A stretch of DNA of 45,428 nucleotides from an uncultured Candidatus Saccharibacteria bacterium (GTDB taxonomy: Bacteria > Patescibacteriota > Minisyncoccia > 2-02-FULL-40-12 > GWA2-44-9). Below the pieces are notes generated by a model. That model had not been told where the DNA came from. It was given only the letters and a program-made list of their open reading frames with translations, and ran no database searches. Below are positions 1 to 45,428 of this stretch, piece after piece. Within the stretch, counting starts at the first letter, position 1; every line of letters starts with the position of its first letter. Made by a program: the position numbers and the translations under genes. Location of the stretch: positions 1-45,428 of the forward strand of contig CAYSDF010000001.1 in the NCBI GenBank assembly GCA_964429675.1, given 5' to 3'.

Positions 1-264
1 GATAAGAAGAATAATGCATGTAGACCAGTGGTAGTAGGTAAGCAAATAATAGACTATCCTGATGAAGCACTGAGGCTTGAGGCTATAAAGACAGCGTTTA
101 AACTACATGGAGTGTTGGATAGGAAGCAGGAAGACAGTATAAAGACCCAAGTTAATATCTCTATGGATAGCAATGACTTACCAAAGATGTCAGAGTTGAT
201 AGATAGACTAGATAGCCTGAGCAACAAGATGGGGTTTCTGATTGAAGACGGCGAGTGTGTGTAG
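1..264 (+). CDS. terS: terminase small subunit, 3' portion (same ORF as 45083..45428, joined across the circular junction; about 184 aa in total)
   Basis: Position 1 (= 45374) is in frame with the ATG at 45083. The N-terminal part carries LSLRQERFAQEYIKNNGDATKAAEIVY, the HTH signature of Terminase_2-type small subunits. It lies upstream of terL. Confidence 0.75.
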   Translation, partial: DKKNNACRPVVVGKQIIDYPDEALRLEAIKTAFKLHGVLDRKQEDSIKTQVNISMDSNDLPKMSELIDRLDSLSNKMGFLIEDGECV

Positions 265-330
265 TTAACATACGGTGTATTATAAGAAGTTCATAAGACT
301 ATGGCAATCATTGGCTTAAGAAATGAAAAC

Positions 331-349
331 GGGGGGCAGGGGGTGGGGG
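331..349 (+). other. G-rich tract GGGGGGCAGGGGGTGGGGG in the terS-terL spacer
   Basis: Read directly. Three G5-6 runs within 19 nt in an otherwise moderate-GC genome, non-coding, about 55 bp upstream of the repeat array. Confidence 0.6.
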
Positions 350-404
350 TTAGGATGAATAATCCCACTCAGAAATCGCTACGTAGTTTAAGCAAAAAGG
401 AATT

Positions 405-567
405 GTCGTGACAATCCAAATAAGTAAGCGAGAAATAAGTCGTGACATTTATAAATACCTAAAGGAAGGGGAATATGTCGTGACAAATCATGGAGTACCT
501 GAGTATGTCGTGACAATTAAGAAGGTAAGTGGAGAGATACCTGTCGTGACAAATAATGTCGTGACAA
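405..567. repeat. array of six direct copies of GTCGTGACA(A/T), usually preceded by T, between terS and terL; candidate terminase or regulator binding sites
   Basis: Copies start at 405, 439, 477, 507, 543 and 558. The core TGTC-GT-GACA is an imperfect inverted repeat. I saw no further exact copy elsewhere in the window. Confidence 0.8.
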
Positions 568-683
568 AAATAGATACAGTTGAAGAGGTACGAAAAGTAG
601 TAAAGTTTGTAGGAGAGAAACACAGTTGCGGGTGTAAGAGAGAGGGAAAGAATAAGACATGTCCGAAGCATTATTGTTATTGA
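408..683 (+). CDS. hypothetical 91-aa protein with a Cys-rich C-terminus (coding status uncertain)
   Basis: GTG start inside the first DNA repeat. The VVT tripeptides are simply the DNA repeats read in frame. The stop lies 1 nt before the terL ATG. C-terminus is HSCGCKREGKNKTCPKHYCY. Confidence 0.4.
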   Translation: MTIQISKREISRDIYKYLKEGEYVVTNHGVPEYVVTIKKVSGEIPVVTNNVVTKIDTVEEVRKVVKFVGEKHSCGCKREGKNKTCPKHYCY

Positions 684-684
684 T

Positions 685-2253
685 ATGAGTAACGACCCGA
701 TATATGACCGGTTCAGTAAGAATCCGATGAGTTATGGTATCTGGTATTTCCAGAATCATTTCCGGATGGAGGGGAGTCCGTTTCATCTGAAGTTATTGCA
801 GGTGGCGGCGGATGAGAGTGTGAAGAGGCTAGCGTGTGCTGCGCCAAGGGAGAGTAGTAAGTCGACTTTACTAAGTTTTCTATTTTCCAGTTGGGGGATA
901 GCGTTTAAGAAGTTTCGGTTTATTTTAAATGTACAGAATACGTTTAATAAGAGTGTGAGTTCGTTAGAGGCGATAAAAGAGGAGTTTAAGATAAATGAGC
1001 GGCTGAAGAGAGATTTCGGGGTAGAGTTAAAGAAGGACCGGGAGGGGGACACGATATTTCATCATCCGGACGGTTTTGAGACGCGGGTGTTGAGTAAGGG
1101 AGCCGACCAGATAGGAAGTGTGAGAGGCGAGAAGTTCGGGGCCTACAGACCGGATTTGATAGTAGTGGACGACCTAGAAGACGATGAGTTGGTAAAGAAC
1201 CCGGAGAGAAGAAACGACCTGCAAAGGTTATATGATGAAGCCTTAATCCCGGCAGGAGACGCAAATAATTTAAAGGTAATTGTCATAGGGACGATATTGC
1301 ATGATGATTCCCAAATGGCGAAGTTAGTGAGTAGAGACTATTATCCGGAGTACCGGAAGTTAAAGTTCAGGGCAAGGATAGAGAAGGACAAAGAATATTT
1401 CTCTTTATGGCCGGAGAAGTGGTCGGTAGAGAGACTGAATCAGCTGGAGAAAGAGAAACCGAATGTCTTTGCGAAGGAGTACCAGAACGACCCGGTCTCA
1501 GGGATGATGAGCACTTTCAAGAGAGAGGATTTTCGGTATTGGAGGGTACAGGACGGGGACTATGTGCTTTTAGATGAAGAGGGTGGTGTGGTAGGGCGAG
1601 GGGCGTTATCGTCGTGTGTAGGGGCGATTGCGTGCGATTTAGCCCTAGAGGAGAGGCGCACCTCGGATTTCACGGTCGTGATGCCGGGATATTTGACACC
1701 GAACAGTGAAATATTGATTGAGGATTATTTCTGTAAGAAGGGAGTGATGCCGGACGAGTTGGAGCACATTCTGTTTCCGATGGAAGAGCGGATGAGAAAG
1801 TTAACGGGGAGTGTGATACCAGTAGGATTTGAGAAAGCGAAGATAGAAAAGATAGCGAGACATTTATTAAAGCAGGCGATGGTGAGAAGGAATCATTTTC
1901 TGGTACTTAAAGATTTGATGTGGGATGGAGATAAAGTGACGAGGATGACGACGAGGTTACAGCCCCGGTATGCTCAGCATGTGATATTTCATAAGAAGGG
2001 GATGGGAGATTTAGAAGAGCAGCTGATAAGAATCCCTAGTGGTGTGCATGACGATATCCCGGATGCGGAGCAGGGGTTAGTGCAGCTGTTGCAGTATCCG
2101 AAGGCAAAGAAGAAAGAAGAGAAGCCAGTGGATAATTTCGACTGGTGGAGGAAGCAGAGTGCTGGGTACCGGGAGAAGAACAAACGAAGTTATATATTTG
2201 GTGAGAAGAAGAGGGAGCCCTTATTTAAAGTAGTCCAGTGTCCACCTAATTAA
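685..2253 (+). CDS. terL: terminase large subunit
   Basis: 522 aa. Walker-A-like AAPRESSKST and Walker-B-like PDLIVVDDLEDDE, followed by a C-terminal nuclease-sized domain. It sits between terS and the portal gene. Confidence 0.85.
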   Translation: MSNDPIYDRFSKNPMSYGIWYFQNHFRMEGSPFHLKLLQVAADESVKRLACAAPRESSKSTLLSFLFSSWGIAFKKFRFILNVQNTFNKSVSSLEAIKEEFKINERLKRDFGVELKKDREGDTIFHHPDGFETRVLSKGADQIGSVRGEKFGAYRPDLIVVDDLEDDELVKNPERRNDLQRLYDEALIPAGDANNLKVIVIGTILHDDSQMAKLVSRDYYPEYRKLKFRARIEKDKEYFSLWPEKWSVERLNQLEKEKPNVFAKEYQNDPVSGMMSTFKREDFRYWRVQDGDYVLLDEEGGVVGRGALSSCVGAIACDLALEERRTSDFTVVMPGYLTPNSEILIEDYFCKKGVMPDELEHILFPMEERMRKLTGSVIPVGFEKAKIEKIARHLLKQAMVRRNHFLVLKDLMWDGDKVTRMTTRLQPRYAQHVIFHKKGMGDLEEQLIRIPSGVHDDIPDAEQGLVQLLQYPKAKKKEEKPVDNFDWWRKQSAGYREKNKRSYIFGEKKREPLFKVVQCPPN

Positions 2254-2300
2254 AAATTTATAATCGTCGCTGACGGGCGATAGATTATCCAACGGTTTTA

Positions 2301-2340
2301 AAAAGGAGTTCTTGTCGACAAGCAAGAACTCCTTTTTTGT
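2301..2340 (+). terminator. strong hairpin flanked by an A-tract and a T-tract (intrinsic-terminator-like, potentially bidirectional)
   Basis: AAAAGGAGTTCTTG (2301..2314) pairs with CAAGAACTCCTTTT (2323..2336) and is followed by further T residues. It lies between the terL stop and the portal start. Confidence 0.6.
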
Positions 2341-2351
2341 TGGGGAAAAAT

Positions 2352-4409
2352 ATGAAAATAGATAAAGACAGATTATTTGAGTTAAAGAACCAGATTATCA
2401 TGGCAGAGAAGCTGAATAAAGAAGAGCTTGAGCCCGTGATGAAAGAGGGTATTGAAAGGTATACGGGGATACACATCCCGAAGTACGGGTATAACTGGGA
2501 CATTATGTTGAATGAAGTGTATCCGATAATCCAGACGAATCTGCCGGCGATATTCTTTAGGAACCCGAAGGCGTTTTTAAAGCCGAGGCAGAAGACGTTT
2601 ATAGCCAAGAAGCTCGACCCGGAGACGGGGAAGAAGATTGATATCGAGATGGATTCCCAGAAATCAGCGAATACGCAAGAAGGGATACTGAATTACGACA
2701 TTTACCGCATGAAGTATAAACGGGAGACGAGGAAAGTCTTAGTAGATAGTTTGCTTTTTCCTCACGGAGTTCTTTGGCACGGATACAAAGGTGATTTCGG
2801 TATGACAGAGGAGCAGAATCTCTGGATAGAAGACGATAAAGTCTTTGTCTCGAGGCTTTGTCCGATACGGTTCATTAAAGACCCGAATGTGAATATGTCG
2901 AATATCGACGAAGGCAAGTGGGTCGGAAGAATCATCGACATGCCTTATCAGGATTTGGTCGAAGACGACAAGCTGGATGTGAATAAGGCTCTGATAAAAG
3001 GATTTAAGGGGTACGGAAATAAAGTAGGGCTAGCTTCGTACTTACATGCGAAGGACACACTACAGGTGGGTGGGGTCGACAAGCTCACGTTGGGCGGGTT
3101 TCGCAGGAATTTACTGGAGTTTACCGACGAAGGTTTTAGAGAAAGCAAGTATTCGAAGTTCGTGAGGGTGTATGAAATATTTTTAAGACCGACGAAGCAG
3201 GAAAGAAGAAAAGGCGGGAAGGGATACATACTGCTTTTGACTTTCGAGCAGCCGGAACCGTTAAGGGTGAATGAGTGGACGATTAAAGCCGAAGGGTTCC
3301 CGTCGAAGATACTTCAGTTCAACGAATTAAATGACCAAGAATACGGTATGCCGGATATCGATACCTATAAAGACATCGCTGACCAGAAAAACATCATTAC
3401 GAATTTACAATTACGAAATGCGCAGGAGAATTCAAAGGTTTATGTCGGGATAGCGACGGCGGGGATAGACGGCGAGGAGAATATCGAGAAGATACAGAAA
3501 GGCGACCAGACGATAATTCTTTTCCCCGGGGAAACGATATTAAACCGTATGACAGTACAGTCCGGTGGCGGACAGGCTTCCAGTGAGCTTTATCTTATCG
3601 ACCAGAGAATCCAGAAGAACCTCGATGACAAATCCGGGGTGACCGATTTACGACGGGGAGTTTTGCAGAGCGGGGAAGAGAGTGCCCTGAGTGTCAAGAT
3701 GAGAGCGAATGCCTCGACGGCCCGTCCGGCGTACCGACAGGACATCATGGCGGATTTCCTGAAAGAATCTTTTGTTTATATCAACCAGCTTCACAAACAG
3801 TTCATGCCCTACGAAGAGGCAGTGAGGATTATCGGGAGCCTGGATTTACAGTGGACGGATAAGCCGACCAGAGAGGATATACAGGCGGATGTGGATGTGG
3901 AGATAGACGCTATTTCGATGTTACCGGAGAATCCACAGGAAGAGTTGGCGCAGTTACAGCAGATTTTAATGTTGATGATGCAAGGCATAACCCAGCCAGC
4001 GATAATGGAGAAAATTAAGCAGGAAGGTAAGACGATAAATCTATCTCCGATAATCGAGCAGATACTTATCCGCTCGAAAATTAAAGACCCGGATATTTTC
4101 CGTAACCTGAAACCGGAAGAGAGTCAGGGATATGTAGCGGTCGAGCAGTTACAGGAAGCAAAGGCCAATGTTAATGCGGCCTTAACTGGTCAGCCTGTGC
4201 CTTTCCCCCCGAAGGTGCAGGATGACCATATAGCTAAGCTCGAGATTTATACTACGATACAGGAATTGCTGGCGAAAGCGAATCAGGTCAGTGACATCTT
4301 GGAGCAGTTGATACAGATACAGTCCCAGCTTTTACAGGAAGTGCAGGACAAACAGGCCCAAGAAGGGCAGAAGATAAATCTTAAAAAACCCCAAACGGTG
4401 AATATATGA
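2352..4409 (+). CDS. portal protein (putative)
   Basis: 685 aa from the first ATG (MKIDKDR). The ORF-track TTG start at 2337 lies inside the hairpin. Size and position immediately after terL, with an acidic Gln-rich C-terminus. Confidence 0.65.
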   Translation: MKIDKDRLFELKNQIIMAEKLNKEELEPVMKEGIERYTGIHIPKYGYNWDIMLNEVYPIIQTNLPAIFFRNPKAFLKPRQKTFIAKKLDPETGKKIDIEMDSQKSANTQEGILNYDIYRMKYKRETRKVLVDSLLFPHGVLWHGYKGDFGMTEEQNLWIEDDKVFVSRLCPIRFIKDPNVNMSNIDEGKWVGRIIDMPYQDLVEDDKLDVNKALIKGFKGYGNKVGLASYLHAKDTLQVGGVDKLTLGGFRRNLLEFTDEGFRESKYSKFVRVYEIFLRPTKQERRKGGKGYILLLTFEQPEPLRVNEWTIKAEGFPSKILQFNELNDQEYGMPDIDTYKDIADQKNIITNLQLRNAQENSKVYVGIATAGIDGEENIEKIQKGDQTIILFPGETILNRMTVQSGGGQASSELYLIDQRIQKNLDDKSGVTDLRRGVLQSGEESALSVKMRANASTARPAYRQDIMADFLKESFVYINQLHKQFMPYEEAVRIIGSLDLQWTDKPTREDIQADVDVEIDAISMLPENPQEELAQLQQILMLMMQGITQPAIMEKIKQEGKTINLSPIIEQILIRSKIKDPDIFRNLKPEESQGYVAVEQLQEAKANVNAALTGQPVPFPPKVQDDHIAKLEIYTTIQELLAKANQVSDILEQLIQIQSQLLQEVQDKQAQEGQKINLKKPQTVNI

Positions 4410-4615
4410 ATTTAATCCAGATTTCCCCCAATGTAATCTTAAATGCGGAGCATATTTCCTGTATTGAGCAGACCCGAGAACGAGGTAAAGACGTGATTTA
4501 TGTCTGGTGTAACGGCGTGAAGTACGAGTATGACAACGAAAAGAACGCTCCGATAGGGTATTTCATCAGTTTACTGACGAATTCAGGTAAGAAAGAGCAG
4601 TATTTCGCCCTATGA
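4406..4615 (+). CDS. hypothetical protein (69 aa)
   Basis: ATGA overlap with the portal stop and with the next ORF, indicating translational coupling. Confidence 0.55.
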   Translation: MNLIQISPNVILNAEHISCIEQTRERGKDVIYVWCNGVKYEYDNEKNAPIGYFISLLTNSGKKEQYFAL

Positions 4616-4974
4616 CACACATAATCGTTAAAAATTACGAGCATTTCAACCGCAGTTTACCGAACTGGGACTCTCCGAAGGGGAAGTATATAAGGAGCAA
4701 GGCTCAATATCAGAACGAACTGGCGAAATCCGGGATGAAAGTGGTCGAGAAGTTCGGGCAGACCAGTGAACCGAAGAGAAAAGAGTACGTTATCTCCCAA
4801 AAGACAAGAGAAATCATCAAAGAAGTTCGCCAGACTAAAGACAAGAAGGGTAATGTAAGGTTAAGTGATCGGCAGATAGATGCCATGAGACAAATGGGAG
4901 CGATAGGCAAAAAGATACCGACGTATATGGGGAAACCTAGTGGGAAAGGCGGTTTTTATGCCGTTGACAGGTAA
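4612..4974 (+). CDS. hypothetical basic protein (120 aa)
   Basis: Tightly packed in the head module. Lys/Arg-rich. Confidence 0.55.
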   Translation: MTHIIVKNYEHFNRSLPNWDSPKGKYIRSKAQYQNELAKSGMKVVEKFGQTSEPKRKEYVISQKTREIIKEVRQTKDKKGNVRLSDRQIDAMRQMGAIGKKIPTYMGKPSGKGGFYAVDR

Positions 4975-5089
4975 AGGCAAAGAGATTTTATCGAGTATGA
5001 AGAAAAGTTACGGGGCTAAGAAAGCGAAATCGGTTTTCTATGCCTCGATAAATGCCGGGAAGATAAAAGGAGCGGAAAAAGGCAAATGA
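4958..5089 (+). CDS. small basic protein (43 aa, below the ORF-track cutoff)
   Basis: Hand translation gives MPLTGKGKEILSSMKKSYGAKKAKSVFYASINAGKIKGAEKGK. It overlaps both neighbouring ORFs, sharing ATGA with the ORF at 5086. Confidence 0.45.
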   Translation: MPLTGKGKEILSSMKKSYGAKKAKSVFYASINAGKIKGAEKGK

Positions 5090-5310
5090 ATTTCATTCGT
5101 ATCCGAGGAGGAGTGGTGGTAAGGCGGGATTGCATTGAAGTCATTGAGCAGGTGGACGATTTTCGCTGCCGGGTGACGGTGAACGGCACGATATACGAAT
5201 GTAACTTACCATTTTCATCGCTTTTGAGTGCTTTAGAGCTCGTACAGACTCCCGGAGTGAGTTTGCCGGGGATAAGTCCAAGTGGGCCCAGTCAATATTT
5301 TGCAGGATAA
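5086..5310 (+). CDS. hypothetical protein (74 aa)
   Basis: ORF in the operon frame, upstream of the scaffold-like gene. Confidence 0.5.
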   Translation: MNFIRIRGGVVVRRDCIEVIEQVDDFRCRVTVNGTIYECNLPFSSLLSALELVQTPGVSLPGISPSGPSQYFAG

Positions 5311-5338
5311 TCAATTCTAACCTGAAAGGGAGAAAATT

Positions 5339-6154
5339 ATGCCAGAACCAACTGTAGTTGAGCCCCAAGTAGTGCCTTCGGTGGTCAATCCGGCGGTGAA
5401 GTCCGAACCGGATTTAATCACGAAGGTTACGCAGTTCAAAAAAGAAACTGTCCAGCCGGAGGGCGTTGATATTAACTTCGACTATAAAGAGTTGGAGAAT
5501 ATCAAAGACCCGGTTGCTAAAGAAGTGGCTATGAAGGCGTATAAGAGCATGCAGGCCGGAGCCACTAAAAAATTTCAAGAGGCTTCTCAGTTAAAAAAAG
5601 AAGCCGAGGAAAAACTGAAGAGCGTCGAGAAGAAACAATGGACACCGGAGTTGATTCAGAAAGAGTTACTGAACGACCCCCAATTTCTTTCGGCGGCGCA
5701 GTTAATTTCCGGGAATAACAACAACACAGAATCGTCGTTGTTGTCGGACGAGGAGAAGGCGGAGATGAATAGACTCAAGAACAAAGTGATGACTCTTGAG
5801 CAATCGAATCAGCTCGCTTTAATCTCTCAGGAAGACGCACAGCTGTCATCGAAGTTCTCTGATTACAATTCCGTCAGGATTGATGAGGCGTTATCGAATC
5901 TGGTCAATACTCAGCCTCATAAACTACGGGAGTATGTGTATAAGGCGACTTTTCACGATGAGCATGTCAAGGCGGCTTATGAGATGGGTCTCCAAGAATC
6001 TAAAAAAAACAATCAAGAAAAAATTAATGCGTTCTCTGCGAATGGGAGTCAGGTGAATTCCAGTGAGAATATTCCGGTCAAGGACAAGGGAGAGAGTGAC
6101 ACGGCGTATTTCATTCGACTGGCCCAGAGCAGAATGGCGCAGATGAAAAAATAG
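5339..6154 (+). CDS. scaffolding protein (putative)
   Basis: 271 aa, Glu/Lys/Gln-rich and coiled-coil-like, immediately upstream of the capsid gene. GGGAG RBS. Confidence 0.55.
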   Translation: MPEPTVVEPQVVPSVVNPAVKSEPDLITKVTQFKKETVQPEGVDINFDYKELENIKDPVAKEVAMKAYKSMQAGATKKFQEASQLKKEAEEKLKSVEKKQWTPELIQKELLNDPQFLSAAQLISGNNNNTESSLLSDEEKAEMNRLKNKVMTLEQSNQLALISQEDAQLSSKFSDYNSVRIDEALSNLVNTQPHKLREYVYKATFHDEHVKAAYEMGLQESKKNNQEKINAFSANGSQVNSSENIPVKDKGESDTAYFIRLAQSRMAQMKK

Positions 6155-6167
6155 AAAGCAGGCATAA

Positions 6168-7118
6168 ATGGCAAGCGCATACGGTATTCCAACGACAATA
6201 GACAGTGTTGTCTTAGCTACGTCTTTGGCGGATTATCAAAAGACTTTAGCGGACAACGTCTATAACACCAACGTAGTGTTGTCCATGCTATCCCGGAATA
6301 AAGAGTTGAAAGACGGTGGACTTTCCATCGTTCAGCCCTTAATGACGGTGAAGCAGGATGACGGAGGATTTTTCTTGGGAGCGGATGTCCTGAATAACAC
6401 TCAAAAGAATTTCGCCAATCAGATTGAATATCTCTGGCAGAACGCTTATGAGCCTATTCAGTTGACCCGTGATGAAGAGAGACAGAATAGCGGCAGTGAG
6501 CATCGGATTCTCAGTCTCATGGCCGCCAAGACCAAATCTTCAGAAATGGCTATCGCCGATAGATTGGAGCAGGCTTTAACGACTCCTCTGGCGAACGCTA
6601 ACAACCTGATTGACCTCGAGACACTGGTTAATACCGGGACTCTGGGGACAATCAACGGAGCCACAACGACTATCTGGCAGTCGACCTTAACGACTTCCGG
6701 TGTCTTTGCGACTCAGGGTCTTTCGGATATGACGACAGCGACTTATGCTGTGGCCTCTTCGGGACAAGTGGATAATCCCACGGATTATCTAACCACGAAA
6801 ACAATCTTCCAAAAGTTTGAGCAGACCCGTCTTCCGCTCGAGAGAATTGCCAATGGCAATACCTCAGCGAATGCCGGATTCACCAATCTTACTTTTAAAG
6901 GAAAACCCGTGGTTTATGGAAACTATGTTTCCGCAGGGTTGTTGTTCGGTTTAAACATGAACTATATCCATCTTGCGGTGGATACGGTGACGGATTTAAT
7001 TACAACCGATTTCAGGGAGCCGGTGAATCAGATGGTACGAGTTGCGTACATTCTGTGGAGAGGCCAACTCTGGACGGATAATCGCAGACGTCATTTCAAA
7101 CTCTCGAGTATTACCTAA
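6168..7118 (+). CDS. major capsid protein (putative)
   Basis: 316 aa. Position follows the portal-scaffold-capsid order. No family signature could be verified by eye. Confidence 0.6.
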   Translation: MASAYGIPTTIDSVVLATSLADYQKTLADNVYNTNVVLSMLSRNKELKDGGLSIVQPLMTVKQDDGGFFLGADVLNNTQKNFANQIEYLWQNAYEPIQLTRDEERQNSGSEHRILSLMAAKTKSSEMAIADRLEQALTTPLANANNLIDLETLVNTGTLGTINGATTTIWQSTLTTSGVFATQGLSDMTTATYAVASSGQVDNPTDYLTTKTIFQKFEQTRLPLERIANGNTSANAGFTNLTFKGKPVVYGNYVSAGLLFGLNMNYIHLAVDTVTDLITTDFREPVNQMVRVAYILWRGQLWTDNRRRHFKLSSIT

Positions 7119-7136
7119 AAGAAAGGAGTTTGAAAA

Positions 7137-7406
7137 ATGGCAGTTCAGACACCAGCATCAGGATACCCTATCCGGGAATCGGTTGGTTCATTAACTCTAT
7201 TTATCGTCAGGTTCACCTCGGTAGCTACGACTGACACTTACGCCAGTGGTCTAGGCAGTAATGTTGTCGGATACTGGGCGAACGGAGAAACGGATGAAGG
7301 CACCGACGGTGATGAAGGGATTAATGTGGCGAACAGTTCCGGAACGTTTACTTTTGCCTTAAAGACAGCTGGAATTGTGACGCTGTATATTCTGGCAAGG
7401 GCTTAA
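7137..7406 (+). CDS. small virion-module protein (89 aa), Thr/Gly/Ser-rich
   Basis: AAAGGAG RBS. Lies directly after the capsid gene and could be a decoration-type protein. Confidence 0.5.
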   Translation: MAVQTPASGYPIRESVGSLTLFIVRFTSVATTDTYASGLGSNVVGYWANGETDEGTDGDEGINVANSSGTFTFALKTAGIVTLYILARA

Positions 7407-7462
7407 TTAAATTGGCGCAATATGTTGAGGCATGCAGAGGCGCCTAACGAAAGGAAATTACA

Positions 7463-8287
7463 ATGGCTTTACCTTCACCACAGTATTTCAGTAACGCAAT
7501 AGTCGGCAATATGCAATCCGGTGCGGACGTTAATGTTTACCGTACGGATTCTGCACCGAAATATCCGATAGGACAAGGGTTCTACCGGGCAGACGGAAAT
7601 ATCTTCCGGTACGCTTCGTTCGATGCTGCCGTGACCGCTGGACGGTTAGTGGCCCCGGTGGTAGCGAATAACGGCTTGACGGTGACCGATAACAAAATTA
7701 TCGGAGCGGCTTCGGCGACTATCGTCGAGGCAGAACGACCGATTCAACCGGGAACCGTGGGAAGTCACTGGATTCAAGTGACCATCTCGGGGATAGCGGC
7801 TAGTAAATACGCCGGTGGGTATTTAATTACTGAAGATGGGTCAGGTAAATCTTTCACTTACAGAATCGCCAATAACACGGCGACGAACAATCCTGTGAGC
7901 GGAGATTTATATCTTCAGTTGTATGAACCCCTACAGGCACAGGTCAGCGCAAATACCGACATTATCATCGTTCCCAGCATGTATAACGATGTGGATGTCG
8001 CTTCTGCGGCGACCAACTGGGCAGTGAGCGGAGTTGCGATGTCAACTACGACCTCGACCAATATCTTTGGTTGGGTCTGTACTCACGGTGTGGTCGGTGT
8101 GTTGCAGGATGGGGCTTGGACTGGCGGCGACCAGCTGGCTCTGTCTACGGCGGTTAATGGAGCGGCCTGTACTTACGGTGCTTTAACGACCAGCGTCTCG
8201 GCTCTTACCGGAGTTCAAATCATCGGTTATGCCATTCAGAACGGTGGCGATACCGAATTGGGAGCAGCTTACTTACAAATCGAATGA
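7463..8287 (+). CDS. hypothetical virion protein (274 aa), Ala/Thr/Gly/Ser-rich
   Basis: AAAGGAAA RBS. Its stop overlaps (ATGA) the start of the downstream GT-A-like gene. Confidence 0.55.
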   Translation: MALPSPQYFSNAIVGNMQSGADVNVYRTDSAPKYPIGQGFYRADGNIFRYASFDAAVTAGRLVAPVVANNGLTVTDNKIIGAASATIVEAERPIQPGTVGSHWIQVTISGIAASKYAGGYLITEDGSGKSFTYRIANNTATNNPVSGDLYLQLYEPLQAQVSANTDIIIVPSMYNDVDVASAATNWAVSGVAMSTTTSTNIFGWVCTHGVVGVLQDGAWTGGDQLALSTAVNGAACTYGALTTSVSALTGVQIIGYAIQNGGDTELGAAYLQIE

Positions 8288-8958
8288 AAAGTATTTTCAT
8301 TGGAGTTTGTCAGACACGTCAGGACGAAAGGTTTCAGTCATCGTATCGTCGGTTTACGGATGATCTAGTCGAAGACTACAGTATCTGTATGACGAAGGTG
8401 ATTGATACCTTTCTTCCTGACGCTCAGAATCAGATAGCGGAAAGGTTTCTGGCTTCGGAATACGATTACCTTCTGCTTCTGGATGATGACCACTGGGGGC
8501 ATACGAGGGAGATGTTAGAGACGTTAATAAAGGCCGATTCCGATATGGCGACGATAAAGACGTATTCGAGGCATTACCCTTATTCCTGTGCTCTGATGAA
8601 AAAGACAAATACCGGGTATGCGGGGATAGAAAACGGAAAAGGATATCAGGAATGCGATATGACCGGGTTTCCGATGACGTTGATTAAACGGAAACTTTTC
8701 TTAAAGCTCGAGAAACCGTATTTTCGAGGAAGGTATGACGGAGGGAGAGACTGGGCCACGGATAAAGAGTTTTGCGAGAGGATACGGGACTTAGGGATTA
8801 AACCGATGGGATGTTTTCAGCATTGCTTACCTCATGCCGATATTACTGAGGAGAATGTGCAGGAACGAAGATATTTAGAGAGATGGCAGAATAACAATAT
8901 CGCTTCGTATATGTTATTCCATCAACGAAGGAGAGAAGAATGTATGGTGCCCCGGTAG
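8284..8958 (+). CDS. GT-A-like glycosyltransferase, structural-module copy 1
   Basis: 224 aa with a YDYLLLLDDDHWGH (DxD-type) motif. Clear full-length paralogue of 11369..12040, sharing LDDDH.GHT.EMLE.L, GF.MTLIKR, KPYF, MGCF.(H/Y)CLPH. Confidence 0.55.
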   Translation: MKSIFIGVCQTRQDERFQSSYRRFTDDLVEDYSICMTKVIDTFLPDAQNQIAERFLASEYDYLLLLDDDHWGHTREMLETLIKADSDMATIKTYSRHYPYSCALMKKTNTGYAGIENGKGYQECDMTGFPMTLIKRKLFLKLEKPYFRGRYDGGRDWATDKEFCERIRDLGIKPMGCFQHCLPHADITEENVQERRYLERWQNNNIASYMLFHQRRREECMVPR

Positions 8959-9239
8959 GGACGAAGGTCATAACGTCTAGTCAGCAGGTTGTTCCGACAA
9001 ATTTCCACGCAAGGCTTTTTAATATGAATATTCTGGCCGCCGGAACGAGTACGACGGTACAGGCGTTAAGTAATGGAGCGACAGGGACGTTAATTTTACA
9101 GGAACAGAGTACGTCGAGTAATCCGAAGACCGTGGATTATGGAGTCAACGGCCATGAATTCCCGAAGGGGATATATATATTATTTGATGCGCAGACAACA
9201 CAGGTAACGTTGTCATATCGACAAGAAGAAAGCAATTAA
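8940..9239 (+). CDS. small beta-rich virion-module protein (99 aa), Ser/Thr-rich
   Basis: Overlaps the end of the GT gene. Contains AAGTSTTVQALSNGATGT. Confidence 0.5.
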   Translation: MYGAPVGTKVITSSQQVVPTNFHARLFNMNILAAGTSTTVQALSNGATGTLILQEQSTSSNPKTVDYGVNGHEFPKGIYILFDAQTTQVTLSYRQEESN

Positions 9240-9265
9240 CCAAGTCTAACCGAGAGGAGACAGTT

Positions 9266-9742
9266 ATGCCAAGCTGGGTCACAGATGAGAAAGGTCTTTG
9301 GCATCCCGCCAAAGAAAAGGTAGGGTTGACGAATCATGGAGATAAACCATTTAAACATCCGGTGACCGGAGAGATGATAGGCCCCGGAGAACCGTTTATT
9401 TACGAAGGCCCGGACAGAGCGGCTTTGTTCGAGCTTTATACTATTGATAAGACCGGCAAGACTACGACGTTAGGCGAGAACTTCCGGCAGAACACGGAGT
9501 TTCTGGAATATTACGCCAAGATGAGGAATGCGTTCGGGTTTACTAATGTCGACCAATTCTTGGAATATCTGGGGTATGACGAGGAAGGCAAGAAGAAAGA
9601 ATTCGAGGAAAAGGCTTCTCGGATTAACAAGCATGAAATCCCCAAGCGGGTCAAAGAGATTCAGAAGTTAGGCGGTGGGGATGACAGGGCCGGAGGCAAG
9701 AATGTCCGTTTTGGCGGGTTTGGGGACATACCGAAAGAATAA
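9266..9742 (+). CDS. hypothetical protein (158 aa)
   Basis: GAGAGGAG RBS. In the operon. Confidence 0.55.
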   Translation: MPSWVTDEKGLWHPAKEKVGLTNHGDKPFKHPVTGEMIGPGEPFIYEGPDRAALFELYTIDKTGKTTTLGENFRQNTEFLEYYAKMRNAFGFTNVDQFLEYLGYDEEGKKKEFEEKASRINKHEIPKRVKEIQKLGGGDDRAGGKNVRFGGFGDIPKE

Positions 9743-10011
9743 TGGGATACAACGTCGTAGTTGTAGGGAATACCGCAACGAAGATACTAACGCAGCCGAC
9801 AGCGGGACGCTCCCGCAAGTCGGCTGTTTTTACTAACAACTCGGGGTACATTGTGTATATCGGATTCGATTCAAATGTGACGGTTGATACGGGGTTTCCT
9901 TTGAATCAGAATGATATCTGGCAGACGAATGAGCCAAGGTGTTATCAGGGAGAAGTTTACGGGATACTGACCAGCGGTACAGCGAGTGTCCCGTATCAGG
10001 AGATTCTATGA
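9742..10011 (+). CDS. small beta-rich virion-module protein (89 aa)
   Basis: Start overlaps the upstream stop (TAATG). ATGA overlap with the fibre gene. Confidence 0.5.
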   Translation: MGYNVVVVGNTATKILTQPTAGRSRKSAVFTNNSGYIVYIGFDSNVTVDTGFPLNQNDIWQTNEPRCYQGEVYGILTSGTASVPYQEIL

Positions 10012-11018
10012 CGATGGAAGTAAAAAGAGCCGGAGGCGGTGGTGCTGGGTCGAGTAATAGTGGATGGACAGATGACGGAACAGTCGTCCGGCTGACGACG
10101 GCAACGGATAAAGTCGGAATAGGGAATACCAATCCACAAAGTGCCCTTTCTGTTGGGAGCTTAGCTACTTTTAATTCTAAATCAATTTTTGAGATTTATG
10201 AACAGGCTACTTCTACCAACAACCTAGAAGGGGTTATGTATGGAGAGCTTGATTACGATTTGCAAAATAATAATAATACGTCTCTATATGGAATGGATTT
10301 TGAACTTTACCCAAATTTTGCGCAAAATAATGTTGCAATGAATAGGATTGATAGTATTTATAATTTAGTTTATGTATCTCAAGACCAAGGATTGACTGGG
10401 AATTCTTTTAGTCTCATTACTGGATATTACGCCCAAATTAATATTAATAACGGAATTACAGTTAACGATGCCTATGGTCTTTTAATTAGTGCTGTAACAG
10501 GGGCGGTCAACAACTGGGGAATTTATGTTAGTGATGCCAGTGCTAAAAATTACTTGGCTGGAGTTCTTCAGTTAGATAACAAAATTACAAAATATAATGG
10601 TATTGCTACAGTTTCCAACGGTGCCCCTGCCGAATACGCTACAGTTGACTTGACGGGTCAAACCGCCGCAATTACTGCCACAACTGCCTATGCTGTTCCC
10701 GCTAGCGGAGCTGGGATGTATAGAATTTCATGGGTAGCGAAAGTTACGACAGCAGCCTCGGTTTCTTCGGTTTTGGGTGGAACAAATGGGTTTCAGATTA
10801 AATATACCGACGCGGATGATTCGGTGGTGGTCACTACGGGAGCTTTGGCAAATGAGAATACGCTATCATTGAGTACAAATACCACACAAACCATTTATGT
10901 TGGTGCTTTGGTGGTTAATGCCAAAGCCAGCACAAATATTCAGTATTTAATGGATTACACGAGTGCAGGGGGAACCGCAATGCAATATAATCTTCATTTA
11001 AAAGTTGAGGCTCTATAA
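10008..11018 (+). CDS. tail-fibre-like protein (336 aa)
   Basis: Start chosen at the ATG overlapping the upstream stop. The N-terminus DDGTVVRLTTATDKVGIGNTNPQSALSV carries the VGIGTxxP fibre motif that is also repeated in 14660..16228. Confidence 0.6.
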   Translation: MTMEVKRAGGGGAGSSNSGWTDDGTVVRLTTATDKVGIGNTNPQSALSVGSLATFNSKSIFEIYEQATSTNNLEGVMYGELDYDLQNNNNTSLYGMDFELYPNFAQNNVAMNRIDSIYNLVYVSQDQGLTGNSFSLITGYYAQININNGITVNDAYGLLISAVTGAVNNWGIYVSDASAKNYLAGVLQLDNKITKYNGIATVSNGAPAEYATVDLTGQTAAITATTAYAVPASGAGMYRISWVAKVTTAASVSSVLGGTNGFQIKYTDADDSVVVTTGALANENTLSLSTNTTQTIYVGALVVNAKASTNIQYLMDYTSAGGTAMQYNLHLKVEAL

Positions 11019-11372
11019 ATGACACTTAAAAGTTATTATTTTCAGCAAATAGGTCAACAGTTCGCTTTTGCCAATGTTGCTTCTGGTTCCACAGATACGA
11101 GTTTGGTGACAGCGGTGGTTGGGATAAAAATCAGGGTTATTGCTTTAGTCATGGTCACCGCAGCCACAGCAACAAACGTGACCTTTAATACCAAGCCTTC
11201 GGGTTCTGGAACGGCTATCTCCTGCTTATTCGCTAACGGTGCCAATGGAGGAGCCGTACTGCCGTTTAATCCCGCCGGATGGTTTGAGACCAATGTGGGA
11301 GAGGGATTGACGGTTACAACTGGGTCAGGGTCAACGACAGGGATTTCGGTTGTTTATCAGGAGGTCGGATGA
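11019..11372 (+). CDS. small beta-rich virion-module protein (117 aa), Thr/Gly/Ala-rich
   Basis: Starts 1 nt after the fibre stop. ATGA overlap with the downstream GT-A-like gene. Confidence 0.5.
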   Translation: MTLKSYYFQQIGQQFAFANVASGSTDTSLVTAVVGIKIRVIALVMVTAATATNVTFNTKPSGSGTAISCLFANGANGGAVLPFNPAGWFETNVGEGLTVTTGSGSTTGISVVYQEVG

Positions 11373-12040
11373 AGATCTTAGTCGGGATACCGAGTATCCG
11401 TAGTTACGGACCGTTTATAGAATCCATGAATTCTTTTCTTCCAGCGATTTCCAAGTTCCATGAAGTTGAGGTCTACGAAGTCAGAAACCGAACCATCGCC
11501 GAAGCGAGGAATATGATAGCCGATTATTTCCTTTCCAAAGACTTTGAATACCTGCTTTTCTTAGATGACGACCATTCCGGGCACACCGTTGAAATGCTCG
11601 AGGTGCTTTTTAATACGAACGCTATGGTCTCAGGAATTAAATGCTACCGTAAAGATTTTCCTTACTTACCGAATCTTCTGGATTATTCCGGGAATTCCGA
11701 GGAATTGGTGAAGTATAGAGTCAAAGACGAAACAACAGGTATTCTGGAATGCGACCTTGTCGGATTTGGAATGACGCTGATTAAACGGGAAGTCTTTAAT
11801 CTGATGTCTAAACCTTACTTCATTGGGAAAGAGAATCAGAAAGAAGACAATTATTTTTGCGACAAATTGAGGGAACGAGGAGTCAAACTCATGGGATGTT
11901 TTGATTACTGTTTACCTCATCAGGGAATCGGGGAGAAAGAAGCTAAAGAACTTTACGACCAAGAAATCCAGAAAGTCATGGAAAGAATCGTCAAAGAAAA
12001 TCCGGGGATAGGTCATTTTAATCTCTCATTAATAGCATAG
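11369..12040 (+). CDS. GT-A-like glycosyltransferase, structural-module copy 2
   Basis: 223 aa. N-terminal MKILVGIPSIRSY and FEYLLFLDDDHSGH. Paralogue of 8284..8958. Confidence 0.55.
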   Translation: MKILVGIPSIRSYGPFIESMNSFLPAISKFHEVEVYEVRNRTIAEARNMIADYFLSKDFEYLLFLDDDHSGHTVEMLEVLFNTNAMVSGIKCYRKDFPYLPNLLDYSGNSEELVKYRVKDETTGILECDLVGFGMTLIKREVFNLMSKPYFIGKENQKEDNYFCDKLRERGVKLMGCFDYCLPHQGIGEKEAKELYDQEIQKVMERIVKENPGIGHFNLSLIA

Positions 12041-12047
12041 GAGACGT

Positions 12048-12536
12048 ATGGCAAATGTAAAGATATCATATTCGGCGTCAGGAACGATAACTTGTACTTT
12101 AGCGGCTCTTGCCAGTTCTTCGACTATTGGGCAGAGTTCAACCTCGATAGATAACGGAACCAATCTTTATGACGATGTCCTTTTGAATCTCGGAATTAAG
12201 GTTTCAGGAACGGCGTTGGGTGCAGATAAAGCGGTGTTCGTTTATGTCTATGGTTCCGAGGATGGGACGAACTACTCCGGGGCTTCTTCTGAGGCGATTG
12301 GTTCGGATACAGCAGTGAATATCAACAGCCCTTCTAACCTTAGGGGCCCGGTTAATATATCAACGCCGGGTACTTCCCAGACGTACTTTCAGGTGATTCC
12401 TATCGCTCAGTTTTTCGGAGGCAGAATGCCAAGAAAATGGGGATACGTTGTGTTAAACGGCACGAAACAGAATTTCGACCCGACAGAAACAAATCACACC
12501 AAGACCTATACTGGTGTGACTTATACGGTGGTTTAA
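12048..12536 (+). CDS. hypothetical virion protein (162 aa)
   Basis: GGAGA RBS. Ser/Thr/Gly-rich. Confidence 0.55.
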   Translation: MANVKISYSASGTITCTLAALASSSTIGQSSTSIDNGTNLYDDVLLNLGIKVSGTALGADKAVFVYVYGSEDGTNYSGASSEAIGSDTAVNINSPSNLRGPVNISTPGTSQTYFQVIPIAQFFGGRMPRKWGYVVLNGTKQNFDPTETNHTKTYTGVTYTVV

Positions 12537-13384
12537 TGATAGCGACTAATTATTTTAAAAACAAGCCTCCTGTAGGAGCGATTATTGATTACGGGCATTC
12601 TTTATCTAAAGGGCTAAATGCGTGCTGGTTGATGAATGAAGGCGCAGGGAATACTATTAAGGACTTGATTAATCCTGCCAGTAATGGGAAATTTACCAAC
12701 TTTGCTGGGAATTCAGGGTGGAATAATAATGGTAAATTCGGAGAATGTGTAAGGATTCAAAACAGCACTAATTTTATTTCCTGTGGAACAAGGGATGTGG
12801 TTAAGCTCTCTTCTCCGATGACGATTAGTACTTGGGTTTATCCTAATAGTAAAGGCGGTGGCGGGTTAGCAAGAATCTTTTTTAAACAAGGCACTTCAAG
12901 TTCGCTCGGATTTCATTTTCAATTTGAGAGTGATGGCGTGGCGAATACATTCAGCTTGAGCATCGATGGTACCGCAACTACTGCCTCGGAAACGAATGGA
13001 TGTATTGTTTTTGGAGTATGGCAGCATTTACTAGGGACATGGGATGGAGGTACAGCCGGGAATGGGATTAGGCTTTATTACAATGGTTTAGAAAGCACTT
13101 ATGTCGGCAGGTTCGACGGTTCTGGTCAGGGGAATTTTTCAGGAGGGCTGAATCATATTGGTAATCGTGGTGATTTGGGTAGAGGAGTGGATGGGTCAAT
13201 AGATAATGTGATGATTTGGAACCGTGTTCTTAGCGCACAGGAAATATACAGTTTATACGTTAATCCATATTCAATGTTTTACAGTAATTATCTTACACAA
13301 TTCAGGAATTTAGGGATATTCAGGAAGACTTTATCTTCCATAGGAACCAGAACCGGGACAAGACAATCTCAGGAGTGGAACTAA
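12536..13384 (+). CDS. LamG / concanavalin-like lectin-fold protein (putative receptor-binding)
   Basis: 282 aa from the ATG overlapping the upstream stop (TAATG). Contains LNACWLMNEGAGNTIKDL and a C-terminal GSIDNVMIWNRVLSAQEIYSLY, as in Laminin_G_3-type domains. Confidence 0.6.
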   Translation: MIATNYFKNKPPVGAIIDYGHSLSKGLNACWLMNEGAGNTIKDLINPASNGKFTNFAGNSGWNNNGKFGECVRIQNSTNFISCGTRDVVKLSSPMTISTWVYPNSKGGGGLARIFFKQGTSSSLGFHFQFESDGVANTFSLSIDGTATTASETNGCIVFGVWQHLLGTWDGGTAGNGIRLYYNGLESTYVGRFDGSGQGNFSGGLNHIGNRGDLGRGVDGSIDNVMIWNRVLSAQEIYSLYVNPYSMFYSNYLTQFRNLGIFRKTLSSIGTRTGTRQSQEWN

Positions 13385-14410
13385 ATGGCTCTCTTAAAAC
13401 AAAGCACAGTCAGAGTTCGTTCTTTTAAAATGATAGATTCTTCAGACCATATCTCAAAGAAAACAAGTCTCACATGTACGGTGAATATCTCAAAGAATGG
13501 AGCTGGGTTTGGCGCAGCAGCGGGTTCGGTCGCAGAGATAGCGAACGGCTGGTACAGCGTGACCTTAACGGCGGCGGATACAGGGACTCTCGGAGACTTG
13601 GCTTTTTATATCACCGCCTCCGGTGCGGATGATACGGATTTCGTAGACCAAGTCGTCGCCTTTGACCCACAGGGATTGATTGCGGCTAATGTTATTCAGT
13701 ATGTCAGCGGGACAGCTTCGACGAATGTGGCTGGTATCCCGAAAGTAGATATTGTCGACGTCAGTGGTGTGGCGGTTTCAGCGACAACGGCACAGCTTGG
13801 TGTCAATGTTGTCAACTGGAACAACAGTGCCGTATCGGCTCCGAATATTGCCGGGGTTCCAAAGGTAGATATTGTGGATATCGGTGGGGCGGCTCTTTCT
13901 ACGAGTATTGCCCAAGTAGGAGTCAATGTTATTCAGTATGCTTCAGGTACAGCCTCTACCAATATCGCCGGAATTCCTAAAGTGGATTTCGTAGATATCG
14001 GAGGAGTGGCCCTCAATACTTCTCTTGCTCAACTTGGGGTTAATGTCGTTCAGTATGCCTCTGGGACAACTTCTACTAACGTTGCTGGAACGCCAAAGGT
14101 AGATTTGGTTTATACAAACGGAACTTCTCCTACGGTGCAGATAAAGAAAAATGCCGCTTACGATAATTTCACTTTTCCGATGATAGATTCCAGTGACCAC
14201 ATTAGTCTTAAAACTGGGTTGACGGTATCTGGGACGATTTCAAAGGACGGAGGTACCTTTGGGGCCTTGACGAATTCCGTGGCGGAGTTAGCCAGCGGAG
14301 TCTACAAAGTGAATCTGACGGCAAATGAATTGAATGCTAAGGACATTATGTTAAAGTTTACCGCTTCTGGAGGAGATACGAGGATAATCAAATTCGTAAC
14401 TCAAACTTAA
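13385..14410 (+). CDS. fibre-like protein with internal tandem repeats and duplicated end domains (341 aa)
   Basis: About 3.6 repeats of 39-40 aa (VIQY.SGTASTN.AGIPKVD.VD.GG.AL...AQ.GVN). The N- and C-terminal domains both carry MIDSSDHIS.KT.L. Confidence 0.6.
   Translation: MALLKQSTVRVRSFKMIDSSDHISKKTSLTCTVNISKNGAGFGAAAGSVAEIANGWYSVTLTAADTGTLGDLAFYITASGADDTDFVDQVVAFDPQGLIAANVIQYVSGTASTNVAGIPKVDIVDVSGVAVSATTAQLGVNVVNWNNSAVSAPNIAGVPKVDIVDIGGAALSTSIAQVGVNVIQYASGTASTNIAGIPKVDFVDIGGVALNTSLAQLGVNVVQYASGTTSTNVAGTPKVDLVYTNGTSPTVQIKKNAAYDNFTFPMIDSSDHISLKTGLTVSGTISKDGGTFGALTNSVAELASGVYKVNLTANELNAKDIMLKFTASGGDTRIIKFVTQT
13691..14110 (+). repeat. about 117-120 bp tandem coding repeats (about 3.6 copies)
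   Basis: Seen in the translated ORF 13385..14410. Boundaries are approximate. Confidence 0.7.
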
Positions 14411-14411
14411 A

Positions 14412-14663
14412 ATGTGGGATTTTTCTTCAACACTTTATCAAGCTACTTTTTTTAATATATTTCATGGGGTTGGGAATGTCTTTGATTTATCGAGTTCTGG
14501 AAGCGGTGGGTTAGGTGGAACAACCGGATTTTATCTTTTACTGATGGGTGTAGGCGGAGGAGCTAATGCAGTCGGTGGTGGAGGAGGAGATGCTGGGGCG
14601 TTAGGAGGAATAGGCGGTGATGCGTTGGGTGGTGTGGCTGGAGATGCTTTAGGAGGCGTATGA
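14412..14663 (+). CDS. Gly-rich small protein (83 aa)
   Basis: Starts 1 nt after the upstream stop. ATGA overlap with the next gene. C-terminal GGDA(L/G)GG repeats. Confidence 0.45.
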   Translation: MWDFSSTLYQATFFNIFHGVGNVFDLSSSGSGGLGGTTGFYLLLMGVGGGANAVGGGGGDAGALGGIGGDALGGVAGDALGGV

Positions 14664-16228
14664 TAAAAAAAATATTCTGGATTATTTCAATGCTTTTGAT
14701 TCCAACGGTATGTTGGGCGGTAACGAGAATCATCGACTTAAGTCAAATCACTCCGACGAATGACGACATTACTTACTGTGCCGATGGCGGAGCAACGGAT
14801 AGGAAATGCCAAGTAGGGGATATTTCTAAACTCTCAGGTTGGTCTAGGTCTAGCACGTATAGTCTCTTAAATACTCCCACAGATTACATCGGGATTGGGA
14901 CTTCGACACCTCAGGCTTATGTACATATTTACAATACAGACCCTATTGACCTTTTCAGAATAGATGACCAAGGCAGTGATACCACCCCTGTTATTGTTTC
15001 GCAAGATGGGCATGTTGGGATAGGTACAACGGCACCGAGCGGAGCTCTGGATGTTAGAGGAGCTGAAGTTAGAATCTGGACAGGCGCAGGGACAGATACG
15101 AATGCAGGTAATCCCGGAGAACTTTATGTGGAAGGAGACTTGGAGGTTGATGGGACGATCTACGGTGTAGCGGCTACATATACGGGTGATGTGACCGTGC
15201 CAACTGAAGTATATGATGCTTCTGGATGGGATGGTGATTTAACAGTCCCCACAAAGGATGCAGTAAGGGACAAGATTGAGACTTTAGGAGCCGTGACTAG
15301 CGGGTTTGTTGATGATGGAACAATCATCCGTTTAAATACCTCAACGGATACTGTGGGGTTAGGAACAACGACTTCTACTCCGAGACTGACTTTAGTGGGG
15401 TTAGGAACGACTTCCGCTACGAATTCTATGGTAATCACGGATTCAGCTTTATCAGAGAAATTGAGATTCGATGATTCTGGGCAGATGGGGATTGGGACTA
15501 CAGTGCCAAGAGGAAAACTTGACGTTGCGGGTACGGCGTATTTCGGGACGTCTGGTGCGGGGACTGTCTCAGGAGGGGCGAATCTAGCTATAAGCGGTGA
15601 TGGAGGGACAACGACGCATATGACCGTAAAAAGCACAGGACTAGTGGGGATTGGTTCAACGAATCCAATCGAGAAATTGGATGTGGCTGGGACTATAATT
15701 TCTTCCGGAGCAAGTAATGGAGTTAATTTTGGTGACGGGACTGTCTATGTTTATTCGACGGCAGCAGCCAATGGCAACTTGACTTTCGGGTCTGGGGACA
15801 ACGACAGAATGACTGTTAATACCATCGGTGATGTTGGAATCGGCTCGACTAATCCGACAGCTGCTCTGGAAATAGCTATTCCCACTGGTTCTAATTACGG
15901 ATTTTTGTTAAAAGGGAATTCTGGGGTAAATGGCGGGAATGCGGATTTCGAGTTGGATACCGCCAATGGCGCAGGGCAATGGGATTTAGCGGCAGACCAG
16001 CAAAGCAGCTCGAGGTTTGATATTTATGACCGGGTCAGCAATAAGACTCCGTTTAAAATAAATGTGGGAGCAGCCTCTAGTTCTTTTGTGATTTCGGCTG
16101 CAGGAGAAGTTTCTATGCAAGCGGTCAGTTCTGACGGGACAGGAAAAGTGGTATGTATAAAATCAGACGGGAATCTGGGAACTTGCGGAGCAGGGACTAT
16201 CGGGACTTCGACATGCACATGCAACTAA
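14660..16228 (+). CDS. tail-fibre-like protein with a Sec-type signal peptide (522 aa)
   Basis: N-terminus is MIKKIFWIISMLLIPTVCWA. At least six (I/V/M)G(I/L)G(T/S)T.P......L.(V/I) fibre repeats. Cys-rich C-terminus VVCIKSDGNLGTCG..TSTCTCN. Confidence 0.6.
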   Translation: MIKKIFWIISMLLIPTVCWAVTRIIDLSQITPTNDDITYCADGGATDRKCQVGDISKLSGWSRSSTYSLLNTPTDYIGIGTSTPQAYVHIYNTDPIDLFRIDDQGSDTTPVIVSQDGHVGIGTTAPSGALDVRGAEVRIWTGAGTDTNAGNPGELYVEGDLEVDGTIYGVAATYTGDVTVPTEVYDASGWDGDLTVPTKDAVRDKIETLGAVTSGFVDDGTIIRLNTSTDTVGLGTTTSTPRLTLVGLGTTSATNSMVITDSALSEKLRFDDSGQMGIGTTVPRGKLDVAGTAYFGTSGAGTVSGGANLAISGDGGTTTHMTVKSTGLVGIGSTNPIEKLDVAGTIISSGASNGVNFGDGTVYVYSTAAANGNLTFGSGDNDRMTVNTIGDVGIGSTNPTAALEIAIPTGSNYGFLLKGNSGVNGGNADFELDTANGAGQWDLAADQQSSSRFDIYDRVSNKTPFKINVGAASSSFVISAAGEVSMQAVSSDGTGKVVCIKSDGNLGTCGAGTIGTSTCTCN

Positions 16229-18648
16229 AAAAAATATTCCTTACAATCGTTTTATTGATGATAACAACTCCTTCTTGGGCGAGCACATGGTACCTGAGGA
16301 CCGACGGCGGAGCTTATGGTACAACATCAACGACCTGTAATGGTCAAACAGATGCAGCCTTTACTGGTAGTAACGGGCCCAACTGTGCTGTGAATAGCTG
16401 GGTTTATCTTTTGAGGCATTATTCTGACAACACCACTTTGATAGGGACGACTCGAATTGTATCTGGAGATACGGTCATTGTAGGGAATTCCGTGGCCTCA
16501 CCCGGAGCCTTCAGAGTTGGATATGATTCCACAAATATCTGGGCTTCTTGTAATGCGGCTTTCCCGGAAAATTGTCGATTGGAAAAGATTCCCAATGGAA
16601 CACCAGCTAATCCAACGAAAATTTATGGCAGAGGGTATGATACCGGATGCCCCGGATATCCAAATAATATGGCCCAAATTTGGGGAGGGATGAACGTAAG
16701 TCAGGTTTTAAATATTGGCAGTGATACGACTTTAAAATGCCTTGAGATTACAGACCACAGCGGAAGTGTTTATCGTAGGACGAATGGTGTCGGAAGAATA
16801 GACAATGACCCTACCCAAGATTTGATTAAAGTCAGTTCTAACGTAGAGGTAAGTTTGCTGGCCCAAACTGGTTTATTAATTAGTTATGCCGGTGGAGTTA
16901 CCCTTGACCATCTTTATATTCACGGTCTTGGAGATAGGTGTGTGAAAGCATTTGGGTTAAGCGGAACAACGAATGTGACTGATGTAAGAATGGAAGGCTG
17001 TGCTATGTCTGGGTGGGAAGCTGATGATGGGCCACTTTCCCATGACGGCACCCCATATACTGGTACCGTTAATTGGACTCGGGTTCAGTTACGTTATATA
17101 GGATGCGGTGAAAGATATTTAGCTACACCGGGAGGTGCAGCAGCGAACACTCCCCATGATTGTTTTGGTCAAAAGCAAGGTGGGTATGGTGACGGCATCG
17201 CTTTTGATGGCGACTCTGGGAACTGGAACTTTGATAATTGCGATATTTCTTTTAATATGTCTGACGGTATTGATATTACATACAGCAACAATGGTACAGC
17301 ATATATCCGCCGGCTTAAATGCCAAGGCAATGTAGGGGCTTGTTATAAGTCACTTATGCCGTTTTCTCAAATTGAAAATTCCATGCTTTTGGGGAATTGC
17401 GGTTGGTGGTATACCAATCCTTATGCCTTTGGAGATATTAATGCTCCGGGGCGGTCAGGGTCTAATTGTAACCATGATGGACAGTGTCAAGCTAATGAGA
17501 ATTTTACAAATTGCAGTGCAGATTGTCTTAATGAAGACTTTTGTCGGCCAACGCAACCTACTGATGTCAATATGTATGCTCAAACAAATAGAGTTCTAAA
17601 TGTTTACAATTCTACTTTGACCGGGAACGGAGACACCATTATTAGTGCGCTTAACAATAATGGTGGTGACTGCGGGACTGGTTCGGCGGTAACTTATATA
17701 AACAATGTCTTCTATGGCGGGGCTGACCATAATGAGGCTGGAGCTGACCAATCTATAGCCTATTATGCAGAATGTTCTTTGGGTAGTTTACCTGTCGTCA
17801 CTCAAAGGAACAATGTTTGTTATAACGGAAAATCCGATGCTACTAATTGTTCCGGTTCCGGCAGCGCCATCACCAATCCAAATTTAGTCGGGCCTATTCA
17901 GAACGCTTATCAGGCTTATTTCTCTGGGGCCGATTATATTCCCAACTTTTACCCTACAGCAAATTCAAGCAACCTGATTAATCGGGCAGATACGACAATA
18001 ACACTGACTGGCGGTAGTGCGGATATCAATGGCTCTCCTCGTGGAGCTTCGTGGGATATAGGCGCAGTTGAATTCGGCGGTACCCCAGTTGGATGTACGG
18101 CTACGGTCATAAGTAATTGCGATTTGAGTGCAGTATCCAGCGGAGGGACAAGTGGAACCTGCCATAGCGGGTACACCGGGACATGCACTTATTCCTGCGC
18201 TGGCGGGGTCTGGAGCAGCATTAACAACAGCTGTACTATCAATACCCCTCCGCCTTCTTGTAGTGCTACAACCATCGGCAACTGTGTTTTACCTTTAACC
18301 AACAGTGGCAGTTCAGCGGGTAGTTGCTCAGCCGGGTATTCTGGGACATGTACGTATTCCTGTGCAACCGGGGTTTGGAATTTCGTTTCCAACTCCTGTA
18401 CGATTACTCAGGTACCTTCTTGTAATGCGCAGACCATCAATAACTGCGACTTGCCTTTGACAGCGGATGGAGTTTCAGCGGGAACGTGTTCGACTGGTTA
18501 TACAGGCTCTTGTAGTTACAACTGTTCAAATCAGGTCTGGAGTCAGCTTAATAACTCCTGTGCGCTTCCTGTTAGTCCGACCACAGCGGCGAATGAAACA
18601 ATAAGTGGCACAGTCAACTTCTCGGGATTCGTGAAAGTAGGGCCATAA
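16219..18648 (+). CDS. right-handed beta-helix (polysaccharide depolymerase-like) protein with a signal peptide and three C-terminal Cys-rich repeats
   Basis: 809 aa from MQLKKIFLTIVLLMITTPSWAS. Beta-helix-type motifs include DGIDITYSNNG, NNVFYGG and SWDIGAVEF. The ORF-track start at 16153 overlaps the preceding gene. Confidence 0.55.
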   Translation: MQLKKIFLTIVLLMITTPSWASTWYLRTDGGAYGTTSTTCNGQTDAAFTGSNGPNCAVNSWVYLLRHYSDNTTLIGTTRIVSGDTVIVGNSVASPGAFRVGYDSTNIWASCNAAFPENCRLEKIPNGTPANPTKIYGRGYDTGCPGYPNNMAQIWGGMNVSQVLNIGSDTTLKCLEITDHSGSVYRRTNGVGRIDNDPTQDLIKVSSNVEVSLLAQTGLLISYAGGVTLDHLYIHGLGDRCVKAFGLSGTTNVTDVRMEGCAMSGWEADDGPLSHDGTPYTGTVNWTRVQLRYIGCGERYLATPGGAAANTPHDCFGQKQGGYGDGIAFDGDSGNWNFDNCDISFNMSDGIDITYSNNGTAYIRRLKCQGNVGACYKSLMPFSQIENSMLLGNCGWWYTNPYAFGDINAPGRSGSNCNHDGQCQANENFTNCSADCLNEDFCRPTQPTDVNMYAQTNRVLNVYNSTLTGNGDTIISALNNNGGDCGTGSAVTYINNVFYGGADHNEAGADQSIAYYAECSLGSLPVVTQRNNVCYNGKSDATNCSGSGSAITNPNLVGPIQNAYQAYFSGADYIPNFYPTANSSNLINRADTTITLTGGSADINGSPRGASWDIGAVEFGGTPVGCTATVISNCDLSAVSSGGTSGTCHSGYTGTCTYSCAGGVWSSINNSCTINTPPPSCSATTIGNCVLPLTNSGSSAGSCSAGYSGTCTYSCATGVWNFVSNSCTITQVPSCNAQTINNCDLPLTADGVSAGTCSTGYTGSCSYNCSNQVWSQLNNSCALPVSPTTAANETISGTVNFSGFVKVGP
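18094..18561 (+). repeat. three tandem ~54-aa Cys-rich modules (C..I.NC.L.....G.SAG.C..GY(T/S)G.C.Y.C..(G/Q)VW....NSC)
   Basis: Read from the translated ORF. Each module has six conserved Cys and one conserved Trp. Confidence 0.7.
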
Positions 18649-18923
18649 TGACACCTTTGAGTGATGACGCAAAGAGTTTCCTAGAGCGTAAGCATATAGA
18701 GAATCTGGAAGTTTTAACGAGGATAGATACCAATTTAAAGAACCATCTGGCAAGTTTTTCAAAGCACGAAGAAAAGTTCGATATTCATGTCGCTAAAGAT
18801 GAGAATAGTTTTATTGCCCATTCTGTCAGGATGGGACGGATAGAAAGAAATCAGTATATCGTATTTGGAATTTTCGTATGTTTACAATTCATTTTAAACC
18901 TGTGGATTGCTTTAAAAAAATAA
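18648..18923 (+). CDS. hypothetical protein with a C-terminal transmembrane anchor (91 aa)
   Basis: TAATG overlap with the upstream gene. C-terminus is IVFGIFVCLQFILNLWIALKK. Confidence 0.5.
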   Translation: MTPLSDDAKSFLERKHIENLEVLTRIDTNLKNHLASFSKHEEKFDIHVAKDENSFIAHSVRMGRIERNQYIVFGIFVCLQFILNLWIALKK

Positions 18924-18927
18924 GACT

Positions 18928-19083
18928 ATGGATAAAATCAAACTGGATTTATCAAAAGCGATTAAGTGTCCCCAGTGTCATCGGCACCAGATAAAGTTAA
19001 TCAATCAGAACAAAATCTATAAGTGCGAGAACTGCGGGATGGAATGGGACAATGAGAATATTCTTGATTTTGATACTGTGTAG
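18928..19083 (+). CDS. small zinc-ribbon protein (51 aa, below the ORF-track cutoff)
   Basis: Hand translation gives MDKIKLDLSKAIKCPQCHRHQIKLINQNKIYKCENCGMEWDNENILDFDTV, with two CxxC pairs. Confidence 0.4.
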   Translation: MDKIKLDLSKAIKCPQCHRHQIKLINQNKIYKCENCGMEWDNENILDFDTV

Positions 19084-19492
19084 CCTCAGTGGATTTCTGT
19101 ACCGGCTTGGCGGAAGCGGAAAGGCGAATACTAAAGCCAGAGACTTCGGTGTCCCTATGTGCATGGTTTTAACAATGTGTATTTTAGGGTTAAAGCACTG
19201 GACGCTACTCTTTTCTTTTGGACTTCTTTTCGGGGCATTAACTACCTATTTTAAAGAAAAGGATACAGATGCTCAGTGGTATAACTGGCTGGTCTGTGGA
19301 CTGGCTTATTCGATTTCGATGTTACCTACGGTGTGGGCTTTGGGATTGTGGCCCGGATTTGGTCTCAGGACGCTCACATTAGGCCTAGGAACGATGATTT
19401 GGTCTCAAACCATAGGAAATGCGGTTTGGGAAGAAGCGGGGCGTGGGGCCTTAATTATAGCCACTTTGCCGATGTTGCTTATTTTAAAATGA
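19052..19492 (+). CDS. multi-pass membrane protein (146 aa, about 4 TM segments)
   Basis: Four hydrophobic stretches. Lies next to the lysis cassette. Function unknown; could be holin-like or an exclusion protein. Confidence 0.5.
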   Translation: MRIFLILILCSLSGFLYRLGGSGKANTKARDFGVPMCMVLTMCILGLKHWTLLFSFGLLFGALTTYFKEKDTDAQWYNWLVCGLAYSISMLPTVWALGLWPGFGLRTLTLGLGTMIWSQTIGNAVWEEAGRGALIIATLPMLLILK

Positions 19493-19494
19493 TT

Positions 19495-19986
19495 TTAAAC
19501 ATAACTCCATATTGTATTTCTATTTATACAAGATATAGTTGGTTGACTACAATTATACTTTTTAGCGATTACTTTTTGTTCCATTCCATTTTTCAGACAA
19601 TTACGAATTTCTTTAATTTTTGTTTGTGTGAGCTTAGTTCTTTTCGGACAAAGACCATTTTTAAAAGCATGTCTTATATTTTCAGACCTAGAAACATATT
19701 CCAAATTGTTAATTTTATTATCGGTTTTTATCCCGTTTCTATGGTTTATGTCAAATGTTTTTGGTCTAGGCCCAAGAAAATGTTCTATAACAAGGTGCGC
19801 TATTCTAAAGCATTTTTGAAAACCATTTTTGCTCAAAACAACAAAATAATATCCTGTTTTCAATCCCGGTTTGAGTATTCTGTTTTTTTTGCAAAGACCA
19901 GTTCCATTAACGTCTCTTCTAACATTTCCCATATCGGAAATAGAATAAAAATTTTCATAACCTTTTATTGGCTTCCAATTTTCCAT
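19495..19986 (-). mobile_element. free-standing HNH homing endonuclease (NUMOD4 + HNH_3 type)
   Basis: MENWKPIKGYENFYSISDMGNVRR (NUMOD4-like) and INHRNGIKTDNKINNLEYVS (HNH). It is the only minus-strand gene inside the + strand late region and is visibly AT-rich. An alternative start lies at 20046. Confidence 0.8.
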
Positions 19987-20056
19987 AATTGGAATTATAG
20001 TAATATAATGTACAAAAAGCAATGTTTTTATTATTAATCGGGACATAGGAGGAACT

Positions 20057-20239
20057 ATGTTAAGTCAAATCGAGAAGCTGTTAGATGGGAAGAAAAGTTA
20101 TATCGTGGCAATCTTAATCGGCGGGCTTTCTTTTTGGATGGCTCTTCATCCCACGTTTGTTGTTCCGGAGTGGGTCTGGACATCTTTAGCGGCACTGGGC
20201 TTAGGTGCGGTACGCTCAGCAATCGGGAACAAGACCTGA
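20057..20239 (+). CDS. holin (putative, two TM segments, 60 aa)
   Basis: AGGAGG RBS. Two hydrophobic helices. Immediately upstream of the spanin pair. Confidence 0.5.
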   Translation: MLSQIEKLLDGKKSYIVAILIGGLSFWMALHPTFVVPEWVWTSLAALGLGAVRSAIGNKT

Positions 20240-20415
20240 TGTGGGCCGTTATCTCAGGAATCATTCAAATAATCTATCTTCTCATTAAAAACAAGTTTGA
20301 GAAGGATTCGGATTCAAAAACAAGGAAAGAGGCTTTACATGAAGAGGCTAAAGAGGTCATTAAGTCCGGTGATGCTAGTCAGCTTAATGCTTTTATTAAC
20401 AAGCTGCGGGGCTAG
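20239..20415 (+). CDS. i-spanin-like protein (58 aa, N-terminal TM plus charged helix)
   Basis: Starts at the ATG overlapping the holin stop (TGATG). MWAVISGIIQIIYLLI is followed by a Lys/Glu-rich helix. The lipoprotein gene starts inside it in another frame. Confidence 0.5.
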   Translation: MWAVISGIIQIIYLLIKNKFEKDSDSKTRKEALHEEAKEVIKSGDASQLNAFINKLRG

Positions 20416-20530
20416 TCAGAAATTCTATCTTATTCAGGAAAAGGACATTTATTATAACGGACACGATGTCTGTATGTCCACTCAGTATATGCAGAAGGTC
20501 TTAGACGCTAAAATCGAGAAGGTAAAATAA
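20339..20530 (+). CDS. o-spanin-like outer-membrane lipoprotein (63 aa)
   Basis: MKRLKRSLSPVMLVSLMLLLTSC has a lipobox (LTS|C). The gene begins inside the i-spanin ORF and extends beyond it, the overlapped Rz/Rz1-type architecture. Confidence 0.6.
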   Translation: MKRLKRSLSPVMLVSLMLLLTSCGASQKFYLIQEKDIYYNGHDVCMSTQYMQKVLDAKIEKVK

Positions 20531-21747
20531 TGGCTTTTACTTTCTCGGACTTAAAATCAGAGGTCAAGCGTAGGGCGACCAAGAATCAAGGCGGGACTCA
20601 GTTCGACACCGGGATAGAGAACACCATCAATACGTCTCTGTGGAGAATCGCCAGAGAGGCTTGTTGGCGGTCTCTGCGTAGAGAGACCAGTTTTGATACG
20701 GTAGCGAAATACAATACCGGCACTGGAGCGGTGGCTTTGACGAATAACTCCAAGAATGTCACCGTGACCGGAGCGACGTTTTTGACTGATGATGTCAAGG
20801 TCAAAAGATATACGAAATTTTCCAACAGCAGCAAGTTCTTCAAAATAGCCACCATCACAGGAGAGACCACGTTTACTCTCGACCAAGTCTGTGATGGGAC
20901 TACCACTTCAACCGGGACGTATTCGATACTTGGGCAGGAGGAATACGTCCTCCCCATTCAAGTAGGACACAGCTGTCTTCTGTGGCACAGGGGATACGGG
21001 TATCCGATAACACTGAAGTACATCCCCACAATGTCGTTCTTTGATTCGACTCCCATAGATACGATGGAAAACATCCCAACGCATTATCGAATGTGGGGAA
21101 TGAATACCAATGTCGAGGAATTACTGGCTCCTTCGGTTATCAGTGTCTCTTCGTCTTCCACGGCTGATACTTCAAAGTCTATTACGGTCTTTGGGGTGGT
21201 TTCAGGATACCCGGATTATGAAATAATTAATACGAATGCTAGTGATGGTACGATTGCTGTCAATGGTACCAAAACGTTTTCTTCAGTTGAAAGAATCGTG
21301 CGCAGTCAAGAGACCACCGGAAGGATAACCTGTACCGCCAATAGCGGTAATGCCACGATAGCGGTACTTCCGGTAGGAAAGACAACCACCGGGCCGTTAT
21401 ATACCAAAATTCAGCTGTATCCTTTACCTAATCAGGTATTTCCTATCAACGTGCTTTATTACAAACTCCCTTATCAATTAGTTAATGGCGGAGATGTTCC
21501 AGAGATAGGCGAAGAATTCAGTGAGGCGATTATTCTTTTATCCACGGCTAAAATGAAGGGTGAGCAGAATCAAAAAGAGATGAAGATGTTTTATGACATG
21601 TATCGTGACGAGATTAACTCACTCAAGAAGACCAATGTGGACAAACTTGACTGGAAACCGAATCTGCAAAGACCATATCCCAGCGGGAATATTATCCGGG
21701 GAGATGTGTATCCACAACAAATAGGAAGCATGTATGGCTGGAAATGA
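20530..21747 (+). CDS. virion structural protein (405 aa, function unassigned)
   Basis: TAATG overlap with the upstream gene. In the late operon. Confidence 0.55.
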   Translation: MAFTFSDLKSEVKRRATKNQGGTQFDTGIENTINTSLWRIAREACWRSLRRETSFDTVAKYNTGTGAVALTNNSKNVTVTGATFLTDDVKVKRYTKFSNSSKFFKIATITGETTFTLDQVCDGTTTSTGTYSILGQEEYVLPIQVGHSCLLWHRGYGYPITLKYIPTMSFFDSTPIDTMENIPTHYRMWGMNTNVEELLAPSVISVSSSSTADTSKSITVFGVVSGYPDYEIINTNASDGTIAVNGTKTFSSVERIVRSQETTGRITCTANSGNATIAVLPVGKTTTGPLYTKIQLYPLPNQVFPINVLYYKLPYQLVNGGDVPEIGEEFSEAIILLSTAKMKGEQNQKEMKMFYDMYRDEINSLKKTNVDKLDWKPNLQRPYPSGNIIRGDVYPQQIGSMYGWK

Positions 21748-23266
21748 TTTCACTACACCTTCGCAGGCGATAGCGGATATCAATTTCAATGGTGGGTTAA
21801 ACACCACCTCCGGCCCTCTCTCTGTTTCCAATAACGAAAGTTCCGACTTACGCAATATCGACTTTAATAAATTCGGGTCAATTCTCAAAAGGAACGGATA
21901 TACGACTCTAAATACTTCAGCCATTACGAACTCTCCTAATTCAGATGGTCTCTACTGGTATGAGTTTGTCTCTGCCGGGGCATATGCGTCGTTTATAATC
22001 AATGTTGGAGACGGGAAACTCTGGAAGCAGGACTCTTTGGATGGGACGTGGGATGATATCACTGGGTCTTTATCTATCACCGCTGATAACTTTTGTGACT
22101 TTGAGACTTTCTTAAATGAAGTCTATATTACTAACAACACCGATGTGCCTTTTAAATGGACAGGAAGCGGGAACGGTGCGGTAATGTCGGTACCCTCCGG
22201 GCTGACAAAGGCAAAGAATGTGGTTCAGTTTAACAACTATCTTTTCTTGGGGAATGTGGTCGTCAATGCAACGACGTTTAAGTCAAGGTTTTACTGGTCT
22301 AACATTAAAGACACTTCAACATGGTTAGCAACTTCGTTTATTGAGGTCAGTAAAGACGACGGCCAGCAGATTATCCGCATGGTGGTCTTGGGAGACAGAC
22401 TGGTAGTCTTCAAAGAGCGGGCCATTTACAATGTCTTTTTTACCGGGGATAATGATATTCCTTTTATTGTCCAGAAGTCGAATTCTCCGGTGGGATGTAT
22501 TGCTCCGTTTAGTGTGCAGGAAGTCGAGAACGGATTGGTATTTCTTTCAGCGGACGGGTTCTATTATTACGACGGGAACAATTCGTATAAAATCAGTCTT
22601 AATATTCAGACAACGCTCTCAGGATACAATTCCACACGATTCAGTCAGTGTGTTTCGATGCGCCAGAAAGCTAAGAACAGGTATTTCTGTGCCATGCCTT
22701 CGAATGGACAGACGAATAATGACGTGGTGGTAGTTTGGGACTGGCAGTTGAACGCATTCAGTATTTACACCGGTATAGCGGCAGCCTCAATGGCGACCAT
22801 CTGGAATTCGGCAACTGATGAGAGAATCTATTTCGGAGATTACGCCGGGTTTGTTTATCGCATGGACACCGGGACTGACGATTACCCCTTGAATGTACAG
22901 ACCGCAATCAACGGTTATTATTATACGAACTGGAAGCATTATGATGATATCGTTGACCAAAAAGGTGTCCCTAATGTGGTGATTTATTACCAGACCTCGA
23001 ATTCCATACTGACGTTTGTTTACTCTTATGATTTCGAGAGTTCCGATACTTATAGCCAGACTTTTTCTTTAGCGACCGGGACTGCGGTGTATGGTTCGGC
23101 TATCTGGGACAGAGATGTCTATGCCGGGGCCGGAGGGCTTCAGCAGAGACGTGACTTGGACGGCAGGGGCCGGGTGGTCAGGTTCGGGTTTAAGAACAAT
23201 ACCATCGGAGAGACTTTTCAAATTGACGGGGTAGGGTATCTGCCTCACTTAGAGACCAGTGTTTAA
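21734..23266 (+). CDS. virion structural protein (510 aa, function unassigned)
   Basis: Overlaps the upstream gene. Large beta-rich protein. Confidence 0.55.
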   Translation: MAGNDFTTPSQAIADINFNGGLNTTSGPLSVSNNESSDLRNIDFNKFGSILKRNGYTTLNTSAITNSPNSDGLYWYEFVSAGAYASFIINVGDGKLWKQDSLDGTWDDITGSLSITADNFCDFETFLNEVYITNNTDVPFKWTGSGNGAVMSVPSGLTKAKNVVQFNNYLFLGNVVVNATTFKSRFYWSNIKDTSTWLATSFIEVSKDDGQQIIRMVVLGDRLVVFKERAIYNVFFTGDNDIPFIVQKSNSPVGCIAPFSVQEVENGLVFLSADGFYYYDGNNSYKISLNIQTTLSGYNSTRFSQCVSMRQKAKNRYFCAMPSNGQTNNDVVVVWDWQLNAFSIYTGIAAASMATIWNSATDERIYFGDYAGFVYRMDTGTDDYPLNVQTAINGYYYTNWKHYDDIVDQKGVPNVVIYYQTSNSILTFVYSYDFESSDTYSQTFSLATGTAVYGSAIWDRDVYAGAGGLQQRRDLDGRGRVVRFGFKNNTIGETFQIDGVGYLPHLETSV

Positions 23267-23676
23267 TGTATGTTGGAAAAAGTTCAAATTATTTCAGTAA
23301 GCATAAGTACGGAGAGAAGGAGGGGAATCAATCCGATGTCGACCGGGATTTAATCCGTATCTTTCAGGCATTATCCGGGAGATTAAGATTCGGGAGCGGT
23401 ACTAGCGGGAGTTTAGGGGAGAATCTGGGAGGTGTTTGGTTACAGGTTCTTACCTCGGGAACGACTAATACAGAGTTAGGCTATCACCACACATTAAACT
23501 CTCAACCGATGGGGTACATTGTGGTATGGCAGGATAAAGCAGGAAGTCTTTACGCCAATCCTTTTGGAAGTGGAATCAATACGACGTGGACAAGTGGAAC
23601 GGCTTATTTTAAAGCTGATGTAGGAGCGGCGAATTTTATGGTATTTTTGTTAGAGCGTGGAGGTACCAGTGGATAA
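23266..23676 (+). CDS. hypothetical virion-module protein (136 aa)
   Basis: TAATG overlap with the upstream gene. Confidence 0.5.
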   Translation: MYVGKSSNYFSKHKYGEKEGNQSDVDRDLIRIFQALSGRLRFGSGTSGSLGENLGGVWLQVLTSGTTNTELGYHHTLNSQPMGYIVVWQDKAGSLYANPFGSGINTTWTSGTAYFKADVGAANFMVFLLERGGTSG

Positions 23677-24103
23677 TATCGATAAGTATGGTCACTGTGT
23701 GGTTTGTCACAGGAATCTGATAGTAGAACGGGTGGCAGAGGGAAAAGTCATTAAAATGTTTCTCCCAGAAAAAGAAGAGACTGATTTTCTTTTAAATGAC
23801 GGGTCACGGATGAGGGTCTGTATTTGCAGGACGTGTAAGAGAGAAAAAGATTTCACTGATAAAAAACTTCAAGAGCAGATAATGGAAGCGGTGATAGCCG
23901 GATGGCAGTTGGAAGTAGATACGATGGTAGCTGACGAAAACAAACCTGAGTGGACACCTGAGCGTGCCAAGGCGCATATGGAAGTTTACGGGAAGAAAAG
24001 CCTTTTGTTACACAGTGAGAACGCTGATAAGCATGTCATTGAGAAACATCAAAGCGATGTTTTGAGGGCAATGGAAGAAGCACTGGAGCCTAAAGTAGAA
24101 TAG
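23657..24103 (+). CDS. zinc-ribbon protein (about 144-148 aa)
   Basis: CVVCHRNL and CICRTCKRE motifs. GTG start; an alternative GTG at 23669 has a better-placed GGAGG. Confidence 0.5.
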   Translation: MEVPVDNIDKYGHCVVCHRNLIVERVAEGKVIKMFLPEKEETDFLLNDGSRMRVCICRTCKREKDFTDKKLQEQIMEAVIAGWQLEVDTMVADENKPEWTPERAKAHMEVYGKKSLLLHSENADKHVIEKHQSDVLRAMEEALEPKVE

Positions 24104-24104
24104 C

Positions 24105-24716
24105 ATGCTGATTACGAAACCATATACGTTTACTGTCGGCTCTTCGATCGTCGCTTCAGAACACAATTCCAATGCTGATACGATTTACAACGATTATAAC
24201 GGAAATATCACGAATGCTAATATTTCGGGAACTGCGGCTATTTCGGACAGTAAACTTGCCCAGATAACAACATCATCGAAAGTCGCAGGGGATGCTTTGA
24301 CTCTTTTAGCGAACATCCCTTCCGGAGCTGGTATCATTCCTATAGGGAACCTCCCGGCTCTTCTTCAGGTGGCTTCAGCGACACGTAATATGACTACAGC
24401 GTCAGGGACACAGGCCATTCTTCTCTCTGGGACTTCTTTTACTCCCCGGAGCGCATTGATACTGGCGGTGGTTAACGATTCGAATCAGACCTCATGGGGG
24501 ATGGATGACGGCTCGAGGCATTTTTGTATTGCGACAGCGGGAACGGCGAGGAGTTTAGCGGATTCTAGTTTCTCTATTCGGGCGATTGCCGCTAGCGGGA
24601 CGACAGAGTATAAAGGATTGTTTAATTCTTTTAATGCCGGAGGAGGAAGTGTGACGTGGACTAAAGTAGGTTCTCCGACAGGAACACTGCAACTTTACAT
24701 AGGATTTCTAAGATGA
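24105..24716 (+). CDS. fibre- or collar-like protein, paralogue A (203 aa)
   Basis: The N-terminal ~50 aa (KPYTFTVGSSIVASEHNSNADTIYNDYNGNITNANISGTAAISDSKL) are homologous to the N-terminus of 24713..25522. Confidence 0.55.
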   Translation: MLITKPYTFTVGSSIVASEHNSNADTIYNDYNGNITNANISGTAAISDSKLAQITTSSKVAGDALTLLANIPSGAGIIPIGNLPALLQVASATRNMTTASGTQAILLSGTSFTPRSALILAVVNDSNQTSWGMDDGSRHFCIATAGTARSLADSSFSIRAIAASGTTEYKGLFNSFNAGGGSVTWTKVGSPTGTLQLYIGFLR

Positions 24717-25522
24717 GTGTCGTAGTCAAACCATCTACGTTCTCGGCGGGGGCGACCATTATCGCTGCAGAACACAATTCTAATTTCGATACATTGTACG
24801 CCGACTACAATGGGAATATTACTAATTCCAATGTGGCGGCTTCCGCAGCGATAGCTTATTCTAAACTGAATCTGGCGACCAGTATCGTCAATGCTGATGT
24901 CGCTACCAATGCAGCTATTGTAGCGTCAAAACTGGTTCTTACCTCACCGGGCCCCATCGGAAGTGTAGCTTCGAATACGGGGGCCTTTACGAGTTGTTTT
25001 ATAGCGACGTTGACTTCAGGTACCAGTAGTCAGGGAAGTATACTTTATGATAACGGAACCTCGATAGTTAAGTTGGTAGGGGGAACCGCTGGGTGGTTAC
25101 TGACTACTCAAGGGCAAGCAGCGAATCCAAATTGGACAGCTCCACTACTTTATAGTGCCGGGACGTTATCGGAAGTCAATGCTTCGACCGAAAGAACACA
25201 TAGCGGAGATACGAATCTAACGAAGATGAAAGAAATCTCTCCATTGCCACGTTCAGGAACAGTGAGTACCTCCTATGACATGAATAACGTAGCCAGTTCG
25301 AATGGACAGGCTCAATTATACATCAATGATATCGCCGTAGGGACGCTCAATACGAATTCGAGCAACACCTATGTGACGTATACTGACACCGGGATTACCG
25401 CTGTTTATGGAGATAAGTTTCAGGTATATGCAAAGACAGTGGGAGGAGATACGGTGAAGGTGAAGAATTTTAAGATATTAGTGACGAATCCTTCCCAACC
25501 ACAGGAGTTGAGCGGATTATGA
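24713..25522 (+). CDS. fibre- or collar-like protein, paralogue B (269 aa)
   Basis: N-terminus KPSTFSAGATIIAAEHNSNFDTLYADYNGNITNSNVAASAAIAYSKL. ATGA overlaps on both sides. Confidence 0.55.
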   Translation: MSVVVKPSTFSAGATIIAAEHNSNFDTLYADYNGNITNSNVAASAAIAYSKLNLATSIVNADVATNAAIVASKLVLTSPGPIGSVASNTGAFTSCFIATLTSGTSSQGSILYDNGTSIVKLVGGTAGWLLTTQGQAANPNWTAPLLYSAGTLSEVNASTERTHSGDTNLTKMKEISPLPRSGTVSTSYDMNNVASSNGQAQLYINDIAVGTLNTNSSNTYVTYTDTGITAVYGDKFQVYAKTVGGDTVKVKNFKILVTNPSQPQELSGL

Positions 25523-25887
25523 GTACCGTAGACCAATTAGTCGAGATTTACCAAAAGCAAGAAGAATGGCACACGAATAAACTCTCTCCTGAAGATTCGA
25601 GAGAATATTTTATGGAGGTCATTGACAAGGGGGAAATTATTACTTGTCTTTCAAAAGAAAAAGAAGTATTGGGATATGTGGAATTCTATCAGATAGATAC
25701 GCACTCGGGGAAGATGGGAGTTGCTTTTAACGGATGGATACATCCTGATTATAGACGAGGGTTTGTTTTTAAAGAATTGTTTAAAGAGTTTATTAAAAGA
25801 AATTCCAACTGTCTATTTTTTGCGGAACACGCTTTGAGGAAGCAGACCAAACCAATCAAGGTATTTAAAAATAGGGAGGTGATTTAA
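25519..25887 (+). CDS. hypothetical protein (122 aa), weakly GNAT-like
   Basis: GYVEFYQ...GWIHPDYRRGFVFKELFKEFIK resembles acetyltransferase motif A. This resemblance is weak. Confidence 0.4.
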   Translation: MSTVDQLVEIYQKQEEWHTNKLSPEDSREYFMEVIDKGEIITCLSKEKEVLGYVEFYQIDTHSGKMGVAFNGWIHPDYRRGFVFKELFKEFIKRNSNCLFFAEHALRKQTKPIKVFKNREVI

Positions 25888-26490
25888 GTGGGTGGTGACC
25901 GTACAAAAAATAAAACTTCGCAACAGACACAGACTCAGTATACAGCGAGTCCGGAAGAGCGACAGCTGATAAACTTTCAGCTGCAACAGGCACAGGCTTT
26001 TGACCCGATGCAAAGACAGCTCAATCAAAATGCAGGAGATTTGGTGAATAATCTTCTGCAGGGAAGGTCTCTGCCCGGCTACTTAAACAATCTCCCCGGA
26101 GGTATCGATGAGAATACTATCAGCGGGATATCGAAGCAAGCAATAGCCGATATCACGCCTCAGTTTCAGAAATCAGGAATACTGGATAGCGGGGTAGCGG
26201 CGCAGATAGCGGGCAGAACGTCAGCGGATATCCGGAATCAGGCGGCCCAGTTTAACTTACAGAATCTTCAGCAGCTATTGAATCTGGCGGTGGGAGGACA
26301 GGCACAGGTGCAGCAGCCGATACTTAATACAACTGCACAGTTGGGTGGTTCTTTGGCTGGATTAAGGACAATGAGCCAAAGCGGCAGCGGCAGCCAGACT
26401 ACGGTAGGAATGAATCCATTTTTGAAATCATTCCAAACTACACTTGGACAAACTGCTGGAAGTTTTGGACAAATATGGAAGAAAGGTTAG
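25888..26490 (+). CDS. Gln-rich protein (200 aa), possible internal virion protein
   Basis: GTG start 6-7 nt after AGGGAGGTG. Gln/Asn/Gly-rich. Confidence 0.5.
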   Translation: MGGDRTKNKTSQQTQTQYTASPEERQLINFQLQQAQAFDPMQRQLNQNAGDLVNNLLQGRSLPGYLNNLPGGIDENTISGISKQAIADITPQFQKSGILDSGVAAQIAGRTSADIRNQAAQFNLQNLQQLLNLAVGGQAQVQQPILNTTAQLGGSLAGLRTMSQSGSGSQTTVGMNPFLKSFQTTLGQTAGSFGQIWKKG

Positions 26491-26499
26491 GAGTTAAAA

Positions 26500-27342
26500 A
26501 TGCCACAATTAATGAAGAAGGATTCCTCTCCTTCGCCTAGTCAAAATTCTCAACCTGCTCAGCAGACTGACCCAATACAGGTACTTACTCAATTAGTTAG
26601 CGGGTTAGCCCAGATACAAAAGACCACATTGAATCCTTATCAGGAGGGAGTAGCTAAAGGTTTGAAGAAAGCTGGAGAACAACATGCGATTGATGCTTTG
26701 CAACAGGAGGTTCCTTCTGACCATATTGTTCAACAGGCAGGATTGAATCAGGCGGATATATTAGGACAACAGGCCGCACAGATTTCCAAGCCCACAACGA
26801 ATCCGGCAATGGCTATTCTGAAGAATATCGTAGGTCTTGGCCCTGATTTTCAGCAGTCCCAGTTAAATACTATCGGGAAAGCTCAAACGATTGCCGGACA
26901 GCAACCGATACAACCTAACGAAGTCGCTGGGATTGAGCAGACAAAAGCTCAGACAAAAGTATTAAATCAATTAATGACTGGGGAAGCACCTATCCAGCCT
27001 AAAGATATCCTCGACCTTGACAGGCAGACTTATTCAGCGATGATACAGACTTCCAATGAAGCATGGCAGAGAAATAACGAAGAGATAGCTAAGATGCAGG
27101 AACAGTATAAGACGCTCCAAGAAGGACGTTCGCAGTTTGGGAAAATGTTTGGGAATCAAACAGGTGAGATGAAAAATCTTTCGACTCTCATTATTCAAAA
27201 AATGAAACAGAATCAGACTCATATTTTGAATATGCAGAATTTACTCAATAACCCTCCTAAGCCAGCCAATAATAACAGTCCTTTTAAGGTTGGCGAACAG
27301 TATAATGGTGAGACAATTAAAAAGGTCATAAAAATTAAATAA
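26500..27342 (+). CDS. Gln-rich protein (280 aa), possible internal virion protein
   Basis: GGAG RBS. Gln-rich and low-complexity. Confidence 0.5.
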   Translation: MPQLMKKDSSPSPSQNSQPAQQTDPIQVLTQLVSGLAQIQKTTLNPYQEGVAKGLKKAGEQHAIDALQQEVPSDHIVQQAGLNQADILGQQAAQISKPTTNPAMAILKNIVGLGPDFQQSQLNTIGKAQTIAGQQPIQPNEVAGIEQTKAQTKVLNQLMTGEAPIQPKDILDLDRQTYSAMIQTSNEAWQRNNEEIAKMQEQYKTLQEGRSQFGKMFGNQTGEMKNLSTLIIQKMKQNQTHILNMQNLLNNPPKPANNNSPFKVGEQYNGETIKKVIKIK

Positions 27343-29321
27343 TGGGCACTTATCAAATCACAACCGATAAGGGAACATATCAGGTAGAAACGGATAATCC
27401 TCAGAATAATTTTGAGCAGATTAATTCTCAGGATGTCAACAATACTTTAGATAAGATGTCTCCTGAAGGACAGAATCAACCCAAAGCTCCGGCACAAAGT
27501 TTTGGTGACCAAGTGATGAATAATATTGCTCAATTCGGAAAGAGTGCGTATGAGGTAACACCTTTTGCCAAAAGGATAGCCCAGCTTACCGGGTCTAAGG
27601 CCGATGAAATATATGCACAGGTTGGAAATCCTGACGGCATACTGCAGAACATCAGTTCTCTTGCTGGGGAAATGGCTCCACAGGTGGCGATGGCTGCTCC
27701 ATTTATGAAAGGTGCTAATATTTTAATGACTGGGATGCAGTCATTGATTAAAGGTGCTGCTCCTACAGCAGCCAGAGCTATTACTGGTGGGATTGTTGGT
27801 TCTCCGATGGTGAGGGGAGCGGTGGGTTTAGGAGCGTTTTCAGGAACAAAGGCAGCACTGACTGGAGATAATCCTGTAGATGCGACTATGCAAGGAGTCA
27901 CGCAAGGGCTTATTTATGGGGCCTTAGCCAAGATGGGTGCTACATTTATCCCGAAGAGAATTCCGTTTGCCGAGAGTTTAGGTTCTGCAGTAGGTGGAGG
28001 TATTGCCGGAGCTTTAACTGCACCAAATGAAGACAAAAGAAATGCGTCAGCTGTTTTTATGGGTGCTTTGGCAGCTTTGACTCCAGAAGAAAGATTTGAT
28101 TTTCATAAGACTTTAGCCAACAATGTGAATCCTGTTCAATGGGAGAGATATCTTAGGGAAGGACTTCAAATTCCTAAAGACGATACTAAGGTTATTTTAG
28201 ATAATGGAATGCAGGAAATTGAGCGGGTAGGCACTATGCAGATACCGGTCAATAATCAATATGGTGGGCAAGATATACTTACCCCGGTACAAATTGCTCA
28301 AAAATTCTATCAAGAAGGCATTTTAAATATCAGAAAGAATATCAGTGGACAATTTGATGAAGCGATAAAAAATAACGATAATCAGAAGCCAGCGGATATT
28401 GCCGAGTTTTTAACTGGGATTAAAAAGCAGGTGGATAATTACGGAGACCCTACGTCACCCGTTGTTTCAAGGTTTAATAAAACATTGAGTGCGCTGGAGG
28501 GTTTCCAGCCGACAACGACTCAAGAAGAATTAACCGGCACAAAGGAACAAGCTAATGTAACTCCTAATTTACGTAAAGTGAGCATCACTGATTTACCAAA
28601 AAATCTTCAGGAACAGGTAAGAAAGCAGCTGGGGGCAAAAGGAGATATCACAAATTTGAATCTTAACGCTCTTCATGAGTTAAAGATGAAGATGTTTGAT
28701 GCGGTTTCGGATAAAACTTGGCGAGACCCCGGGAACACAACCCCTGAAGAAAGATTTGCTAAATCAATAGGTAAGCAGATAAGTGAGTATATTGGGAAGA
28801 ATAATGATTTGTATAAACAGGCCACGGTTGAATATGCCAAAATGAGGAAAATTCAGGCGCATATCATGGATTTAAATACCTCTGATTTGGGAAAGAATTG
28901 GAACCATCTTCAACCGGCCCAAAGAGCAGATATGCTGAATACAATCAATGGCATAGGGTCTTATTTTAAACAGAAAGGAGTTGATGAATATAATCCTAAA
29001 GGTTTACTTGAAAAGTATCATGCCTATAATTCAATCTCTAATCCTGACCCAACTTCTTTCCGAAATAATGCTCCTTTAAAAATAGCTTTTGAACGGGCAG
29101 GGACTATTATGGGTGGCATTGTGGCATTGCCATTGGGAGGAGTCCATACAGCGGCGATTGGGAGTGCGGTTGGATATTTAACAGCGGTAAAGTACATGAG
29201 ACCGAGTAGTTATATTTCAATTCTCAAAATGATAAAACCTAATTTACAAACTCCTACCTCAATGTCCTCAGGAGAAGCCTTGACTACTTTGAAAAAAATC
29301 ATCTCCTCGAAAACTCCATAG
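27342..29321 (+). CDS. large protein with glycine-zipper membrane-like segments (659 aa); internal/ejection or tape-measure-like
   Basis: TAATG overlap with the upstream gene. Gly/Ala-rich hydrophobic blocks near aa 130-230 and 590-620. Last gene of the rightward unit. Confidence 0.45.
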   Translation: MGTYQITTDKGTYQVETDNPQNNFEQINSQDVNNTLDKMSPEGQNQPKAPAQSFGDQVMNNIAQFGKSAYEVTPFAKRIAQLTGSKADEIYAQVGNPDGILQNISSLAGEMAPQVAMAAPFMKGANILMTGMQSLIKGAAPTAARAITGGIVGSPMVRGAVGLGAFSGTKAALTGDNPVDATMQGVTQGLIYGALAKMGATFIPKRIPFAESLGSAVGGGIAGALTAPNEDKRNASAVFMGALAALTPEERFDFHKTLANNVNPVQWERYLREGLQIPKDDTKVILDNGMQEIERVGTMQIPVNNQYGGQDILTPVQIAQKFYQEGILNIRKNISGQFDEAIKNNDNQKPADIAEFLTGIKKQVDNYGDPTSPVVSRFNKTLSALEGFQPTTTQEELTGTKEQANVTPNLRKVSITDLPKNLQEQVRKQLGAKGDITNLNLNALHELKMKMFDAVSDKTWRDPGNTTPEERFAKSIGKQISEYIGKNNDLYKQATVEYAKMRKIQAHIMDLNTSDLGKNWNHLQPAQRADMLNTINGIGSYFKQKGVDEYNPKGLLEKYHAYNSISNPDPTSFRNNAPLKIAFERAGTIMGGIVALPLGGVHTAAIGSAVGYLTAVKYMRPSSYISILKMIKPNLQTPTSMSSGEALTTLKKIISSKTP

Positions 29322-29374
29322 CTAGAACAATTAAGGCAATTAAAGCTAATCCTTCCATCATTTTTTTAACCTCC

Positions 29375-30271
29375 TTATTCCCAAATACCTTTTTCACCTT
29401 GACTTTTAGTTAATAAATCCTTATCCTCAAACGGCTCAAATGTATCGTTCCTTTGTTTTACGACAAACTTCATGCGTGACAGGTTAATCGGGCCCTGAGC
29501 AAGGAGTGTCTGAATCTTTTTAGGGTCATAGGTTGTCCATGATTTCTCAAGGACGCCCCTATCGTAATTATACCCCTTTGCGAATGGTCGTTGCAAGAAC
29601 TCACTTTGGTTCCGGCTTTCTCCGATTAAAAATGATTTTCCAAGATGGTCAATGTCAATATAACAATCACCCCCTCCGAAGATTTCAACCGTCCCTCCAT
29701 CCGCATAGGCTCTCATCACGATATCATTCTCGTACTGCCCGCAGACGTATCTTCGGTCAATACCACCTAATTTATCCAGATACTCTCTGCTCATCATACC
29801 TAATGGAGCCATGAGAGGGGTGTCGGGCTGAAATCCAAAAAAACAGTGATGACTCATATTGAATAACTGTCCTTCAGGGAGATTGTACCCGCTTTCTTTG
29901 GTCTGAATAGAGAGAATGAGTTTTTCGTTATTCTTTGACTTCCAGTGAGTGTAGGCTTTATCCAAGACACCGTTAGGGAATTCGCAGTCGTCAGCAACCC
30001 AGACCACAACTGCTCCGGTGCAATGCCTACGGGCGATTTCGTAACACTGAGCCGGTTTTATGTTTTCGGTTATTATGTATTTCAAAGGTTGCCCATTTTT
30101 AAATTGAAATACTATAGGGCCAAGAACTTTTTCAAAAGCATTCCCCGCAAAGACCACCTCTATTTCGCTCACATTTGACTTGAGAGAGGCGAAGAACGAT
30201 TCCCATAGCTTTGGTCTGACTGCGGAGGCAAAGAGTGAAATTTGAGGCCTTCTAGGCGTTTCTGAGGTCAT
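29375..30271 (-). CDS. GT-A-like glycosyltransferase, type I copy a (298 aa)
   Basis: ISLFASAVRPKLW, IKPAQCYEIARRHCTG and VWVADDCEF (DxD-like). Paralogue of 33143..33967. Confidence 0.6.
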   Translation of the reverse strand: MTSETPRRPQISLFASAVRPKLWESFFASLKSNVSEIEVVFAGNAFEKVLGPIVFQFKNGQPLKYIITENIKPAQCYEIARRHCTGAVVVWVADDCEFPNGVLDKAYTHWKSKNNEKLILSIQTKESGYNLPEGQLFNMSHHCFFGFQPDTPLMAPLGMMSREYLDKLGGIDRRYVCGQYENDIVMRAYADGGTVEIFGGGDCYIDIDHLGKSFLIGESRNQSEFLQRPFAKGYNYDRGVLEKSWTTYDPKKIQTLLAQGPINLSRMKFVVKQRNDTFEPFEDKDLLTKSQGEKGIWE

Positions 30272-30473
30272 TTTTATCTCCTACTGTCACATCTTGGTTC
30301 ATACTGAGGTTTTTTGGCAAAACTGATTCTAAAACCATTTTATATGTATCAAATGCTACATTGTGAATAATAAATTGGCCATTTTCTTTATGTATAATAG
30401 GCCCGACTTTACTTCTTTCGATACCATCCCATACTTCGTTAATAATTTGTGAAATCTGTGAGGCTTTAAGCAT
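30252..30473 (-). CDS. hypothetical protein (73 aa)
   Basis: Start taken at MLKASQ, which minimises overlap with the upstream GT. Lies between two GT genes. Confidence 0.4.
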   Translation of the reverse strand: MLKASQISQIINEVWDGIERSKVGPIIHKENGQFIIHNVAFDTYKMVLESVLPKNLSMNQDVTVGDKNDLRNA

Positions 30474-31254
30474 TCTGGGGCTCCTTTCCGAAGCGTCTTT
30501 CCCAACGACTCGGACATTCTTTCCAGTTATTAAGATCAAGATTGATTCTCTGCTTGCTTTTTGCGTAGCTATATATCATCTTGAAAATATACGTATCATG
30601 GTAGGTCTGGGCATTATGTATTGGCCCGTGGTCTCCGGTCGTACCGGGCATATGCCCGCACTTAAACATCATTGATTCTTGAAGGATGAACTTGACTCCC
30701 ATGTTATAGAAGCGGATAGACAAGTCATTATAAGCCATTGGACAGACCTCGAAAGACTTGGCATCCCAACCCCCAGTTTCAATTAACAACTGACGTGGAA
30801 TCAATCCTTCCATTAGCATCAAACAATCACGTGGGATGAACTCGCATCTACTGCCTTCATGAGTGTAAATATAATAATACTGAATATCAGCCATTTGCGG
30901 GTTTTCGTGGAAGTTAATCCCTTCATAGTACTTACCCACAACAACGGTTTTATAATCTTTATCCTTTAGCAACTCTTTAGCTATATCAAGTGACTTTGGC
31001 AAAAAGATACCATCATCGGCAGCCCATGTTACGTAATCTCCGGTCGCATGAGTTAAAGCGATTTGCTGGGCCCGGACAGGACTTCCCCAGTCTTCGATAA
31101 ACTTGACGTTTTCCTTTCCTTCCAGACTACGGGGCGGTGGATAGGGGCCGCAGAAGATTATTTCCCATGTTCCGCTAAAAGATTCTGCCACTGAGTCATA
31201 AAGCTGTTTCCAGTTGCCCGGGCGAATCCCGGGGACTAAGACTGATAATTCCAC
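30466..31254 (-). CDS. GT-A-like glycosyltransferase, type II copy a (262 aa)
   Basis: GTG start after AGGAGGTG (TAGTG overlap). LSVLVPGIRPGNW, TWAADDG, C-terminal NWKECPSRWERRFG. Paralogue of 32391..33143. Confidence 0.6.
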   Translation of the reverse strand: MELSVLVPGIRPGNWKQLYDSVAESFSGTWEIIFCGPYPPPRSLEGKENVKFIEDWGSPVRAQQIALTHATGDYVTWAADDGIFLPKSLDIAKELLKDKDYKTVVVGKYYEGINFHENPQMADIQYYYIYTHEGSRCEFIPRDCLMLMEGLIPRQLLIETGGWDAKSFEVCPMAYNDLSIRFYNMGVKFILQESMMFKCGHMPGTTGDHGPIHNAQTYHDTYIFKMIYSYAKSKQRINLDLNNWKECPSRWERRFGKEPQNA

Positions 31255-32412
31255 TAATCACCTCCTATGATTTCAAAATGCGGTAAAGGGAAGACCAATT
31301 TACCTCCCTGTTTAAGAAACTTTTTTTCTCGTTTGATAATGTGTTCCTTGAAATGCCACGGAAGAACAAAGAAATAGTCTGGTTCCATGGAACGGGCTAT
31401 TTCTTCAGAGACGATAAGAATATTTGTCCCCGGAGTATAACAGCCCCACTTTTCTTTATTCACATCTGCGATAAGAGGCAGTTCTTTTCTGGTTAATCCG
31501 CAGTATTGCAGAAGTACATTGCCTTTTGTGGAAGCACCATAACCCAAAACTAGCAATTTATTTAAGCTGGCCTCTAGTGTAAAAAACCGCCAGATATCTT
31601 GCCGATGCTGTTTAATTTGTGTTTCAAATTTTTTGAAAGGTGACACGGAAACTTCCTCCATTGATTTCGTTATAGTTGATATCGATAATTTTCAGTTCAG
31701 CGGCTTCGGCAATGAATTCCATCTGCGGTATATCGTAGTAGCATTTATGTTCGTGACAGATGGTATCGTAGGAATTATTTTCCAACATTCTAGGAAGATA
31801 GCTTTGTTCGGTAACCCAGATACCGCCTTTTCCCAGCATATCTTGTATTCGATAAGCTAAGGTAAATGGGCTATCCACATCATAGAACATCGCAATCGAA
31901 GTGATAACTTTAACTTGTTTCGTAAGAATCCTGTCAAGATAGAGAGAAGGGAAAAAATCGTTGACGAAGATAATTTCTTCTCCATAAAAAGAACTGAATT
32001 TAGAGATTGGGTCAATACCTATCTTGGTGCAGGGAGTTTTGTAGGATTTTAAAAGTGTAGCATCGTTGCTGCCGATATCTAGAACGATATCATCTTTGTT
32101 TAGTTTCACCCGTTTCTTGATTTCTGCGACAATCCCTTCGATATGTTTGACCATAGAGGCATTGAGATTTGATTGGTATCCGTAATGGTCTCCCCAGAGA
32201 ATATCTGAGGTGACGCTATGTCTTAATTGAACCAACTCACACTTTTTACACTGAACCAATTCCAGCGGTGCTTTGAGTAATTTCTTATCCGGCTTCTTTG
32301 GGAAATATCCAGTGAGTGCCATTTCGCCTAAATTTAAAACAGGTTTAAGTTTTGAACTACAGCACAGACGACAACGAAAGATTTCTCGAATCAACCGAAT
32401 CTCCTTGCCCAT
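31254..32412 (-). pseudogene. NDP-hexose C-methyltransferase (TylC3-like), split into two ORFs (31624..32412 and 31254..31661) at an A6 run
   Basis: N-terminal part has FRCRLCCSSKL..LNLGEMALTGYF (zinc ribbon), DIGSNDATLL, IGIDP, ICHEH and NGGSFRV. C-terminal part has LGYGASTKGNVLL, DVN..K.G.Y.PG and PDYFFVLPWHF. The frames join if A6 (31629..31634) is read as A5. Confidence 0.75.
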
Positions 32413-33143
32413 TTTTCTGGCGATTTTTTCCAGTTATCGAGAGGGATTTTAATTCTGTCCTCGCAGCTTGGTTGGTTATAGATTTTTTTGTAAATCTCCA
32501 TATCCACAAAGAATCCATCGTGAATAGGTTTATGGTCGCCACTCTCTCCGGGCATCCACTCACACTTCAAAACAACTTCGTCGCTCAAGATAGTCTTTGC
32601 TCCCCAGAATTGAAGTCGTATTCCCAAATCCAGTTCTCCGACAGCGATGGTCTCAAACTGGCAGTCCCAGCCCCCGATATCGTTAAGCAATTTAGTGGGA
32701 TAAATTCCAAAATTAATCAGCTTGAAGTTATGCGGGATGTAGTGGGCGTGGGTCTGGTTATGATAGCGGAGATTGTAGAAATTAGGGTCGTTCATATTCT
32801 GAAAAGCCTGATGACTCTGGTTGATAGAAGAGTTCCATTCGATGAATTTTAAGTTGACGACGGTATCTTCTTTGGCGAGCGCCATCGCTCTATCCATAGC
32901 TCCGGGAAGATAGGTTGCATCATCAACGGCCCGGTGGATATACTCTCCTCTGGCCTCAATAAGCCCTAACTGCTGGCAGCGAATAGGTGTCCCGTAATCT
33001 TTAATGAGTTTCCCTACGTCCATAAACGCAATACTCGGAGAGATGGTGATTAATTCCATTTCACCGGTGTAGCTTTTTTTAAAAGAATCGTAAAAGTTCT
33101 TTAAGTATCCGGGGCGAATCGTTGGTAAGATAACTGAGAGCAT
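32391..33143 (-). CDS. GT-A-like glycosyltransferase, type II copy b (250 aa)
   Basis: MLSVILPTIRPGYL, RAVDDATY, C-terminal NWKKSPEKWARRFG. The ATG overlaps the upstream stop (TAATG); an alternative GTG lies at 33152. Confidence 0.6.
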   Translation of the reverse strand: MLSVILPTIRPGYLKNFYDSFKKSYTGEMELITISPSIAFMDVGKLIKDYGTPIRCQQLGLIEARGEYIHRAVDDATYLPGAMDRAMALAKEDTVVNLKFIEWNSSINQSHQAFQNMNDPNFYNLRYHNQTHAHYIPHNFKLINFGIYPTKLLNDIGGWDCQFETIAVGELDLGIRLQFWGAKTILSDEVVLKCEWMPGESGDHKPIHDGFFVDMEIYKKIYNQPSCEDRIKIPLDNWKKSPEKWARRFG

Positions 33144-33967
33144 TATTCCCACCTATCTCTAATTGACTGGCTTGTTTCGGTGATGTTCTCGTCCTCGAAC
33201 GGTTCGAACTTATCTCTTCTCTGGAGAGTGACTTCTCGGTTACTGATTGGGTAATAGACATTCAAAGTCCCTTGATGATTCAGAACGTATATCCCCCGCT
33301 CGAAGTCTTTATACCCTTCGATGACCCAAGAGTTTTCACAGATTTCACTGTCTTGATTGACCCCAGACCAGTCGTTGGTATATTCCCCGGATTTGTGGGT
33401 GTGGTCGATTTTTATTTCTACTTCTTCAAACTTGATGACTTTGCCTCCCGCTGCTAGAAGTCTCATACAGATATCGTACTCCCACTTTCCGTAAAGATAT
33501 CTTCTGTCAATCCCGTGCATTTTCTCAAGAGTAAATCGATTCATAAATCCGATTTGAGCCATCTGCGGAGTATTGAGGTTACGGGCAAAGAATCGATGGT
33601 CGTTTAAATCGTTATTCTTACACTGAGGGTCAAGGGTCTTTATGGCAAGGATAGTAGTATCGTTTTGTTTTGTGGCAAATTCGTATATTTTATCTAGAGC
33701 ATTTGGCGGAAACTCACAGTCATCGCTTATCCAACCGATAATATCCCCAGTACACTTTCTTCTGGCAATCTCATAACACTGAGCCGGTTTGATGTTCTTA
33801 GTCTGGATATATTTTAGCATTGGATACTTTTCGAGAATCTCCTGAATGACCACTGGTTCAATGTACCCAGAGAATACGACTTCATAGGGAATCGTATTTA
33901 ATTTAAGTGAATCGAGTAACCTTTCCCATAAGAACGGACGGACTGCACTGGCAAACAGACTTATCAT
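33143..33967 (-). CDS. GT-A-like glycosyltransferase, type I copy b (274 aa)
   Basis: MISLFASAVRPFLW, IKPAQCYEIARRKCTG and WISDDCEF. ATGA overlap with the SDR gene, with AAGGAG upstream. Confidence 0.6.
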   Translation of the reverse strand: MISLFASAVRPFLWERLLDSLKLNTIPYEVVFSGYIEPVVIQEILEKYPMLKYIQTKNIKPAQCYEIARRKCTGDIIGWISDDCEFPPNALDKIYEFATKQNDTTILAIKTLDPQCKNNDLNDHRFFARNLNTPQMAQIGFMNRFTLEKMHGIDRRYLYGKWEYDICMRLLAAGGKVIKFEEVEIKIDHTHKSGEYTNDWSGVNQDSEICENSWVIEGYKDFERGIYVLNHQGTLNVYYPISNREVTLQRRDKFEPFEDENITETSQSIRDRWE

Positions 33968-34917
33968 TTTAACTCCTTTCGGTAGGTATCTAAAAGCCAT
34001 TGAACGCTTTCTTCAATGGTATATTTAGGCTTCCATTCTGAAATGGTATCGAATTTCGTCGTATCGGGGACTTGGCGGGTGACATCGACCGGTCTTAAAA
34101 GAGTGGTATCTTGAGTGGAAATAATGGGGACTTTGGCAAATGATTTTATTAGTTCAAGGAATTCTCCGACTTCCATAATGGTTGCTCCCCCGATGTTGTA
34201 GTTTTCTCCGATGACACATCTTTCGCAAGCAACCCAGTAAGCCGCCATAGCATCACGAACATCGATGATGTTACGAATAGAATTAAGATTTCCGTGTTTG
34301 AGGACTCCCCCCTGTCTTTCGATTTGGACAATCTGCCAAGCGAACGCCGAAGCGAATAAATCACGGCGGCGAGGGTTAATATAAGCAAACATCCTTGTAG
34401 TAATAACACGTAGGCCCCAACTTTGATGATACGCATAAGCTAAACTCTCCTGTGCTAATTTACTCACGCTATAAGGGTTGACCGGCTTCAAAGGATGCTC
34501 TTCGGTTATTGGAAGAATCACCGGATTACCATAGACCTCTGAGGTGGAACACATCTGGACGAGGGTCTCCGGACAGACCATTCGAATAGCTTCGAGAAGA
34601 TTCGCTGTTCCGATGATGTTGTTGTTGATGACGGCTAAAGGTGTCTCAAAGCATTTCTTGACGTTAGCAAAAGAAGCCAAATGAAAGATTCTATCGGGTA
34701 CAATGATTTTCAAGGCCCGTATCACTGAAGATAAATCAAGTAAGTCCGCTTCTAAGATATGGACTTTATCTTTGACCGCCTCGATGTTCGCCAGCGTGCC
34801 CGCACTGTGCCACCGGTGAAGTCCCCAGACCTCGTAGTCGAGATGGTTCTCAAGAATGTATTCGGCCAAGTAACTTCCGCCTGACCCCGTGATTCCGGTG
34901 ATGAGACATTTTTTCAT
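33964..34917 (-). CDS. NAD(P)-dependent NDP-sugar 4,6-dehydratase/epimerase (extended SDR, GDP-mannose-4,6-dehydratase-like)
   Basis: LITGITGSGGSYLAEYILE (Rossmann GxxGxxG), STSEVYG and the YSVSK (YxxxK) catalytic motif. 317 aa. Confidence 0.8.
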   Translation of the reverse strand: MKKCLITGITGSGGSYLAEYILENHLDYEVWGLHRWHSAGTLANIEAVKDKVHILEADLLDLSSVIRALKIIVPDRIFHLASFANVKKCFETPLAVINNNIIGTANLLEAIRMVCPETLVQMCSTSEVYGNPVILPITEEHPLKPVNPYSVSKLAQESLAYAYHQSWGLRVITTRMFAYINPRRRDLFASAFAWQIVQIERQGGVLKHGNLNSIRNIIDVRDAMAAYWVACERCVIGENYNIGGATIMEVGEFLELIKSFAKVPIISTQDTTLLRPVDVTRQVPDTTKFDTISEWKPKYTIEESVQWLLDTYRKELK

Positions 34918-35282
34918 TATTTCTCCTTTGTTTCGTGATATTGTAAAAAAAATGGAGTGTAGGTCATTCGAGAAAATCCTAAATCATCAGTGGTGCCGTG
35001 CCACTGTACAAGGGCGGTAGGATTAAAGGAACGCTTTTTCTTCTTCTGGTACCATCTTCGGTCAGCGGCATTTTTTTTATCTTTATTCTCTTTACGCCAA
35101 TTTCGGTTATAGGCGAGCTTCTTTTTATATCTCCGTTCTTCCCGGATTTTCTGGTCTTCTTTGTGGCAGAGGATACAGTAACTAGCCATCATTGGAGTCC
35201 GGTTCCCTAGTCTGCGGAGTTTAAGTCTGGTATATTTAGGATATTCGGTTGTTCCGCACTTAGAGCAGGGACGACGAACCAT
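34917..35282 (-). CDS. basic zinc-ribbon protein (121 aa)
   Basis: CSKCG...CILCH followed by a Lys/Arg-rich tract. TAATG overlap with the SDR gene. Confidence 0.5.
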   Translation of the reverse strand: MVRRPCSKCGTTEYPKYTRLKLRRLGNRTPMMASYCILCHKEDQKIREERRYKKKLAYNRNWRKENKDKKNAADRRWYQKKKKRSFNPTALVQWHGTTDDLGFSRMTYTPFFLQYHETKEK

Positions 35283-35889
35283 ACTTTATCTTTCTTAAAT
35301 CTTTTTCAAATTGAAGGCCTATCCACATGGCAAAAGCTGAACCGTCTTTTTTAAATTGTTCTCTGGAATTTGTTTTTTGATACACAGCATCAGCGAGAGA
35401 GTTATCAGTTATCATTGTATCGTAGTTAGTGAATGGTTGTTTAATAAAATGTTTGTGTTCGATAATCACATTCTTGAAGTAATGCAATTTTCCCAAGTTA
35501 TCACCGATACACATCCAAACGTTATCCCCGTAAAGAAAGTCTACCGCCGGAAGCTGCAACCATCCTAAAGCTCTCGGTAAATCCCCATTAATTACGGAAA
35601 TTGTGCATAATCCTTTTTTTAGGAATCCATCGTTGGCATAGGCTATGCCGTCACTTTTAAGAGTTTCATCCCATCCTTTTGTATGGTAAATGAAATCATC
35701 ATTGGCGATGTGGTACCATCCGTAGTCCGGATTTTCCCGGAAGACCTTATTGATGATTTCCGTGGTCGTTCCGGGAGTGGTATCTACGATTAAATCCGAA
35801 CAAGTCTGGGTTTCTTCCCAGCTTTTCTTCATTTCTTCTAGACGTTTCGGGCGAATAGAAGGACAAATGGTTAAGACTCTATCTTTCAA
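35260..35889 (-). CDS. GT-A-like glycosyltransferase, type III (209 aa)
   Basis: LTICPSIRPKRL and HIANDDF share the N-terminal x-P-S-I-R-P and DD motifs with the other six GT-like ORFs. Confidence 0.5.
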   Translation of the reverse strand: MKDRVLTICPSIRPKRLEEMKKSWEETQTCSDLIVDTTPGTTTEIINKVFRENPDYGWYHIANDDFIYHTKGWDETLKSDGIAYANDGFLKKGLCTISVINGDLPRALGWLQLPAVDFLYGDNVWMCIGDNLGKLHYFKNVIIEHKHFIKQPFTNYDTMITDNSLADAVYQKTNSREQFKKDGSAFAMWIGLQFEKDLRKIKYGSSSLL

Positions 35890-36469
35890 ATTTTCTCCGC
35901 ATAAAAAATAGACCAGTTCCTAACAACGCTATAGTAGCCGGTTCCGGGTTATGTCCTACATATTTAAAATCCGATAAGTTGCCGATGGCTTGATGTTCTC
36001 CTCTTTCATAGGCCAACCAATAATTCCCAGCTGGTAACGTAACCCACATACTGGTGGATGGAAAATCATCTTGATAGGTAATTAAGTCAGGCGTGATTGG
36101 AAAAGACACATTAGCTTTAGTTATCTCTTCGTTCGCCTTTGGCAATTCATCTCCTGAGTAGACAAAGAAATTGAAATCAAATAAATCTTCAGACTGGTTG
36201 TCAGAAAAGGCCTCAACATCGACAAGTACCCTATCAATAAAAATAGGCTCCTCAGCCAAAAATTGTTTAGCGAATCCTATCGTACCATTCCCCGTGGGGC
36301 CGTTCACATACCCAGTCCAATCTGAATAATGCCATGTCCCGCCTTCTACTCCGCTATTTAACCACGGGTTTTCGTAGATTGCGTCTACACCTGTAAAATT
36401 AAATGGTACTATCATTGCTTGTGCTTCTGTACAAAACAATAAAACCAGAATTATAATTAAGTATTTCAT
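35879..36469 (-). CDS. secreted PEP-CTERM domain protein (196 aa)
   Basis: Signal peptide MKYLIIILVLLFCTEAQA. C-terminus NPEPATIALLGTGLFFMRRKFER shows the PEP motif, a hydrophobic helix and a basic tail. Confidence 0.8.
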   Translation of the reverse strand: MKYLIIILVLLFCTEAQAMIVPFNFTGVDAIYENPWLNSGVEGGTWHYSDWTGYVNGPTGNGTIGFAKQFLAEEPIFIDRVLVDVEAFSDNQSEDLFDFNFFVYSGDELPKANEEITKANVSFPITPDLITYQDDFPSTSMWVTLPAGNYWLAYERGEHQAIGNLSDFKYVGHNPEPATIALLGTGLFFMRRKFER

Positions 36470-36627
36470 TTTACTCCTCTTTCTGGTCGTTTTATCCCCT
36501 CAATACATGGTTTAGTTTTCCCTGAATCATCAAACTTATCCGTGAAGACGTACATTGGGAGGTTCTCGCAGAGTCTGAAGGTTGCTAACATTATCATAAT
36601 GAATAATTCGATTTTTAGAATTTTCAT
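36466..36627 (-). CDS. small protein with a hydrophobic N-terminus (53 aa, below cutoff)
   Basis: Hand translation gives MKILKIELFIMIMLATFRLCENLPMYVFTDKFDDSGKTKPCIEGIKRPERGVK. GGAGAAG RBS. ATGA overlaps on both sides. Confidence 0.4.
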   Translation of the reverse strand: MKILKIELFIMIMLATFRLCENLPMYVFTDKFDDSGKTKPCIEGIKRPERGVK

Positions 36628-36743
36628 TTCTTCTTCTCCAAAAGTTTAATAATTTTATCTAACCTGTTCTCAAAACGATAACCTATCATTGTTAATAAAA
36701 CACATATCATAATTAAAAAAACATCCATCCATATTGAATCCAT
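36624..36743 (-). CDS. small single-TM protein (39 aa, below cutoff)
   Basis: Hand translation gives MDSIWMDVFLIMICVLLTMIGYRFENRLDKIIKLLEKKK. GGAGGG RBS. Confidence 0.4.
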   Translation of the reverse strand: MDSIWMDVFLIMICVLLTMIGYRFENRLDKIIKLLEKKK

Positions 36744-36763
36744 TTCACCAATCCCTCCAGAAG

Positions 36764-37006
36764 TTAATCCCCTCGAGCTGTTCCCTTAAATCTTTTTCTA
36801 ATTTCCACGTTAAATAATCCCATAAAATTTGTTTCCCATCGACCATTAACCCATTTCAAGGGAATGCCACCCATCATCTCAATTAATTCAAGTGTATCTT
36901 TGAGCAGTCTTTTTTTATCGGCGTCGGTTAGCTCGGCATAAGGCGGGTCTATTAATCTTGGGCGACCGTAGTATAAGGCGTCGAGTTTTTCTCGAGCGGT
37001 GGCCAT
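36764..37006 (-). CDS. hypothetical protein (80 aa)
   Basis: ORF in the leftward operon. Confidence 0.5.
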   Translation of the reverse strand: MATAREKLDALYYGRPRLIDPPYAELTDADKKRLLKDTLELIEMMGGIPLKWVNGRWETNFMGLFNVEIRKRFKGTARGD

Positions 37007-37165
37007 CTATTCATCCTCCTCAATCACCAGAACCGCTTTCTTCATTCTGGCTGATTCAATTATTTCCGGCGGCAATTCACCTTCTGGATAAAAGTGATAA
37101 CAGGTTGCAGTCTTTTCTTCGTCGTTTTGTCTAATGGAAACAATAGCGTATCCTTCAATTCTCAT
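37007..37165 (-). CDS. small acidic protein (52 aa, below cutoff)
   Basis: Hand translation gives MRIEGYAIVSIRQNDEEKTATCYHFYPEGELPPEIIESARMKKAVLVIEEDE. GAGGAGGA RBS. The stop abuts the next ATG. Confidence 0.4.
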   Translation of the reverse strand: MRIEGYAIVSIRQNDEEKTATCYHFYPEGELPPEIIESARMKKAVLVIEEDE

Positions 37166-37280
37166 GCGTCCTCCTCAATTATTCGGGACTCTCTTTATAA
37201 TCTTCTCACAGTACTTACAGACCTCGACGTCTCCTGCGTATCCCGAACCAAGTGTCGCTTGTGTTATTTTTCCTAATTGC

Positions 37281-37622
37281 TTAAACATTTTTCTCCCCTT
37301 CCTCTCGTGCTTGCAGGGCGTGGGCGTAGGCTTTTTTGCAAGCGTCTATGGCTGCGTTCCATCCAACATTTTGTTGATGAATAAAATTATCTTGATATGG
37401 AAATTTAGACGGCTTATGTTTCTCCGGCCACTCCACGCAATCCGGCTGGGCGGGGGTTCTAGTATTCCATGCCTTAATCGCTTCTGCTTTTGTATCAAAA
37501 TCATGTTGGGCTAAACAACCACATGGAATAGTATTAGTACAAGAGACAAACCATCCTTCCCATTTTTTAAGCTCAGCTTTCGACCCGCAGAGTGGACACG
37601 GTTTAAGTCGCTCGTTCGTCAT
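37281..37622 (-). CDS. Lar-family (restriction-alleviation-like) zinc-ribbon protein with a C-terminal extension (113 aa)
   Basis: LKPCPLCGSKAEL...CTN..CG......KAEAIKAWNTR matches the Lar-family pattern (CPFCG ... AI.AWN.R). Confidence 0.45.
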   Translation of the reverse strand: MTNERLKPCPLCGSKAELKKWEGWFVSCTNTIPCGCLAQHDFDTKAEAIKAWNTRTPAQPDCVEWPEKHKPSKFPYQDNFIHQQNVGWNAAIDACKKAYAHALQAREEGEKNV

Positions 37623-37827
37623 GGCTAACCTCCGAAATTTGTATATCTTTAATTAATGAGTTATTATCAGCCACAAGTTTGGCTATCTTATCCACCAAGA
37701 AATTGTGCTGTAAATCAAACTCTGAAGGTGTTCCGCTGACAAAAAGACTTGTTACTTCTATTTTGCAGGGAAAATTATGTAATCTACAAAGCGGAAATTT
37801 GATTACTGTTGTTTTAACATTGCTCAT
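37603..37827 (-). CDS. hypothetical protein (74 aa)
   Basis: ORF in the operon, overlapping its neighbours. Confidence 0.45.
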   Translation of the reverse strand: MSNVKTTVIKFPLCRLHNFPCKIEVTSLFVSGTPSEFDLQHNFLVDKIAKLVADNNSLIKDIQISEVSHDERAT

Positions 37828-38302
37828 GGTCGGCCTCCTCGAATATCTTTTTTAGAATCTCGGTGCGGCATTCCTCGTAATATTTAAAAGCCTTTGAATC
37901 AAGTGAACCATACGGATTCTCCGGCACCATCGAACGGAAGTTGGCTAAAAAGTATTGTGTTATATTCTTTATAAATTCATTTGTAGCATGGCTTGATTTA
38001 TACTCAGAATAAACACCAGAAAGTCTATGTTCTTTTTCTGCTCTTTCTAAATTGTTAAGATAACGTGCTATAATTTCGTATATATGCTTCTTCTTCCCCG
38101 GTTCATTCTCCGATATAAGTGGATTTTTAACATTTTTGTTATCTTCATGTTCTTTGCCACAATATATGCAATGTAAAATTCTACAATCAAGATCACTGCC
38201 AGCCCATGCGTGCTTACATTTATCCTTCTCCGCACAGCATTCTTTTAGAATCTTTAATCTTTCAATTAGGTCATCAACTACTTTTATAAGTGAATCATCC
38301 AT
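37814..38302 (-). CDS. hypothetical Cys-containing protein (162 aa)
   Basis: Start taken at MDDSLIKVV after AAAGGAG. The ORF track extends to 38350. Confidence 0.5.
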   Translation of the reverse strand: MDDSLIKVVDDLIERLKILKECCAEKDKCKHAWAGSDLDCRILHCIYCGKEHEDNKNVKNPLISENEPGKKKHIYEIIARYLNNLERAEKEHRLSGVYSEYKSSHATNEFIKNITQYFLANFRSMVPENPYGSLDSKAFKYYEECRTEILKKIFEEADHEQC

Positions 38303-38564
38303 TTCCACTCCTTTCCTCGTTAAGAATCGGTCGGGGGGAAGGTCTACCATCCCCGTTTATTGCTCTTGGGCTTTCAGGTTCCGTATATTGCGATGTGGAT
38401 TTTTGTCCAGAACCTAACTCTGGTTTTGTTCCACCTATCCGGGGTTGTTCTCGCAGAACATACCGGCCGGTCATAACCATTTCAACCTGCCACCCGACCA
38501 ATTCCGAAATAAGCTCGGCTACTCTTTCGGACGTTATGCCTAAGAGCCACTTTGACATCTCCAC
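38295..38564 (-). CDS. hypothetical protein (about 87-89 aa), possible HTH N-terminus and low-complexity C-terminus
   Basis: SKWLLGITSERVAELISELVG looks HTH-like. The start context is poor, and an ORF of similar length exists on the opposite strand. Confidence 0.3.
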   Translation of the reverse strand: MEMSKWLLGITSERVAELISELVGWQVEMVMTGRYVLREQPRIGGTKPELGSGQKSTSQYTEPESPRAINGDGRPSPRPILNEERSGNG

Positions 38565-38735
38565 AGTGAGACTTCACTCGAGTTTATTCTACGCTGCGCT
38601 TGAGCCATTTAGGTTATGCACCTTGCCGAAATCCTGGGCGTGGAGCAGTTGGAGTTTTTTGTTGGATTCTCCATAATCCATTTTTTTACTGCCATCCACG
38701 CCGAACAGCTAAACTTCCACATCTTTTCGATGGCA

Positions 38736-39029
38736 TTATTGGATAGAACAAAAAAGACTGTTACTATCTGCTTTATATTCGAAAGAGCTTGATCCACAAA
38801 GAAATTTATTACTATCTTGAGCAGTAGCTTGTAGACCTGTAGAACAATAAATTCTTGGGGAATCCCAATACCAACGATTCCAATGGTCGTGATGAACTTC
38901 TCTTACAACTTCTTTTCCAAACATTTCACTAAGAACTTCTTTTAACTTTTTGCACTCCTCAACAGTCAATTCGACTTCTTTCTTCCCAAGCTGTAAGACT
39001 ATCTTCTTTATTTCTGTCTTATTTTCCAT
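38736..39029 (-). CDS. hypothetical protein (97 aa)
   Basis: Start at MENKTEIKK after AAGGAGAG. Confidence 0.5.
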   Translation of the reverse strand: MENKTEIKKIVLQLGKKEVELTVEECKKLKEVLSEMFGKEVVREVHHDHWNRWYWDSPRIYCSTGLQATAQDSNKFLCGSSSFEYKADSNSLFCSIQ

Positions 39030-39086
39030 ACCACTCTCCTTTTCTTTGTTGTTCCTCCAACCCACATCTTTGCGAGGGGAGCAGGG

Positions 39087-39221
39087 CTATCTATCATTCC
39101 CCATCATCTGCTTTAATAAAAGAAATTCTAGAAATAGTCTCAATGTTCTTGCATTTTCATCTGAGAGTTCGCAATATCTCTCCCATATCCATTCACTTGT
39201 TGGTAGTGGAATCTTTGTCAT
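39087..39221 (-). CDS. small protein (44 aa, below cutoff)
   Basis: Hand translation gives MTKIPLPTSEWIWERYCELSDENARTLRLFLEFLLLKQMMGNDR. AGGGGGGA RBS. Confidence 0.3.
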   Translation of the reverse strand: MTKIPLPTSEWIWERYCELSDENARTLRLFLEFLLLKQMMGNDR

Positions 39222-39261
39222 TCATCCCCCCTGACGGATTTGTGACGGTTAGGTTGACTCA

Positions 39262-39462
39262 TCACCTTAATTTAATTAACTGAGCAATTAAATATATAAT
39301 CATCATCAATACACATGCCAATGTCACATAAGAATCTATTCCCCACGGAATAGTATAATTTTGCCCAGAGCATATATTCACAATATGATTTTCTCCCCAC
39401 GTAGAATACCTTTGTAAACAATCCCCTATGTGCTGAATATTTGCGTTGATTTGTCCTTCCAT
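39262..39462 (-). CDS. tail-anchored membrane protein (66 aa)
   Basis: C-terminal TM segment YVTLACVLMMIIYLIAQLI. Confidence 0.45.
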   Translation of the reverse strand: MEGQINANIQHIGDCLQRYSTWGENHIVNICSGQNYTIPWGIDSYVTLACVLMMIIYLIAQLIKLR

Positions 39463-39477
39463 GTTTATCCTCTTTCT

Positions 39478-39660
39478 TTAATCACTCACGCACCCGTCCT
39501 TGTCGTAGACGTCGAGGCCGTCAGGCCATATCACTAACTCTCTTTTCTCTAGCCGGCAGGTGCAGGGCCAGAAATTATGAGAGTTCCAGTGCCAGTTTTT
39601 AGAGTCACACCAGACATTAAGTTCTTTCCGGGAGCCCTGATAGATTTTACGTAGATTCAT
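39478..39660 (-). CDS. hypothetical Trp/Cys-rich protein (60 aa)
   Basis: Start at MNLRKIY, with ATGA overlap on the NinG stop. Confidence 0.45.
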   Translation of the reverse strand: MNLRKIYQGSRKELNVWCDSKNWHWNSHNFWPCTCRLEKRELVIWPDGLDVYDKDGCVSD

Positions 39661-40040
39661 AGTGCCTCTATTTTTTCTTTGTACTCTTCGATAAGCTCTT
39701 GATAGTCTTCTTTTTTCCACTGTTCGATTTTCCCAAGTAGGGCGTGGAGCTCTTCCAGAGTTTCTGTGCCATAAACTTCACGGATTCTCGCACCGTAGAC
39801 CGCAACATTTCCTCGGAGCCAGATGTTGCAGCGGTAACACTGACAGTGATTATTCCGTTCGTGGAAATATAACGGCAGAGGACAGATTGCTCGTTGATAG
39901 TAATGTCCGCATTGAGTAAATCGGATTTCATTTTCTGCACCACAGGTGAAACACACGCCTTTATCTCTTTTTCTGATATATTCACTGAACACCGTCCATA
40001 ACTTGCGTTTGTACCACGCTAGGGTTTTTTCTTTCTTCAC
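39657..40040 (-). CDS. ninG: NinG/Rap-family recombination endonuclease-like protein
   Basis: FSEYIRKRDKGVCFTCG....QCGHYY.......LYFHERNNHCQCYRCN...RGN...Y follows the lambda NinG pattern (FIRERD..C.SCG..AGHY..RF.ERN.H.QC..CN..GN..Y). Confidence 0.7.
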   Translation of the reverse strand: MKKEKTLAWYKRKLWTVFSEYIRKRDKGVCFTCGAENEIRFTQCGHYYQRAICPLPLYFHERNNHCQCYRCNIWLRGNVAVYGARIREVYGTETLEELHALLGKIEQWKKEDYQELIEEYKEKIEAL

Positions 40041-40465
40041 GCCGCTTCCCAGTTTTCTTGAGTGGCTTTATCCAATCGTTCTACGGTGTACTTCGTCTCC
40101 ATCCCGGTTCCTTCCCGGCTGATTCTGATTTTCTCTCCGACGGTGACCTCGTCCATCTGAATAGCCAAAGCCCCGGACGAAGAATCAAAGGTTTTATTGT
40201 CTATCTTATACCGCATGACTTCTTTTTCTTGCCCGAAAACGTCTTTAACGATAGGCTTCATCCCTCCGAAAATTCCTTCCGCACTCTCTCCATCTTCGAT
40301 TTTAATAAACGAACTGTTTCTTTTTTGATAATCTTTACCGACTCCCATAAAATCCTCCCGTTTTAATATTGCCCAATGTGGACATCCTACTATTGTGTAT
40401 TTAAATTCTTCTGTTTCTTTTTTTATGACTTCTGGCTTCCTACAGAATTCACAATGCCAGCTCAT
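40037..40465 (-). CDS. hypothetical protein (142 aa) with an N-terminal CxxC
   Basis: ORF in the replication/recombination block. ATGA overlaps on both sides. Confidence 0.5.
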   Translation of the reverse strand: MSWHCEFCRKPEVIKKETEEFKYTIVGCPHWAILKREDFMGVGKDYQKRNSSFIKIEDGESAEGIFGGMKPIVKDVFGQEKEVMRYKIDNKTFDSSSGALAIQMDEVTVGEKIRISREGTGMETKYTVERLDKATQENWEAA

Positions 40466-40674
40466 CTGCTTGCATCAATAATTTTCTTTTCATTCATCAA
40501 CTGCTGCTCTATCAACCGTTTTTGATGTTCCAGTTTCTCAACTTGTGCCTTCGCTGAGGCCAGTTCGTTCGTGAATTTAGTTCGTACGTCAATCGCCACT
40601 AAAAGCAAATCCACTATCCCGGATAATTTCCGTTCGTACTCTCGTAAGGCGTCATGGCTTGTCTGATTTTCCAC
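40462..40674 (-). CDS. small coiled-coil protein (70 aa)
   Basis: GTG start 5 nt after GGAGGG. Heptad-like Glu/Lys/Leu-rich sequence. Confidence 0.45.
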   Translation of the reverse strand: MENQTSHDALREYERKLSGIVDLLLVAIDVRTKFTNELASAKAQVEKLEHQKRLIEQQLMNEKKIIDASR

Positions 40675-41329
40675 TTTTTCCCTCCAATGTGAAACATTTG
40701 TCCTTAAATTGGCAGTATTCGCATTCTTTGGCCCCAGAATACAATCTTGGGCTTGCAGGTGGTATTTCCCCGTTTTTCCAGAAATCGTTCAATGTGGCCA
40801 ATTCTAGGGCCAAATTAGCCCTATTCTGGGGAGTCATGGCAAGCCGATATTCACTCATACAAAGAGTGTCTTTATCAATATAGACTAAATGCAGAAACGG
40901 CTTATCAAGATTTATAGCGTAAAAAGACCCCTGTAGTACGTGTTCCGGCTTTGATTCTGAGATACTTTTTCCCTTTTCTGCTTCCTTTGCCATATGAAAC
41001 CATGCTCTTGAGTTCTGGGATTTGATTTCAATGATTTCATCCCCCAAGACAATATCCGCATAACCAAGCGTGTCTTCAGTCCTGACCTCCACTTCTTTAG
41101 GGGCTTCAACATACTGCTTTATGAAATCATGGAATATTTCCCCGCACATAAAAACTCTCAAAGTTCTATCATCTGGTGGATTCGTTGGAGGTTCATTCTT
41201 GCGATTCCAATACTGCCGGCGAAAGCATTGACCAAAGGAAGATGGAGACCAGAGACCAGAGCGAGTTCTTAATTTGCGGTCTTCCTGTTTCTTGTTTAAT
41301 GCCTCTTGGACTAACTTCTGGATGTTCAT
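40652..41329 (-). CDS. PD-(D/E)XK exonuclease, Cas4/RecB-like with a Cys cluster
   Basis: GYADIV..DEIIEIKS (D...EXK), an N-terminal Cys (GQCFRRQYW) and a C-terminal CEYCQFKDKC, as in Cas4-type nucleases. Confidence 0.7.
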   Translation of the reverse strand: MNIQKLVQEALNKKQEDRKLRTRSGLWSPSSFGQCFRRQYWNRKNEPPTNPPDDRTLRVFMCGEIFHDFIKQYVEAPKEVEVRTEDTLGYADIVLGDEIIEIKSQNSRAWFHMAKEAEKGKSISESKPEHVLQGSFYAINLDKPFLHLVYIDKDTLCMSEYRLAMTPQNRANLALELATLNDFWKNGEIPPASPRLYSGAKECEYCQFKDKCFTLEGKSGKSDKP

Positions 41330-41502
41330 GATTCAAAATCCCTTCTGTCCGCTTCGTCACACTCTATACAGATAAAATCACTCCCAATGTCGTTCTTGTG
41401 CTCTATGATTCCCACCTGTCTAACCTGATTGAACGGGAACCAGCGTTTACAGAAATAGCAAATTTGGCCTTTCTTATCCATTTCGGCTTTTATCTGACTC
41501 AT
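41326..41502 (-). CDS. small zinc-ribbon protein (58 aa, below cutoff)
   Basis: Hand translation gives MSQIKAEMDKKGQICYFCKRWFPFNQVRQVGIIEHKNDIGSDFICIECDEADRRDFES. AAGGAGAG RBS. ATGA overlap with the nuclease gene. Confidence 0.45.
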   Translation of the reverse strand: MSQIKAEMDKKGQICYFCKRWFPFNQVRQVGIIEHKNDIGSDFICIECDEADRRDFES

Positions 41503-41629
41503 CGCTCTCCTTTAGAATCTCTTCGGCTTCGTACTTGGCGGCCATATCTTCTAAACTCTGCGCATAATCTTGATACCCGCACTTCCTATGGGCTTGGGCA
41601 AATAAATACAATACTTCGCTGTTTTTCAT
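41474..41629 (-). CDS. small protein (51 aa, below cutoff)
   Basis: Hand translation gives MKNSEVLYLFAQAHRKCGYQDYAQSLEDMAAKYEAEEILKESDESDKSRNG. GAGGTG RBS. Overlaps the next ORF by 29 nt. Confidence 0.3.
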   Translation of the reverse strand: MKNSEVLYLFAQAHRKCGYQDYAQSLEDMAAKYEAEEILKESDESDKSRNG

Positions 41630-41630
41630 T

Positions 41631-41801
41631 TTACACCTCGTCTCTGTTCATGGCTTTCTTGTAATTGCGTCTTACAATATGCCGGATAAATGCGGAGAGA
41701 TTCTCTCCCCAACCCTTTGACTTGGCCTCTTCCTGATACTTTTCTTTGATTTCTGTACTCTCTCGGAAAAATATCTCACTATCCAGTTTCTTTTCTTCCA
41801 T
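41631..41801 (-). CDS. ribbon-helix-helix (CopG/Arc-like) regulator candidate (56 aa, below cutoff)
   Basis: Hand translation gives MEEKKLDSEIFFRESTEIKEKYQEEAKSKGWGENLSAFIRHIVRRNYKKAMNRDEV. NLSAFIRHIV is RHH-like. GGGAGG RBS. A palindrome lies upstream. Confidence 0.45.
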   Translation of the reverse strand: MEEKKLDSEIFFRESTEIKEKYQEEAKSKGWGENLSAFIRHIVRRNYKKAMNRDEV

Positions 41802-41817
41802 TGTTACCTCCCTTCAC

Positions 41818-41856
41818 TATATAAGGAGCCTAACAGATGTTAGATATTTGTCAAGC
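41818..41856 (-). promoter_or_regulatory. regulatory region: GCTTGACAAA motif, 6+6 inverted repeat CTAACA-GA-TGTTAG (41830..41843) and a TATATA box (41818..41823)
   Basis: Read directly. The distance between the TTGACA-like and TATATA elements is 25 nt, so this is not a canonical sigma70 promoter. Confidence 0.4.
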
Positions 41857-41872
41857 AATGTTTTAAAGTATT

Positions 41873-42814
41873 TCAATCTTCCCAATCCTGCACCTGATAA
41901 GTTTTTCCGGCGAACATTTCTTCAATTTTTTCATGTGGCACCGTCGGAGGTTTAATTTCTTTTTCCATCTCTTCAAAGTAGGAAAATTGTGGAGAGTATT
42001 TAACTCTCAAAGCCAAATTCCCGCCCTCTTTATTTTTTTCTAAAAATATTTCATAATAACTGGAAGAAATACTCTTGTCGTATTTATGCGGATAATTTAA
42101 CAGAATTACAAAATCACTATGCTCATCAAGAAATCCTGTGCCTTTAAGATGATGTAAATAGGGGCGTTTTTCTTTGCCTTGCTGAGATTCCCGATTGATT
42201 TGCGATACAAGCACGCCGGCGAAGTTATATCGTATAGCTAATTCCCGGAAATGCTGGATATACTCGTTATAAGCCTCCCGGTTATCCCCGAATACCCGAG
42301 TGTTTTGTATGTAATCCAGAAAGATCGCATCAATATTTCTCTGCTTCTGATTAGTGATAGTCAATAAATCATCTACCTCTTTCCAAGTTTTACCGATACA
42401 ATCACTGATTAAAAACTTTTTAGTGAATAATTCTTCTTTGAGTGCGGATATTTGATTGAGATATTCATGGCTGCGGGAAGAGCGCAAATCAGCGTTATTG
42501 ATTCTCAGTCGATTCGCTACCACTCTGCGTAATATCTTGAGACTTTCCATCTCTAGGCTTAAGAATAGAATGGTTTTGCCTTGCATGGCTAAATCAAGGG
42601 CGCAATGAATAGCAAAATCGCTTTTCCCATGTGAAGGCCTGGCCCCGATTATCGTAAGGGCGGATTTATTGAGGCCCCACATGGCTTCGTTAAGCCGGGG
42701 GAATGTGATTAAATTGAGCTCTGGCTTATCGCCCCTTAATCTTAAATCTTCAATATAAGGGTCAATGAGGGTCGATAAGTTGACCAGTTTCGGCAATTTT
42801 TCTAAGTCTCTCAT
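41873..42814 (-). CDS. DnaB-like replicative helicase (RecA-type C-terminal domain only, 313 aa)
   Basis: Walker A GARPSHGKS, then FLSLEM, FLDYIQ and VSQINRE, the order of DnaB C-terminal motifs. Confidence 0.8.
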   Translation of the reverse strand: MRDLEKLPKLVNLSTLIDPYIEDLRLRGDKPELNLITFPRLNEAMWGLNKSALTIIGARPSHGKSDFAIHCALDLAMQGKTILFLSLEMESLKILRRVVANRLRINNADLRSSRSHEYLNQISALKEELFTKKFLISDCIGKTWKEVDDLLTITNQKQRNIDAIFLDYIQNTRVFGDNREAYNEYIQHFRELAIRYNFAGVLVSQINRESQQGKEKRPYLHHLKGTGFLDEHSDFVILLNYPHKYDKSISSSYYEIFLEKNKEGGNLALRVKYSPQFSYFEEMEKEIKPPTVPHEKIEEMFAGKTYQVQDWED

Positions 42815-43025
42815 ACTCGATTTCCTCTTTCCTAACCTTTAATAATAAATTAGTAATAATATCCATCGTCTTTTCAACGCCCGGTTCCCCGCTTATATAC
42901 TCTTTTTGGGCCAACCCTTTAAAATAACCTATTTCTTCTTGGAGGCTGATAATGTTTTGCTTACATAATTCCGCCAAGGCTGTATAAGTAGGTTTAATTA
43001 TCGAATTTGGTGGTTGTTGGCTCAT
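42762..43025 (-). CDS. hypothetical protein (87 aa) between the initiator and the helicase
   Basis: The ORF overlaps both neighbours. It could be a helicase-loader-type accessory protein, but that rests on position only. Confidence 0.4.
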   Translation of the reverse strand: MSQQPPNSIIKPTYTALAELCKQNIISLQEEIGYFKGLAQKEYISGEPGVEKTMDIITNLLLKVRKEEIEYERLRKIAETGQLIDPH

Positions 43026-43617
43026 TATCCCGGCCCTCCCATGTGTGAACGGCTGCCCGCCATGATACCATTTTATTCTTACCTACCATCCAACCCTTAG
43101 ATTCGTAGAAACTATAGAATTTAGTGGGGTCTACTTTGTTATTACGAGATAAGCAATATTCTTTGATTTCTTCGATAGTAGGTGGAGAGAAAGGCGTTCT
43201 TCCCTCTTTCTCTTTTCTTCTCTTATTCTTGTCTGCAGTGTACTTTGGCGTTCCAAAGGCGTTCCTTTGGCGTTCCAAAGGCGTTCCTTTTGTGATAGCC
43301 TCTTTTTCTGAAATTCTCGTAAAGTTCGTTTTTTGTTCGAATTCTTCGAAAAAGTAGTAATCTTCAGTTTCTTTAAATTTCGGAAATGCTAACTTGACCT
43401 CTGCTAAAAAAGATTCGAAGATTGTAGGACGATAGTATTTTGAGTGGCATATTTGACGAAGCAGAGACGGATTTTTGGGTATTTTGTTGTACGTTTCCGC
43501 TGCAATTAGTATCAATTTGACATAAAGTAACTGAGCGCCCTCACTCATGGAGAACCATCGATAGTCATGTAAAAGACGTTTTTCGAGTTTAACAAAAATG
43601 ATATTTGCGTAGGGCAT
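42994..43617 (-). CDS. replication initiator / replisome-organizer-like protein (207 aa)
   Basis: Lies directly upstream of the helicase and contains the iteron array within its coding sequence. The C-terminus PTIEEIKEYC....VDPTKFYSFYESKGWMVGKNKMVSWRAAVHTWE is typical of phage replication-organizer C-termini. Confidence 0.5.
   Translation of the reverse strand: MPYANIIFVKLEKRLLHDYRWFSMSEGAQLLYVKLILIAAETYNKIPKNPSLLRQICHSKYYRPTIFESFLAEVKLAFPKFKETEDYYFFEEFEQKTNFTRISEKEAITKGTPLERQRNAFGTPKYTADKNKRRKEKEGRTPFSPPTIEEIKEYCLSRNNKVDPTKFYSFYESKGWMVGKNKMVSWRAAVHTWEGRDNEPTTTKFDN
43247..43287. repeat. four GGCGTTCC iterons at exact 11-bp spacing (candidate origin of replication)
   Basis: GGCGTTCC occurs at 43247, 43258, 43269 and 43280, separated alternately by AAA and TTT, giving a 22-bp unit repeated twice. 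Confidence 0.8.
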
Positions 43618-43628
43618 AGGGAAGGAAA

Positions 43629-43700
43629 ATCCGCTGTGCTAGGCTAGTGAGGGATAGGGCTCACTATTTACTCGGGCGGAGAACCTAGCGACAAGCGGAT
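43629..43700 (-). other. about 72-nt nested-helix element upstream of the replication gene (structured RNA leader or DNA structure)
   Basis: ATCCGCT (43629..35) pairs with AGCGGAT (43694..700). GCTAGG (43638..43) pairs with CCTAGC (43684..89). TAGTGAG (43645..51) pairs with CTCACTA (43660..66). All are perfect complements. Confidence 0.4.
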
Positions 43701-43703
43701 AAT

Positions 43704-43730
43704 AAAAAAGCCCGACGGATAAGGTCGAGC
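43704..43730 (-). terminator. intrinsic terminator on the minus strand
   Basis: The minus-strand RNA reads GCUCGAC-CUUAUCC-GUCGGGC-UUUUUU, a 7-bp stem with one G-U pair. That pair would be a C-A mismatch on the plus strand, which favours minus-strand function. Confidence 0.55.
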
Positions 43731-43777
43731 ATCAAATATTTCTTATCCATTTTTTCTCCGCCGAATTTCATGCACAC

Positions 43778-43806
43778 AATTTATCAAAGAGCCAAGCCTT
43801 TGTCAA
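43778..43806 (-). promoter_or_regulatory. sigma70-like promoter (TTGACA - 17 nt - TAAATT), part of the GCTTGACAAA motif
   Basis: -35 at 43801..43806 and -10 at 43778..43783 on the minus strand. Confidence 0.5.
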
Positions 43807-43815
43807 GCCTTATTC

Positions 43816-43980
43816 CTACTTTTTCCTATTGCCTTTTTTCATTCCGTGTTTCTTGGTGATAGCGTCGAGCTTGCCTTCATACACATATGAGAAATATGGT
43901 TCTTGCGGAAGGCTTTTACCGATGTTAAAATAGTAATAATGATGCGTGATGCGCTTTAATTCAGTGAGTAGATTTTTCAT
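43816..43980 (-). CDS. small basic protein (54 aa, below cutoff)
   Basis: Hand translation gives MKNLLTELKRITHHYYYFNIGKSLPQEPYFSYVYEGKLDAITKKHGMKKGNRKK. ATGA overlap with the upstream ORF. Confidence 0.4.
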   Translation of the reverse strand: MKNLLTELKRITHHYYYFNIGKSLPQEPYFSYVYEGKLDAITKKHGMKKGNRKK

Positions 43981-44165
43981 GTTTTATCTTCGTTGTTGTT
44001 CGTGATTCGGCGAGTAGTTTCTTGGGTAACTTGCCGCAAAGCAGTAGCTAAGAAACTTGATAAGACTATCAAATTACTAATGCTCAGGTGAGGTAAAACG
44101 GACGAAATAATTAATGATTGTTCTTTGATATAGCTAGAGACGTTGAAAGGTTTTTGTTCGTCCAT
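43977..44165 (-). CDS. small membrane protein (62 aa)
   Basis: Hydrophobic core LIISSVLPHLSISNLIVLSSFLATAL. TAATG overlap with the hydrolase gene. Confidence 0.5.
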   Translation of the reverse strand: MDEQKPFNVSSYIKEQSLIISSVLPHLSISNLIVLSSFLATALRQVTQETTRRITNNNEDKT

Positions 44166-44659
44166 TATTGACCTGCTTTCCGATAAAATGCAGTATGTCC
44201 TACTACGCTAGTCCGAGTATATTTCATACGTTCCATTTGCTTAATCCAAGATTTATCAACCAGCAAACTACCCCAAGAATCCGCGCCTTTGACCGTGCTC
44301 GTGCTCTTGGACATTTCCCAAGCCTTTTTTGCCATAACATCAATGCCCTTAAGTTTTAAGTAGGACATTTCTTTGGACAAATCAGCGTTGCAGCCATAGA
44401 CTCCCCTAAGAGTTTTACGGTTGCGAATGGCCTCAGCGTGGGCCAATAGAGACAAATATCCTTCGCTTCTCGCTTCCCCGAGAATGCAATGAATACCTGC
44501 TTCATCGGGTATCTCAGCGTGTGCCGGTACCACGCAAAACAAAATAGCCAGTAAAATAAGAGAGACAATAAAAGAGGCCCAAAGATAAGCGATTAGATTA
44601 ACTCGGGACCGGCCTTTTTCTAGTTCTTCCCATTGTTCATCGGTGGTTAGATTATTCAT
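44165..44659 (-). CDS. SleB/CwlJ-type (Hydrolase_2) cell-wall hydrolase with an N-terminal signal-anchor; endolysin candidate
   Basis: TM or signal segment LIAYLWASFIVSLILLAILFCVVPAHA, then ILGEARSEGYLSLLAHAEAIRNR, resembling the (A/G)EA(R/E)GE......V..V..NR motif of the Hydrolase_2 family. AAGGAG RBS. Confidence 0.5.
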   Translation of the reverse strand: MNNLTTDEQWEELEKGRSRVNLIAYLWASFIVSLILLAILFCVVPAHAEIPDEAGIHCILGEARSEGYLSLLAHAEAIRNRKTLRGVYGCNADLSKEMSYLKLKGIDVMAKKAWEMSKSTSTVKGADSWGSLLVDKSWIKQMERMKYTRTSVVGHTAFYRKAGQ

Positions 44660-44735
44660 TTTATCTCCTTTAAATAGGTTTTTCTTCCTGTTGATAAATT
44701 TTCCGTCATATAAGTTGATGTTTGATTACATCTAT

Positions 44736-44764
44736 AATATAGTCCAGTGCCTAACGTTTGTCAA
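44736..44764 (-). promoter_or_regulatory. sigma70-like leftward promoter (TTGACA - 17 nt - TATATT), part of the GCTTGACAAA motif
   Basis: -35 at 44759..44764 and -10 at 44736..44741. About 70 nt upstream of the first leftward gene. Confidence 0.55.
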
Positions 44765-44785
44765 GCATTATTTTAATAAATAATA

Positions 44786-44813
44786 TTGACTCATTTTAAG
44801 TTGATGATAGAAT
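44786..44813 (+). promoter_or_regulatory. sigma70-like rightward promoter (TTGACT - 16 nt - TAGAAT)
   Basis: -35 at 44786..44791 and -10 at 44808..44813. It sits back to back with the leftward promoter across an AT-rich spacer. Confidence 0.5.
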
Positions 44814-44832
44814 GAAAACTGGAGGAGGGTCA

Positions 44833-45090
44833 ATGCGCCGTTATCCAGCGACGGAAGACATAAAAGAAAGTGATGCCTCTAATGATACCTTTGGGTATCA
44901 GAATTTGTCGGTTAGAAAATTTAAAACAAACCGGTATTGTAAATATTGCGGAAAGAAATTATCCATCTACAATCCCAATCGTTCAGTCTGTCACTTACAT
45001 ATCACAAAAGATTTAATTTTACGTACAGACAAAGAACTCGCCAAACAACTTCAAAGACAAAGGGCATGGCACACAATAAACGATGACTAA
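44833..45090 (+). CDS. zinc-ribbon protein (85 aa), first gene of the rightward unit
   Basis: ATG after GGAGGAGGG. The ORF-track ATG at 44812 lies inside the putative -10 box. CKYCGKKL....CHLH. Its stop overlaps the terS start. Confidence 0.5.
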   Translation: MRRYPATEDIKESDASNDTFGYQNLSVRKFKTNRYCKYCGKKLSIYNPNRSVCHLHITKDLILRTDKELAKQLQRQRAWHTINDD

Positions 45091-45428
45091 TCCGCCCAAA
45101 GAAAATCAATCAGTCATTACAGACCAGCCTTTAAAGAATCCGATCAAAAAACCTCGCCGGCTCTCCTTGCGCCAAGAAAGATTCGCCCAAGAATATATTA
45201 AGAACAATGGTGACGCCACAAAGGCAGCAGAAATAGTTTATGCCCGGCCAAAGAATAACTCCAATAGGGCAATAGCAAGTGAAAACTTAACAAAGCCAGC
45301 CATTGTTAATCGTATATCTCAAATACTCAATGATAAGGGGTTAGACCTAGATAGTTTAAGCCTAGATTTAAGGGATAAGAAGAATAATGCATGTAGACCA
45401 GTGGTAGTAGGTAAGCAAATAATAGACT
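45083..45428 (+). CDS. terS: terminase small subunit, 5' portion (continues at 1..264)
   Basis: ATG at 45083 overlaps the upstream stop. The ORF is open to the window end. See the feature at 1..264. Confidence 0.75.
   Translation, partial: MTNPPKENQSVITDQPLKNPIKKPRRLSLRQERFAQEYIKNNGDATKAAEIVYARPKNNSNRAIASENLTKPAIVNRISQILNDKGLDLDSLSLDLRDKKNNACRPVVVGKQIID
45374..45428. repeat. 55-bp terminal overlap identical to 1..55 (circular-contig closure)
   Basis: Both ends read GATAAGAAGAATAATGCATGTAGACCAGTGGTAGTAGGTAAGCAAATAATAGACT. Confidence 0.95.

Follow-up and report, generated by a model that had tools for sequence, protein, structure and literature searches.

A repeated palindromic DNA word embedded in a small conserved gene directly upstream of terL in an uncultured phage

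The stretch of DNA analysed in this study (the window, 45,428 nt in full) is a complete circular phage contig with the same 55 bases at either end, and it forms contig C1 of a bin of 84 contigs and 835 kb. Relatives of the bin have complete genomes of 0.4 to 1.0 Mb, and the host may be an ultra-small-genome bacterium, with binning as the sole link between the two. Since the contig is circular, with a 55-bp end overlap, the terS frame at positions 45083 to 45373 continues into positions 1 to 264. Its 5' part (45083 to 45428, plus strand; Pfam Terminase_2, E = 7.5e-8) includes the 55-bp terminal overlap, and its 3' part (1 to 264, plus strand) ends with the stop codon at 262 to 264. On the same strand follow a gene for a protein of 91 amino acids (408 to 683), preceded by a Shine-Dalgarno-like AAAGGA (396 to 401, plus strand, 6 nt 5' of the GTG start by sequence reading), and terL (685 to 2253; phrog_38, E = 2e-66), which begins 1 nt past the stop of the small gene with no intervening open reading frame. 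In relatives, terL matches Pfam Terminase-T7_RNaseH-like. Cultured relatives with known termini were not found: the best TerL match reached at most 31% identity, and the small protein was unmatched.

The small gene is occupied by an array of six exact copies of the 9-mer GTCGTGACA, which start at positions 405, 439, 477, 507, 543, and 558, all on the plus strand, with spacings of 34, 38, 30, 36, and 15 bp. Both the starts and the spacings were recounted and are identical to those of the original prediction. A longer form, TGTCGTGACAA, is shared by five of the six copies, and the copy at 439 reads AGTCGTGACAT. The sequence between the copies is not repeated, and the five spacings show no helical phasing. 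Dinucleotide shuffles of the window contained the exact 9-mer 0.16 times on average and at most twice, with six copies in none of 100, and in the 835-kb bin, all 84 contigs of which were searched, the 9-mer is absent outside the array.

Each copy was then placed on the gene. Word 1, TGTCGTGACA (404 to 413, plus strand, in the context TTGTCGTGACAAT), provides the start codon of the gene with its central GTG, confirming that the open reading frame 408 to 683 starts within the first repeat. Word 2, AGTCGTGACA (438 to 447, plus strand), lies out of frame and is read S-R-D in helix 1 of the predicted protein. The remaining four are all TGTCGTGACA on the plus strand and are read VVT: word 3 (476 to 485) in strand beta-2, word 4 (506 to 515) in strand beta-3, and words 5 (542 to 551) and 6 (557 to 566) in a variable linker. 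In line with the earlier statement, the VVT tripeptides are the repeats in frame at four words; the copy at 439 is read out of frame.

The open reading frame itself had been suspected to be either non-coding or dual-use. Judging by its homologues, it is a real conserved gene that belongs to a wide protein family, so that the dual-use part of this suggestion stands and the non-coding part does not. A word-indexed search yielded three homologues with 46 to 57% identity, each encoded between a terS and a terL, and when 1.84 billion cluster representatives were scanned in full by HMMER with an alignment of these homologues, the family grew to 121 of them at E ≤ 1e-3. Almost all of the 121 have 60 to 130 amino acids and match from end to end. 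They consist of an N-domain of about 40 residues with the consensus ..I..REF.R...KYLK.G...VT..G.....VTI, a linker that is hypervariable in length and sequence, and a C-terminal knuckle with the motif YGCGC-x8-9-CPKH-R, in which C74, C76, C85, and H88 are invariant. In the window the N-domain covers amino acids 1 to 40, and the knuckle reads C74-x-C76...C85-x2-H88; this CxC...CxxH arrangement is probably zinc-binding. The family is previously undescribed. Pfam has no entry dedicated to it, and the small protein found no match in PHROGs, in the PDB (by sequence), among GenBank phages, or in scans of IMG/VR and JGI data seeded with three alignments of the family.

A relationship of the N-domain is suggested by profile and structure comparisons. 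Pfam PhdYeFM_antitox (PF02604) matches 12 of 95 members with a best E value of 5e-8, and the window's own protein, P0001, has no Pfam match at E ≤ 0.1. An AF2 model based on the family alignment reached a mean pLDDT of 88, with about 95 over residues 1 to 40, and predicts the order beta-alpha-alpha-beta-beta. The best PDB matches of this model in Foldseek were almost all N-domains of Phd/YefM-type antitoxins, namely, those of VapB46-N, PfiA, Phd, and YefM, and included Phd with operator DNA (4zm0 and 4zm2) and YefM with DNA (6l8e and 7v6w). The superpositions have root mean square deviations of 1.5 to 2.2 Å over about 40 amino acids and probabilities of 0.9 to 1.0; the E values of 0.05 to 1 are weak because the N-domain comprises only about 40 amino acids. 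A Phd/YefM-type DNA-binding and dimerisation fold is the likeliest assignment for the modelled N-domain.

Repetition at the peptide level is common in the family. The same V-x-T tripeptide occurs in at least three copies in 29 of 95 members, against 0.025 in shuffles, and the linkers of other members contain short repeated peptides such as VAT, VTT, LSDK, IVRQ, and VTN. Repeated VVT in the window could be a structural peptide repeat or the product of a recent duplication, with the identity of the DNA incidental, and two of the VVT indeed fall in beta-strands of the conserved fold. The codons speak against this. Given the codon usage of the phage, spelling VVT as GTC-GTG-ACA has a probability of 0.016 each time, and all four in-frame copies are so spelled (P about 7e-8); the two VVT found elsewhere in the phage use other codons. 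Moreover, the out-of-frame copy and a non-coding base of word 1 are conserved, the word of one relative (L379) is read in three frames, and the sequence between copies is not repeated. We consider the codon identity, the out-of-frame copy, and the three-frame word to refute the peptide-repeat or duplication reading, to which we assign next to no probability.

Comparison with the homologues shows that the words are under selection at the DNA level. At 43 to 57% protein identity, exact copies of the word are kept in L019 (five), L020 (four), and L237 (six); the last of these is a more distant homologue that was found only by a DNA-pattern scan and matches the family profile with E = 9e-13. Also retained in the homologues are the out-of-frame copy read S-R-D and, just ahead of the GTG start, the GTC that is not translated. 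Where a residue is conserved outside the words, its codon is identical in only 45% of cases (27% between the window and L237), and synonymous sites therefore drift. Of the in-word and out-of-word comparison, only this out-of-word rate of 45% was used, next to the codon-usage test, the in-word class being discarded because it is circular by construction. The proposed alignment of relatives, intended to tell whether the DNA motif or the protein is conserved, thus favours a function of the DNA: the words stay exact while synonymous sites elsewhere drift. Scans for word arrays across the whole collection returned mostly unrelated tandem repeats or Rac-like iterons carrying the 9-mer by chance, and L237 was the true relative among the matches. 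On the basis of these sequence comparisons, the array is best described as a conserved cis-acting DNA element within the packaging module.

DNA could be read for 12 loci of the family, and in each the small gene carries its own palindromic word of the form TTGTC-N1-2-GACAA. For L374, L375, and L379 the words were predicted from the linker peptides ahead of DNA retrieval. L375 has three copies of TGTCACGACA, the exact reverse complement of the window word, read VTT. L374 has three copies of TTGTCCGACAA read LSDK and, in the opposite orientation, a start copy read MSDK. The four copies of TTGTC(A/T)GACAA in L379 use three frames and both orientations (FVRQ, CLTN, LSDK, and IVRQ). In L373, TGTTGTAACA (three copies, read VVT) has symmetrically altered half-sites, TGTT..AACA. 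L367 contains TGTCGTGACA and TGTCATGACA, and its start copy TTGTCATGACAAT comprises a perfect 12-bp palindrome, TTGTCATGACAA, plus the ATG.

Word placement is conserved although the words differ. A word sits on the start codon, as word 1 does in the window, also in L019 and L020, and the start copy of L367 likewise holds its ATG. The place of word 2 in helix 1 (SRD in the window) is occupied in the same way in L019 and L020 and, in L379 and L380, by their own word read VRQ. In the alignment column of word 3 (beta-2), words occur in L019, in L373 (TGTTGTAACA, VVT as in the window), and in L379 (TGTCTGACA, CLT), and in that of word 4 in L019, L020, L367, and L373. At every locus read, the words are confined to the small gene or its cassette, and across loci their spacings are irregular (12 to 66 bp). 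Since the words are independent of orientation and reading frame, and since their half-sites change symmetrically, they point to recognition of duplex DNA by a symmetric dimer. The core had been predicted to be an imperfect inverted repeat for a dimeric DNA-binding protein, and both the occurrence of words in either orientation and the symmetric half-site change in relatives uphold this. From these comparisons, the words are very probably protein-binding sites in duplex DNA.

An alternative is that the words act in the mRNA, where they would pair or bind a protein (e.g., through the knuckle) and thereby regulate how the small gene and terL are translated. In the window, L019, L020, L367, and L374 the start codon falls within a word, all six copies of the window have the same orientation, and UUGUCGUGACAA copies could pair with each other via G-U wobbles. 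However, a word that is inverted, as in L375, or that occurs both ways round in the same gene, as in L374 and L379, yields different RNA sequences, and in L369, L371, and L380 words lie upstream of the start point of a near-consensus promoter and would hence not be transcribed from it. Also, the 5' region lacks a fold signal: neither an Rfam match nor an RNA structure was found in positions 1 to 1000, and the fold z-score was -0.41. We therefore regard a function at the RNA level as very unlikely.

The cassette of gene and words is tied to terL, next to which it lies in 11 of the 12 loci. It is located directly upstream of terL or at most two small open reading frames away in the window, L019, L020, L237, L367/368, L371/372, L373, L375, L379, and L380, with a TerL of another family, phrog_2, in the case of L375. 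On its 755-bp contig, L374 has no neighbouring terminase gene, and no recognisable terminase neighbour was seen in L369/370. We also considered a toxin-antitoxin pair, given the fold, and rejected it: there is no conserved downstream partner, because the downstream open reading frames of 49 to 77 amino acids in L367, L371, L373, and L369 are unrelated to one another, and these frames have no toxin domain.

In Rac-like prophages of enterobacteria (L053 and some 20 loci), a ydaU/O-like replication gene contains the same 9-mer GTCGTGACA as tandem iterons with a period of 10 to 11 bp, and the iterons of the lambda origin lie inside gene O, partly in the linker between its domains. The array could thus be a replication origin with iterons inside an initiator gene. 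Words 5 and 6 lie in linker-coding DNA, a place reminiscent of the linker of lambda O, and in L005, a terL relative, the interval from terS to terL contains three perfect DnaA boxes. Against an origin stands the location of the cassette in the packaging module, with terL as its neighbour in 11 of 12 loci and the replication genes elsewhere; in L380, DnaB and primase are encoded on the other strand. The GC content of 0.37 to 0.40 across the array region, compared with 0.43 for the contig, includes no strikingly AT-rich unwinding stretch 3' of the array, GC skew tracks gene orientation only, and domain searches revealed no initiator-type domain in the small protein. Lambda O and the Rac-like genes resemble the cassette in that the sites lie inside the gene of their presumed binder and are inherited with it as one unit. 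They differ in being replication initiators within replication modules, with tandem sites at a period of 10 to 20 bp, whereas the cassette adjoins terL, has irregular spacings of 12 to 66 bp, and encodes a Phd/YefM-like protein of 91 amino acids. An origin of this type appears highly improbable to us.

Two further conserved non-coding elements adjoin the array. The first, TTAACATAC-N5-ATTATAAGAAG (265 to 289, plus strand), lies directly 3' of the terS stop and occurs once in the window; related elements were found in L237 (twice), L367, L373 (twice), L374 (3' of the small gene), and L006. A candidate general phage promoter, TTAACATAAC...TATAGGAAG, was rejected because it occurs only once in the genome. 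The second element (322 to 385, plus strand) contains the G-tract GGGGGGCAGGGGGTGGGGG at 331 to 349, 55 bp 5' of the first word, and has the order G6-CA-G5-T-G5, about 14 nt, CCCACTC (364 to 370), and then ..CGC... Over about 60 nt its shared form is G5-N-G5-N-G5, about 12 nt, and AACCCCACTCTCAC-GCGC..AAATTTT. It could be aligned in the window, L374, L008, L012, L002, L004, L006, and L001, was also seen in L379 and L380, and is shared by relatives that have the small gene and others that lack it. The predicted G-tract upstream of the array is therefore present, and 331 to 349 is the only spot in the window with three runs of at least four G. A G-quadruplex at this place is not borne out by the sequence pattern, as there are only three G runs and the canonical four-run pattern (at least 3 G per run, loops of 1 to 7 nt) is absent from the whole window. 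Covariation was not found for the G-tract element or its hairpin.

Either of the two elements could be a true packaging or cleavage signal. In L006 a 127-bp overlap of the contig ends, which has the look of a direct terminal repeat, runs from just 3' of the TTAACATAC-N5-ATTATAAGAAG element into the G-tract. We did not accept this overlap as physical ends and take it as no evidence for them, since assemblers commonly use a k-mer length of 127; the end overlaps of both the window (55 bp) and L006 (127 bp) match such lengths.

The original prediction regarded the array as a packaging recognition region of the pac or cos type bound by TerS, in which case the 91-aa frame would merely tolerate the sites or be an unrelated passenger. 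Such sites are well known: pac lies inside gene 3 of P22, gene 1 of SPP1, and pacA of P1 (with seven hexamer repeats), and lambda cosB contains the repeated R sites. In favour of this reading, terS and terL flank the array in the window, L019, L237, L367, L373, and L380, the words are unique in the genome, as a single packaging site should be, and two other conserved non-coding elements adjoin it. To examine the link to TerS, we compared TerS and words across five loci. The window and L237 have an identical word and N-domains that are 56% identical, yet their TerS, which align over only 36 amino acids with a score of 29, show no relationship closer than that of the family. For L237 and L373, in contrast, the TerS are more similar (score of 127) but the words differ. 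In this comparison the word type changes with the N-domain of the small protein and not with TerS, which argues against TerS as the reader of the words.

Further observations also fit poorly with TerS as the reader. No Terminase_2 gene was seen upstream of the cassette in L369/L370 and L375, and terL relatives of 45 to 60% identity that lack the small gene lack such a word, too. A TerS ring fits a short symmetric palindrome less well than a dimer does, and the helix-turn-helix domains of SF6/SPP1-type TerS bind DNA with little local sequence specificity (PMC4737164). As a unique cis site of short repeats in or beside the terminase genes, the array is similar to pac and cosB sites (for SPP1/SF6, see PMC4737164), but those are read by TerS, whereas here the word is not linked to TerS and the gene that contains the sites is a third one, distinct from terS and terL. 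We hence consider binding by TerS improbable.

The known members of the fold, which act as dimers on short palindromes at their own genes, suggest another reader. At the promoter of its own gene, YefM protects TCATTGTACAATGA palindromes, and it also protects a second core, TGTACA (PMC1802561). The ATTGTC-NN-GACAAT of the cassette resembles this YefM site TCATTGTACAATGA; in both cases a TTGT...ACAA-type palindrome lies at the gene of the known or putative regulator. A corresponding layout was found upstream of some family members. L380 has a promoter that matches the consensus in 12 of 12 positions (TTGACA-16-TATAAT). The spacer of this promoter contains one word; 23 nt upstream there is a second, and codons 8 to 11 hold a third. 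The ATG is located 7 nt past the -10 element. The promoter of L369 matches in 11 of 12 positions (TTGACA-17-TATACT), and its word layout is that of L380. Thus, both carry putative operators within the predicted promoter of the gene itself, a layout like that of Phd/YefM autoregulation. This arrangement was seen only in the subtype with a 1-nt spacer in the word, i.e., L369, L380, and L371 (by eye only). A sigma-70-like promoter was not found 5' of the window gene; the sigma-70 consensus may not be that of the host.

Taken with the fold, these comparisons make the embedded 91-aa protein the probable reader of the words. That word and protein are inherited together is trivial, as both reside in one gene. 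An alternative binder would be a regulator of the host or a different phage protein, in which case the small protein would serve an unrelated purpose. It is sequence comparison that ties the words to the small protein, and palindromes of the TGT-N-ACA type serve many regulator families. Nevertheless, the type of word (1- or 2-nt spacer, TGTC or TGTT half-sites) varies with the embedded N-domain, words occur only in or beside the small gene at every locus, and the known members of the fold bind such palindromes at their own genes. A separate factor is accordingly rated quite unlikely.

Our best model, which we hold to be somewhat better than an even bet on the strength of the sequence evidence, is that the small protein binds operators embedded in its own gene just upstream of terL. 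Symmetric dimers of the 91-aa protein would occupy duplex words such as TTGTCGTGACAA, with gene and sites forming one cassette directly 5' of terL. Several dimers would presumably cover the 5' end and the body of the gene, one of them over the start codon and two at conserved coding places of the N-domain; in some relatives a site would also be occupied within the gene's own promoter, as in autorepression of the YefM type. Six sites over 160 bp of coding DNA exceed the need of simple autorepression. Occupancy might shut down expression of the small gene together with transcription running into terL. The occupied array, its knuckles free to contact a partner, might also be a landmark where the terminase starts packaging. 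From the sequences, we rate these two outputs, gating of transcription (of the small gene and terL) and a mark for the start of packaging, about equally likely.

A more far-reaching proposal, which we put forward as doubtful but worth stating, is that the cassette represents a third, sequence-specific packaging component in a large lineage of uncultured phages, possibly those of ultra-small-genome bacteria. A dimer with Phd/YefM fold would coat the operators in its own gene, the zinc knuckle would pass the DNA to TerS/TerL, the small protein rather than TerS would set pac, and the G-tract element would be the point of cleavage or entry. If the cassette does gate or nucleate packaging, a sequence-specific adaptor would be added to the two-subunit model of the terminase, and the repeated word would offer a simple rule for locating packaging control regions in metagenomic phages.

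Among known systems, YefM-YoeB of E. coli and Phd-Doc of P1 share the predicted N-domain fold with the small protein. In Phd/YefM systems the cognate toxin (of the Doc, YoeB, or RelE type) is encoded downstream, whereas the small gene has no toxin partner. The C terminus of these antitoxins is a disordered tail that binds the toxin; the small protein has an invariant CxC...CxxH knuckle instead. Unlike Phd/YefM loci, the cassette contains up to six sites, mostly intragenic, and is part of a phage packaging module. An antitoxin fold thus seems to have been re-used without a toxin and fixed beside terL in an uncultured phage lineage.

With respect to gene position, the cassette may be compared to RinA, ArpU, and LtrC, the late-operon activators encoded next to terS in phages of Gram-positive bacteria. 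As would hold for the small protein, these are small phage DNA-binding regulators encoded at the head of the packaging operon, where they control transcription. They differ from the small protein in their fold, in being encoded upstream of terS, and in having a promoter, not the gene that encodes them, as their target, and domain and PHROG searches found no homology between them and the small protein.

The cassette also provides an unusually clear natural case of dual-purpose DNA and a useful system to study how the constraints of binding sites and coding sequence are reconciled. Across the family the word is found in any of three frames and in either orientation, and the protein adapts to it, with VVT, CLT, SRD, or VRQ at homologous positions.

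The terS-terL interval contains a conserved non-coding element of about 60 nt (window 322-385), which consists of three G5 runs followed by AACCCCACTCTCAC-GCGC..AAATTTT. The same G-tract element was found in the related loci L002 (1049-1145), L008 (3535-3630), L012 (2814-2910), L004 (2273-2370), L006 (98-200), L001 (983-1085) and L374 (491-590), and it is kept both in phages that carry the small gene, encoding the 91-aa Phd/YefM-like product (window 408-683), and in phages that do not. TerL identity among the phages retaining it is merely 50 to 60%. A search of the element for covariation and for a matching Rfam family found neither.

Directly 3' of the terS stop codon, the sequence TTAACATAAC-N5-ATTATAGGAAG (window 265-289) occurs only once in the 45-kb genome, yet is kept in distant relatives, namely in L237, L367 (3467), L373 (2876 and 2910) and upstream of L006. 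It is also present in L374 (433), where the element of this type is placed downstream of the small gene instead. L006 is a 42,306-bp IMG/VR contig, classified there as having direct terminal repeats, and its 127-bp end repeat (1-127) starts just past the TTAACATAA element and ends within the G-tract. This repeat could be a chance assembler overlap at k=127 or a hint of real ends at both elements.

Other occupants of this neighborhood were observed as well. Between terS and terL, the terL relative L005 has three perfect DnaA boxes (3682-3740), TTATCCACA, contained in GTTATCCACAG; they occupy the intergenic interval where the window carries its word array. An HNH-endonuclease-like small gene adjoins terS or terL in some terL relatives (L001:620-832 and L010:3038-3391), replacing the Phd/YefM-like cassette. 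In the window, a 92-aa open reading frame (44812-45090) just upstream of terS encodes a CxxC...CxxH zinc-ribbon-like motif and has a weak DpnI-family match (E 0.008); it is preceded by an AT-rich divergent region (44660-44811) that divides the minus-strand from the plus-strand gene block.

Complete genomes of the bin's relatives, among the 40 nearest, measure just 0.4 to 1.0 Mb, and the lineage is therefore one of ultra-small genomes; none of these 40 carries a member of the small-protein family. Only binning links the phage contig to this host.

The 9-mer of the window's array also forms tandem GTCGTGACA iterons with a 10- to 11-bp period inside a ydaU/O-like replication gene of Rac-like enterobacterial prophages (L053:10876-11250, with about 20 comparable loci in IMG/VR, including L023, L043 and L054). 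The word is identical; that array is origin-type and unrelated. In L019, a compared locus, a near-copy in opposite orientation, GACACGACA, lies at 596-612 in addition to five exact words, and two VVT tripeptides are spelled GTGGTAACA; these could be variant sites or sites undergoing decay.

Follow-up and report, generated by a model that had tools for sequence, protein, structure and literature searches.

Two genes that resemble GT-A glycosyltransferases (GTs) lie among the capsid and fibre genes of an uncultured tailed phage, known from contig CAYSDF010000001.1 (45,428 nt; this whole stretch is called the window). What do the two enzymes, GTa and GTb, modify? An earlier reading of the DNA (the sequence-only reading) had proposed dedicated glycosylation of virion proteins encoded beside them.

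Two paralogues within the capsid and fibre module

The features of the locus are collected in Table 1. The coordinates previously given for s89a, p274, GTa, s99, s89b, s117 and GTb were all exact, and GTa and GTb do lie in a capsid/fibre module, flanked by the gene of the major capsid protein (MCP) on one side and fibre-like genes on the other.

Table 1. Features of the window around GTa and GTb
Feature	Positions	Strand	Evidence or remark
MCP, 316 aa	6168..7118	+	phrog_9953 major head protein, E 1.3e-37
s89a, small Ser/Thr/Ala/Gly-rich protein	7137..7406	+	directly after the capsid gene in all cases
p274, all-beta, decoration/head-fibre-base-like	7463..8287	+	AF2 model, Foldseek
GTa, GT-A glycosyltransferase paralogue, 224 aa	8284..8958	+	invariant columns of alignment A1
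s99, small beta-rich protein	8940..9239	+	adjoins the GTa 3′ end in relatives
p158, conserved charged protein without Ser/Thr richness	9266..9742	+	kept in relatives
s89b, small protein	9742..10011	+	found in a subset of relatives
p336, fibre-like protein	10008..11018	+	N-terminal segment shared with a 522-aa protein
s117, highly conserved beta-rich domain, ~100 aa	11019..11372	+	272 homologues, alignment A3
GTb, GT-A glycosyltransferase paralogue, 223 aa	11369..12040	+	AF2, Foldseek, alignment with A197
p162 and a 282-aa Laminin_G_3/ConA-like lectin-fold protein	12048..13384	+	downstream virion-module genes
Glycan-biosynthesis island	29375..36469	-	GT2-like ORFs, sugar enzymes, PEP-CTERM protein

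The MCP is 66-81% identical to capsid proteins of related contigs and serves as an anchor for the conserved gene order. s89a, which had no match in Pfam or PHROG, is doubled in two relatives (L020 and L021). The protein that shares the N-terminal segment of p336 is tail-fibre-like and is encoded at 14660..16228. No homologue of the Ser/Thr-rich p162 was found in the relatives fetched.

GTa and GTb are paralogous over their full length, as had been claimed: BLASTP aligned them with 36% identity over 196 aa (E 2e-44), and each was the other's sole match among the 60 ORFs of the window. The motifs YLL(L/F)LDDDH.GHT.EMLE.L, GF.MTLIKR, KPYF and MGCF..CLPH occur in both, the only correction being that the LLLDDDH reported for the pair reads LLFLDDDH in GTb. 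The two proteins belong to separate orthologous groups, with 48-69% identity within and 33-40% between groups, and GTa is the copy found in every relative for which the fetched stretch spans its position. Neither sequence has an obvious hydrophobic membrane segment on inspection, and the C-terminal helix of the GTb model (residues 189-210) contains many charged residues. On the best-supported reading, GTa and GTb arose by an ancient duplication and are soluble and catalytically competent.

The nearest sequence families are Anp1/GT62, GT2 and rhamnosyltransferase, and every score was below the curated cut-off (26.6 bits against 28.8; 12.2 against 23.3). GTb matched Anp1 (Pfam) with E 4.9e-6. 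Among 68 members of the wider family, 24 match Anp1 and 13 match Glycos_transf_2. A pattern scan covering 185,579 species genomes returned one confirmed match to the GTa/GTb family, on a contig that is itself phage-like, and the phage lineage has no close relative among GenBank phages. The family looks largely virus-restricted and nearest to A197 of Sulfolobus turreted icosahedral virus (STIV).

A GT-A fold with a conserved catalytic site

The AF2 model of GTb has a pLDDT of 95.8. When it was compared with the PDB by Foldseek, all 50 of the matches listed were nucleotide-sugar enzymes, nearly all of them GT-A glycosyltransferases. The top matches were LH3 (E 1.6e-10) and STIV A197 (E 2.9e-10; TM 0.63 on target, rmsd 3.8 Å, 23% identity), followed by COLGALT1, mimivirus R699, Mnn9 and ppGalNAc-T2, several of which put sugars on proteins. 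The key residues of GTb are D66 and D68 of the DxD motif, the catalytic-base candidate D160, and H69 and H184. D68, H69, D160 and H184 are invariant across 54 aligned sequences, GTa included (alignment A1), in which D66 and D67 reach at least 90% conservation. The DDD of GTb aligns with the DED motif of A197, and D160 aligns with Asp151, the proposed catalytic base of A197. In 68 more distant representatives the equivalent of H184 (H185 of reference P0279) is again invariant, and the equivalents of D68 and D160 (D68 and D161 of P0279) are Asp with at least 90% conservation. The predicted structure and the alignments support the view that GTa and GTb are enzymes of the GT-A fold whose DxD site is conserved. 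The sequence-only reading had named another fold, for example an oxygenase, as the outcome that would speak against it; a GT-A fold with a DxD motif is what the GTb model shows.

Gene order in relatives and the pairing of enzymes with neighbours

The order MCP, s89a, p274, GTa, s99, p158 was found in every related contig with a fetched stretch spanning the block. Most contigs that carry GTb have s117 before it; the one case lacking s117 is L003, where an unrelated helical protein of 77 aa precedes GTb. Farther away, five distant phage contigs encode a family GT fused to a methyltransferase shortly 3′ of the capsid gene, and two GenBank phages have the MCP, a 100-aa protein and the GT in this order, the next product being either tail tubular protein A or an unnamed one. 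The position after capsid/decoration genes persists across lineages with a capsid identity of only ~25-27%. The survey of related phages that had been suggested thus found the arrangement conserved, and phages farther off also have a family GT beside the capsid gene. A sulfotransferase follows GTb in three related lineages, two of which add an APS kinase, as in a modification cassette.

Translational coupling had been put forward as a sign that each enzyme is paired with the protein encoded before it. Both ATGA start/stop overlaps are real (p274 with GTa, s117 with GTb), and a GGAGG lies 5 nt upstream at the s117/GTb overlap, but such junctions are not special to the two pairs: of the 16 junctions between 7118 and 18648, 12 measure 1 nt or less, and ATGA overlaps occur at four. 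For this reason adjacency and coupling are a poor pairing signal within this operon. In relatives the s117/GTb overlap is kept and p274 and GTa are separated by gaps of 3-68 nt instead. Composition fared similarly, since the upstream partners are indeed rich in Ser/Thr/Ala/Gly (fractions of 0.41 and 0.46; ~0.2 for the enzymes) but hardly distinctive in a virion module where nearly all ORFs lie at 0.33-0.54.

Candidate acceptors among the neighbouring proteins

The AF2 model of p274 (pLDDT 90.1) gave weak Foldseek matches in the PDB to capsid chains of Sf11, phiCD508, HFTV1 and XM1 and to phi29 gp8.5 and GTA virion chains (E 7e-3 to 0.3, best 6.7e-3, probability up to 1.0); matches in BFVD reached E 1.7e-6. 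The model thus weakly resembles capsid decoration or head-fibre-base proteins. p274 has 67 homologues, the nearest with 73% identity. Its residues 192-201 form a Ser/Thr-rich loop that is conserved, and it is a candidate acceptor for GTa. The MCP has no Ser/Thr-rich tail, a feature that mycobacteriophage acceptors reportedly carry.

s117 may serve GTb as acceptor or partner. The best 120 of its 272 homologues are 57-77% identical to it. The domain stands alone here and is fused C-terminally after fibrous repeats in other phages, and 2 of 47 members matched phrog_486 ('virion structural protein'). It also occurs in 40 IMG/VR viral loci that have no GTa/GTb-family GT within 8 kb, so its conserved Ser/Thr residues need not be glycosylation sites.

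The small ORFs of 89, 99, 89 and 117 aa had been suggested to be paralogues of one another. A weak signal connects s99 with s117 (hhalign probability 75-78%, E ~2e-5, 31-33 columns), and on these profiles the two may be distantly paralogous; profile comparison and iterative HMM searches supported no paralogy for the other small ORFs, s89b included. s99 lies directly 3′ of GTa in the window and in L003-L005, L018, L020, L021 and L068.

Other glycosyltransferase-like ORFs

The opposite-strand island contains four GT2-like ORFs related to one another, together with an NDP-sugar 4,6-dehydratase, a sugar C-methyltransferase whose gene is divided between two ORFs, possibly a fifth GT, and the PEP-CTERM protein. 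Sugars or additional transferases could come from this island. Its GT2-like ORFs have no detectable relation to the GTa/GTb family, and the seventh ORF counted as a GT (35260..35889) had no family match backing that assignment. The N-terminal motif [PA][STG][IV]R[PS] that all seven GT-like ORFs were said to share is exact in four of them and absent from the remaining 53 ORFs; two have the variant ASAVRP, and GTa lacks it (VCQTRQ).

Alternative targets

GTa and GTb could instead modify a host envelope glycan (LPS, capsule or an exopolysaccharide precursor) at the cytoplasmic face of the membrane, masking receptors late in infection, blocking superinfection or keeping progeny off debris; their siting in the virion operon would then reflect late timing only. 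The nearest sequence families act mostly on glycans and not on proteins, which also counts against virion glycosylation, the island adjoins a PEP-CTERM secreted protein, and the sulfotransferase and APS kinase 3′ of GTb in relatives would equally fit sulfated exopolysaccharide chemistry. We nevertheless consider such a role unlikely. The post-capsid position is kept across such divergent capsid lineages, the enzymes have no obvious hydrophobic membrane segment, the C-terminal helix of the GTb model is rich in charged residues, no flippase or GtrA/B-like partner is evident from family matches of the neighbouring genes, and the pattern scan found the family almost absent from cellular genomes. 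Host-conversion GTs usually sit elsewhere, as accessory genes close to the lysogeny or early regions.

The GT-A fold does not fix the acceptor, and the target might be a non-virion phage or host protein or a small molecule, such as a factor for scaffolding or assembly, or a target in host defence or metabolism, with a purpose unrelated to the particle surface. The linkage to particular structural genes is conserved and the duplication occupies two fixed positions in the module; local structural acceptors are therefore the simpler explanation, and this alternative appears less likely still.

Glycosylation of hypermodified DNA bases to evade restriction, as by the glucosyltransferases of T-even phages, is very improbable. 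GTb locally and weakly matches phrog_842, a beta-glucosyl-HMC-alpha-glucosyltransferase (E 5e-4, 38 residues), and one of the 68 distant family members touches a TET-associated GT family (E 8.7e-4), but both are marginal. The ORFs scanned included no hydroxymethylase, TET/JBP or other gene for base modification. Those assigned to replication encode NinG, a DnaB-like helicase and a protein weakly matching a PD-(D/E)XK nuclease, and GTa and GTb sit in the capsid module. Nothing specific favours inactive GT-fold relics serving as structural or assembly components, the least probable alternative given that the DxD and catalytic-base Asp residues and the C-terminal His are (nearly) invariant in close and distant relatives.

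Comparison with known systems

The collagen GTs (LH3 GT domain of human, COLGALT1, mimivirus R699) include the best structural matches of GTb (E 1.6e-10 to 1e-8). They are protein-glycosylating GT-A enzymes that act on hydroxylysines in collagen repeats; unlike GTb they are multi-domain, identity is 10-16%, and no Gly-X-Y repeats were noticed on reading the translations of the neighbouring ORFs. Mnn9 of yeast (PDB 3ZF8), a structural match from GT62 (Anp1), which with GT2 is nearest among curated families, is a membrane-anchored Golgi mannan polymerase subunit with a biology unlike that of GTa and GTb. The set of seven GT-like ORFs, dehydratase and C-methyltransferase resembles the gene repertoire of chlorovirus PBCV-1, which encodes several GTs that work in the cytoplasm with enzymes modifying sugars, and so makes an unusual glycan on its major capsid protein; PBCV-1 differs in being a giant virus of eukaryotes whose glycans are N-linked.

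STIV A197 (PDB 2C0N), a putative GT, is like GTa and GTb a small soluble virus-encoded GT-A protein (~200 aa), and it is the only solved structure detectable from GTb by sequence (profile E 2.7e-4). It differs in being a single GT, from an archaeal virus of another capsid lineage. A197 is a candidate enzyme for glycosylation of the STIV coat protein, a role that is proposed only (PMC4187194). Mycobacteriophages, as summarised in PMC12363180 from Freeman et al. (2023), use GTs of their own to glycosylate capsid and tail-tube proteins, the examples being Che8 gp110, Corndog gp38 and Myrna. In that account, too, phage GTs act on the phage's own virion proteins; there glycosylation is shown by experiment, and here it is proposed from gene context. 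The mycobacteriophage hosts are actinobacteria, the present lineage is uncultured, and here, unlike there, two paralogues occupy fixed positions inside the capsid module.

Proposed glycosylation of the virion surface

That GTa and GTb glycosylate virion surface proteins is the best-supported reading, and we hold it with moderate confidence. The GT-A fold, the siting in the capsid module and the conserved gene order agree with what the sequence-only reading proposed, while its assignment of the neighbours as substrates continues to come from gene context. Observations that count against it are the loss of the p274/GTa overlap, the GTb of L003 without s117, the occurrence of s117 elsewhere without the GT, the weakness of the p274 matches and the tail-less MCP.

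Fold, catalytic motifs, paralogy and gene order are shown above; for acceptor, donor, timing and particle effect we infer the following. GTa and GTb would be transcribed together with the late virion genes. Working in the cytoplasm, either before assembly or while it proceeds, each would transfer sugar from a nucleotide-sugar to virion surface proteins with the help of a divalent metal, which the DxD motif, possibly together with H184, would bind. Neighbours that accompany an enzyme from one relative to the next would be its likeliest acceptors. Those of GTa are the upstream decoration-like p274 or the capsid shell, and downstream s99; those of GTb are the s117 domain or the fibre of which it is part. 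The opposite-strand island may extend the glycan or supply sugars. The conserved arrangement suggests that this phage coats its own particle with sugars, and virion glycosylation by a phage itself has so far been shown for a few phages only.

GTa and GTb are GT-A fold glycosyltransferases

The open reading frame (ORF) coordinates of the sequence-only reading were all confirmed in the window, as were the two ATGA start/stop overlaps ahead of the enzymes GTa and GTb; a GGAGG lies 5 nt upstream of the GTb start. The proposed paralogy of the two enzymes also holds: they are 36% identical over 196 residues (E = 2e-44), and when 60 ORFs of the window were compared all against all by BLAST, each enzyme matched the other and nothing else. 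Both carry the motifs quoted as shared, except that GTb has LLFLDDDH rather than LLLDDDH.

An AlphaFold2 model of GTb, computed from a 54-sequence alignment (pLDDT 95.8, pTM 0.91), is a single Rossmann-like α/β/α domain with a central mixed β-sheet, as expected of a GT-A enzyme. Comparison with the PDB by Foldseek gave 475 matches with E of 0.001 or better, and all 50 of the matches listed are nucleotide-sugar enzymes, nearly all of them GT-A glycosyltransferases. The matches include the glycosyltransferase (GT) domain of human LH3 (E = 1.6e-10), the putative glycosyltransferase A197 of STIV (PDB 2C0N; E = 2.9e-10, TM 0.63, 23% identity), COLGALT1, mimivirus R699, Mnn9 and ppGalNAc-T2. Because the model, these matches and the alignment with A197 all indicate GT-A, the fold other than a sugar transferase that would have spoken against the sequence-only reading is absent.

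A197 is the sole solved structure that can be reached by sequence from the GTb family (E = 2.7e-4). The predicted DxD metal site, LFLDDDH, directly follows strand 61-65 of GTb and aligns with FLDED of A197. Residues D68, H69, D160 and H184 (GTb numbering) are invariant in the 54-sequence alignment, GTa included, and conservation reaches 90% or more at D66, D67 and H72. D160 (EDNYF) aligns with Asp151 of A197 (GEDVYF), the proposed catalytic base of that protein, and the His equivalent to H184 is invariant in 68 distant family sequences too. A C-terminal His completes the metal site in many GT-A enzymes, and H184 is a candidate for this role. We consider it secure that GTa and GTb are GT-A fold glycosyltransferases, with the catalytic site placed by alignment.

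Features of the window and of related loci
Sequence	Feature	Position	Strand	Remarks
Window	MCP	6168..7118		Major capsid protein
Window	s89a	7137..7406		Small ORF
Window	p274	7463..8287		Precedes GTa
Window	GTa	8284..8958		224 aa
Window	s99	8940..9239		Small ORF
Window	p158	9266..9742		
Window	s89b	9742..10011		Small ORF
Window	s117	11019..11372		Precedes GTb
Window	GTb	11369..12040		223 aa
Window	p162	within 12048..13384		Ser/Thr-rich ORF
Window	First fibre-region protein	14660..16228	+	
Window	Second fibre-region protein	16213..18648	+	Longer 831-aa reading from 16153
Window	HNH/NUMOD4 homing-endonuclease-like gene	19495..20046	-	
Window	Four GT2-like ORFs	29375..34000	-	
Window	Sugar C-methyltransferase, split	31254..32412	-	Two ORFs, 38-nt overlap
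Window	C-methyltransferase ORF	31254..31661	-	C-terminal Methyltransf_14 domain, E 1.3e-37
Window	C-methyltransferase ORF	31624..32412	-	Zn-binding Methyltransf_13 and Methyltransf_23 domains
Window	NDP-sugar 4,6-dehydratase	33964..34917		Same island
Window	GT-like ORF	35260..35889	-	PSIRP N-terminus, no family match
Window	196-aa protein	35879..36469	-	Signal-peptide-like N-terminus
L020	s89a twice (beside one p274)	8486..9037		
L021	s89a and p274	7745..9997		Both duplicated in tandem
L068; L004; ENA ERZ27296333 (43,198-bp contig, no DNA)	s117-GTb, then APS kinase (PF01583, 106 aa) and/or sulfotransferase (PF00685/PF13469)	5675..7629; 3674..6079		Virion module

Family membership and distribution

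We do not assign GTa and GTb to GT62 or GT2, every curated-family score lying under its gathering threshold. GTb scored 26.6 bits (E = 4.9e-6) and GTa 12.5 bits with Pfam Anp1 (PF03452, CAZy GT62; cut-off 28.8). With Glycos_transf_2 (PF00535, GT2; cut-off 23.3) GTb scored 12.2 bits (E = 0.18) and GTa gave no match. An NCBIfam rhamnosyltransferase model matched GTb at 24.1 bits against a cut-off of 200.55 (E = 1.8e-5). The PHROG matches are phrog_1574, of unknown function, for GTb (E = 2.1e-7) and phrog_2456, a glycosyltransferase, for GTa (E = 7e-4).

Searching 5.8 billion proteins brought up 91 homologues, many of which are encoded on contigs 38-45 kb long. At E ≤ 1e-30 the wider GT family has 51 cluster representatives, a number that rises to 1,651 at E ≤ 1e-10; among 68 sampled members, Anp1 was matched by 24 and GT2 by 13. 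When 185,579 species genomes were scanned with a sequence pattern, one match was confirmed; it lies on a contig (L067) filed under a Smithella sp. MAG that looks like phage, since it carries portal, capsid and GT-methyltransferase genes. The pattern was one exact peptide, which makes the absence from cells suggestive rather than proven; on this sequence evidence the family appears to be largely absent from cellular genomes. The lineage also has no close relative among GenBank phages: tblastn against 50,697 records gave capsid matches of at most 27% identity, four distant GT matches, one weak match for p274 and none for s117. We found no account of this lineage in a literature search, nor of sulfotransferases in phage structural modules.

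Gene order around the capsid gene is conserved in relatives

The window is a phage genome, with genes for a large terminase, a major capsid protein and tail-fibre-like proteins; no tRNA genes were found in it. Related contigs were retrieved by exact protein look-up. The adjacency of GTa to its supposed partners, on which the sequence-only reading leant, recurs in these phages: wherever the fetched stretch covers the region, the order is MCP, s89a (one or two copies), p274 (one or two copies), GTa, s99 and p158. The tandem duplication of both genes in L021 suggests that s89a and p274 act together on the particle. Orthologues of GTa share 48-69% identity with GTa, against 33-40% with GTb, a split from which we conclude that the GTa/GTb duplication is old.

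GTb is absent from L020 and L021, and so is s117. Five of the six distinct GTb contigs with DNA (the window, L004/L005, L018, L019 and L068) have s117 directly before GTb, with an overlap of 4-8 nt. An unrelated 77-aa helical protein replaces s117 ahead of GTb in L003, and a seventh GTb contig, known without DNA, has a 108-aa gene at the s117 position.

The ATGA overlaps had been read as marking enzyme and substrate. Overlaps are usual in this operon: of the 16 junctions in 7118-18648, 12 measure no more than 1 nt, and ATGA overlaps account for four, so translational coupling does not single out enzyme-substrate pairs. Nor is the p274/GTa overlap conserved, relatives having gaps of 3-68 nt at this junction. 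A promoter and terminator scan of 5000..21000 gave counts no higher than shuffled controls. The homing-endonuclease-like gene interrupts an otherwise one-directional late block.

Candidate acceptors

The proteins upstream of the two enzymes are indeed rich in Ser, Thr, Ala and Gly (41% in p274 and 46% in s117, against about 20% in GTa and GTb), and the capsid protein has no Ser/Thr-rich tail. Acceptor segments on the capsid or tail proteins of mycobacteriophages are reportedly rich in Ser and Thr.

p274 is well conserved (73% identical to its nearest homologue) and gave no match by sequence in the PDB, Pfam or PHROGs. Its all-β model (pLDDT 90) matched capsid chains of Sf11, phiCD508, HFTV1 and XM1, the base of the phi29 gp8.5 head fibre, and GTA virion chains in the PDB; these Foldseek matches are weak but consistent (E = 6.7e-3 to 0.3, about 100 residues covered per target). 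Matches in BFVD reach E = 1.7e-6 and are unannotated. We propose with moderate confidence, from the model, that p274 is a decoration-like capsid protein. In loop 192-201 (AMSTTTSTNI) the Ser/Thr richness is conserved (49%) and the residues vary, which makes the loop a suggestive candidate for an acceptor site. An internal duplication of p274 was rejected, as hhalign gave no match between its halves.

s117 has 272 homologues, the best 120 of which are 57-77% identical to it, and it also occurs in phages with SU10-type capsid proteins. Since this identity is maintained across loci (L024-L066) with capsid proteins of different Pfam types, s117 is far better conserved than the capsid protein. The domain is either free-standing or, as in L032, follows fibrous repeats at the C-terminus of a longer protein. 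A profile search of the PDB gave chance-level matches only, and PHROG support for its identity is minimal. Forty IMG/VR loci have s117 and no GT of the GTa/GTb family within 8 kb. The idea that s117 is always beside sugar enzymes was rejected: when 81 proteins encoded nearby in the IMG/VR loci were searched with Pfam, such enzymes proved sporadic (two RmlD-like proteins and one each of epimerase, GDP-mannose-dehydratase, GT2 and NTP-transferase, some possibly the same protein). Other enzymes near s117 in L024-L066 are also sporadic, among them two 2OG-Fe(II) oxygenases, an asparagine synthase and a GNAT acetyltransferase. These loci hint at varied chemistry near virion genes.

The suggestion that the small ORFs are distant paralogues found some support for s99 and s117 (hhalign probability 75-78%) and for no other pair. 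All remaining comparisons among s89a, s99, p158, s89b, s117, p162 and the p274 halves were negative, and iterative HMM searches of the fetched loci (3,953 ORFs) added no further small-ORF paralogy. If s99 and s117 do share ancestry, one of the two lies beside each GT, an intriguing arrangement. By eye, s89b and s117 resemble each other at their C-terminal ends (…SV.YQE), without statistical support.

Both fibre-region proteins have hydrophobic, signal-peptide-like N-termini, MIKKIFWIISMLLIPTVCWA… in the first and …MQLKKIFLTIVLLMITTP… in the longer reading of the second. Such N-termini are unexpected on virion proteins assembled in the cytoplasm.

Further modification enzymes in related and distant lineages

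Five more distant contigs (L010, L013, L015, L017 and L067) encode the family GT-A domain and a C-terminal SAM methyltransferase in one protein of 461-502 aa. The fusion lies within about 1.3 kb downstream of the capsid gene in four of the five, and the capsid proteins of those four are 25-27% identical to that of the window. A small Ala/Gly/Thr-rich protein and the capsid gene shortly precede the fusion. In two GenBank metagenomic phages the GT comes after MCP and a 100-aa protein; the next gene encodes tail tubular protein A in one of these phages and an unnamed protein in the second. The 100-aa protein ahead of the GT in Manatee Spring phages was considered as a relative of s99 or s117 and is unrelated to both.

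Three related lineages have a sulfotransferase downstream of GTb, preceded in two by an APS kinase, which suggests a sulfated product in these relatives; the window has neither gene. The case for a virion-directed function rests chiefly on the repeated presence of this GT family next to capsid genes, together with the added modification enzymes.

The minus-strand glycan island

The sequence-only reading had given all seven GT-like ORFs a common N-terminal motif. They comprise at least two unrelated families and one unverified ORF, and the motif is exact in four, variant in two and absent in GTa. The four GT2-like ORFs are mutually related, in the pairs 29375/33143 (43% identity) and 30466/32391 (37%); neither they nor 35260..35889 showed any relation to the GTa/GTb profile. 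Together these five ORFs make up an island for glycan biosynthesis, and the virion genes lie on the other strand. An NDP-sugar 4,6-dehydratase near a sugar C-methyltransferase implies synthesis of a C-methyl deoxysugar. The two C-methyltransferase ORFs may reflect a frameshift error or a programmed frameshift, or the gene may truly be split. The 196-aa protein has a C-terminal PEP-CTERM sorting motif (20.4 bits, cut-off 20.7), which is unusual in a phage and may point to a Gram-negative host that has an exosortase.

Discussion

The enzyme identity and the conserved gene context are solid. From that context we give about an even chance that GTa and GTb glycosylate virion surface proteins. Two soluble, metal-dependent GT-A enzymes would be produced along with the virion proteins and would transfer sugar to adjacent surface proteins in the cytoplasm; the minus-strand island might supply sugars or further transferases.

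Modification of a host envelope glycan would agree with the nearest sequence families of the enzymes and with the PEP-CTERM protein and glycan island. We think it unlikely, as it accounts poorly for the fixed position in the capsid module and for the near absence of the family from cellular genomes. That the enzymes act on another cytoplasmic acceptor strikes us as slightly less likely still. DNA glycosylation draws on marginal PHROG and TAGT matches and is very hard to credit, no base-modification genes having been found among the ORFs scanned. The invariant catalytic residues contradict the view that the enzymes are inactive relics, to which we attach almost no weight.

Glycosylation of virion surface proteins may be part of something larger. 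Tentatively, and with considerable doubt, we propose that a broad group of uncultured phages of the short-tailed type has a largely virus-restricted GT-A family among its capsid-module genes, and that this family builds, with add-ons, a complex glycan coat on decoration and fibre proteins. The add-ons would be the second GT paralogue, the fused methyltransferases, the APS kinase and sulfotransferase of relatives, and the five-GT C-methyl deoxysugar island of the window; the coat could be methylated or sulfated.

The closest analogue is STIV A197, which has the fold, the motifs and an unproven glycosylation proposal in common with GTa and GTb. To our knowledge, virion self-glycosylation has been documented experimentally in very few phages; where documented, it changes antibody recognition. 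The window phage shares a phage-encoded GT with self-glycosylation of the mycobacteriophage type, the experimental phage precedent cited here (PMC12363180). Unlike in the mycobacteriophage and STIV systems, two anciently duplicated GTs are fixed in the capsid module here and kept across an uncultured lineage, with accessory methylation or sulfation enzymes in relatives.

The analysis defines an unannotated GT-A family and yields catalytic residues for mutagenesis and testable enzyme-acceptor candidates, namely GTa with p274 or s99 and GTb with s117. With a conserved, duplicated GT at a fixed place in the capsid module throughout the lineage, coating the particle with glycan would be a widespread strategy. 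Adsorption, sticking to exopolysaccharide or mucus, protease resistance and particle recognition could all be affected by such a coat. If these phages do build it, virion self-glycosylation extends well beyond actinobacteriophages, and the widespread, unusually conserved s117 would be a dedicated glycan-carrier module.

Follow-up and report, generated by a model that had tools for sequence, protein, structure and literature searches.

Mycobacteriophages such as Che8, Corndog and Myrna glycosylate their capsid and tail proteins with glycosyltransferases (GTs) of their own (Freeman et al. 2023, via PMC12363180). The locus described here resembles these systems in its phage-encoded soluble GTs, in a likely cytoplasmic acceptor, and in a number of GT genes that varies among related phages (PMC12363180). 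It differs in the addition of an SDR and a sugar C-methyltransferase, in a GT (GT1) without homologue in deposited phages, in a host that is presumably Gram-negative and has an exosortase, and in the lack of Ser/Thr-rich acceptor tails; we infer virion glycosylation here from the genes. The capsid of chlorovirus PBCV-1 is reportedly glycosylated by A64R and other GTs; the virus encodes a GDP-mannose dehydratase, and its glycan contains methylated rhamnose. [quoted passage not shown] However, PBCV-1 is a eukaryotic giant virus with O-methylated sugars, in contrast to C-methylation here, and the likeness is one of fold only, at 8-9% identity. Temperate enterobacterial phages also carry glycosyltransferases that alter a surface glycan, in their serotype-converting Gtr clusters, but Gtr proteins are membrane proteins of lysogenic phages, whereas the enzymes here are soluble and no integrase was found among the ORFs of at least 300 aa in the genome.

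Large cyanomyoviruses have genomes of about 200 kb or more. Those of S-SCSM2R and P-SSM2 likewise carry many GTs together with NDP-sugar epimerases/dehydratases, in cell-wall/LPS gene clusters, but they are T4-like, with more than 300 ORFs and differing GT families (PMC12801897), whereas 15.6% of only 45 kb is involved here. With regard to the sugar itself, the virenose pathway proposed in silico for Coxiella burnetii (CBU_0689 GMD, TylCIII-like CBU_0691 and an epimerase/reductase) similarly combines a GDP-sugar 4,6-dehydratase with a TylC3-type 3-C-methyltransferase, and would produce a 3-C-methyl-6-deoxyhexose for a surface glycan (PMC3539893). That pathway is bacterial and chromosomal; its methyltransferase is one polypeptide and its reductase/epimerase a distinct enzyme (PMC3539893). 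The NDP-hexose 3-C-methyltransferases TcaB9, MtmC and TylC3 share with the present enzyme the Methyltransf_13, _23 and _14 domains and the four zinc cysteines. In contrast to them, the enzyme here comes from two overlapping ORFs; the break lies where the SAM domain meets the C-terminal one, a linker of about 28 aa is deleted, and the probable partner of the enzyme is likely GDP-specific.

Organization of the island and its phage context

The window, that is, the whole stretch of DNA analysed (45,428 nucleotides), is a complete, circularly assembled phage genome with genes for a terminase, a major head protein, tail proteins, a DnaB helicase and NinG. A string of glycan genes lies on the minus strand at 29375-36469 as one tightly overlapping unit, which forms the distal end of the leftward early/replication operon and is not part of the late operon. 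It occupies 7.1 kb of the 45.4-kb genome; the share of about 15% given in the initial annotation was computed as 15.6%. The features discussed below are as follows.

8284..8958, plus strand: GT-A-like protein, 224 aa, head module (PHROG glycosyltransferase, 7e-4, weak)
11369..12040, plus strand: GT-A-like protein, 223 aa, virion module (Pfam Anp1, 5e-6, below gathering score)
29299..29397, minus strand: possible small hydrophobic peptide, 20-32 aa (AAGGAGG Shine-Dalgarno; sequence only)
29375..30271, minus strand: GT1, core GT-A glycosyltransferase, 298 aa (AF2 model and Foldseek)
30252..30473, minus strand: ORF of 73 aa between GT2 and GT1 (called as a gene in the Logan assembly)
30466..31254, minus strand: GT2, core GT-A glycosyltransferase, 262 aa (Pfam Glycos_transf_2, 24.9 bits; gathering score 23.3)
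31254..31661, minus strand: MT_C, C-terminal domain of the methyltransferase (Methyltransf_14, 1e-37, profile positions 40-160)
31624..32412, minus strand: MT_N, N-terminal two-thirds of a TylC3/TcaB9/MtmC-type sugar C-methyltransferase (Methyltransf_13, 5e-14; Methyltransf_23, 4e-8)
32391..33152, minus strand: GT2', GT2 paralogue (paralogy to GT2)
33143..34000, minus strand: GT1', divergent GT1 paralogue, GT-A fold (Pfam Glycos_transf_2, 31.3 bits; gathering score 23.3)
33964..34917, minus strand: extended SDR, 317 aa (Pfam GDP_Man_Dehyd, 1e-61)
34917..35282, minus strand: basic zinc-ribbon protein, 121 aa, pI 10.2 (PHROG endonuclease VII and HNH families, 1e-4 to 7e-5)
35260..35889, minus strand: GT3, soluble GT-A glycosyltransferase, 209 aa (AF2/Foldseek and phrog_14945)
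35879..36469, minus strand: PEP-CTERM secreted protein, 196 aa (TIGR02595, 18.2 bits; cutoff 16)

All ten island ORFs named initially were found on the minus strand at the positions assigned to them, and the ATGA, TAATG and TAGTG junctions noted at that time are real. The likely ATG start of GT1' at 33967 and the stop codon of the SDR gene overlap in an ATGA, TAATG joins the zinc-ribbon gene to the SDR gene and also contains the likely ATG start of GT2' (33143) at the GT1'/GT2' junction, and the GTG start of GT2 lies within its TAGTG overlap with MT_C. The maximal frame of the 73-aa ORF is 95 aa, reaching 30539 (30252-30539), and the ORF has no match in Pfam or PHROGs. GT1 is the operon's last enzyme gene; the possible small peptide comes directly after it, in overlap with the 3' end of a convergent 659-aa virion gene.

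The GC content of the island resembles that of the remaining genome. An independent Logan assembly agrees with 100% identity from 20315 to 33336 (about 13 kb), across the 29.3-kb junction and the frame change in the methyltransferase, and thereby speaks against the chimeric assembly at 29.3 kb that had been a concern. Given the 55-bp terminal repeat of the genome, the identical Logan assembly and the shared cassette position in relatives, the island is phage DNA and not a host misjoin.

Glycosyltransferases and sugar-nucleotide enzymes

The island encodes five soluble GT-A glycosyltransferases, two of them (GT1 and GT3) backed by AlphaFold models and Foldseek and three by Pfam or paralogy, in agreement with the GT-A fold initially proposed; no transmembrane segments were found in any island enzyme. 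The model of GT1 (pLDDT 90.1), with the invariant pair D94-D95, matched the fucosyltransferase WrtF (7e-10), ppGalNAc-transferases, RmlT, TarS and SpsA. We found no sequence homologue of GT1 in any isolated or deposited phage, so that nothing about its activity can be transferred from experiment. GT3, with invariant N63-D64-D65, has no Pfam match, but matches the 'glycosyltransferase' family phrog_14945 (1e-21). Its model (pLDDT 92.5) resembles beta4GalT7 (1e-5), WrtF, TarP and PBCV-1 A64R, with TM-scores of up to 0.82 to viral GT-A proteins. GT3 is a GT-A protein by predicted structure only.

The five enzymes had been regarded as paralogues. This applies, well beyond chance, to the two pairs GT1/GT1' (43% identity, E 2e-66) and GT2/GT2' (37%, E 1e-56; GT2' without Pfam match), and GT1 and GT2 share 26% identity (E 2e-12), whereas GT3 has no detectable sequence similarity to the other four (HMM E 0.02-0.5). 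The mirrored order I'-II'-MT-II-I is correct. However, the duplication that it had been taken to suggest is not a recent one, since GT1 and GT2 each have orthologues among the core genes in other phages (50-64% identity). GT1 is 54-66% identical in related phages and GT2 46-57% identical to the GT2 proteins of other phages; none of the sampled homologues of GT1' exceeds 43% identity to it, and an orthologue of GT2' in the relative L016 (13354-14160, 50% identity) sits in a differing gene order. The GT duplications are old, and gene order has been shuffled between relatives.

The SDR contains the motifs TGITGSGG, STSE and YSVSK. Its best PDB sequence match was GDP-D-glycero-D-manno-heptose 4,6-dehydratase (7us5, 1e-51), followed by the Rmd reductase 2pk3 (1e-44) and E. 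coli GMD (8e-32), which together with the Pfam match bears out the 4,6-dehydratase-like SDR predicted initially. We therefore place it in the GDP-mannose/heptose (GDP-sugar) 4,6-dehydratase/4-reductase clade. By sequence, a dehydratase, a reductase and an enzyme with both activities cannot be told apart, because the top matches include both kinds and the protein falls below every NCBIfam equivalog cutoff. Identity of the SDR is 58-72% in relatives and 30% in L014 and L015.

The methyltransferase belongs to the TylC3-like family, as annotated, but the single ORF assumed for it (31254-32412) is in fact two overlapping ORFs in different frames. MT_N carries both the zinc domain with its four cysteines and the SAM-binding domain, aligns with MtmC residues 8-261 and ends with a TGA at 31626-31624; MT_C lies in the +1 frame relative to it, with a likely GTG start at 31646 and GGAGGA upstream at 31659-31654. 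PDB matches were MtmC (5e-47) and TcaB9 (1e-28), and alignment with full-length homologues places the linker deletion at the split. An A6 run (31634-31629) adjoins the frame change, while residues invariant in full-length enzymes are kept in both MT_N and MT_C. The methyltransferase is intact in 40 other viral homologues. Since the divergent relative L016 shares the split, in the same +1 frame, with the same linker deletion and without a homopolymer at the site, the split is conserved and not an error. The C-terminal domain of TcaB9 binds the NDP-sugar. The characterised TylC3-type enzymes that match best are named for mycarose/tetronitrose-type sugars and use dTDP-linked and not GDP-linked substrates, which is a point against a GDP pathway.

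The cassette in related phages

A core GT3-GT1-(SDR-GT2) cassette was found at the same genomic position in L001, L009, L012 and L016-L018. GT3 and GT1, always paired, are present in nearly all related cassettes sampled, and the methyltransferase gene neighbours the SDR gene in L016 as well as in about 14 other viral contigs. The initial reasoning that a dehydratase product would feed the C-methyltransferase is sound in view of this adjacency. On comparative grounds, the island is an expanded variant of a modular cassette that typifies one lineage of uncultivated phages, whose genomes measure about 37-45 kb; the locus is hypervariable and its position fixed. The island had been put forward as the strongest candidate for novelty; it is not singular, given 458 metagenomic homologues of GT1 (many on phage-sized contigs of 37-45 kb), the cassette at the same place in relatives, and the large cyanophages with 13 GTs already described (PMC12801897).

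The zinc-ribbon protein is similar to the N-terminal region of phage endonucleases of the endonuclease VII/HNH type, has neither a nuclease domain nor a Pfam match, and has a homologue in L007, between GT1 and the SDR. The PEP-CTERM protein has an N-terminal signal peptide and the C-terminus PEPATIALLGTGLFFMRRKFER, and scores 20.4 bits against Pfam PEP-CTERM, slightly below the gathering score of 20.7. Among its 39 homologues (E <= 0.001), a signal peptide was present in all six that were read and the motif stood at the end of five; the closest, P0288, ends in a PELD variant and belongs to another phage that lacks the cassette. The identity of this protein, as originally called, is confirmed, whereas its membership in the cassette is not, as the gene is missing from 32 of 32 related loci; it is an accessory add-on at the head of the string, outside the conserved cassette.

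Proposed pathway and acceptor

That the island is a phage-borne glycan-assembly cassette is very probable. We infer its substrates, step order and acceptor as follows. The SDR would supply a 4-keto-sugar, which MT_N (zinc and SAM domains) and MT_C (C-terminal domain), made as two polypeptides, would jointly methylate at C-3; the keto group would then be reduced by a bifunctional SDR or a host reductase. For Coxiella virenose, a GDP route that joins GMD to a TylCIII-like methyltransferase has already been put forward, in work that also cites bifunctional GMDs (PMC3539893). The five soluble DxD-type transferases may build a short oligosaccharide including the branched deoxy sugar: GT3 and GT1 probably lay the base from ordinary host sugar nucleotides, because they are present in nearly every related cassette, and GT2, GT2' and GT1' would extend it. 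The acceptor would most likely be virion proteins of the phage itself, which would receive the glycan in the cytoplasm prior to assembly and give the particles a variable glycan coat. We give this whole explanation (expanded cassette, pathway and virion-protein acceptor) a probability of roughly 0.45, and our choice of acceptor is a tentative one.

Cytoplasmic virion glycosylation is favoured because the enzymes are soluble, profile searches of the island returned neither a priming transferase or flippase nor a polymerase or ligase, no ORF of at least 300 aa was recognized as an integrase, and the virion module contains two GT-A paralogues. The initial annotation had noted the latter two, which are located as described and paralogous (36% identity, E 2e-44, a common LLLDDDH motif), whereas their GT profile matches are weak. 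The protein at 8284-8958 is conserved in L022; that at 11369-12040 neighbours a ConA-like lectin-domain protein and matches the STIV A197 glycosyltransferase 2c0n (3e-3). In L022, GT1 lies between the terminase and portal genes, which also counts for a virion acceptor. Points against it are the early-operon location, the lack of Ser/Thr-rich C-terminal tails in the virion proteins in a crude composition scan, and the fact that soluble GT-A enzymes also serve lipid-linked host intermediates at the inner membrane face. The mycobacteriophage acceptor, in comparison, is reportedly a Ser/Thr-rich C-terminal tail of virion proteins.

The main rival, rather unlikely in our estimation, is remodelling of the host surface, in which the GTs and the modified sugar would act on undecaprenyl-linked O-antigen, capsule or EPS intermediates, with superinfection block, less progeny loss on debris, or altered flocs or biofilm as the consequence. 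The PEP-CTERM protein at the string head, a likely host exosortase/EPS substrate, would then be part of the same surface-directed programme; PEP-CTERM proteins were reportedly linked to EPS loci in Haft's original family description. The early-operon location also fits, surface remodelling is the usual reading of cyanophage clusters of GT and sugar-nucleotide genes (PMC12801897), and C-methylated 6-deoxyhexoses such as virenose are known in LPS (PMC3539893). However, neither a repressor nor, among ORFs of at least 300 aa, an integrase was found that would indicate the lysogenic state in which seroconversion normally pays, the island has no Gtr, Wzx, Wzy or ligase-type membrane proteins, related cassettes lack the PEP-CTERM gene, whose closest homologue is in a cassette-free phage, and the two GT-A paralogues sit within the virion module.

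It is improbable that the glycan is destined for a phage or host PEP-CTERM protein, yielding a glycosylated exosortase-sorted surface protein. The 11-nt overlap of the PEP-CTERM gene with GT3 suggests translational coupling, but this protein is exported while the GTs are cytoplasmic, no oligosaccharyltransferase is present, and dozens of relatives have the cassette without this gene. Far less credible still is glycosylation of phage DNA, with sugars placed on hydroxymethylated bases to evade restriction. GT3 has further matches to phrog_2675 'DNA methyltransferase' and to an Actinoplanes phage protein of 596 aa, the genome has a Lar-like restriction-alleviation gene near the island, and the protein at 11369-12040 weakly matches a beta-glucosyl-HMC glucosyltransferase PHROG; against this, no dNMP hydroxymethylase or thymidylate-synthase-like gene, nor an unassigned ORF of fitting size, was found. 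To our knowledge, five GTs and deoxy-sugar C-methylation far exceed any known DNA sugar modification. An assembly artefact or decaying cargo, with a misjoined host fragment and a methyltransferase broken by sequencing error or as a pseudogene, would fit the A6 run next to the frame change, but is equally implausible in view of the genome-like GC content, the terminal repeat, the identical Logan assembly, the conserved cassette position, the invariant residues in both methyltransferase halves, and the same split in L016.

Gene order and genome setting of the island

The island was found to be an uninterrupted string of minus-strand ORFs at 29375-36469, and each of the ATGA, TAATG and TAGTG junctions that the initial annotation had described was present in the sequence. 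In this list, GT denotes a glycosyltransferase (primes mark paralogues), SDR an extended short-chain dehydrogenase/reductase, and MT_N and MT_C the two parts of a sugar C-methyltransferase.

Genes of the island, in the direction of transcription
35879-36469 (-), PEP-CTERM protein, 196 aa
35260-35889 (-), GT3, 209 aa
34917-35282 (-), basic zinc-ribbon protein, 121 aa
33964-34917 (-), SDR, 317 aa
33143-34000 (-), GT1', 285 aa
32391-33152 (-), GT2', 253 aa
31624-32412 (-), MT_N, methyltransferase N-terminal part, 262 aa
31254-31661 (-), MT_C, methyltransferase C-terminal part, 135 aa
30466-31254 (-), GT2, 262 aa
30252-30473 (-), small ORF, 73 aa
29375-30271 (-), GT1, 298 aa

The GC content of the island (0.41-0.45) was similar to that of the remaining window, which carries phage genes for a large terminase, a major head protein, tail proteins, a DnaB-like helicase, NinG, a Cas4-like exonuclease and a Lar-like protein. 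The first and last 55 bp of the window (1-55 and 45374-45428) are an exact direct repeat, which marks it as a complete phage genome, assembled as a circle of about 45.37 kb. The Logan assembly of SRR8931233, made independently, was 100% identical to 20315-33336, including the 29.3-kb point at which the virion module meets GT1; that the island is an artefact is a minor alternative. No integrase, tRNA or nucleotide hydroxymethylase gene was found in the window, and the remaining early genes and large virion genes gave no Pfam match. Scanning for promoters and terminators gave no informative signal. None of 50,697 phage records was matched in blastn by the island or by 25 kb of the genome. The major capsid protein, encoded at 6168-7118, shares at best only about 25% identity with any deposited phage, and therefore no host could be transferred.

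Directly after GT1 lies a small hydrophobic ORF (29299-29397, minus strand; MMEGLALIALIVLAMEFSRR from ATG) with an AAGGAGG Shine-Dalgarno sequence, overlapping the 3' end of a convergent 659-aa virion gene. A 53-aa ORF with a hydrophobic N-terminus (36466-36627, minus strand) directly precedes the PEP-CTERM gene, with which it overlaps at an ATGA.

Enzymes of the island

The initial annotation had proposed five GT-A glycosyltransferases, and this assignment was upheld by structure models for GT1 and GT3 and by paralogy for GT1', GT2 and GT2'. The AlphaFold model of GT1 (pLDDT 90) matched the WrtF fucosyltransferase, ppGalNAc-transferases, TarS and SpsA in Foldseek at E values of 7e-10 to 3e-8, and also RmlT. 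The GT3 model (pLDDT 92.5) showed a GT-A architecture with PDB matches to beta4GalT7, WrtF, TarP and PBCV-1 A64R, and reached TM-scores of up to 0.82 against viral GT-A proteins. Judged from these models, GT1 and GT3 have the single Rossmann-like alpha/beta/alpha GT-A fold of GT2-like enzymes, which is predicted for the other three through their relationships: GT1 and GT1' share 43% identity (E 2e-66), GT2 and GT2' 37% (E 1e-56), and GT1 and GT2 26% (E 2e-12). No sequence similarity of GT3 to the other four was found. Against the gathering score of 23.3 for Pfam Glycos_transf_2, GT1' (31.3 bits) and GT2 (24.9 bits) scored above and GT1 (16.8 bits) below, while GT2' and GT3 had no Pfam match. 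As the metal- and nucleotide-sugar-binding motif of DxD type that follows the fourth strand, a DD stands at the expected place in all five enzymes; it is invariant as D94-D95 in the GT1 family and as N63-D64-D65 in the GT3 family, and reads AADDGIF in GT2 and AVDDATY in GT2'. None of the island enzymes has a transmembrane segment. In tblastn, GT1, the only sequence-level query used, matched none of the 50,697 phage records, and a single-sequence IMG/VR scan with GT2 returned nothing.

The SDR, described earlier as 4,6-dehydratase-like, matched Pfam GDP_Man_Dehyd at 1e-61. Its closest solved relatives are a GDP-heptose 4,6-dehydratase (7us5, 1e-51), the GDP-4-keto-6-deoxymannose reductase Rmd (2pk3, 1e-44) and E. 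coli GMD, and its motifs TGITGSGG (GxxGxxG), STSE (catalytic S/T-x-E) and YSVSK (YxxxK) align with those of 7us5, 2pk3 and 1db3. Since the SDR scored below every NCBIfam equivalog cutoff (LegB, 145 bits vs 475; RmlB, 131 vs 365; gmd, 123 vs 415), we assigned it at clade level only. [quoted passage not shown]

The TylC3-like C-methyltransferase proposed from the sequence was confirmed as to its family, but not as a single ORF. MT_N matched Methyltransf_13 (5e-14) and Methyltransf_23 (4e-8), and MT_C matched Methyltransf_14 (1e-37, profile positions 40-160). When joined in silico, the two parts matched MtmC (5e-47) and TcaB9 (1e-28) in the PDB, showed about 48% identity to full-length bacterial enzymes of 409-412 aa, and contained all three domains of the TylC3/TcaB9/MtmC enzymes (four-cysteine zinc, SAM-binding and C-terminal). 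Whereas those enzymes are one polypeptide of about 400-420 aa, the window encodes ORFs of 262 and 135 aa, MT_C lying in the +1 frame and overlapping MT_N at 31624-31661. On the TcaB9 structure, the split lies where the SAM-binding domain meets the C-terminal domain.

A sequencing error at an A6 run was considered for this split and ruled out. The Logan sequence is identical, and L016, a relative from a different sample (identity to the window 61% for GT1, 51% for MT_N and 53% for MT_C), has an equivalent split into ORFs of 250 and 133 aa with the matching frame relation (L016 12023-12072) and no homopolymer at the site. None of the remaining 40 IMG/VR homologues is split: each is one ORF of 396-449 aa or belongs to a larger fusion, and all the best-scoring bacterial homologues were likewise single ORFs. 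In full-length enzymes about 28 residues link 'NGGSFxVTxxK' to 'P[YF]xxFE'. This linker is missing from both split enzymes, and its two flanks are encoded by the two frames of the overlap. The start chosen by the gene caller of the Logan contig, an in-frame GTG at 31646, is preceded by GGAGGA at 7-8 nt, and GGTGG stands at equal distance from a GTG in L016.

Taken together, these data suggest that the methyltransferase is probably a conserved split into two translationally coupled genes. Recoding, by stop-codon-stimulated +1 frameshifting or by transcriptional slippage, would join the two parts into one product, and we consider it unlikely: the two phages share no slippery site, in both of them the +1 frame reaches the invariant Phe that opens the C-terminal domain before the MT_N stop, and GGAGGA or GGTGG precedes the GTG. 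Less likely still is an inactive relic. The split methyltransferase amounts to a natural experiment on how the domains of sugar C-methyltransferases are arranged, and could aid the engineering of these enzymes. A metagenome scan with the methyltransferase alignment, for which the patterns were too generic, gave three irrelevant loci. Fusion proteins of 1130 aa that contain an entire C-methyltransferase were seen at 3004-6396 of the loci L061-L063.

The cassette in related phages and the PEP-CTERM gene

We found 458 homologues of GT1 at E <= 1e-5, many of them on contigs of 37-45 kb; phage-sized contigs bearing GT1 number 100 or more. Loci were drawn from IMG/VR, NCBI metagenomes, ENA, and phage-sized contigs binned into Omnitrophota, Nealsonbacteria and Eubacteriales MAGs. 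They share a core GT3-GT1 pair, usually followed by the SDR and GT2, at the end of the early operon where it adjoins the end of the virion module.

Gene sets of the cassette in related loci
L002, L003: GT3-GT1 only
L001, L009, L017, L018: GT3-GT1-SDR-GT2
P0007 contigs: two SDRs and several ORFs of about 260-280 aa without assignment
L016: GT3-GT1-MT_N-MT_C-SDR-GT2'-GT2

The window has the largest cassette gene set seen among the loci. The island, put forward as part of the strongest candidate for novelty, is not singular and belongs to a cassette family that is common. The core genes have their orthologues in GT1 and GT2 of the window (46-64% identity) and GT2' has an orthologue in L016 (50% identity), while GT1' shows at most 43% identity to anything sampled. 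This pattern of identities indicates that the duplications are old and that the mirrored order of the GT pairs is one arrangement among several. The mirrored order had been read as a duplication; the paralogy stands, but a recent in situ duplication of a GT pair is ruled out by the same pattern.

Several minor variations were observed among the relatives. L022 has a terminase, portal and capsid with clear homology to those of the window, and its GT1 homologue (9986-10858) lies between the terminase and portal genes and not at the early-operon end; it is followed by ORFs of 261 and 205 aa without assignment. In L025, a 711-aa protein with a GT3-like domain (11433-13568) adjoins GT1. The GT1-bearing, phage-sized contigs L019 and L021 (45 kb and 36 kb) were binned into Omnitrophota and Nealsonbacteria MAGs, which reflects either mis-binning or a hint to the hosts or environment of the wider family. 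The zinc-ribbon protein resembles just the N-terminal part of endonuclease VII/HNH-type phage nucleases. Since a homologue (E 2e-22) also lies between GT1 and the SDR in another phage's cassette (L007 3952-4230), its gene is a recurrent passenger.

The presence of a PEP-CTERM protein in the island, as noted from the sequence, was supported by a complete architecture (a signal peptide, and a C-terminal PEP motif, hydrophobic helix and basic cluster) and by a TIGR02595 score of 18.2 bits against a cutoff of 16; the Pfam cutoff was missed by 0.3 bits (20.4 vs 20.7). An exhaustive search of 1.8 billion representatives gave 39 homologues. The six that were read are each about 200 aa long and carry a signal peptide. 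Their C-terminus is a PEP-CTERM motif in five and a PELD variant in P0288, the closest. A cluster look-up yielded no names for the homologues. The gene for this closest homologue lies at the early-operon end of L033, a phage-like contig of 49.5 kb (Logan SRR12927082) that carries no GT cassette, and none of the 32 GT1-bearing loci has a PEP-CTERM gene, which makes it an independent accessory. L033 further carries genes for a Cpn60/GroEL-type chaperonin and a Laminin_G_3 protein. No exosortase gene is encoded in the window; the PEP-CTERM gene implies an exosortase-bearing host, which would restrict the host to bacteria with that system. We found no report of a phage-encoded PEP-CTERM protein, or of a link between PEP-CTERM and phages, in the literature searched.

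Proposed pathway and acceptor of the glycan

The SDR may convert a host GDP-sugar to a GDP-4-keto-6-deoxy sugar, which the two-part methyltransferase would then C-methylate; because of the 4-keto group, C-3 methylation is possible in this TylC3-type family. Reduction would follow, catalysed by the phage SDR itself (PMC3539893 cites bifunctional GMDs) or by the host, and the GT-A enzymes would build the oligosaccharide. A like pairing of GMD with a TylCIII-like enzyme has been proposed for virenose synthesis in Coxiella (PMC3539893), which gives a precedent.

For the acceptor, we tentatively favour the virion proteins, at somewhat less than even odds. All enzymes are soluble, functions for lipid-carrier priming, flipping, polymerisation and ligation are absent, the phage shows no lysogeny genes, and GT1 of L022 lies in the head module. 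In addition, the virion module contains two paralogous proteins (8284-8958 and 11369-12040, both plus strand; 36% identity) with the motif 'LLLDDDHxGHTxEMLE' and weak matches to Anp1, a PHROG glycosyltransferase and the STIV A197 glycosyltransferase. These are candidate GT-A enzymes on their sequences and would raise the genome total to seven. The virion proteins have no S/T-rich C-terminal tails, a weak proxy for glycans on capsid or tail proteins. The main rival, in which the island remodels host LPS, EPS or capsule, is in our view somewhat less likely. Gtr-type serotype conversion depends on membrane-embedded GtrA, GtrB and a type-specific Gtr in temperate phages, whereas the island has no transmembrane segments and no integrase was found. 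Glycosylation of the PEP-CTERM protein, itself encoded in the island, is a minor alternative; so is glycosylation of DNA, which we rejected as no base hydroxymethylase was found.

A more far-reaching reading, at a probability of roughly 0.3, would make the cassette a phage counterpart of the bacterial O-antigen locus. It would be a fixed-position, fast-reshuffled 'glycotype' locus by which a widespread uncultivated phage lineage gives its capsid or tail a variable oligosaccharide coat, here with a GDP-derived 3-C-methyl-6-deoxyhexose methylated by a split two-subunit TylC3/TcaB9 enzyme, together with an exosortase-sorted PEP-CTERM protein exported to the host surface. Close relatives differ in having 2, 5 or more GT genes, or a number in between, at the locus; should the glycan go to virions, this variation suggests diversifying selection on the particle surface. 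In that case, phage self-glycosylation, so far shown experimentally mainly in mycobacteriophages, would extend past actinobacteriophages to an abundant environmental phage lineage, with a bearing on phage-host recognition, particle stability, and immune or grazer recognition.

The capsid glycosylation machinery of chloroviruses is known. Virion glycosylation is also a known system in mycobacteriophages (PMC12363180), and cyanomyovirus clusters hold up to 13 GTs (PMC12801897). Glycosylation gene sets of phages and giant viruses are thus already known, and the island is not new in kind, nor does it represent categorically new biology. Homology to the GTs Che8 gp110 and Corndog gp38 of mycobacteriophages was not seen, the tblastn search with GT1 being empty. 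What is new are the particular GT families, lacking homologues that are characterised or come from isolated phages, the fixed-position yet reshuffled cassette in an uncultivated lineage, the pairing of a GDP-type SDR with a C-methyltransferase, the conserved methyltransferase split, and the phage-borne PEP-CTERM gene.

We also observed in the virion module a protein with a ConA-like lectin/glucanase domain (12437-13384, plus strand; Laminin_G_3, 7e-23), separated from the GT-A-like gene 11369-12040 upstream by about 0.4 kb and a small ORF at 12048-12536; it may be a sugar-binding virion protein.

Follow-up and report, generated by a model that had tools for sequence, protein, structure and literature searches.

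A candidate PEP-CTERM surface protein encoded by an uncultured phage

The 45,428-nucleotide stretch of DNA analysed here (the window) is a complete phage genome, and it carries a gene for a 196-residue protein with a predicted PEP-CTERM sorting signal at its C-terminus. The explanation that we favour, with moderate confidence, is that the gene is an accessory one, carried by the phage, whose product is a small cell-envelope protein reliant on the PEP-CTERM/exosortase sorting of the host; in other words, the phage probably exploits the host exosortase to display one of its own proteins on the surface of infected cells. Environmental diderms widely use PEP-CTERM/exosortase sorting for surface display; the pathway is poorly understood and is linked to exopolysaccharide and floc formation. 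A substrate carried by a phage would show that phages tap the exosortase pathway, as they are known to do for lipoprotein sorting, and a small, well-folded, single-domain cargo would offer a test case for exosortase processing. None of 50,697 GenBank phage records contains a member of the protein family (IMG/VR contributes one contig), and a literature search found no paper on PEP-CTERM genes of tailed phages and none on the family. The phage-borne case therefore appears to be undescribed; it extends known principles and does not constitute a new kind of system.

The gene, the protein and its sorting signal

The gene occupies 35879..36469 on the minus strand, exactly where the first-pass annotation had placed a 196-residue open reading frame and with the same sequence as quoted there; according to the list of open reading frames and the sequence itself, it runs from an ATG at 36467-36469 to a TAG stop at 35879-35881. 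A Shine-Dalgarno sequence, GAGGAG (36474..36479, minus strand), stands 4 nt 5' of the ATG, the reverse complement of 36470-36489 being CGACCAGAAAGAGGAGTAAA. The ATG also overlaps, as ATGA, the stop codon of a translationally coupled 53-residue open reading frame 5' of the gene (36466..36627, minus strand), which has a hydrophobic N-terminus and no Pfam match, and at its 3' end the gene shares 11 nt with the following gene, which starts with TTG. The gene is real, well formed and translationally coupled to its neighbours. It is not an autonomous cassette: both neighbours overlap it, it is a member of an operon in the window, and a consensus scan for a promoter or terminator of its own gave nothing above the shuffled expectation.

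At the N-terminus of the protein, residues 1-18 (MKYLIIILVLLFCTEAQA; 36416..36469, minus strand) form a predicted Sec signal peptide, as the first-pass annotation had proposed, with a predicted signal peptidase I site after AQA. The prediction rests on hydropathy, heuristics and the family alignment: the Kyte-Doolittle mean over 11 residues rises to 3.4, the hydrophobic core covers residues 3-14, the c-region reads A-Q-A, A18 shows at least 90% conservation, and the N-terminus is hydrophobic in all full-length members of the alignment. In the AlphaFold model of the protein, residues 2-11 form a helix. By hydropathy the protein has just one further hydrophobic stretch, residues 178-190, which falls within the C-terminal signal, and no membrane segment is predicted before the tail, a layout that is conserved in the family alignment. 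A lipoprotein reading was rejected, as the lipobox [LVI][ASTVI][GAS]C is absent from the end of the signal peptide; the sole Cys, at position 13, follows L-L-F (Phe at -1) and is not conserved in the family alignment.

The mature domain (approximately residues 19-172; 35954..36415, minus strand) is modelled as an all-beta sandwich. It contains no Cys and few basic residues, 7.1% of the mature part is Asn, and two motifs are conserved in the family, GGPxxNNSxG(Y)AxQF and LxPGxYWLAxER. The AlphaFold2 model of the 196-residue protein has a mean pLDDT of 89.4, a pTM of 0.83 and 12 strands. Outside the tail, the domain has no Pfam, PHROG or PDB sequence match, and a PDB sequence-profile search matched the hydrophobic tail only. 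A PDB fold search with the modelled protein returned nothing at E<=1e-3; its best matches (best E 2e-3, TM <=0.45) are generic jelly rolls (TNF-like, CBM4/16/61 and the CocE C-terminal domain), and a BFVD search gave weak jelly-roll matches, the best at 5e-5. With fold matches that are only generic and weak, we do not identify the beta domain as a carbohydrate-binding module.

The putative sorting signal spans residues 175-196 (35882..35947, minus strand) and comprises PEP followed by a hydrophobic helix, ATIALLGTGLFFM, and a basic tail, RRKFER; the full C-terminal tail of the protein reads NPEPATIALLGTGLFFMRRKFER. The TIGR02595 PEP_CTERM model, which had been named beforehand as the check on this signal, matches residues 175-193 (E 0.003, model positions 2-21 of 24) at 18.2 bits, above its curated cutoff of 16, and the proposed sorting signal is upheld on that model, while Pfam PF07589 gives 20.4 bits and falls 0.3 bits short of its gathering score of 20.7. 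We treat the Pfam score as secondary, because PF07589 picks up only some 22% of the instances of TIGR02595 (Haft et al., PMC1569441); the family member on contig L010 reaches 30.9 bits with PF07589. The helix has a mean hydropathy of 1.8-2.15 (the helix of the structural model spans 177-195), and the motif P175-E176-P177 stands directly before it. The profile match ends at residue 193 of 196, so that three residues remain, in keeping with the extreme C-terminal position of PEP-CTERM domains, which are followed by fewer than 10 residues in 87% of cases, with a median of 3 (PMC1569441). Curated full-length subfamilies all score below their cutoffs, namely PepA (NF033554, 13.9 bits against 80), EDSAP-1 (NF041538, 17.7 against 100), THxN (NF038125, 17.5 against 85), QFxxD (NF038120, 13.0 against 80) and NF038129 (12.3 against 65). 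As the protein lies outside all five, its family is an unnamed one.

The protein family and its genomic settings

Word-indexed homologue searches returned the protein alone (with the single protein as query) or four proteins (with the family profile), and an exhaustive HMMER search was needed. It gave 38 further matches: 37 full-length relatives of about 200 residues, and one 493-residue repeat protein with a weak local match only. By sequence comparison, the 196-residue protein is one of about 40 proteins, of roughly 200 residues and 25-40% identical, that form a family not named before. Conservation reaches at least 90% at each of P175, E176 and P177 across the 37-sequence alignment, and the tail of PE[P/L/S], helix and basic residues is complete in 37 of the 40 members; its retention in members so divergent indicates that the signal is under selection. 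TIGR02595 is matched at E<0.01 by 27 of 37 members, and the PepA model NF033554 by 20 of 37 (best E 3e-8). The phage copies fall into two different subgroups of the family.

Six distinct genomic contexts were resolved, three in phages and three cellular, a split that is not an estimate of frequency since long contigs favour phages. Locus searches with sub-alignments yielded one locus from a scan of GTDB genomes and two new loci from a scan of JGI metagenomes, and IMG/VR, scanned three more times with alignments of subgroups, added no loci. Two members (P0003 and P0004) lie on contigs of about 1 kb, and four more are on contigs of at most 1.7 kb or have no record. Besides the window, the phage contexts comprise a phage-like contig (L003) on which the family member is accompanied by a D5-type primase (1e-110), Sak4, HNH, Cpn60 and Laminin_G_3, and the IMG/VR contig (L007), whose tail fibres are 28-56% identical to those of the window and whose family member is on the opposite strand to both neighbours. 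The cellular contexts are a locus with PurD and TamB (L006); a locus with enolase, HipA, GGDEF and BrkB (L009/L010), the enolase of which falls in a 90%-identity cluster named Candidatus Omnitrophota; and a contig of a Planctomycetales MAG (L008). The last has the same GC content as the window, 43.1%, and a tetranucleotide similarity to it of r = 0.75, which is suggestive only.

The cellular family members sit on chromosomes of diderm bacteria, and the two that can be attributed, to Omnitrophota and Planctomycetales, belong to the PVC group. No exosortase gene was found in the recovered flanks of the cellular loci; Planctomycetes and Verrucomicrobia are classic PEP-CTERM phyla (PMC1569441). 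The earlier suggestion of a diderm, exosortase-bearing host agrees with the cellular relatives (TamB, the Omnitrophota assignment and the Planctomycetales MAG), which together provide a sequence-based hint at what this uncultured phage lineage infects. In our explanation three elements are inferred, namely the host, processing by exosortase and the function of the protein.

The phage genome and the adjacent sugar-modification genes

The ends of the window carry a 55-bp direct terminal repeat with which the contig closes on itself, and its genes include a large terminase, a major head protein and tail proteins as well as DnaB, NinG and Lar. The identical 196-residue protein was called on contigs from two further sequencing runs, and a contig from another run has the same gene in the same gene order; these observations confirm that the protein is phage-encoded, as the first-pass annotation had claimed. 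The window contains no tRNA genes and no exosortase-like polytopic protein (none of its open reading frames has five or more hydrophobic segments). No integrase was found among the open reading frames scanned, which comprised all except several small ones, and this makes classic lysogenic conversion unlikely. The window has no nucleotide match to GenBank phages, and neither its terminase nor its capsid exceeds 30% identity to the counterparts in phages of many different phyla.

Closer relatives share terminase, portal and capsid with the window at 45-65% identity. In the stretches recovered from these related phages (at most 10 kb to either side of the terminase gene), there is neither a family member nor a PEP-CTERM-like open reading frame, and as the recovered stretches have no detectable similarity to the replication region of the window, this is an absence from a non-homologous region. 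Being missing from the recovered stretches of related phages, the PEP-CTERM gene is, on sequence comparison, probably a phage accessory gene; like a moron or accessory gene, it is absent from what was recovered of the relatives, variable in position and located outside the core modules.

The gene that follows (35260..35889, minus strand) starts with TTG, encodes 209 residues and matches phrog_14945 'glycosyltransferase' at E 1e-21. The remaining run of sugar-modification genes occupies 29375..35282 on the same minus strand, and by Pfam scan contains an NDP-sugar 4,6-dehydratase/epimerase (33964-34917), two GT2s (33143-34000 and 30466-31254), a further GT2 below threshold (29375-30271), a split sugar C-methyltransferase (31254-32412) and two open reading frames without assignment (32391-33152 and 34917-35282). 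The location claimed for the PEP-CTERM gene, at the head of a glycan island and directly upstream of glycosyltransferases, is therefore correct: it is the first gene in the run, and its overlapping neighbour is glycosyltransferase-like. Homologues of this neighbour are annotated as glycosyltransferases in Streptomyces and Arthrobacter phages and are found inside the head modules of two relatives of the phage (L022 and L023), and the gene belongs, as judged from its homologues, to a phage-typical family. Two further GT-A-like paralogues lie inside the structural module of the phage itself. The neighbouring glycan genes include no GtrA/GtrB-type flippase or membrane glycosyltransferase.

Proposed role, competing readings and known systems

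Under the explanation that we favour, the protein would be exported by Sec during infection, with its signal peptide removed after AQA18, and the C-terminal helix would keep it anchored in the inner membrane, its PEP motif facing the periplasm. Cleavage at that point by the exosortase of the host would pass the beta-sandwich to the cell surface or to the exopolysaccharide matrix, where it would alter the exterior of the infected cell. It would most likely mask or occupy the phage receptor or the matrix, or else tether exopolysaccharide in the manner of PepA in floc-forming bacteria; by masking, it would bring about superinfection exclusion or stop progeny from adsorbing again to debris. The host lineage is the probable source of the gene, or its partner in exchange, and this suggests that the host is a diderm with an exosortase, plausibly a member of the PVC group.

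A functional tie to the neighbouring genes was also part of the first-pass annotation, which suggested that the glycosyltransferases encoded alongside may act on the protein. In full, this reading would make the protein the acceptor in a surface glycoprotein of the phage's own, built by the products of the adjacent dehydratase, C-methyltransferase and glycosyltransferase genes and delivered by exosortase. The overlap with the glycosyltransferase-like gene and the full run of sugar-modification genes on one strand speak for it, and PEP-CTERM proteins are rich in Asn, Ser and Thr, with glycosylation proposed for them (PMC1569441; PMC9850573). The window copy has five N-x-S/T sequons against 1.24 expected (p ~0.006), but the excess is post hoc, one of 40 tests and not family-wide, and it was rejected as evidence of glycosylation. 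The proposed link is not supported, because the association is not conserved: no glycosyltransferase was detected among the neighbours examined on the two other phage-like contigs or at the three cellular loci. Moreover, homologues of the glycosyltransferase-like gene are located in the head modules of related phages whose recovered stretches show no PEP-CTERM gene, and are common in actinophages, whose hosts lack exosortase; the two paralogues in the structural module point to a virion-directed or otherwise phage-autonomous glycan role; and GT2-type enzymes, which are soluble and cytoplasmic, do not act directly on a periplasmic protein. We consider the acceptor reading unlikely. It is decidedly improbable that protein and sugar genes together form one phage system, making a methylated deoxy-sugar glycan that is attached to the beta-sandwich protein and coated by exosortase onto the infected cell or its matrix; if that were true, phages infecting the PVC group (Omnitrophota or Planctomycetota, for instance) would be hijacking exosortase as a host pathway, and PEP-CTERM cargo genes would be a usable host-range marker for uncultured phages.

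The C-terminal segment may alternatively serve as a membrane anchor only, giving an inner-membrane, periplasm-facing protein (for injection-blocking exclusion, or as a lysis regulator) without exosortase processing. Signal peptide, C-terminal helix and positive-inside tail yield such an anchor with or without exosortase, many phage exclusion proteins are small, membrane-anchored and periplasmic, and the Pfam score is marginal; a plain anchor, however, leaves unexplained the near-invariant P-E-P before the helix at 25-40% identity, the match of 27 of 37 members to the sorting-signal model, and the typical three-residue distance of the motif end from the C-terminus, so that we find this reading doubtful. 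Very improbable, in our view, is that the gene is really cellular, present through a chimeric contig or as host DNA flanking a prophage. Its relatives do occur on ordinary chromosomal contigs, but the contig closes with its terminal repeat, the gene is situated between replication genes (Lar, NinG, DnaB) and glycan genes with frames overlapping on both sides, another run assembled into the same arrangement, the composition does not depart from that of the remaining phage sequence (tetranucleotide r = 0.96 for L001 against the window), and two unrelated phage-like contigs also carry members. There is likewise scarcely any likelihood that the product is a virion or adsorption protein (a decoration or receptor-binding module) instead of a cell-surface protein. 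Among the top BFVD fold matches are tail fibre proteins, including the C-terminal domains of collagen-repeat tail-fibre-like ones, and a jelly roll is the fold of many receptor-binding domains; against this, with TM 0.3-0.43 these are weak matches, the protein begins with a cleavable signal peptide and ends in a membrane-anchor tail, its gene lies outside the structural module among early/accessory genes, and its close homologues are single chromosomal genes in bacteria.

Among known systems, the likeliest model for the benefit to the phage, receptor masking or exclusion, is provided by phage proteins that use host surface-sorting pathways. T5 Llp and phi80/N15 Cor are phage outer-membrane lipoproteins, and Ltp of the S. 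thermophilus phage TP-J34 likewise uses a host surface-sorting pathway. Like them, the window protein is small, is the product of a phage accessory gene and bears an export and sorting signal of host type, and it would be made in the infected or lysogenic cell and not form part of the virion; unlike them, it carries a PEP-CTERM signal in place of lipobox/Lol sorting, with no canonical lipobox, and it has no sequence similarity or convincing fold similarity to them. Phage modules such as gtrABC and O-acetylases seroconvert the host or modify its glycans, and actinophage glycosyltransferases glycosylate virions. Here the likeness concerns the neighbouring genes only, which comprise a phage set of glycosyltransferases and sugar-nucleotide enzymes with a glycosyltransferase-like gene homologous to those of actinophages.

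With the substrates of PEP-CTERM/exosortase (EpsH, Xrt) systems, the protein shares a signal peptide, the lack of an internal membrane segment, and the succession of PEP, helix and basic cluster ending three residues from the C-terminus, as well as a mature part low in Cys and basic residues and high in Asn, a passenger without homology to named families, and a passing TIGR02595 score (Haft et al. 2006, PMC1569441). It differs in being encoded by a phage that has no exosortase, in lying in an operon, where the typical substrate gene stands as a unit by itself, preceded by a long intergenic region, and in being the one copy of its genome, whereas PEP-CTERM genomes have a median of eight PEP-CTERM proteins (PMC1569441). 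The sole report that we found of such a protein on a virus-like element is the HOG10 'PEP-CTERM domain' protein of Dehalococcoides IME1 elements (bioRxiv 10.64898/2026.09.15.751708), which by its description likewise has predicted signal and membrane segments; that element is integrative, possibly filamentous or budding, and resides in Dehalococcoides, and the comparison is by description only. PepA of Zoogloea/Aquincola (NF033554) is also a small (about 200-260 residues) secreted PEP-CTERM protein, and it has weak profile similarity to the window protein beyond the tail (residues 91-188 of the latter, E 0.034), although the score of the window protein, far below the 80-bit cutoff, does not make it a member. 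PepA is chromosomal, RpoN-dependent and adjoins prsT, in contrast to the phage-encoded protein of the window. It may nevertheless be a functional analogue that binds exopolysaccharide to cells: PepA raises bound and lowers soluble exopolysaccharide (PMC9850573).

The PEP-CTERM gene and its sorting signal

The open reading frame proposed by the first-pass annotation lies at 35879-36469 on the minus strand and encodes 196 aa between an ATG start and a TAG stop. In minus-strand reading its start is preceded by AAGAGGAG-TAAA-ATG, and the ATG shares the tetranucleotide ATGA with the stop of a translationally coupled upstream ORF of 53 aa (36466-36627, minus strand), which has a hydrophobic N-terminus and no family match and is also called on a second assembly. 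At the 3' end the gene runs 11 nt into the following gene, which starts with TTG; overlaps on both sides are what one would expect of a gene translated as part of an operon.

The N-terminus of the product, MKYLIIILVLLFCTEAQA, has a hydrophobic core and closes with A-Q-A; the sole other hydrophobic stretch spans residues 178-190, and the C-terminus reads NPEPATIALLGTGLFFMRRKFER. TIGR02595, the model that the first-pass annotation had named, matches residues 175-193 with 18.2 bits, above its curated cutoff of 16, bearing out the assignment of this tail as a PEP-CTERM signal. Pfam PF07589 falls narrowly under its threshold (20.4 against 20.7 bits); according to the TIGR02595 authors it recovers only about one-fifth of true cases (PMC1569441). 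All class features given in that paper are found here: a signal peptide is present, an internal membrane segment is absent, the PEP opens the helix, a basic cluster is present, and the domain ends three residues before the C-terminus, three being the median distance for the class (PMC1569441). Also as in that paper, the mature part lacks Cys, is poor in basic residues and contains 7% Asn. Against the curated full-length PEP-CTERM subfamilies the protein scores nowhere near any cutoff, so its family is unnamed; by the criteria tested it belongs to the PEP-CTERM domain class and to no curated subfamily.

Relatives of the protein and its passenger domain

A word-indexed search with the protein returned itself alone. 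HMMER, run exhaustively over 1.84 billion cluster representatives, added 38 matches (E 5e-22 to 4.5e-4). Of these, 37 are full-length relatives about 200 aa long, and the remaining one is a 493-aa repeat protein that matches only weakly and locally. Family identity is only 25-40%, yet apart from two truncated rows every sequence in the 37-sequence alignment has the signal peptide, the domain and the tail in that order. In this alignment each of the residues P175, E176 and P177 reaches at least 90% conservation; in 37 of 40 members PE[P/L/S] precedes a hydrophobic stretch and basic residues, and 27 of 37 match TIGR02595 at E<0.01. These relatives are the strongest argument for a genuine PEP-CTERM signal, since neither a chance tail nor a merely anchoring hydrophobic one would keep PEP. 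The tail is missing in family members P0035 and P0031, and the copy at 8678-9304 of the cellular contig L008 (CAYGEE010000040) keeps the signal peptide and domain and ends ...VIAPPQQGGKKYIYQ, without a PEP-CTERM tail; such copies may be degenerate, truncated, or variants that are not sorted.

An AlphaFold2 model built with the family alignment is confident (mean pLDDT 89.4, pTM 0.83) and predicts an N-terminal helix, a beta sandwich of twelve strands, and a C-terminal helix (177-195). Foldseek comparison of the domain with the PDB gave nothing at E<=1e-3, the best matches being assorted jelly rolls at TM <=0.45 (TNF-family ligands, CBM4/16/61, the CocE C-terminal domain); matches in BFVD were weak, to tail-fibre-like C-terminal domains, and a profile search of PDB sequences matched the tail alone. 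The family alignment contains the conserved domain motifs GGPxxNNSxG(Y)AxQF and LxPGxYWLAxER. From these results we conclude only that the domain is a jelly-roll-like beta sandwich.

Other phages and the chromosomes of diderm bacteria also carry family members; six distinct contexts were resolved (three phage-like including the window, three cellular), a sample in which long contigs favour phages. The closest relative (38-39% identity) is on L003, a 49.5-kb phage-like contig with a D5-type primase (PHROG E 1e-110), Sak4-like annealase, HNH, Cpn60 and Laminin_G_3 protein; its Cpn60/GroEL-type chaperonin lies at 11935-13578 on the minus strand. The other phage-like contig, L007 (45.9 kb, IMG/VR), has tail-fibre and Cas4-like genes, and its family gene is on the strand opposite to both neighbours. 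The cellular contexts are L006 (PurD, hemerythrin, HSP20, TamB); L009/L010 (enolase, HipA, GGDEF, BrkB, CheB/CheR kinase), with a PF07589 score of 30.9 bits and an enolase that clusters at 90% identity with a protein carrying the name Candidatus Omnitrophota, that one cluster name being the source of the label; and L008 (NrfA, NapC, transporters), from a MAG titled uncultured Planctomycetales, whose GC of 43.1% equals that of the window. The window and L003 copies group together and the L007 copy groups with Omnitrophota-type proteins, and this placement of phage copies in two different subgroups suggests that the gene was transferred between phages and cells more than once. No family member was found in 50,697 GenBank phage records, and four pattern-based IMG/VR scans found the family on L007 only.

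The phage genome and its sugar genes

A direct repeat of 55 bp at the two ends (1-55 and 45374-45428) shows that the window closes on itself as a circle and is a complete phage genome of about 45.4 kb. It encodes a large terminase, major head protein, tail fibre and tail proteins, together with a Laminin_G_3 protein, DnaB, NinG (39657-40040, minus strand) and a Lar-type restriction-alleviation protein (37281-37622, minus strand); a small GNAT acetyltransferase lies at 25519-25887 (plus strand). The window has no tRNA genes, no nucleotide match to GenBank phages, and no integrase among the ORFs scanned. None of the ORFs across the window contains as many as five hydrophobic segments, so an exosortase is not phage-encoded. 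About 990 uncultured sequences are related to the terminase at 52-66% identity, and many of them come from contigs of 40-47 kb; terminase and capsid are at most 30% identical to those of any cultured phage. The tail-fibre-like protein at 14660-16228 (plus strand; phrog_9942) starts with a signal-peptide-like segment, MIKKIFWIISMLLIPTVCWA, unusual in virion proteins; this ORF and the next (16153-18648) are 28-56% identical to tail-fibre genes of L007.

Among 18 recovered IMG/VR terminase loci, the closer relatives have terminase, portal and capsid 45-65% identical to those of the window, and none contained a family member or a PEP-CTERM-like ORF within the stretch of up to 10 kb on each side. 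Their upstream regions lack similarity to the window's replication region, indicating mosaic modules; the PEP-CTERM gene is probably accessory.

The first-pass annotation placed the gene at the head of a glycan island and suggested a possible link to the glycosyltransferases (GTs) there. The position is right: downstream lie a GT-like gene (35260-35889, minus strand; phrog_14945, E 1e-21) and, further on the same strand, an NDP-sugar 4,6-dehydratase/epimerase, several GT2s, and two overlapping ORFs that together make up a split sugar C-methyltransferase (31254-32412, minus strand). The functional link found no support: no GT genes were detected among the neighbours examined in the two other phage-like and three cellular contexts. 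Homologues of the GT-like gene (28-31% identity) lie inside the head module of two IMG/VR relatives (L022, 7286-7975; L023, 17483-17971), between homologues of window 7463-8287 and 9266-9742, and the family carries glycosyltransferase annotation in Streptomyces and Arthrobacter phages. Within the window's own head/tail module, 8284-8958 and 11369-12040 (both plus strand) are paralogues (36% identity, E 1e-36) with an 'LLLDDDH' motif typical of GT-A glycosyltransferases, and the N-terminus of the former weakly resembles the GT-like gene. Taken together, these observations make the sugar genes look like a phage-autonomous function that the PEP-CTERM gene merely adjoins. The glycan run and the two paralogues bring the putative GTs to about seven or eight, a count that hints at virion glycosylation, which we take, from actinophages, to be one candidate role for the sugar genes. 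Of the two C-methyltransferase ORFs, 31624-32412 contains both the zinc-binding domain and the SAM domain, and 31254-31661 contains the C-terminal domain; a frameshift, a pseudogene or an assembly error might explain the split.

Candidate role and alternatives

The protein would be exported by Sec and cut by signal peptidase I after AQA18. Its tail helix would retain it in the inner membrane and, in line with the published description of the class (PMC1569441), position PEP at the periplasmic face; a host exosortase would then cleave it and pass the domain to the surface or exopolysaccharide. Some phage lipoproteins block receptors. By analogy with these and with PepA, which turns soluble exopolysaccharide into a cell-bound form (PMC9850573), we favour, speculatively, a role in modifying the surface or matrix of the infected cell. 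The literature searches turned up no PEP-CTERM gene described from a tailed phage, the nearest case being a PEP-CTERM-domain protein in the Dehalococcoides virus-like IME1 elements (bioRxiv 10.64898/2026.09.15.751708). This is a known class of protein in an unusual vehicle, which overturns nothing, and which offers a host-range clue and a simple cargo for exosortase experiments.

Other explanations were weighed against surface or matrix modification. The window might be a chimeric assembly; an identical PEP-CTERM gene in the same gene order was assembled from a second run. The product might instead be a virion protein, or its tail a plain membrane anchor that leaves the protein facing the periplasm, although a pure anchor would not keep PEP. 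It might also be a glycoprotein that the phage's own transferases modify, against which stands the lack of any GT detected among the neighbours examined in the other five contexts. The window protein contains five N-x-S/T sequons (residues 24, 61, 91, 120 and 164) against 1.24 expected from shuffling (p ~0.006, as one of 40 post hoc tests). This excess is not family-wide: over 40 family proteins 83 sequons were observed against 56 expected, mostly from a conserved NNS motif.
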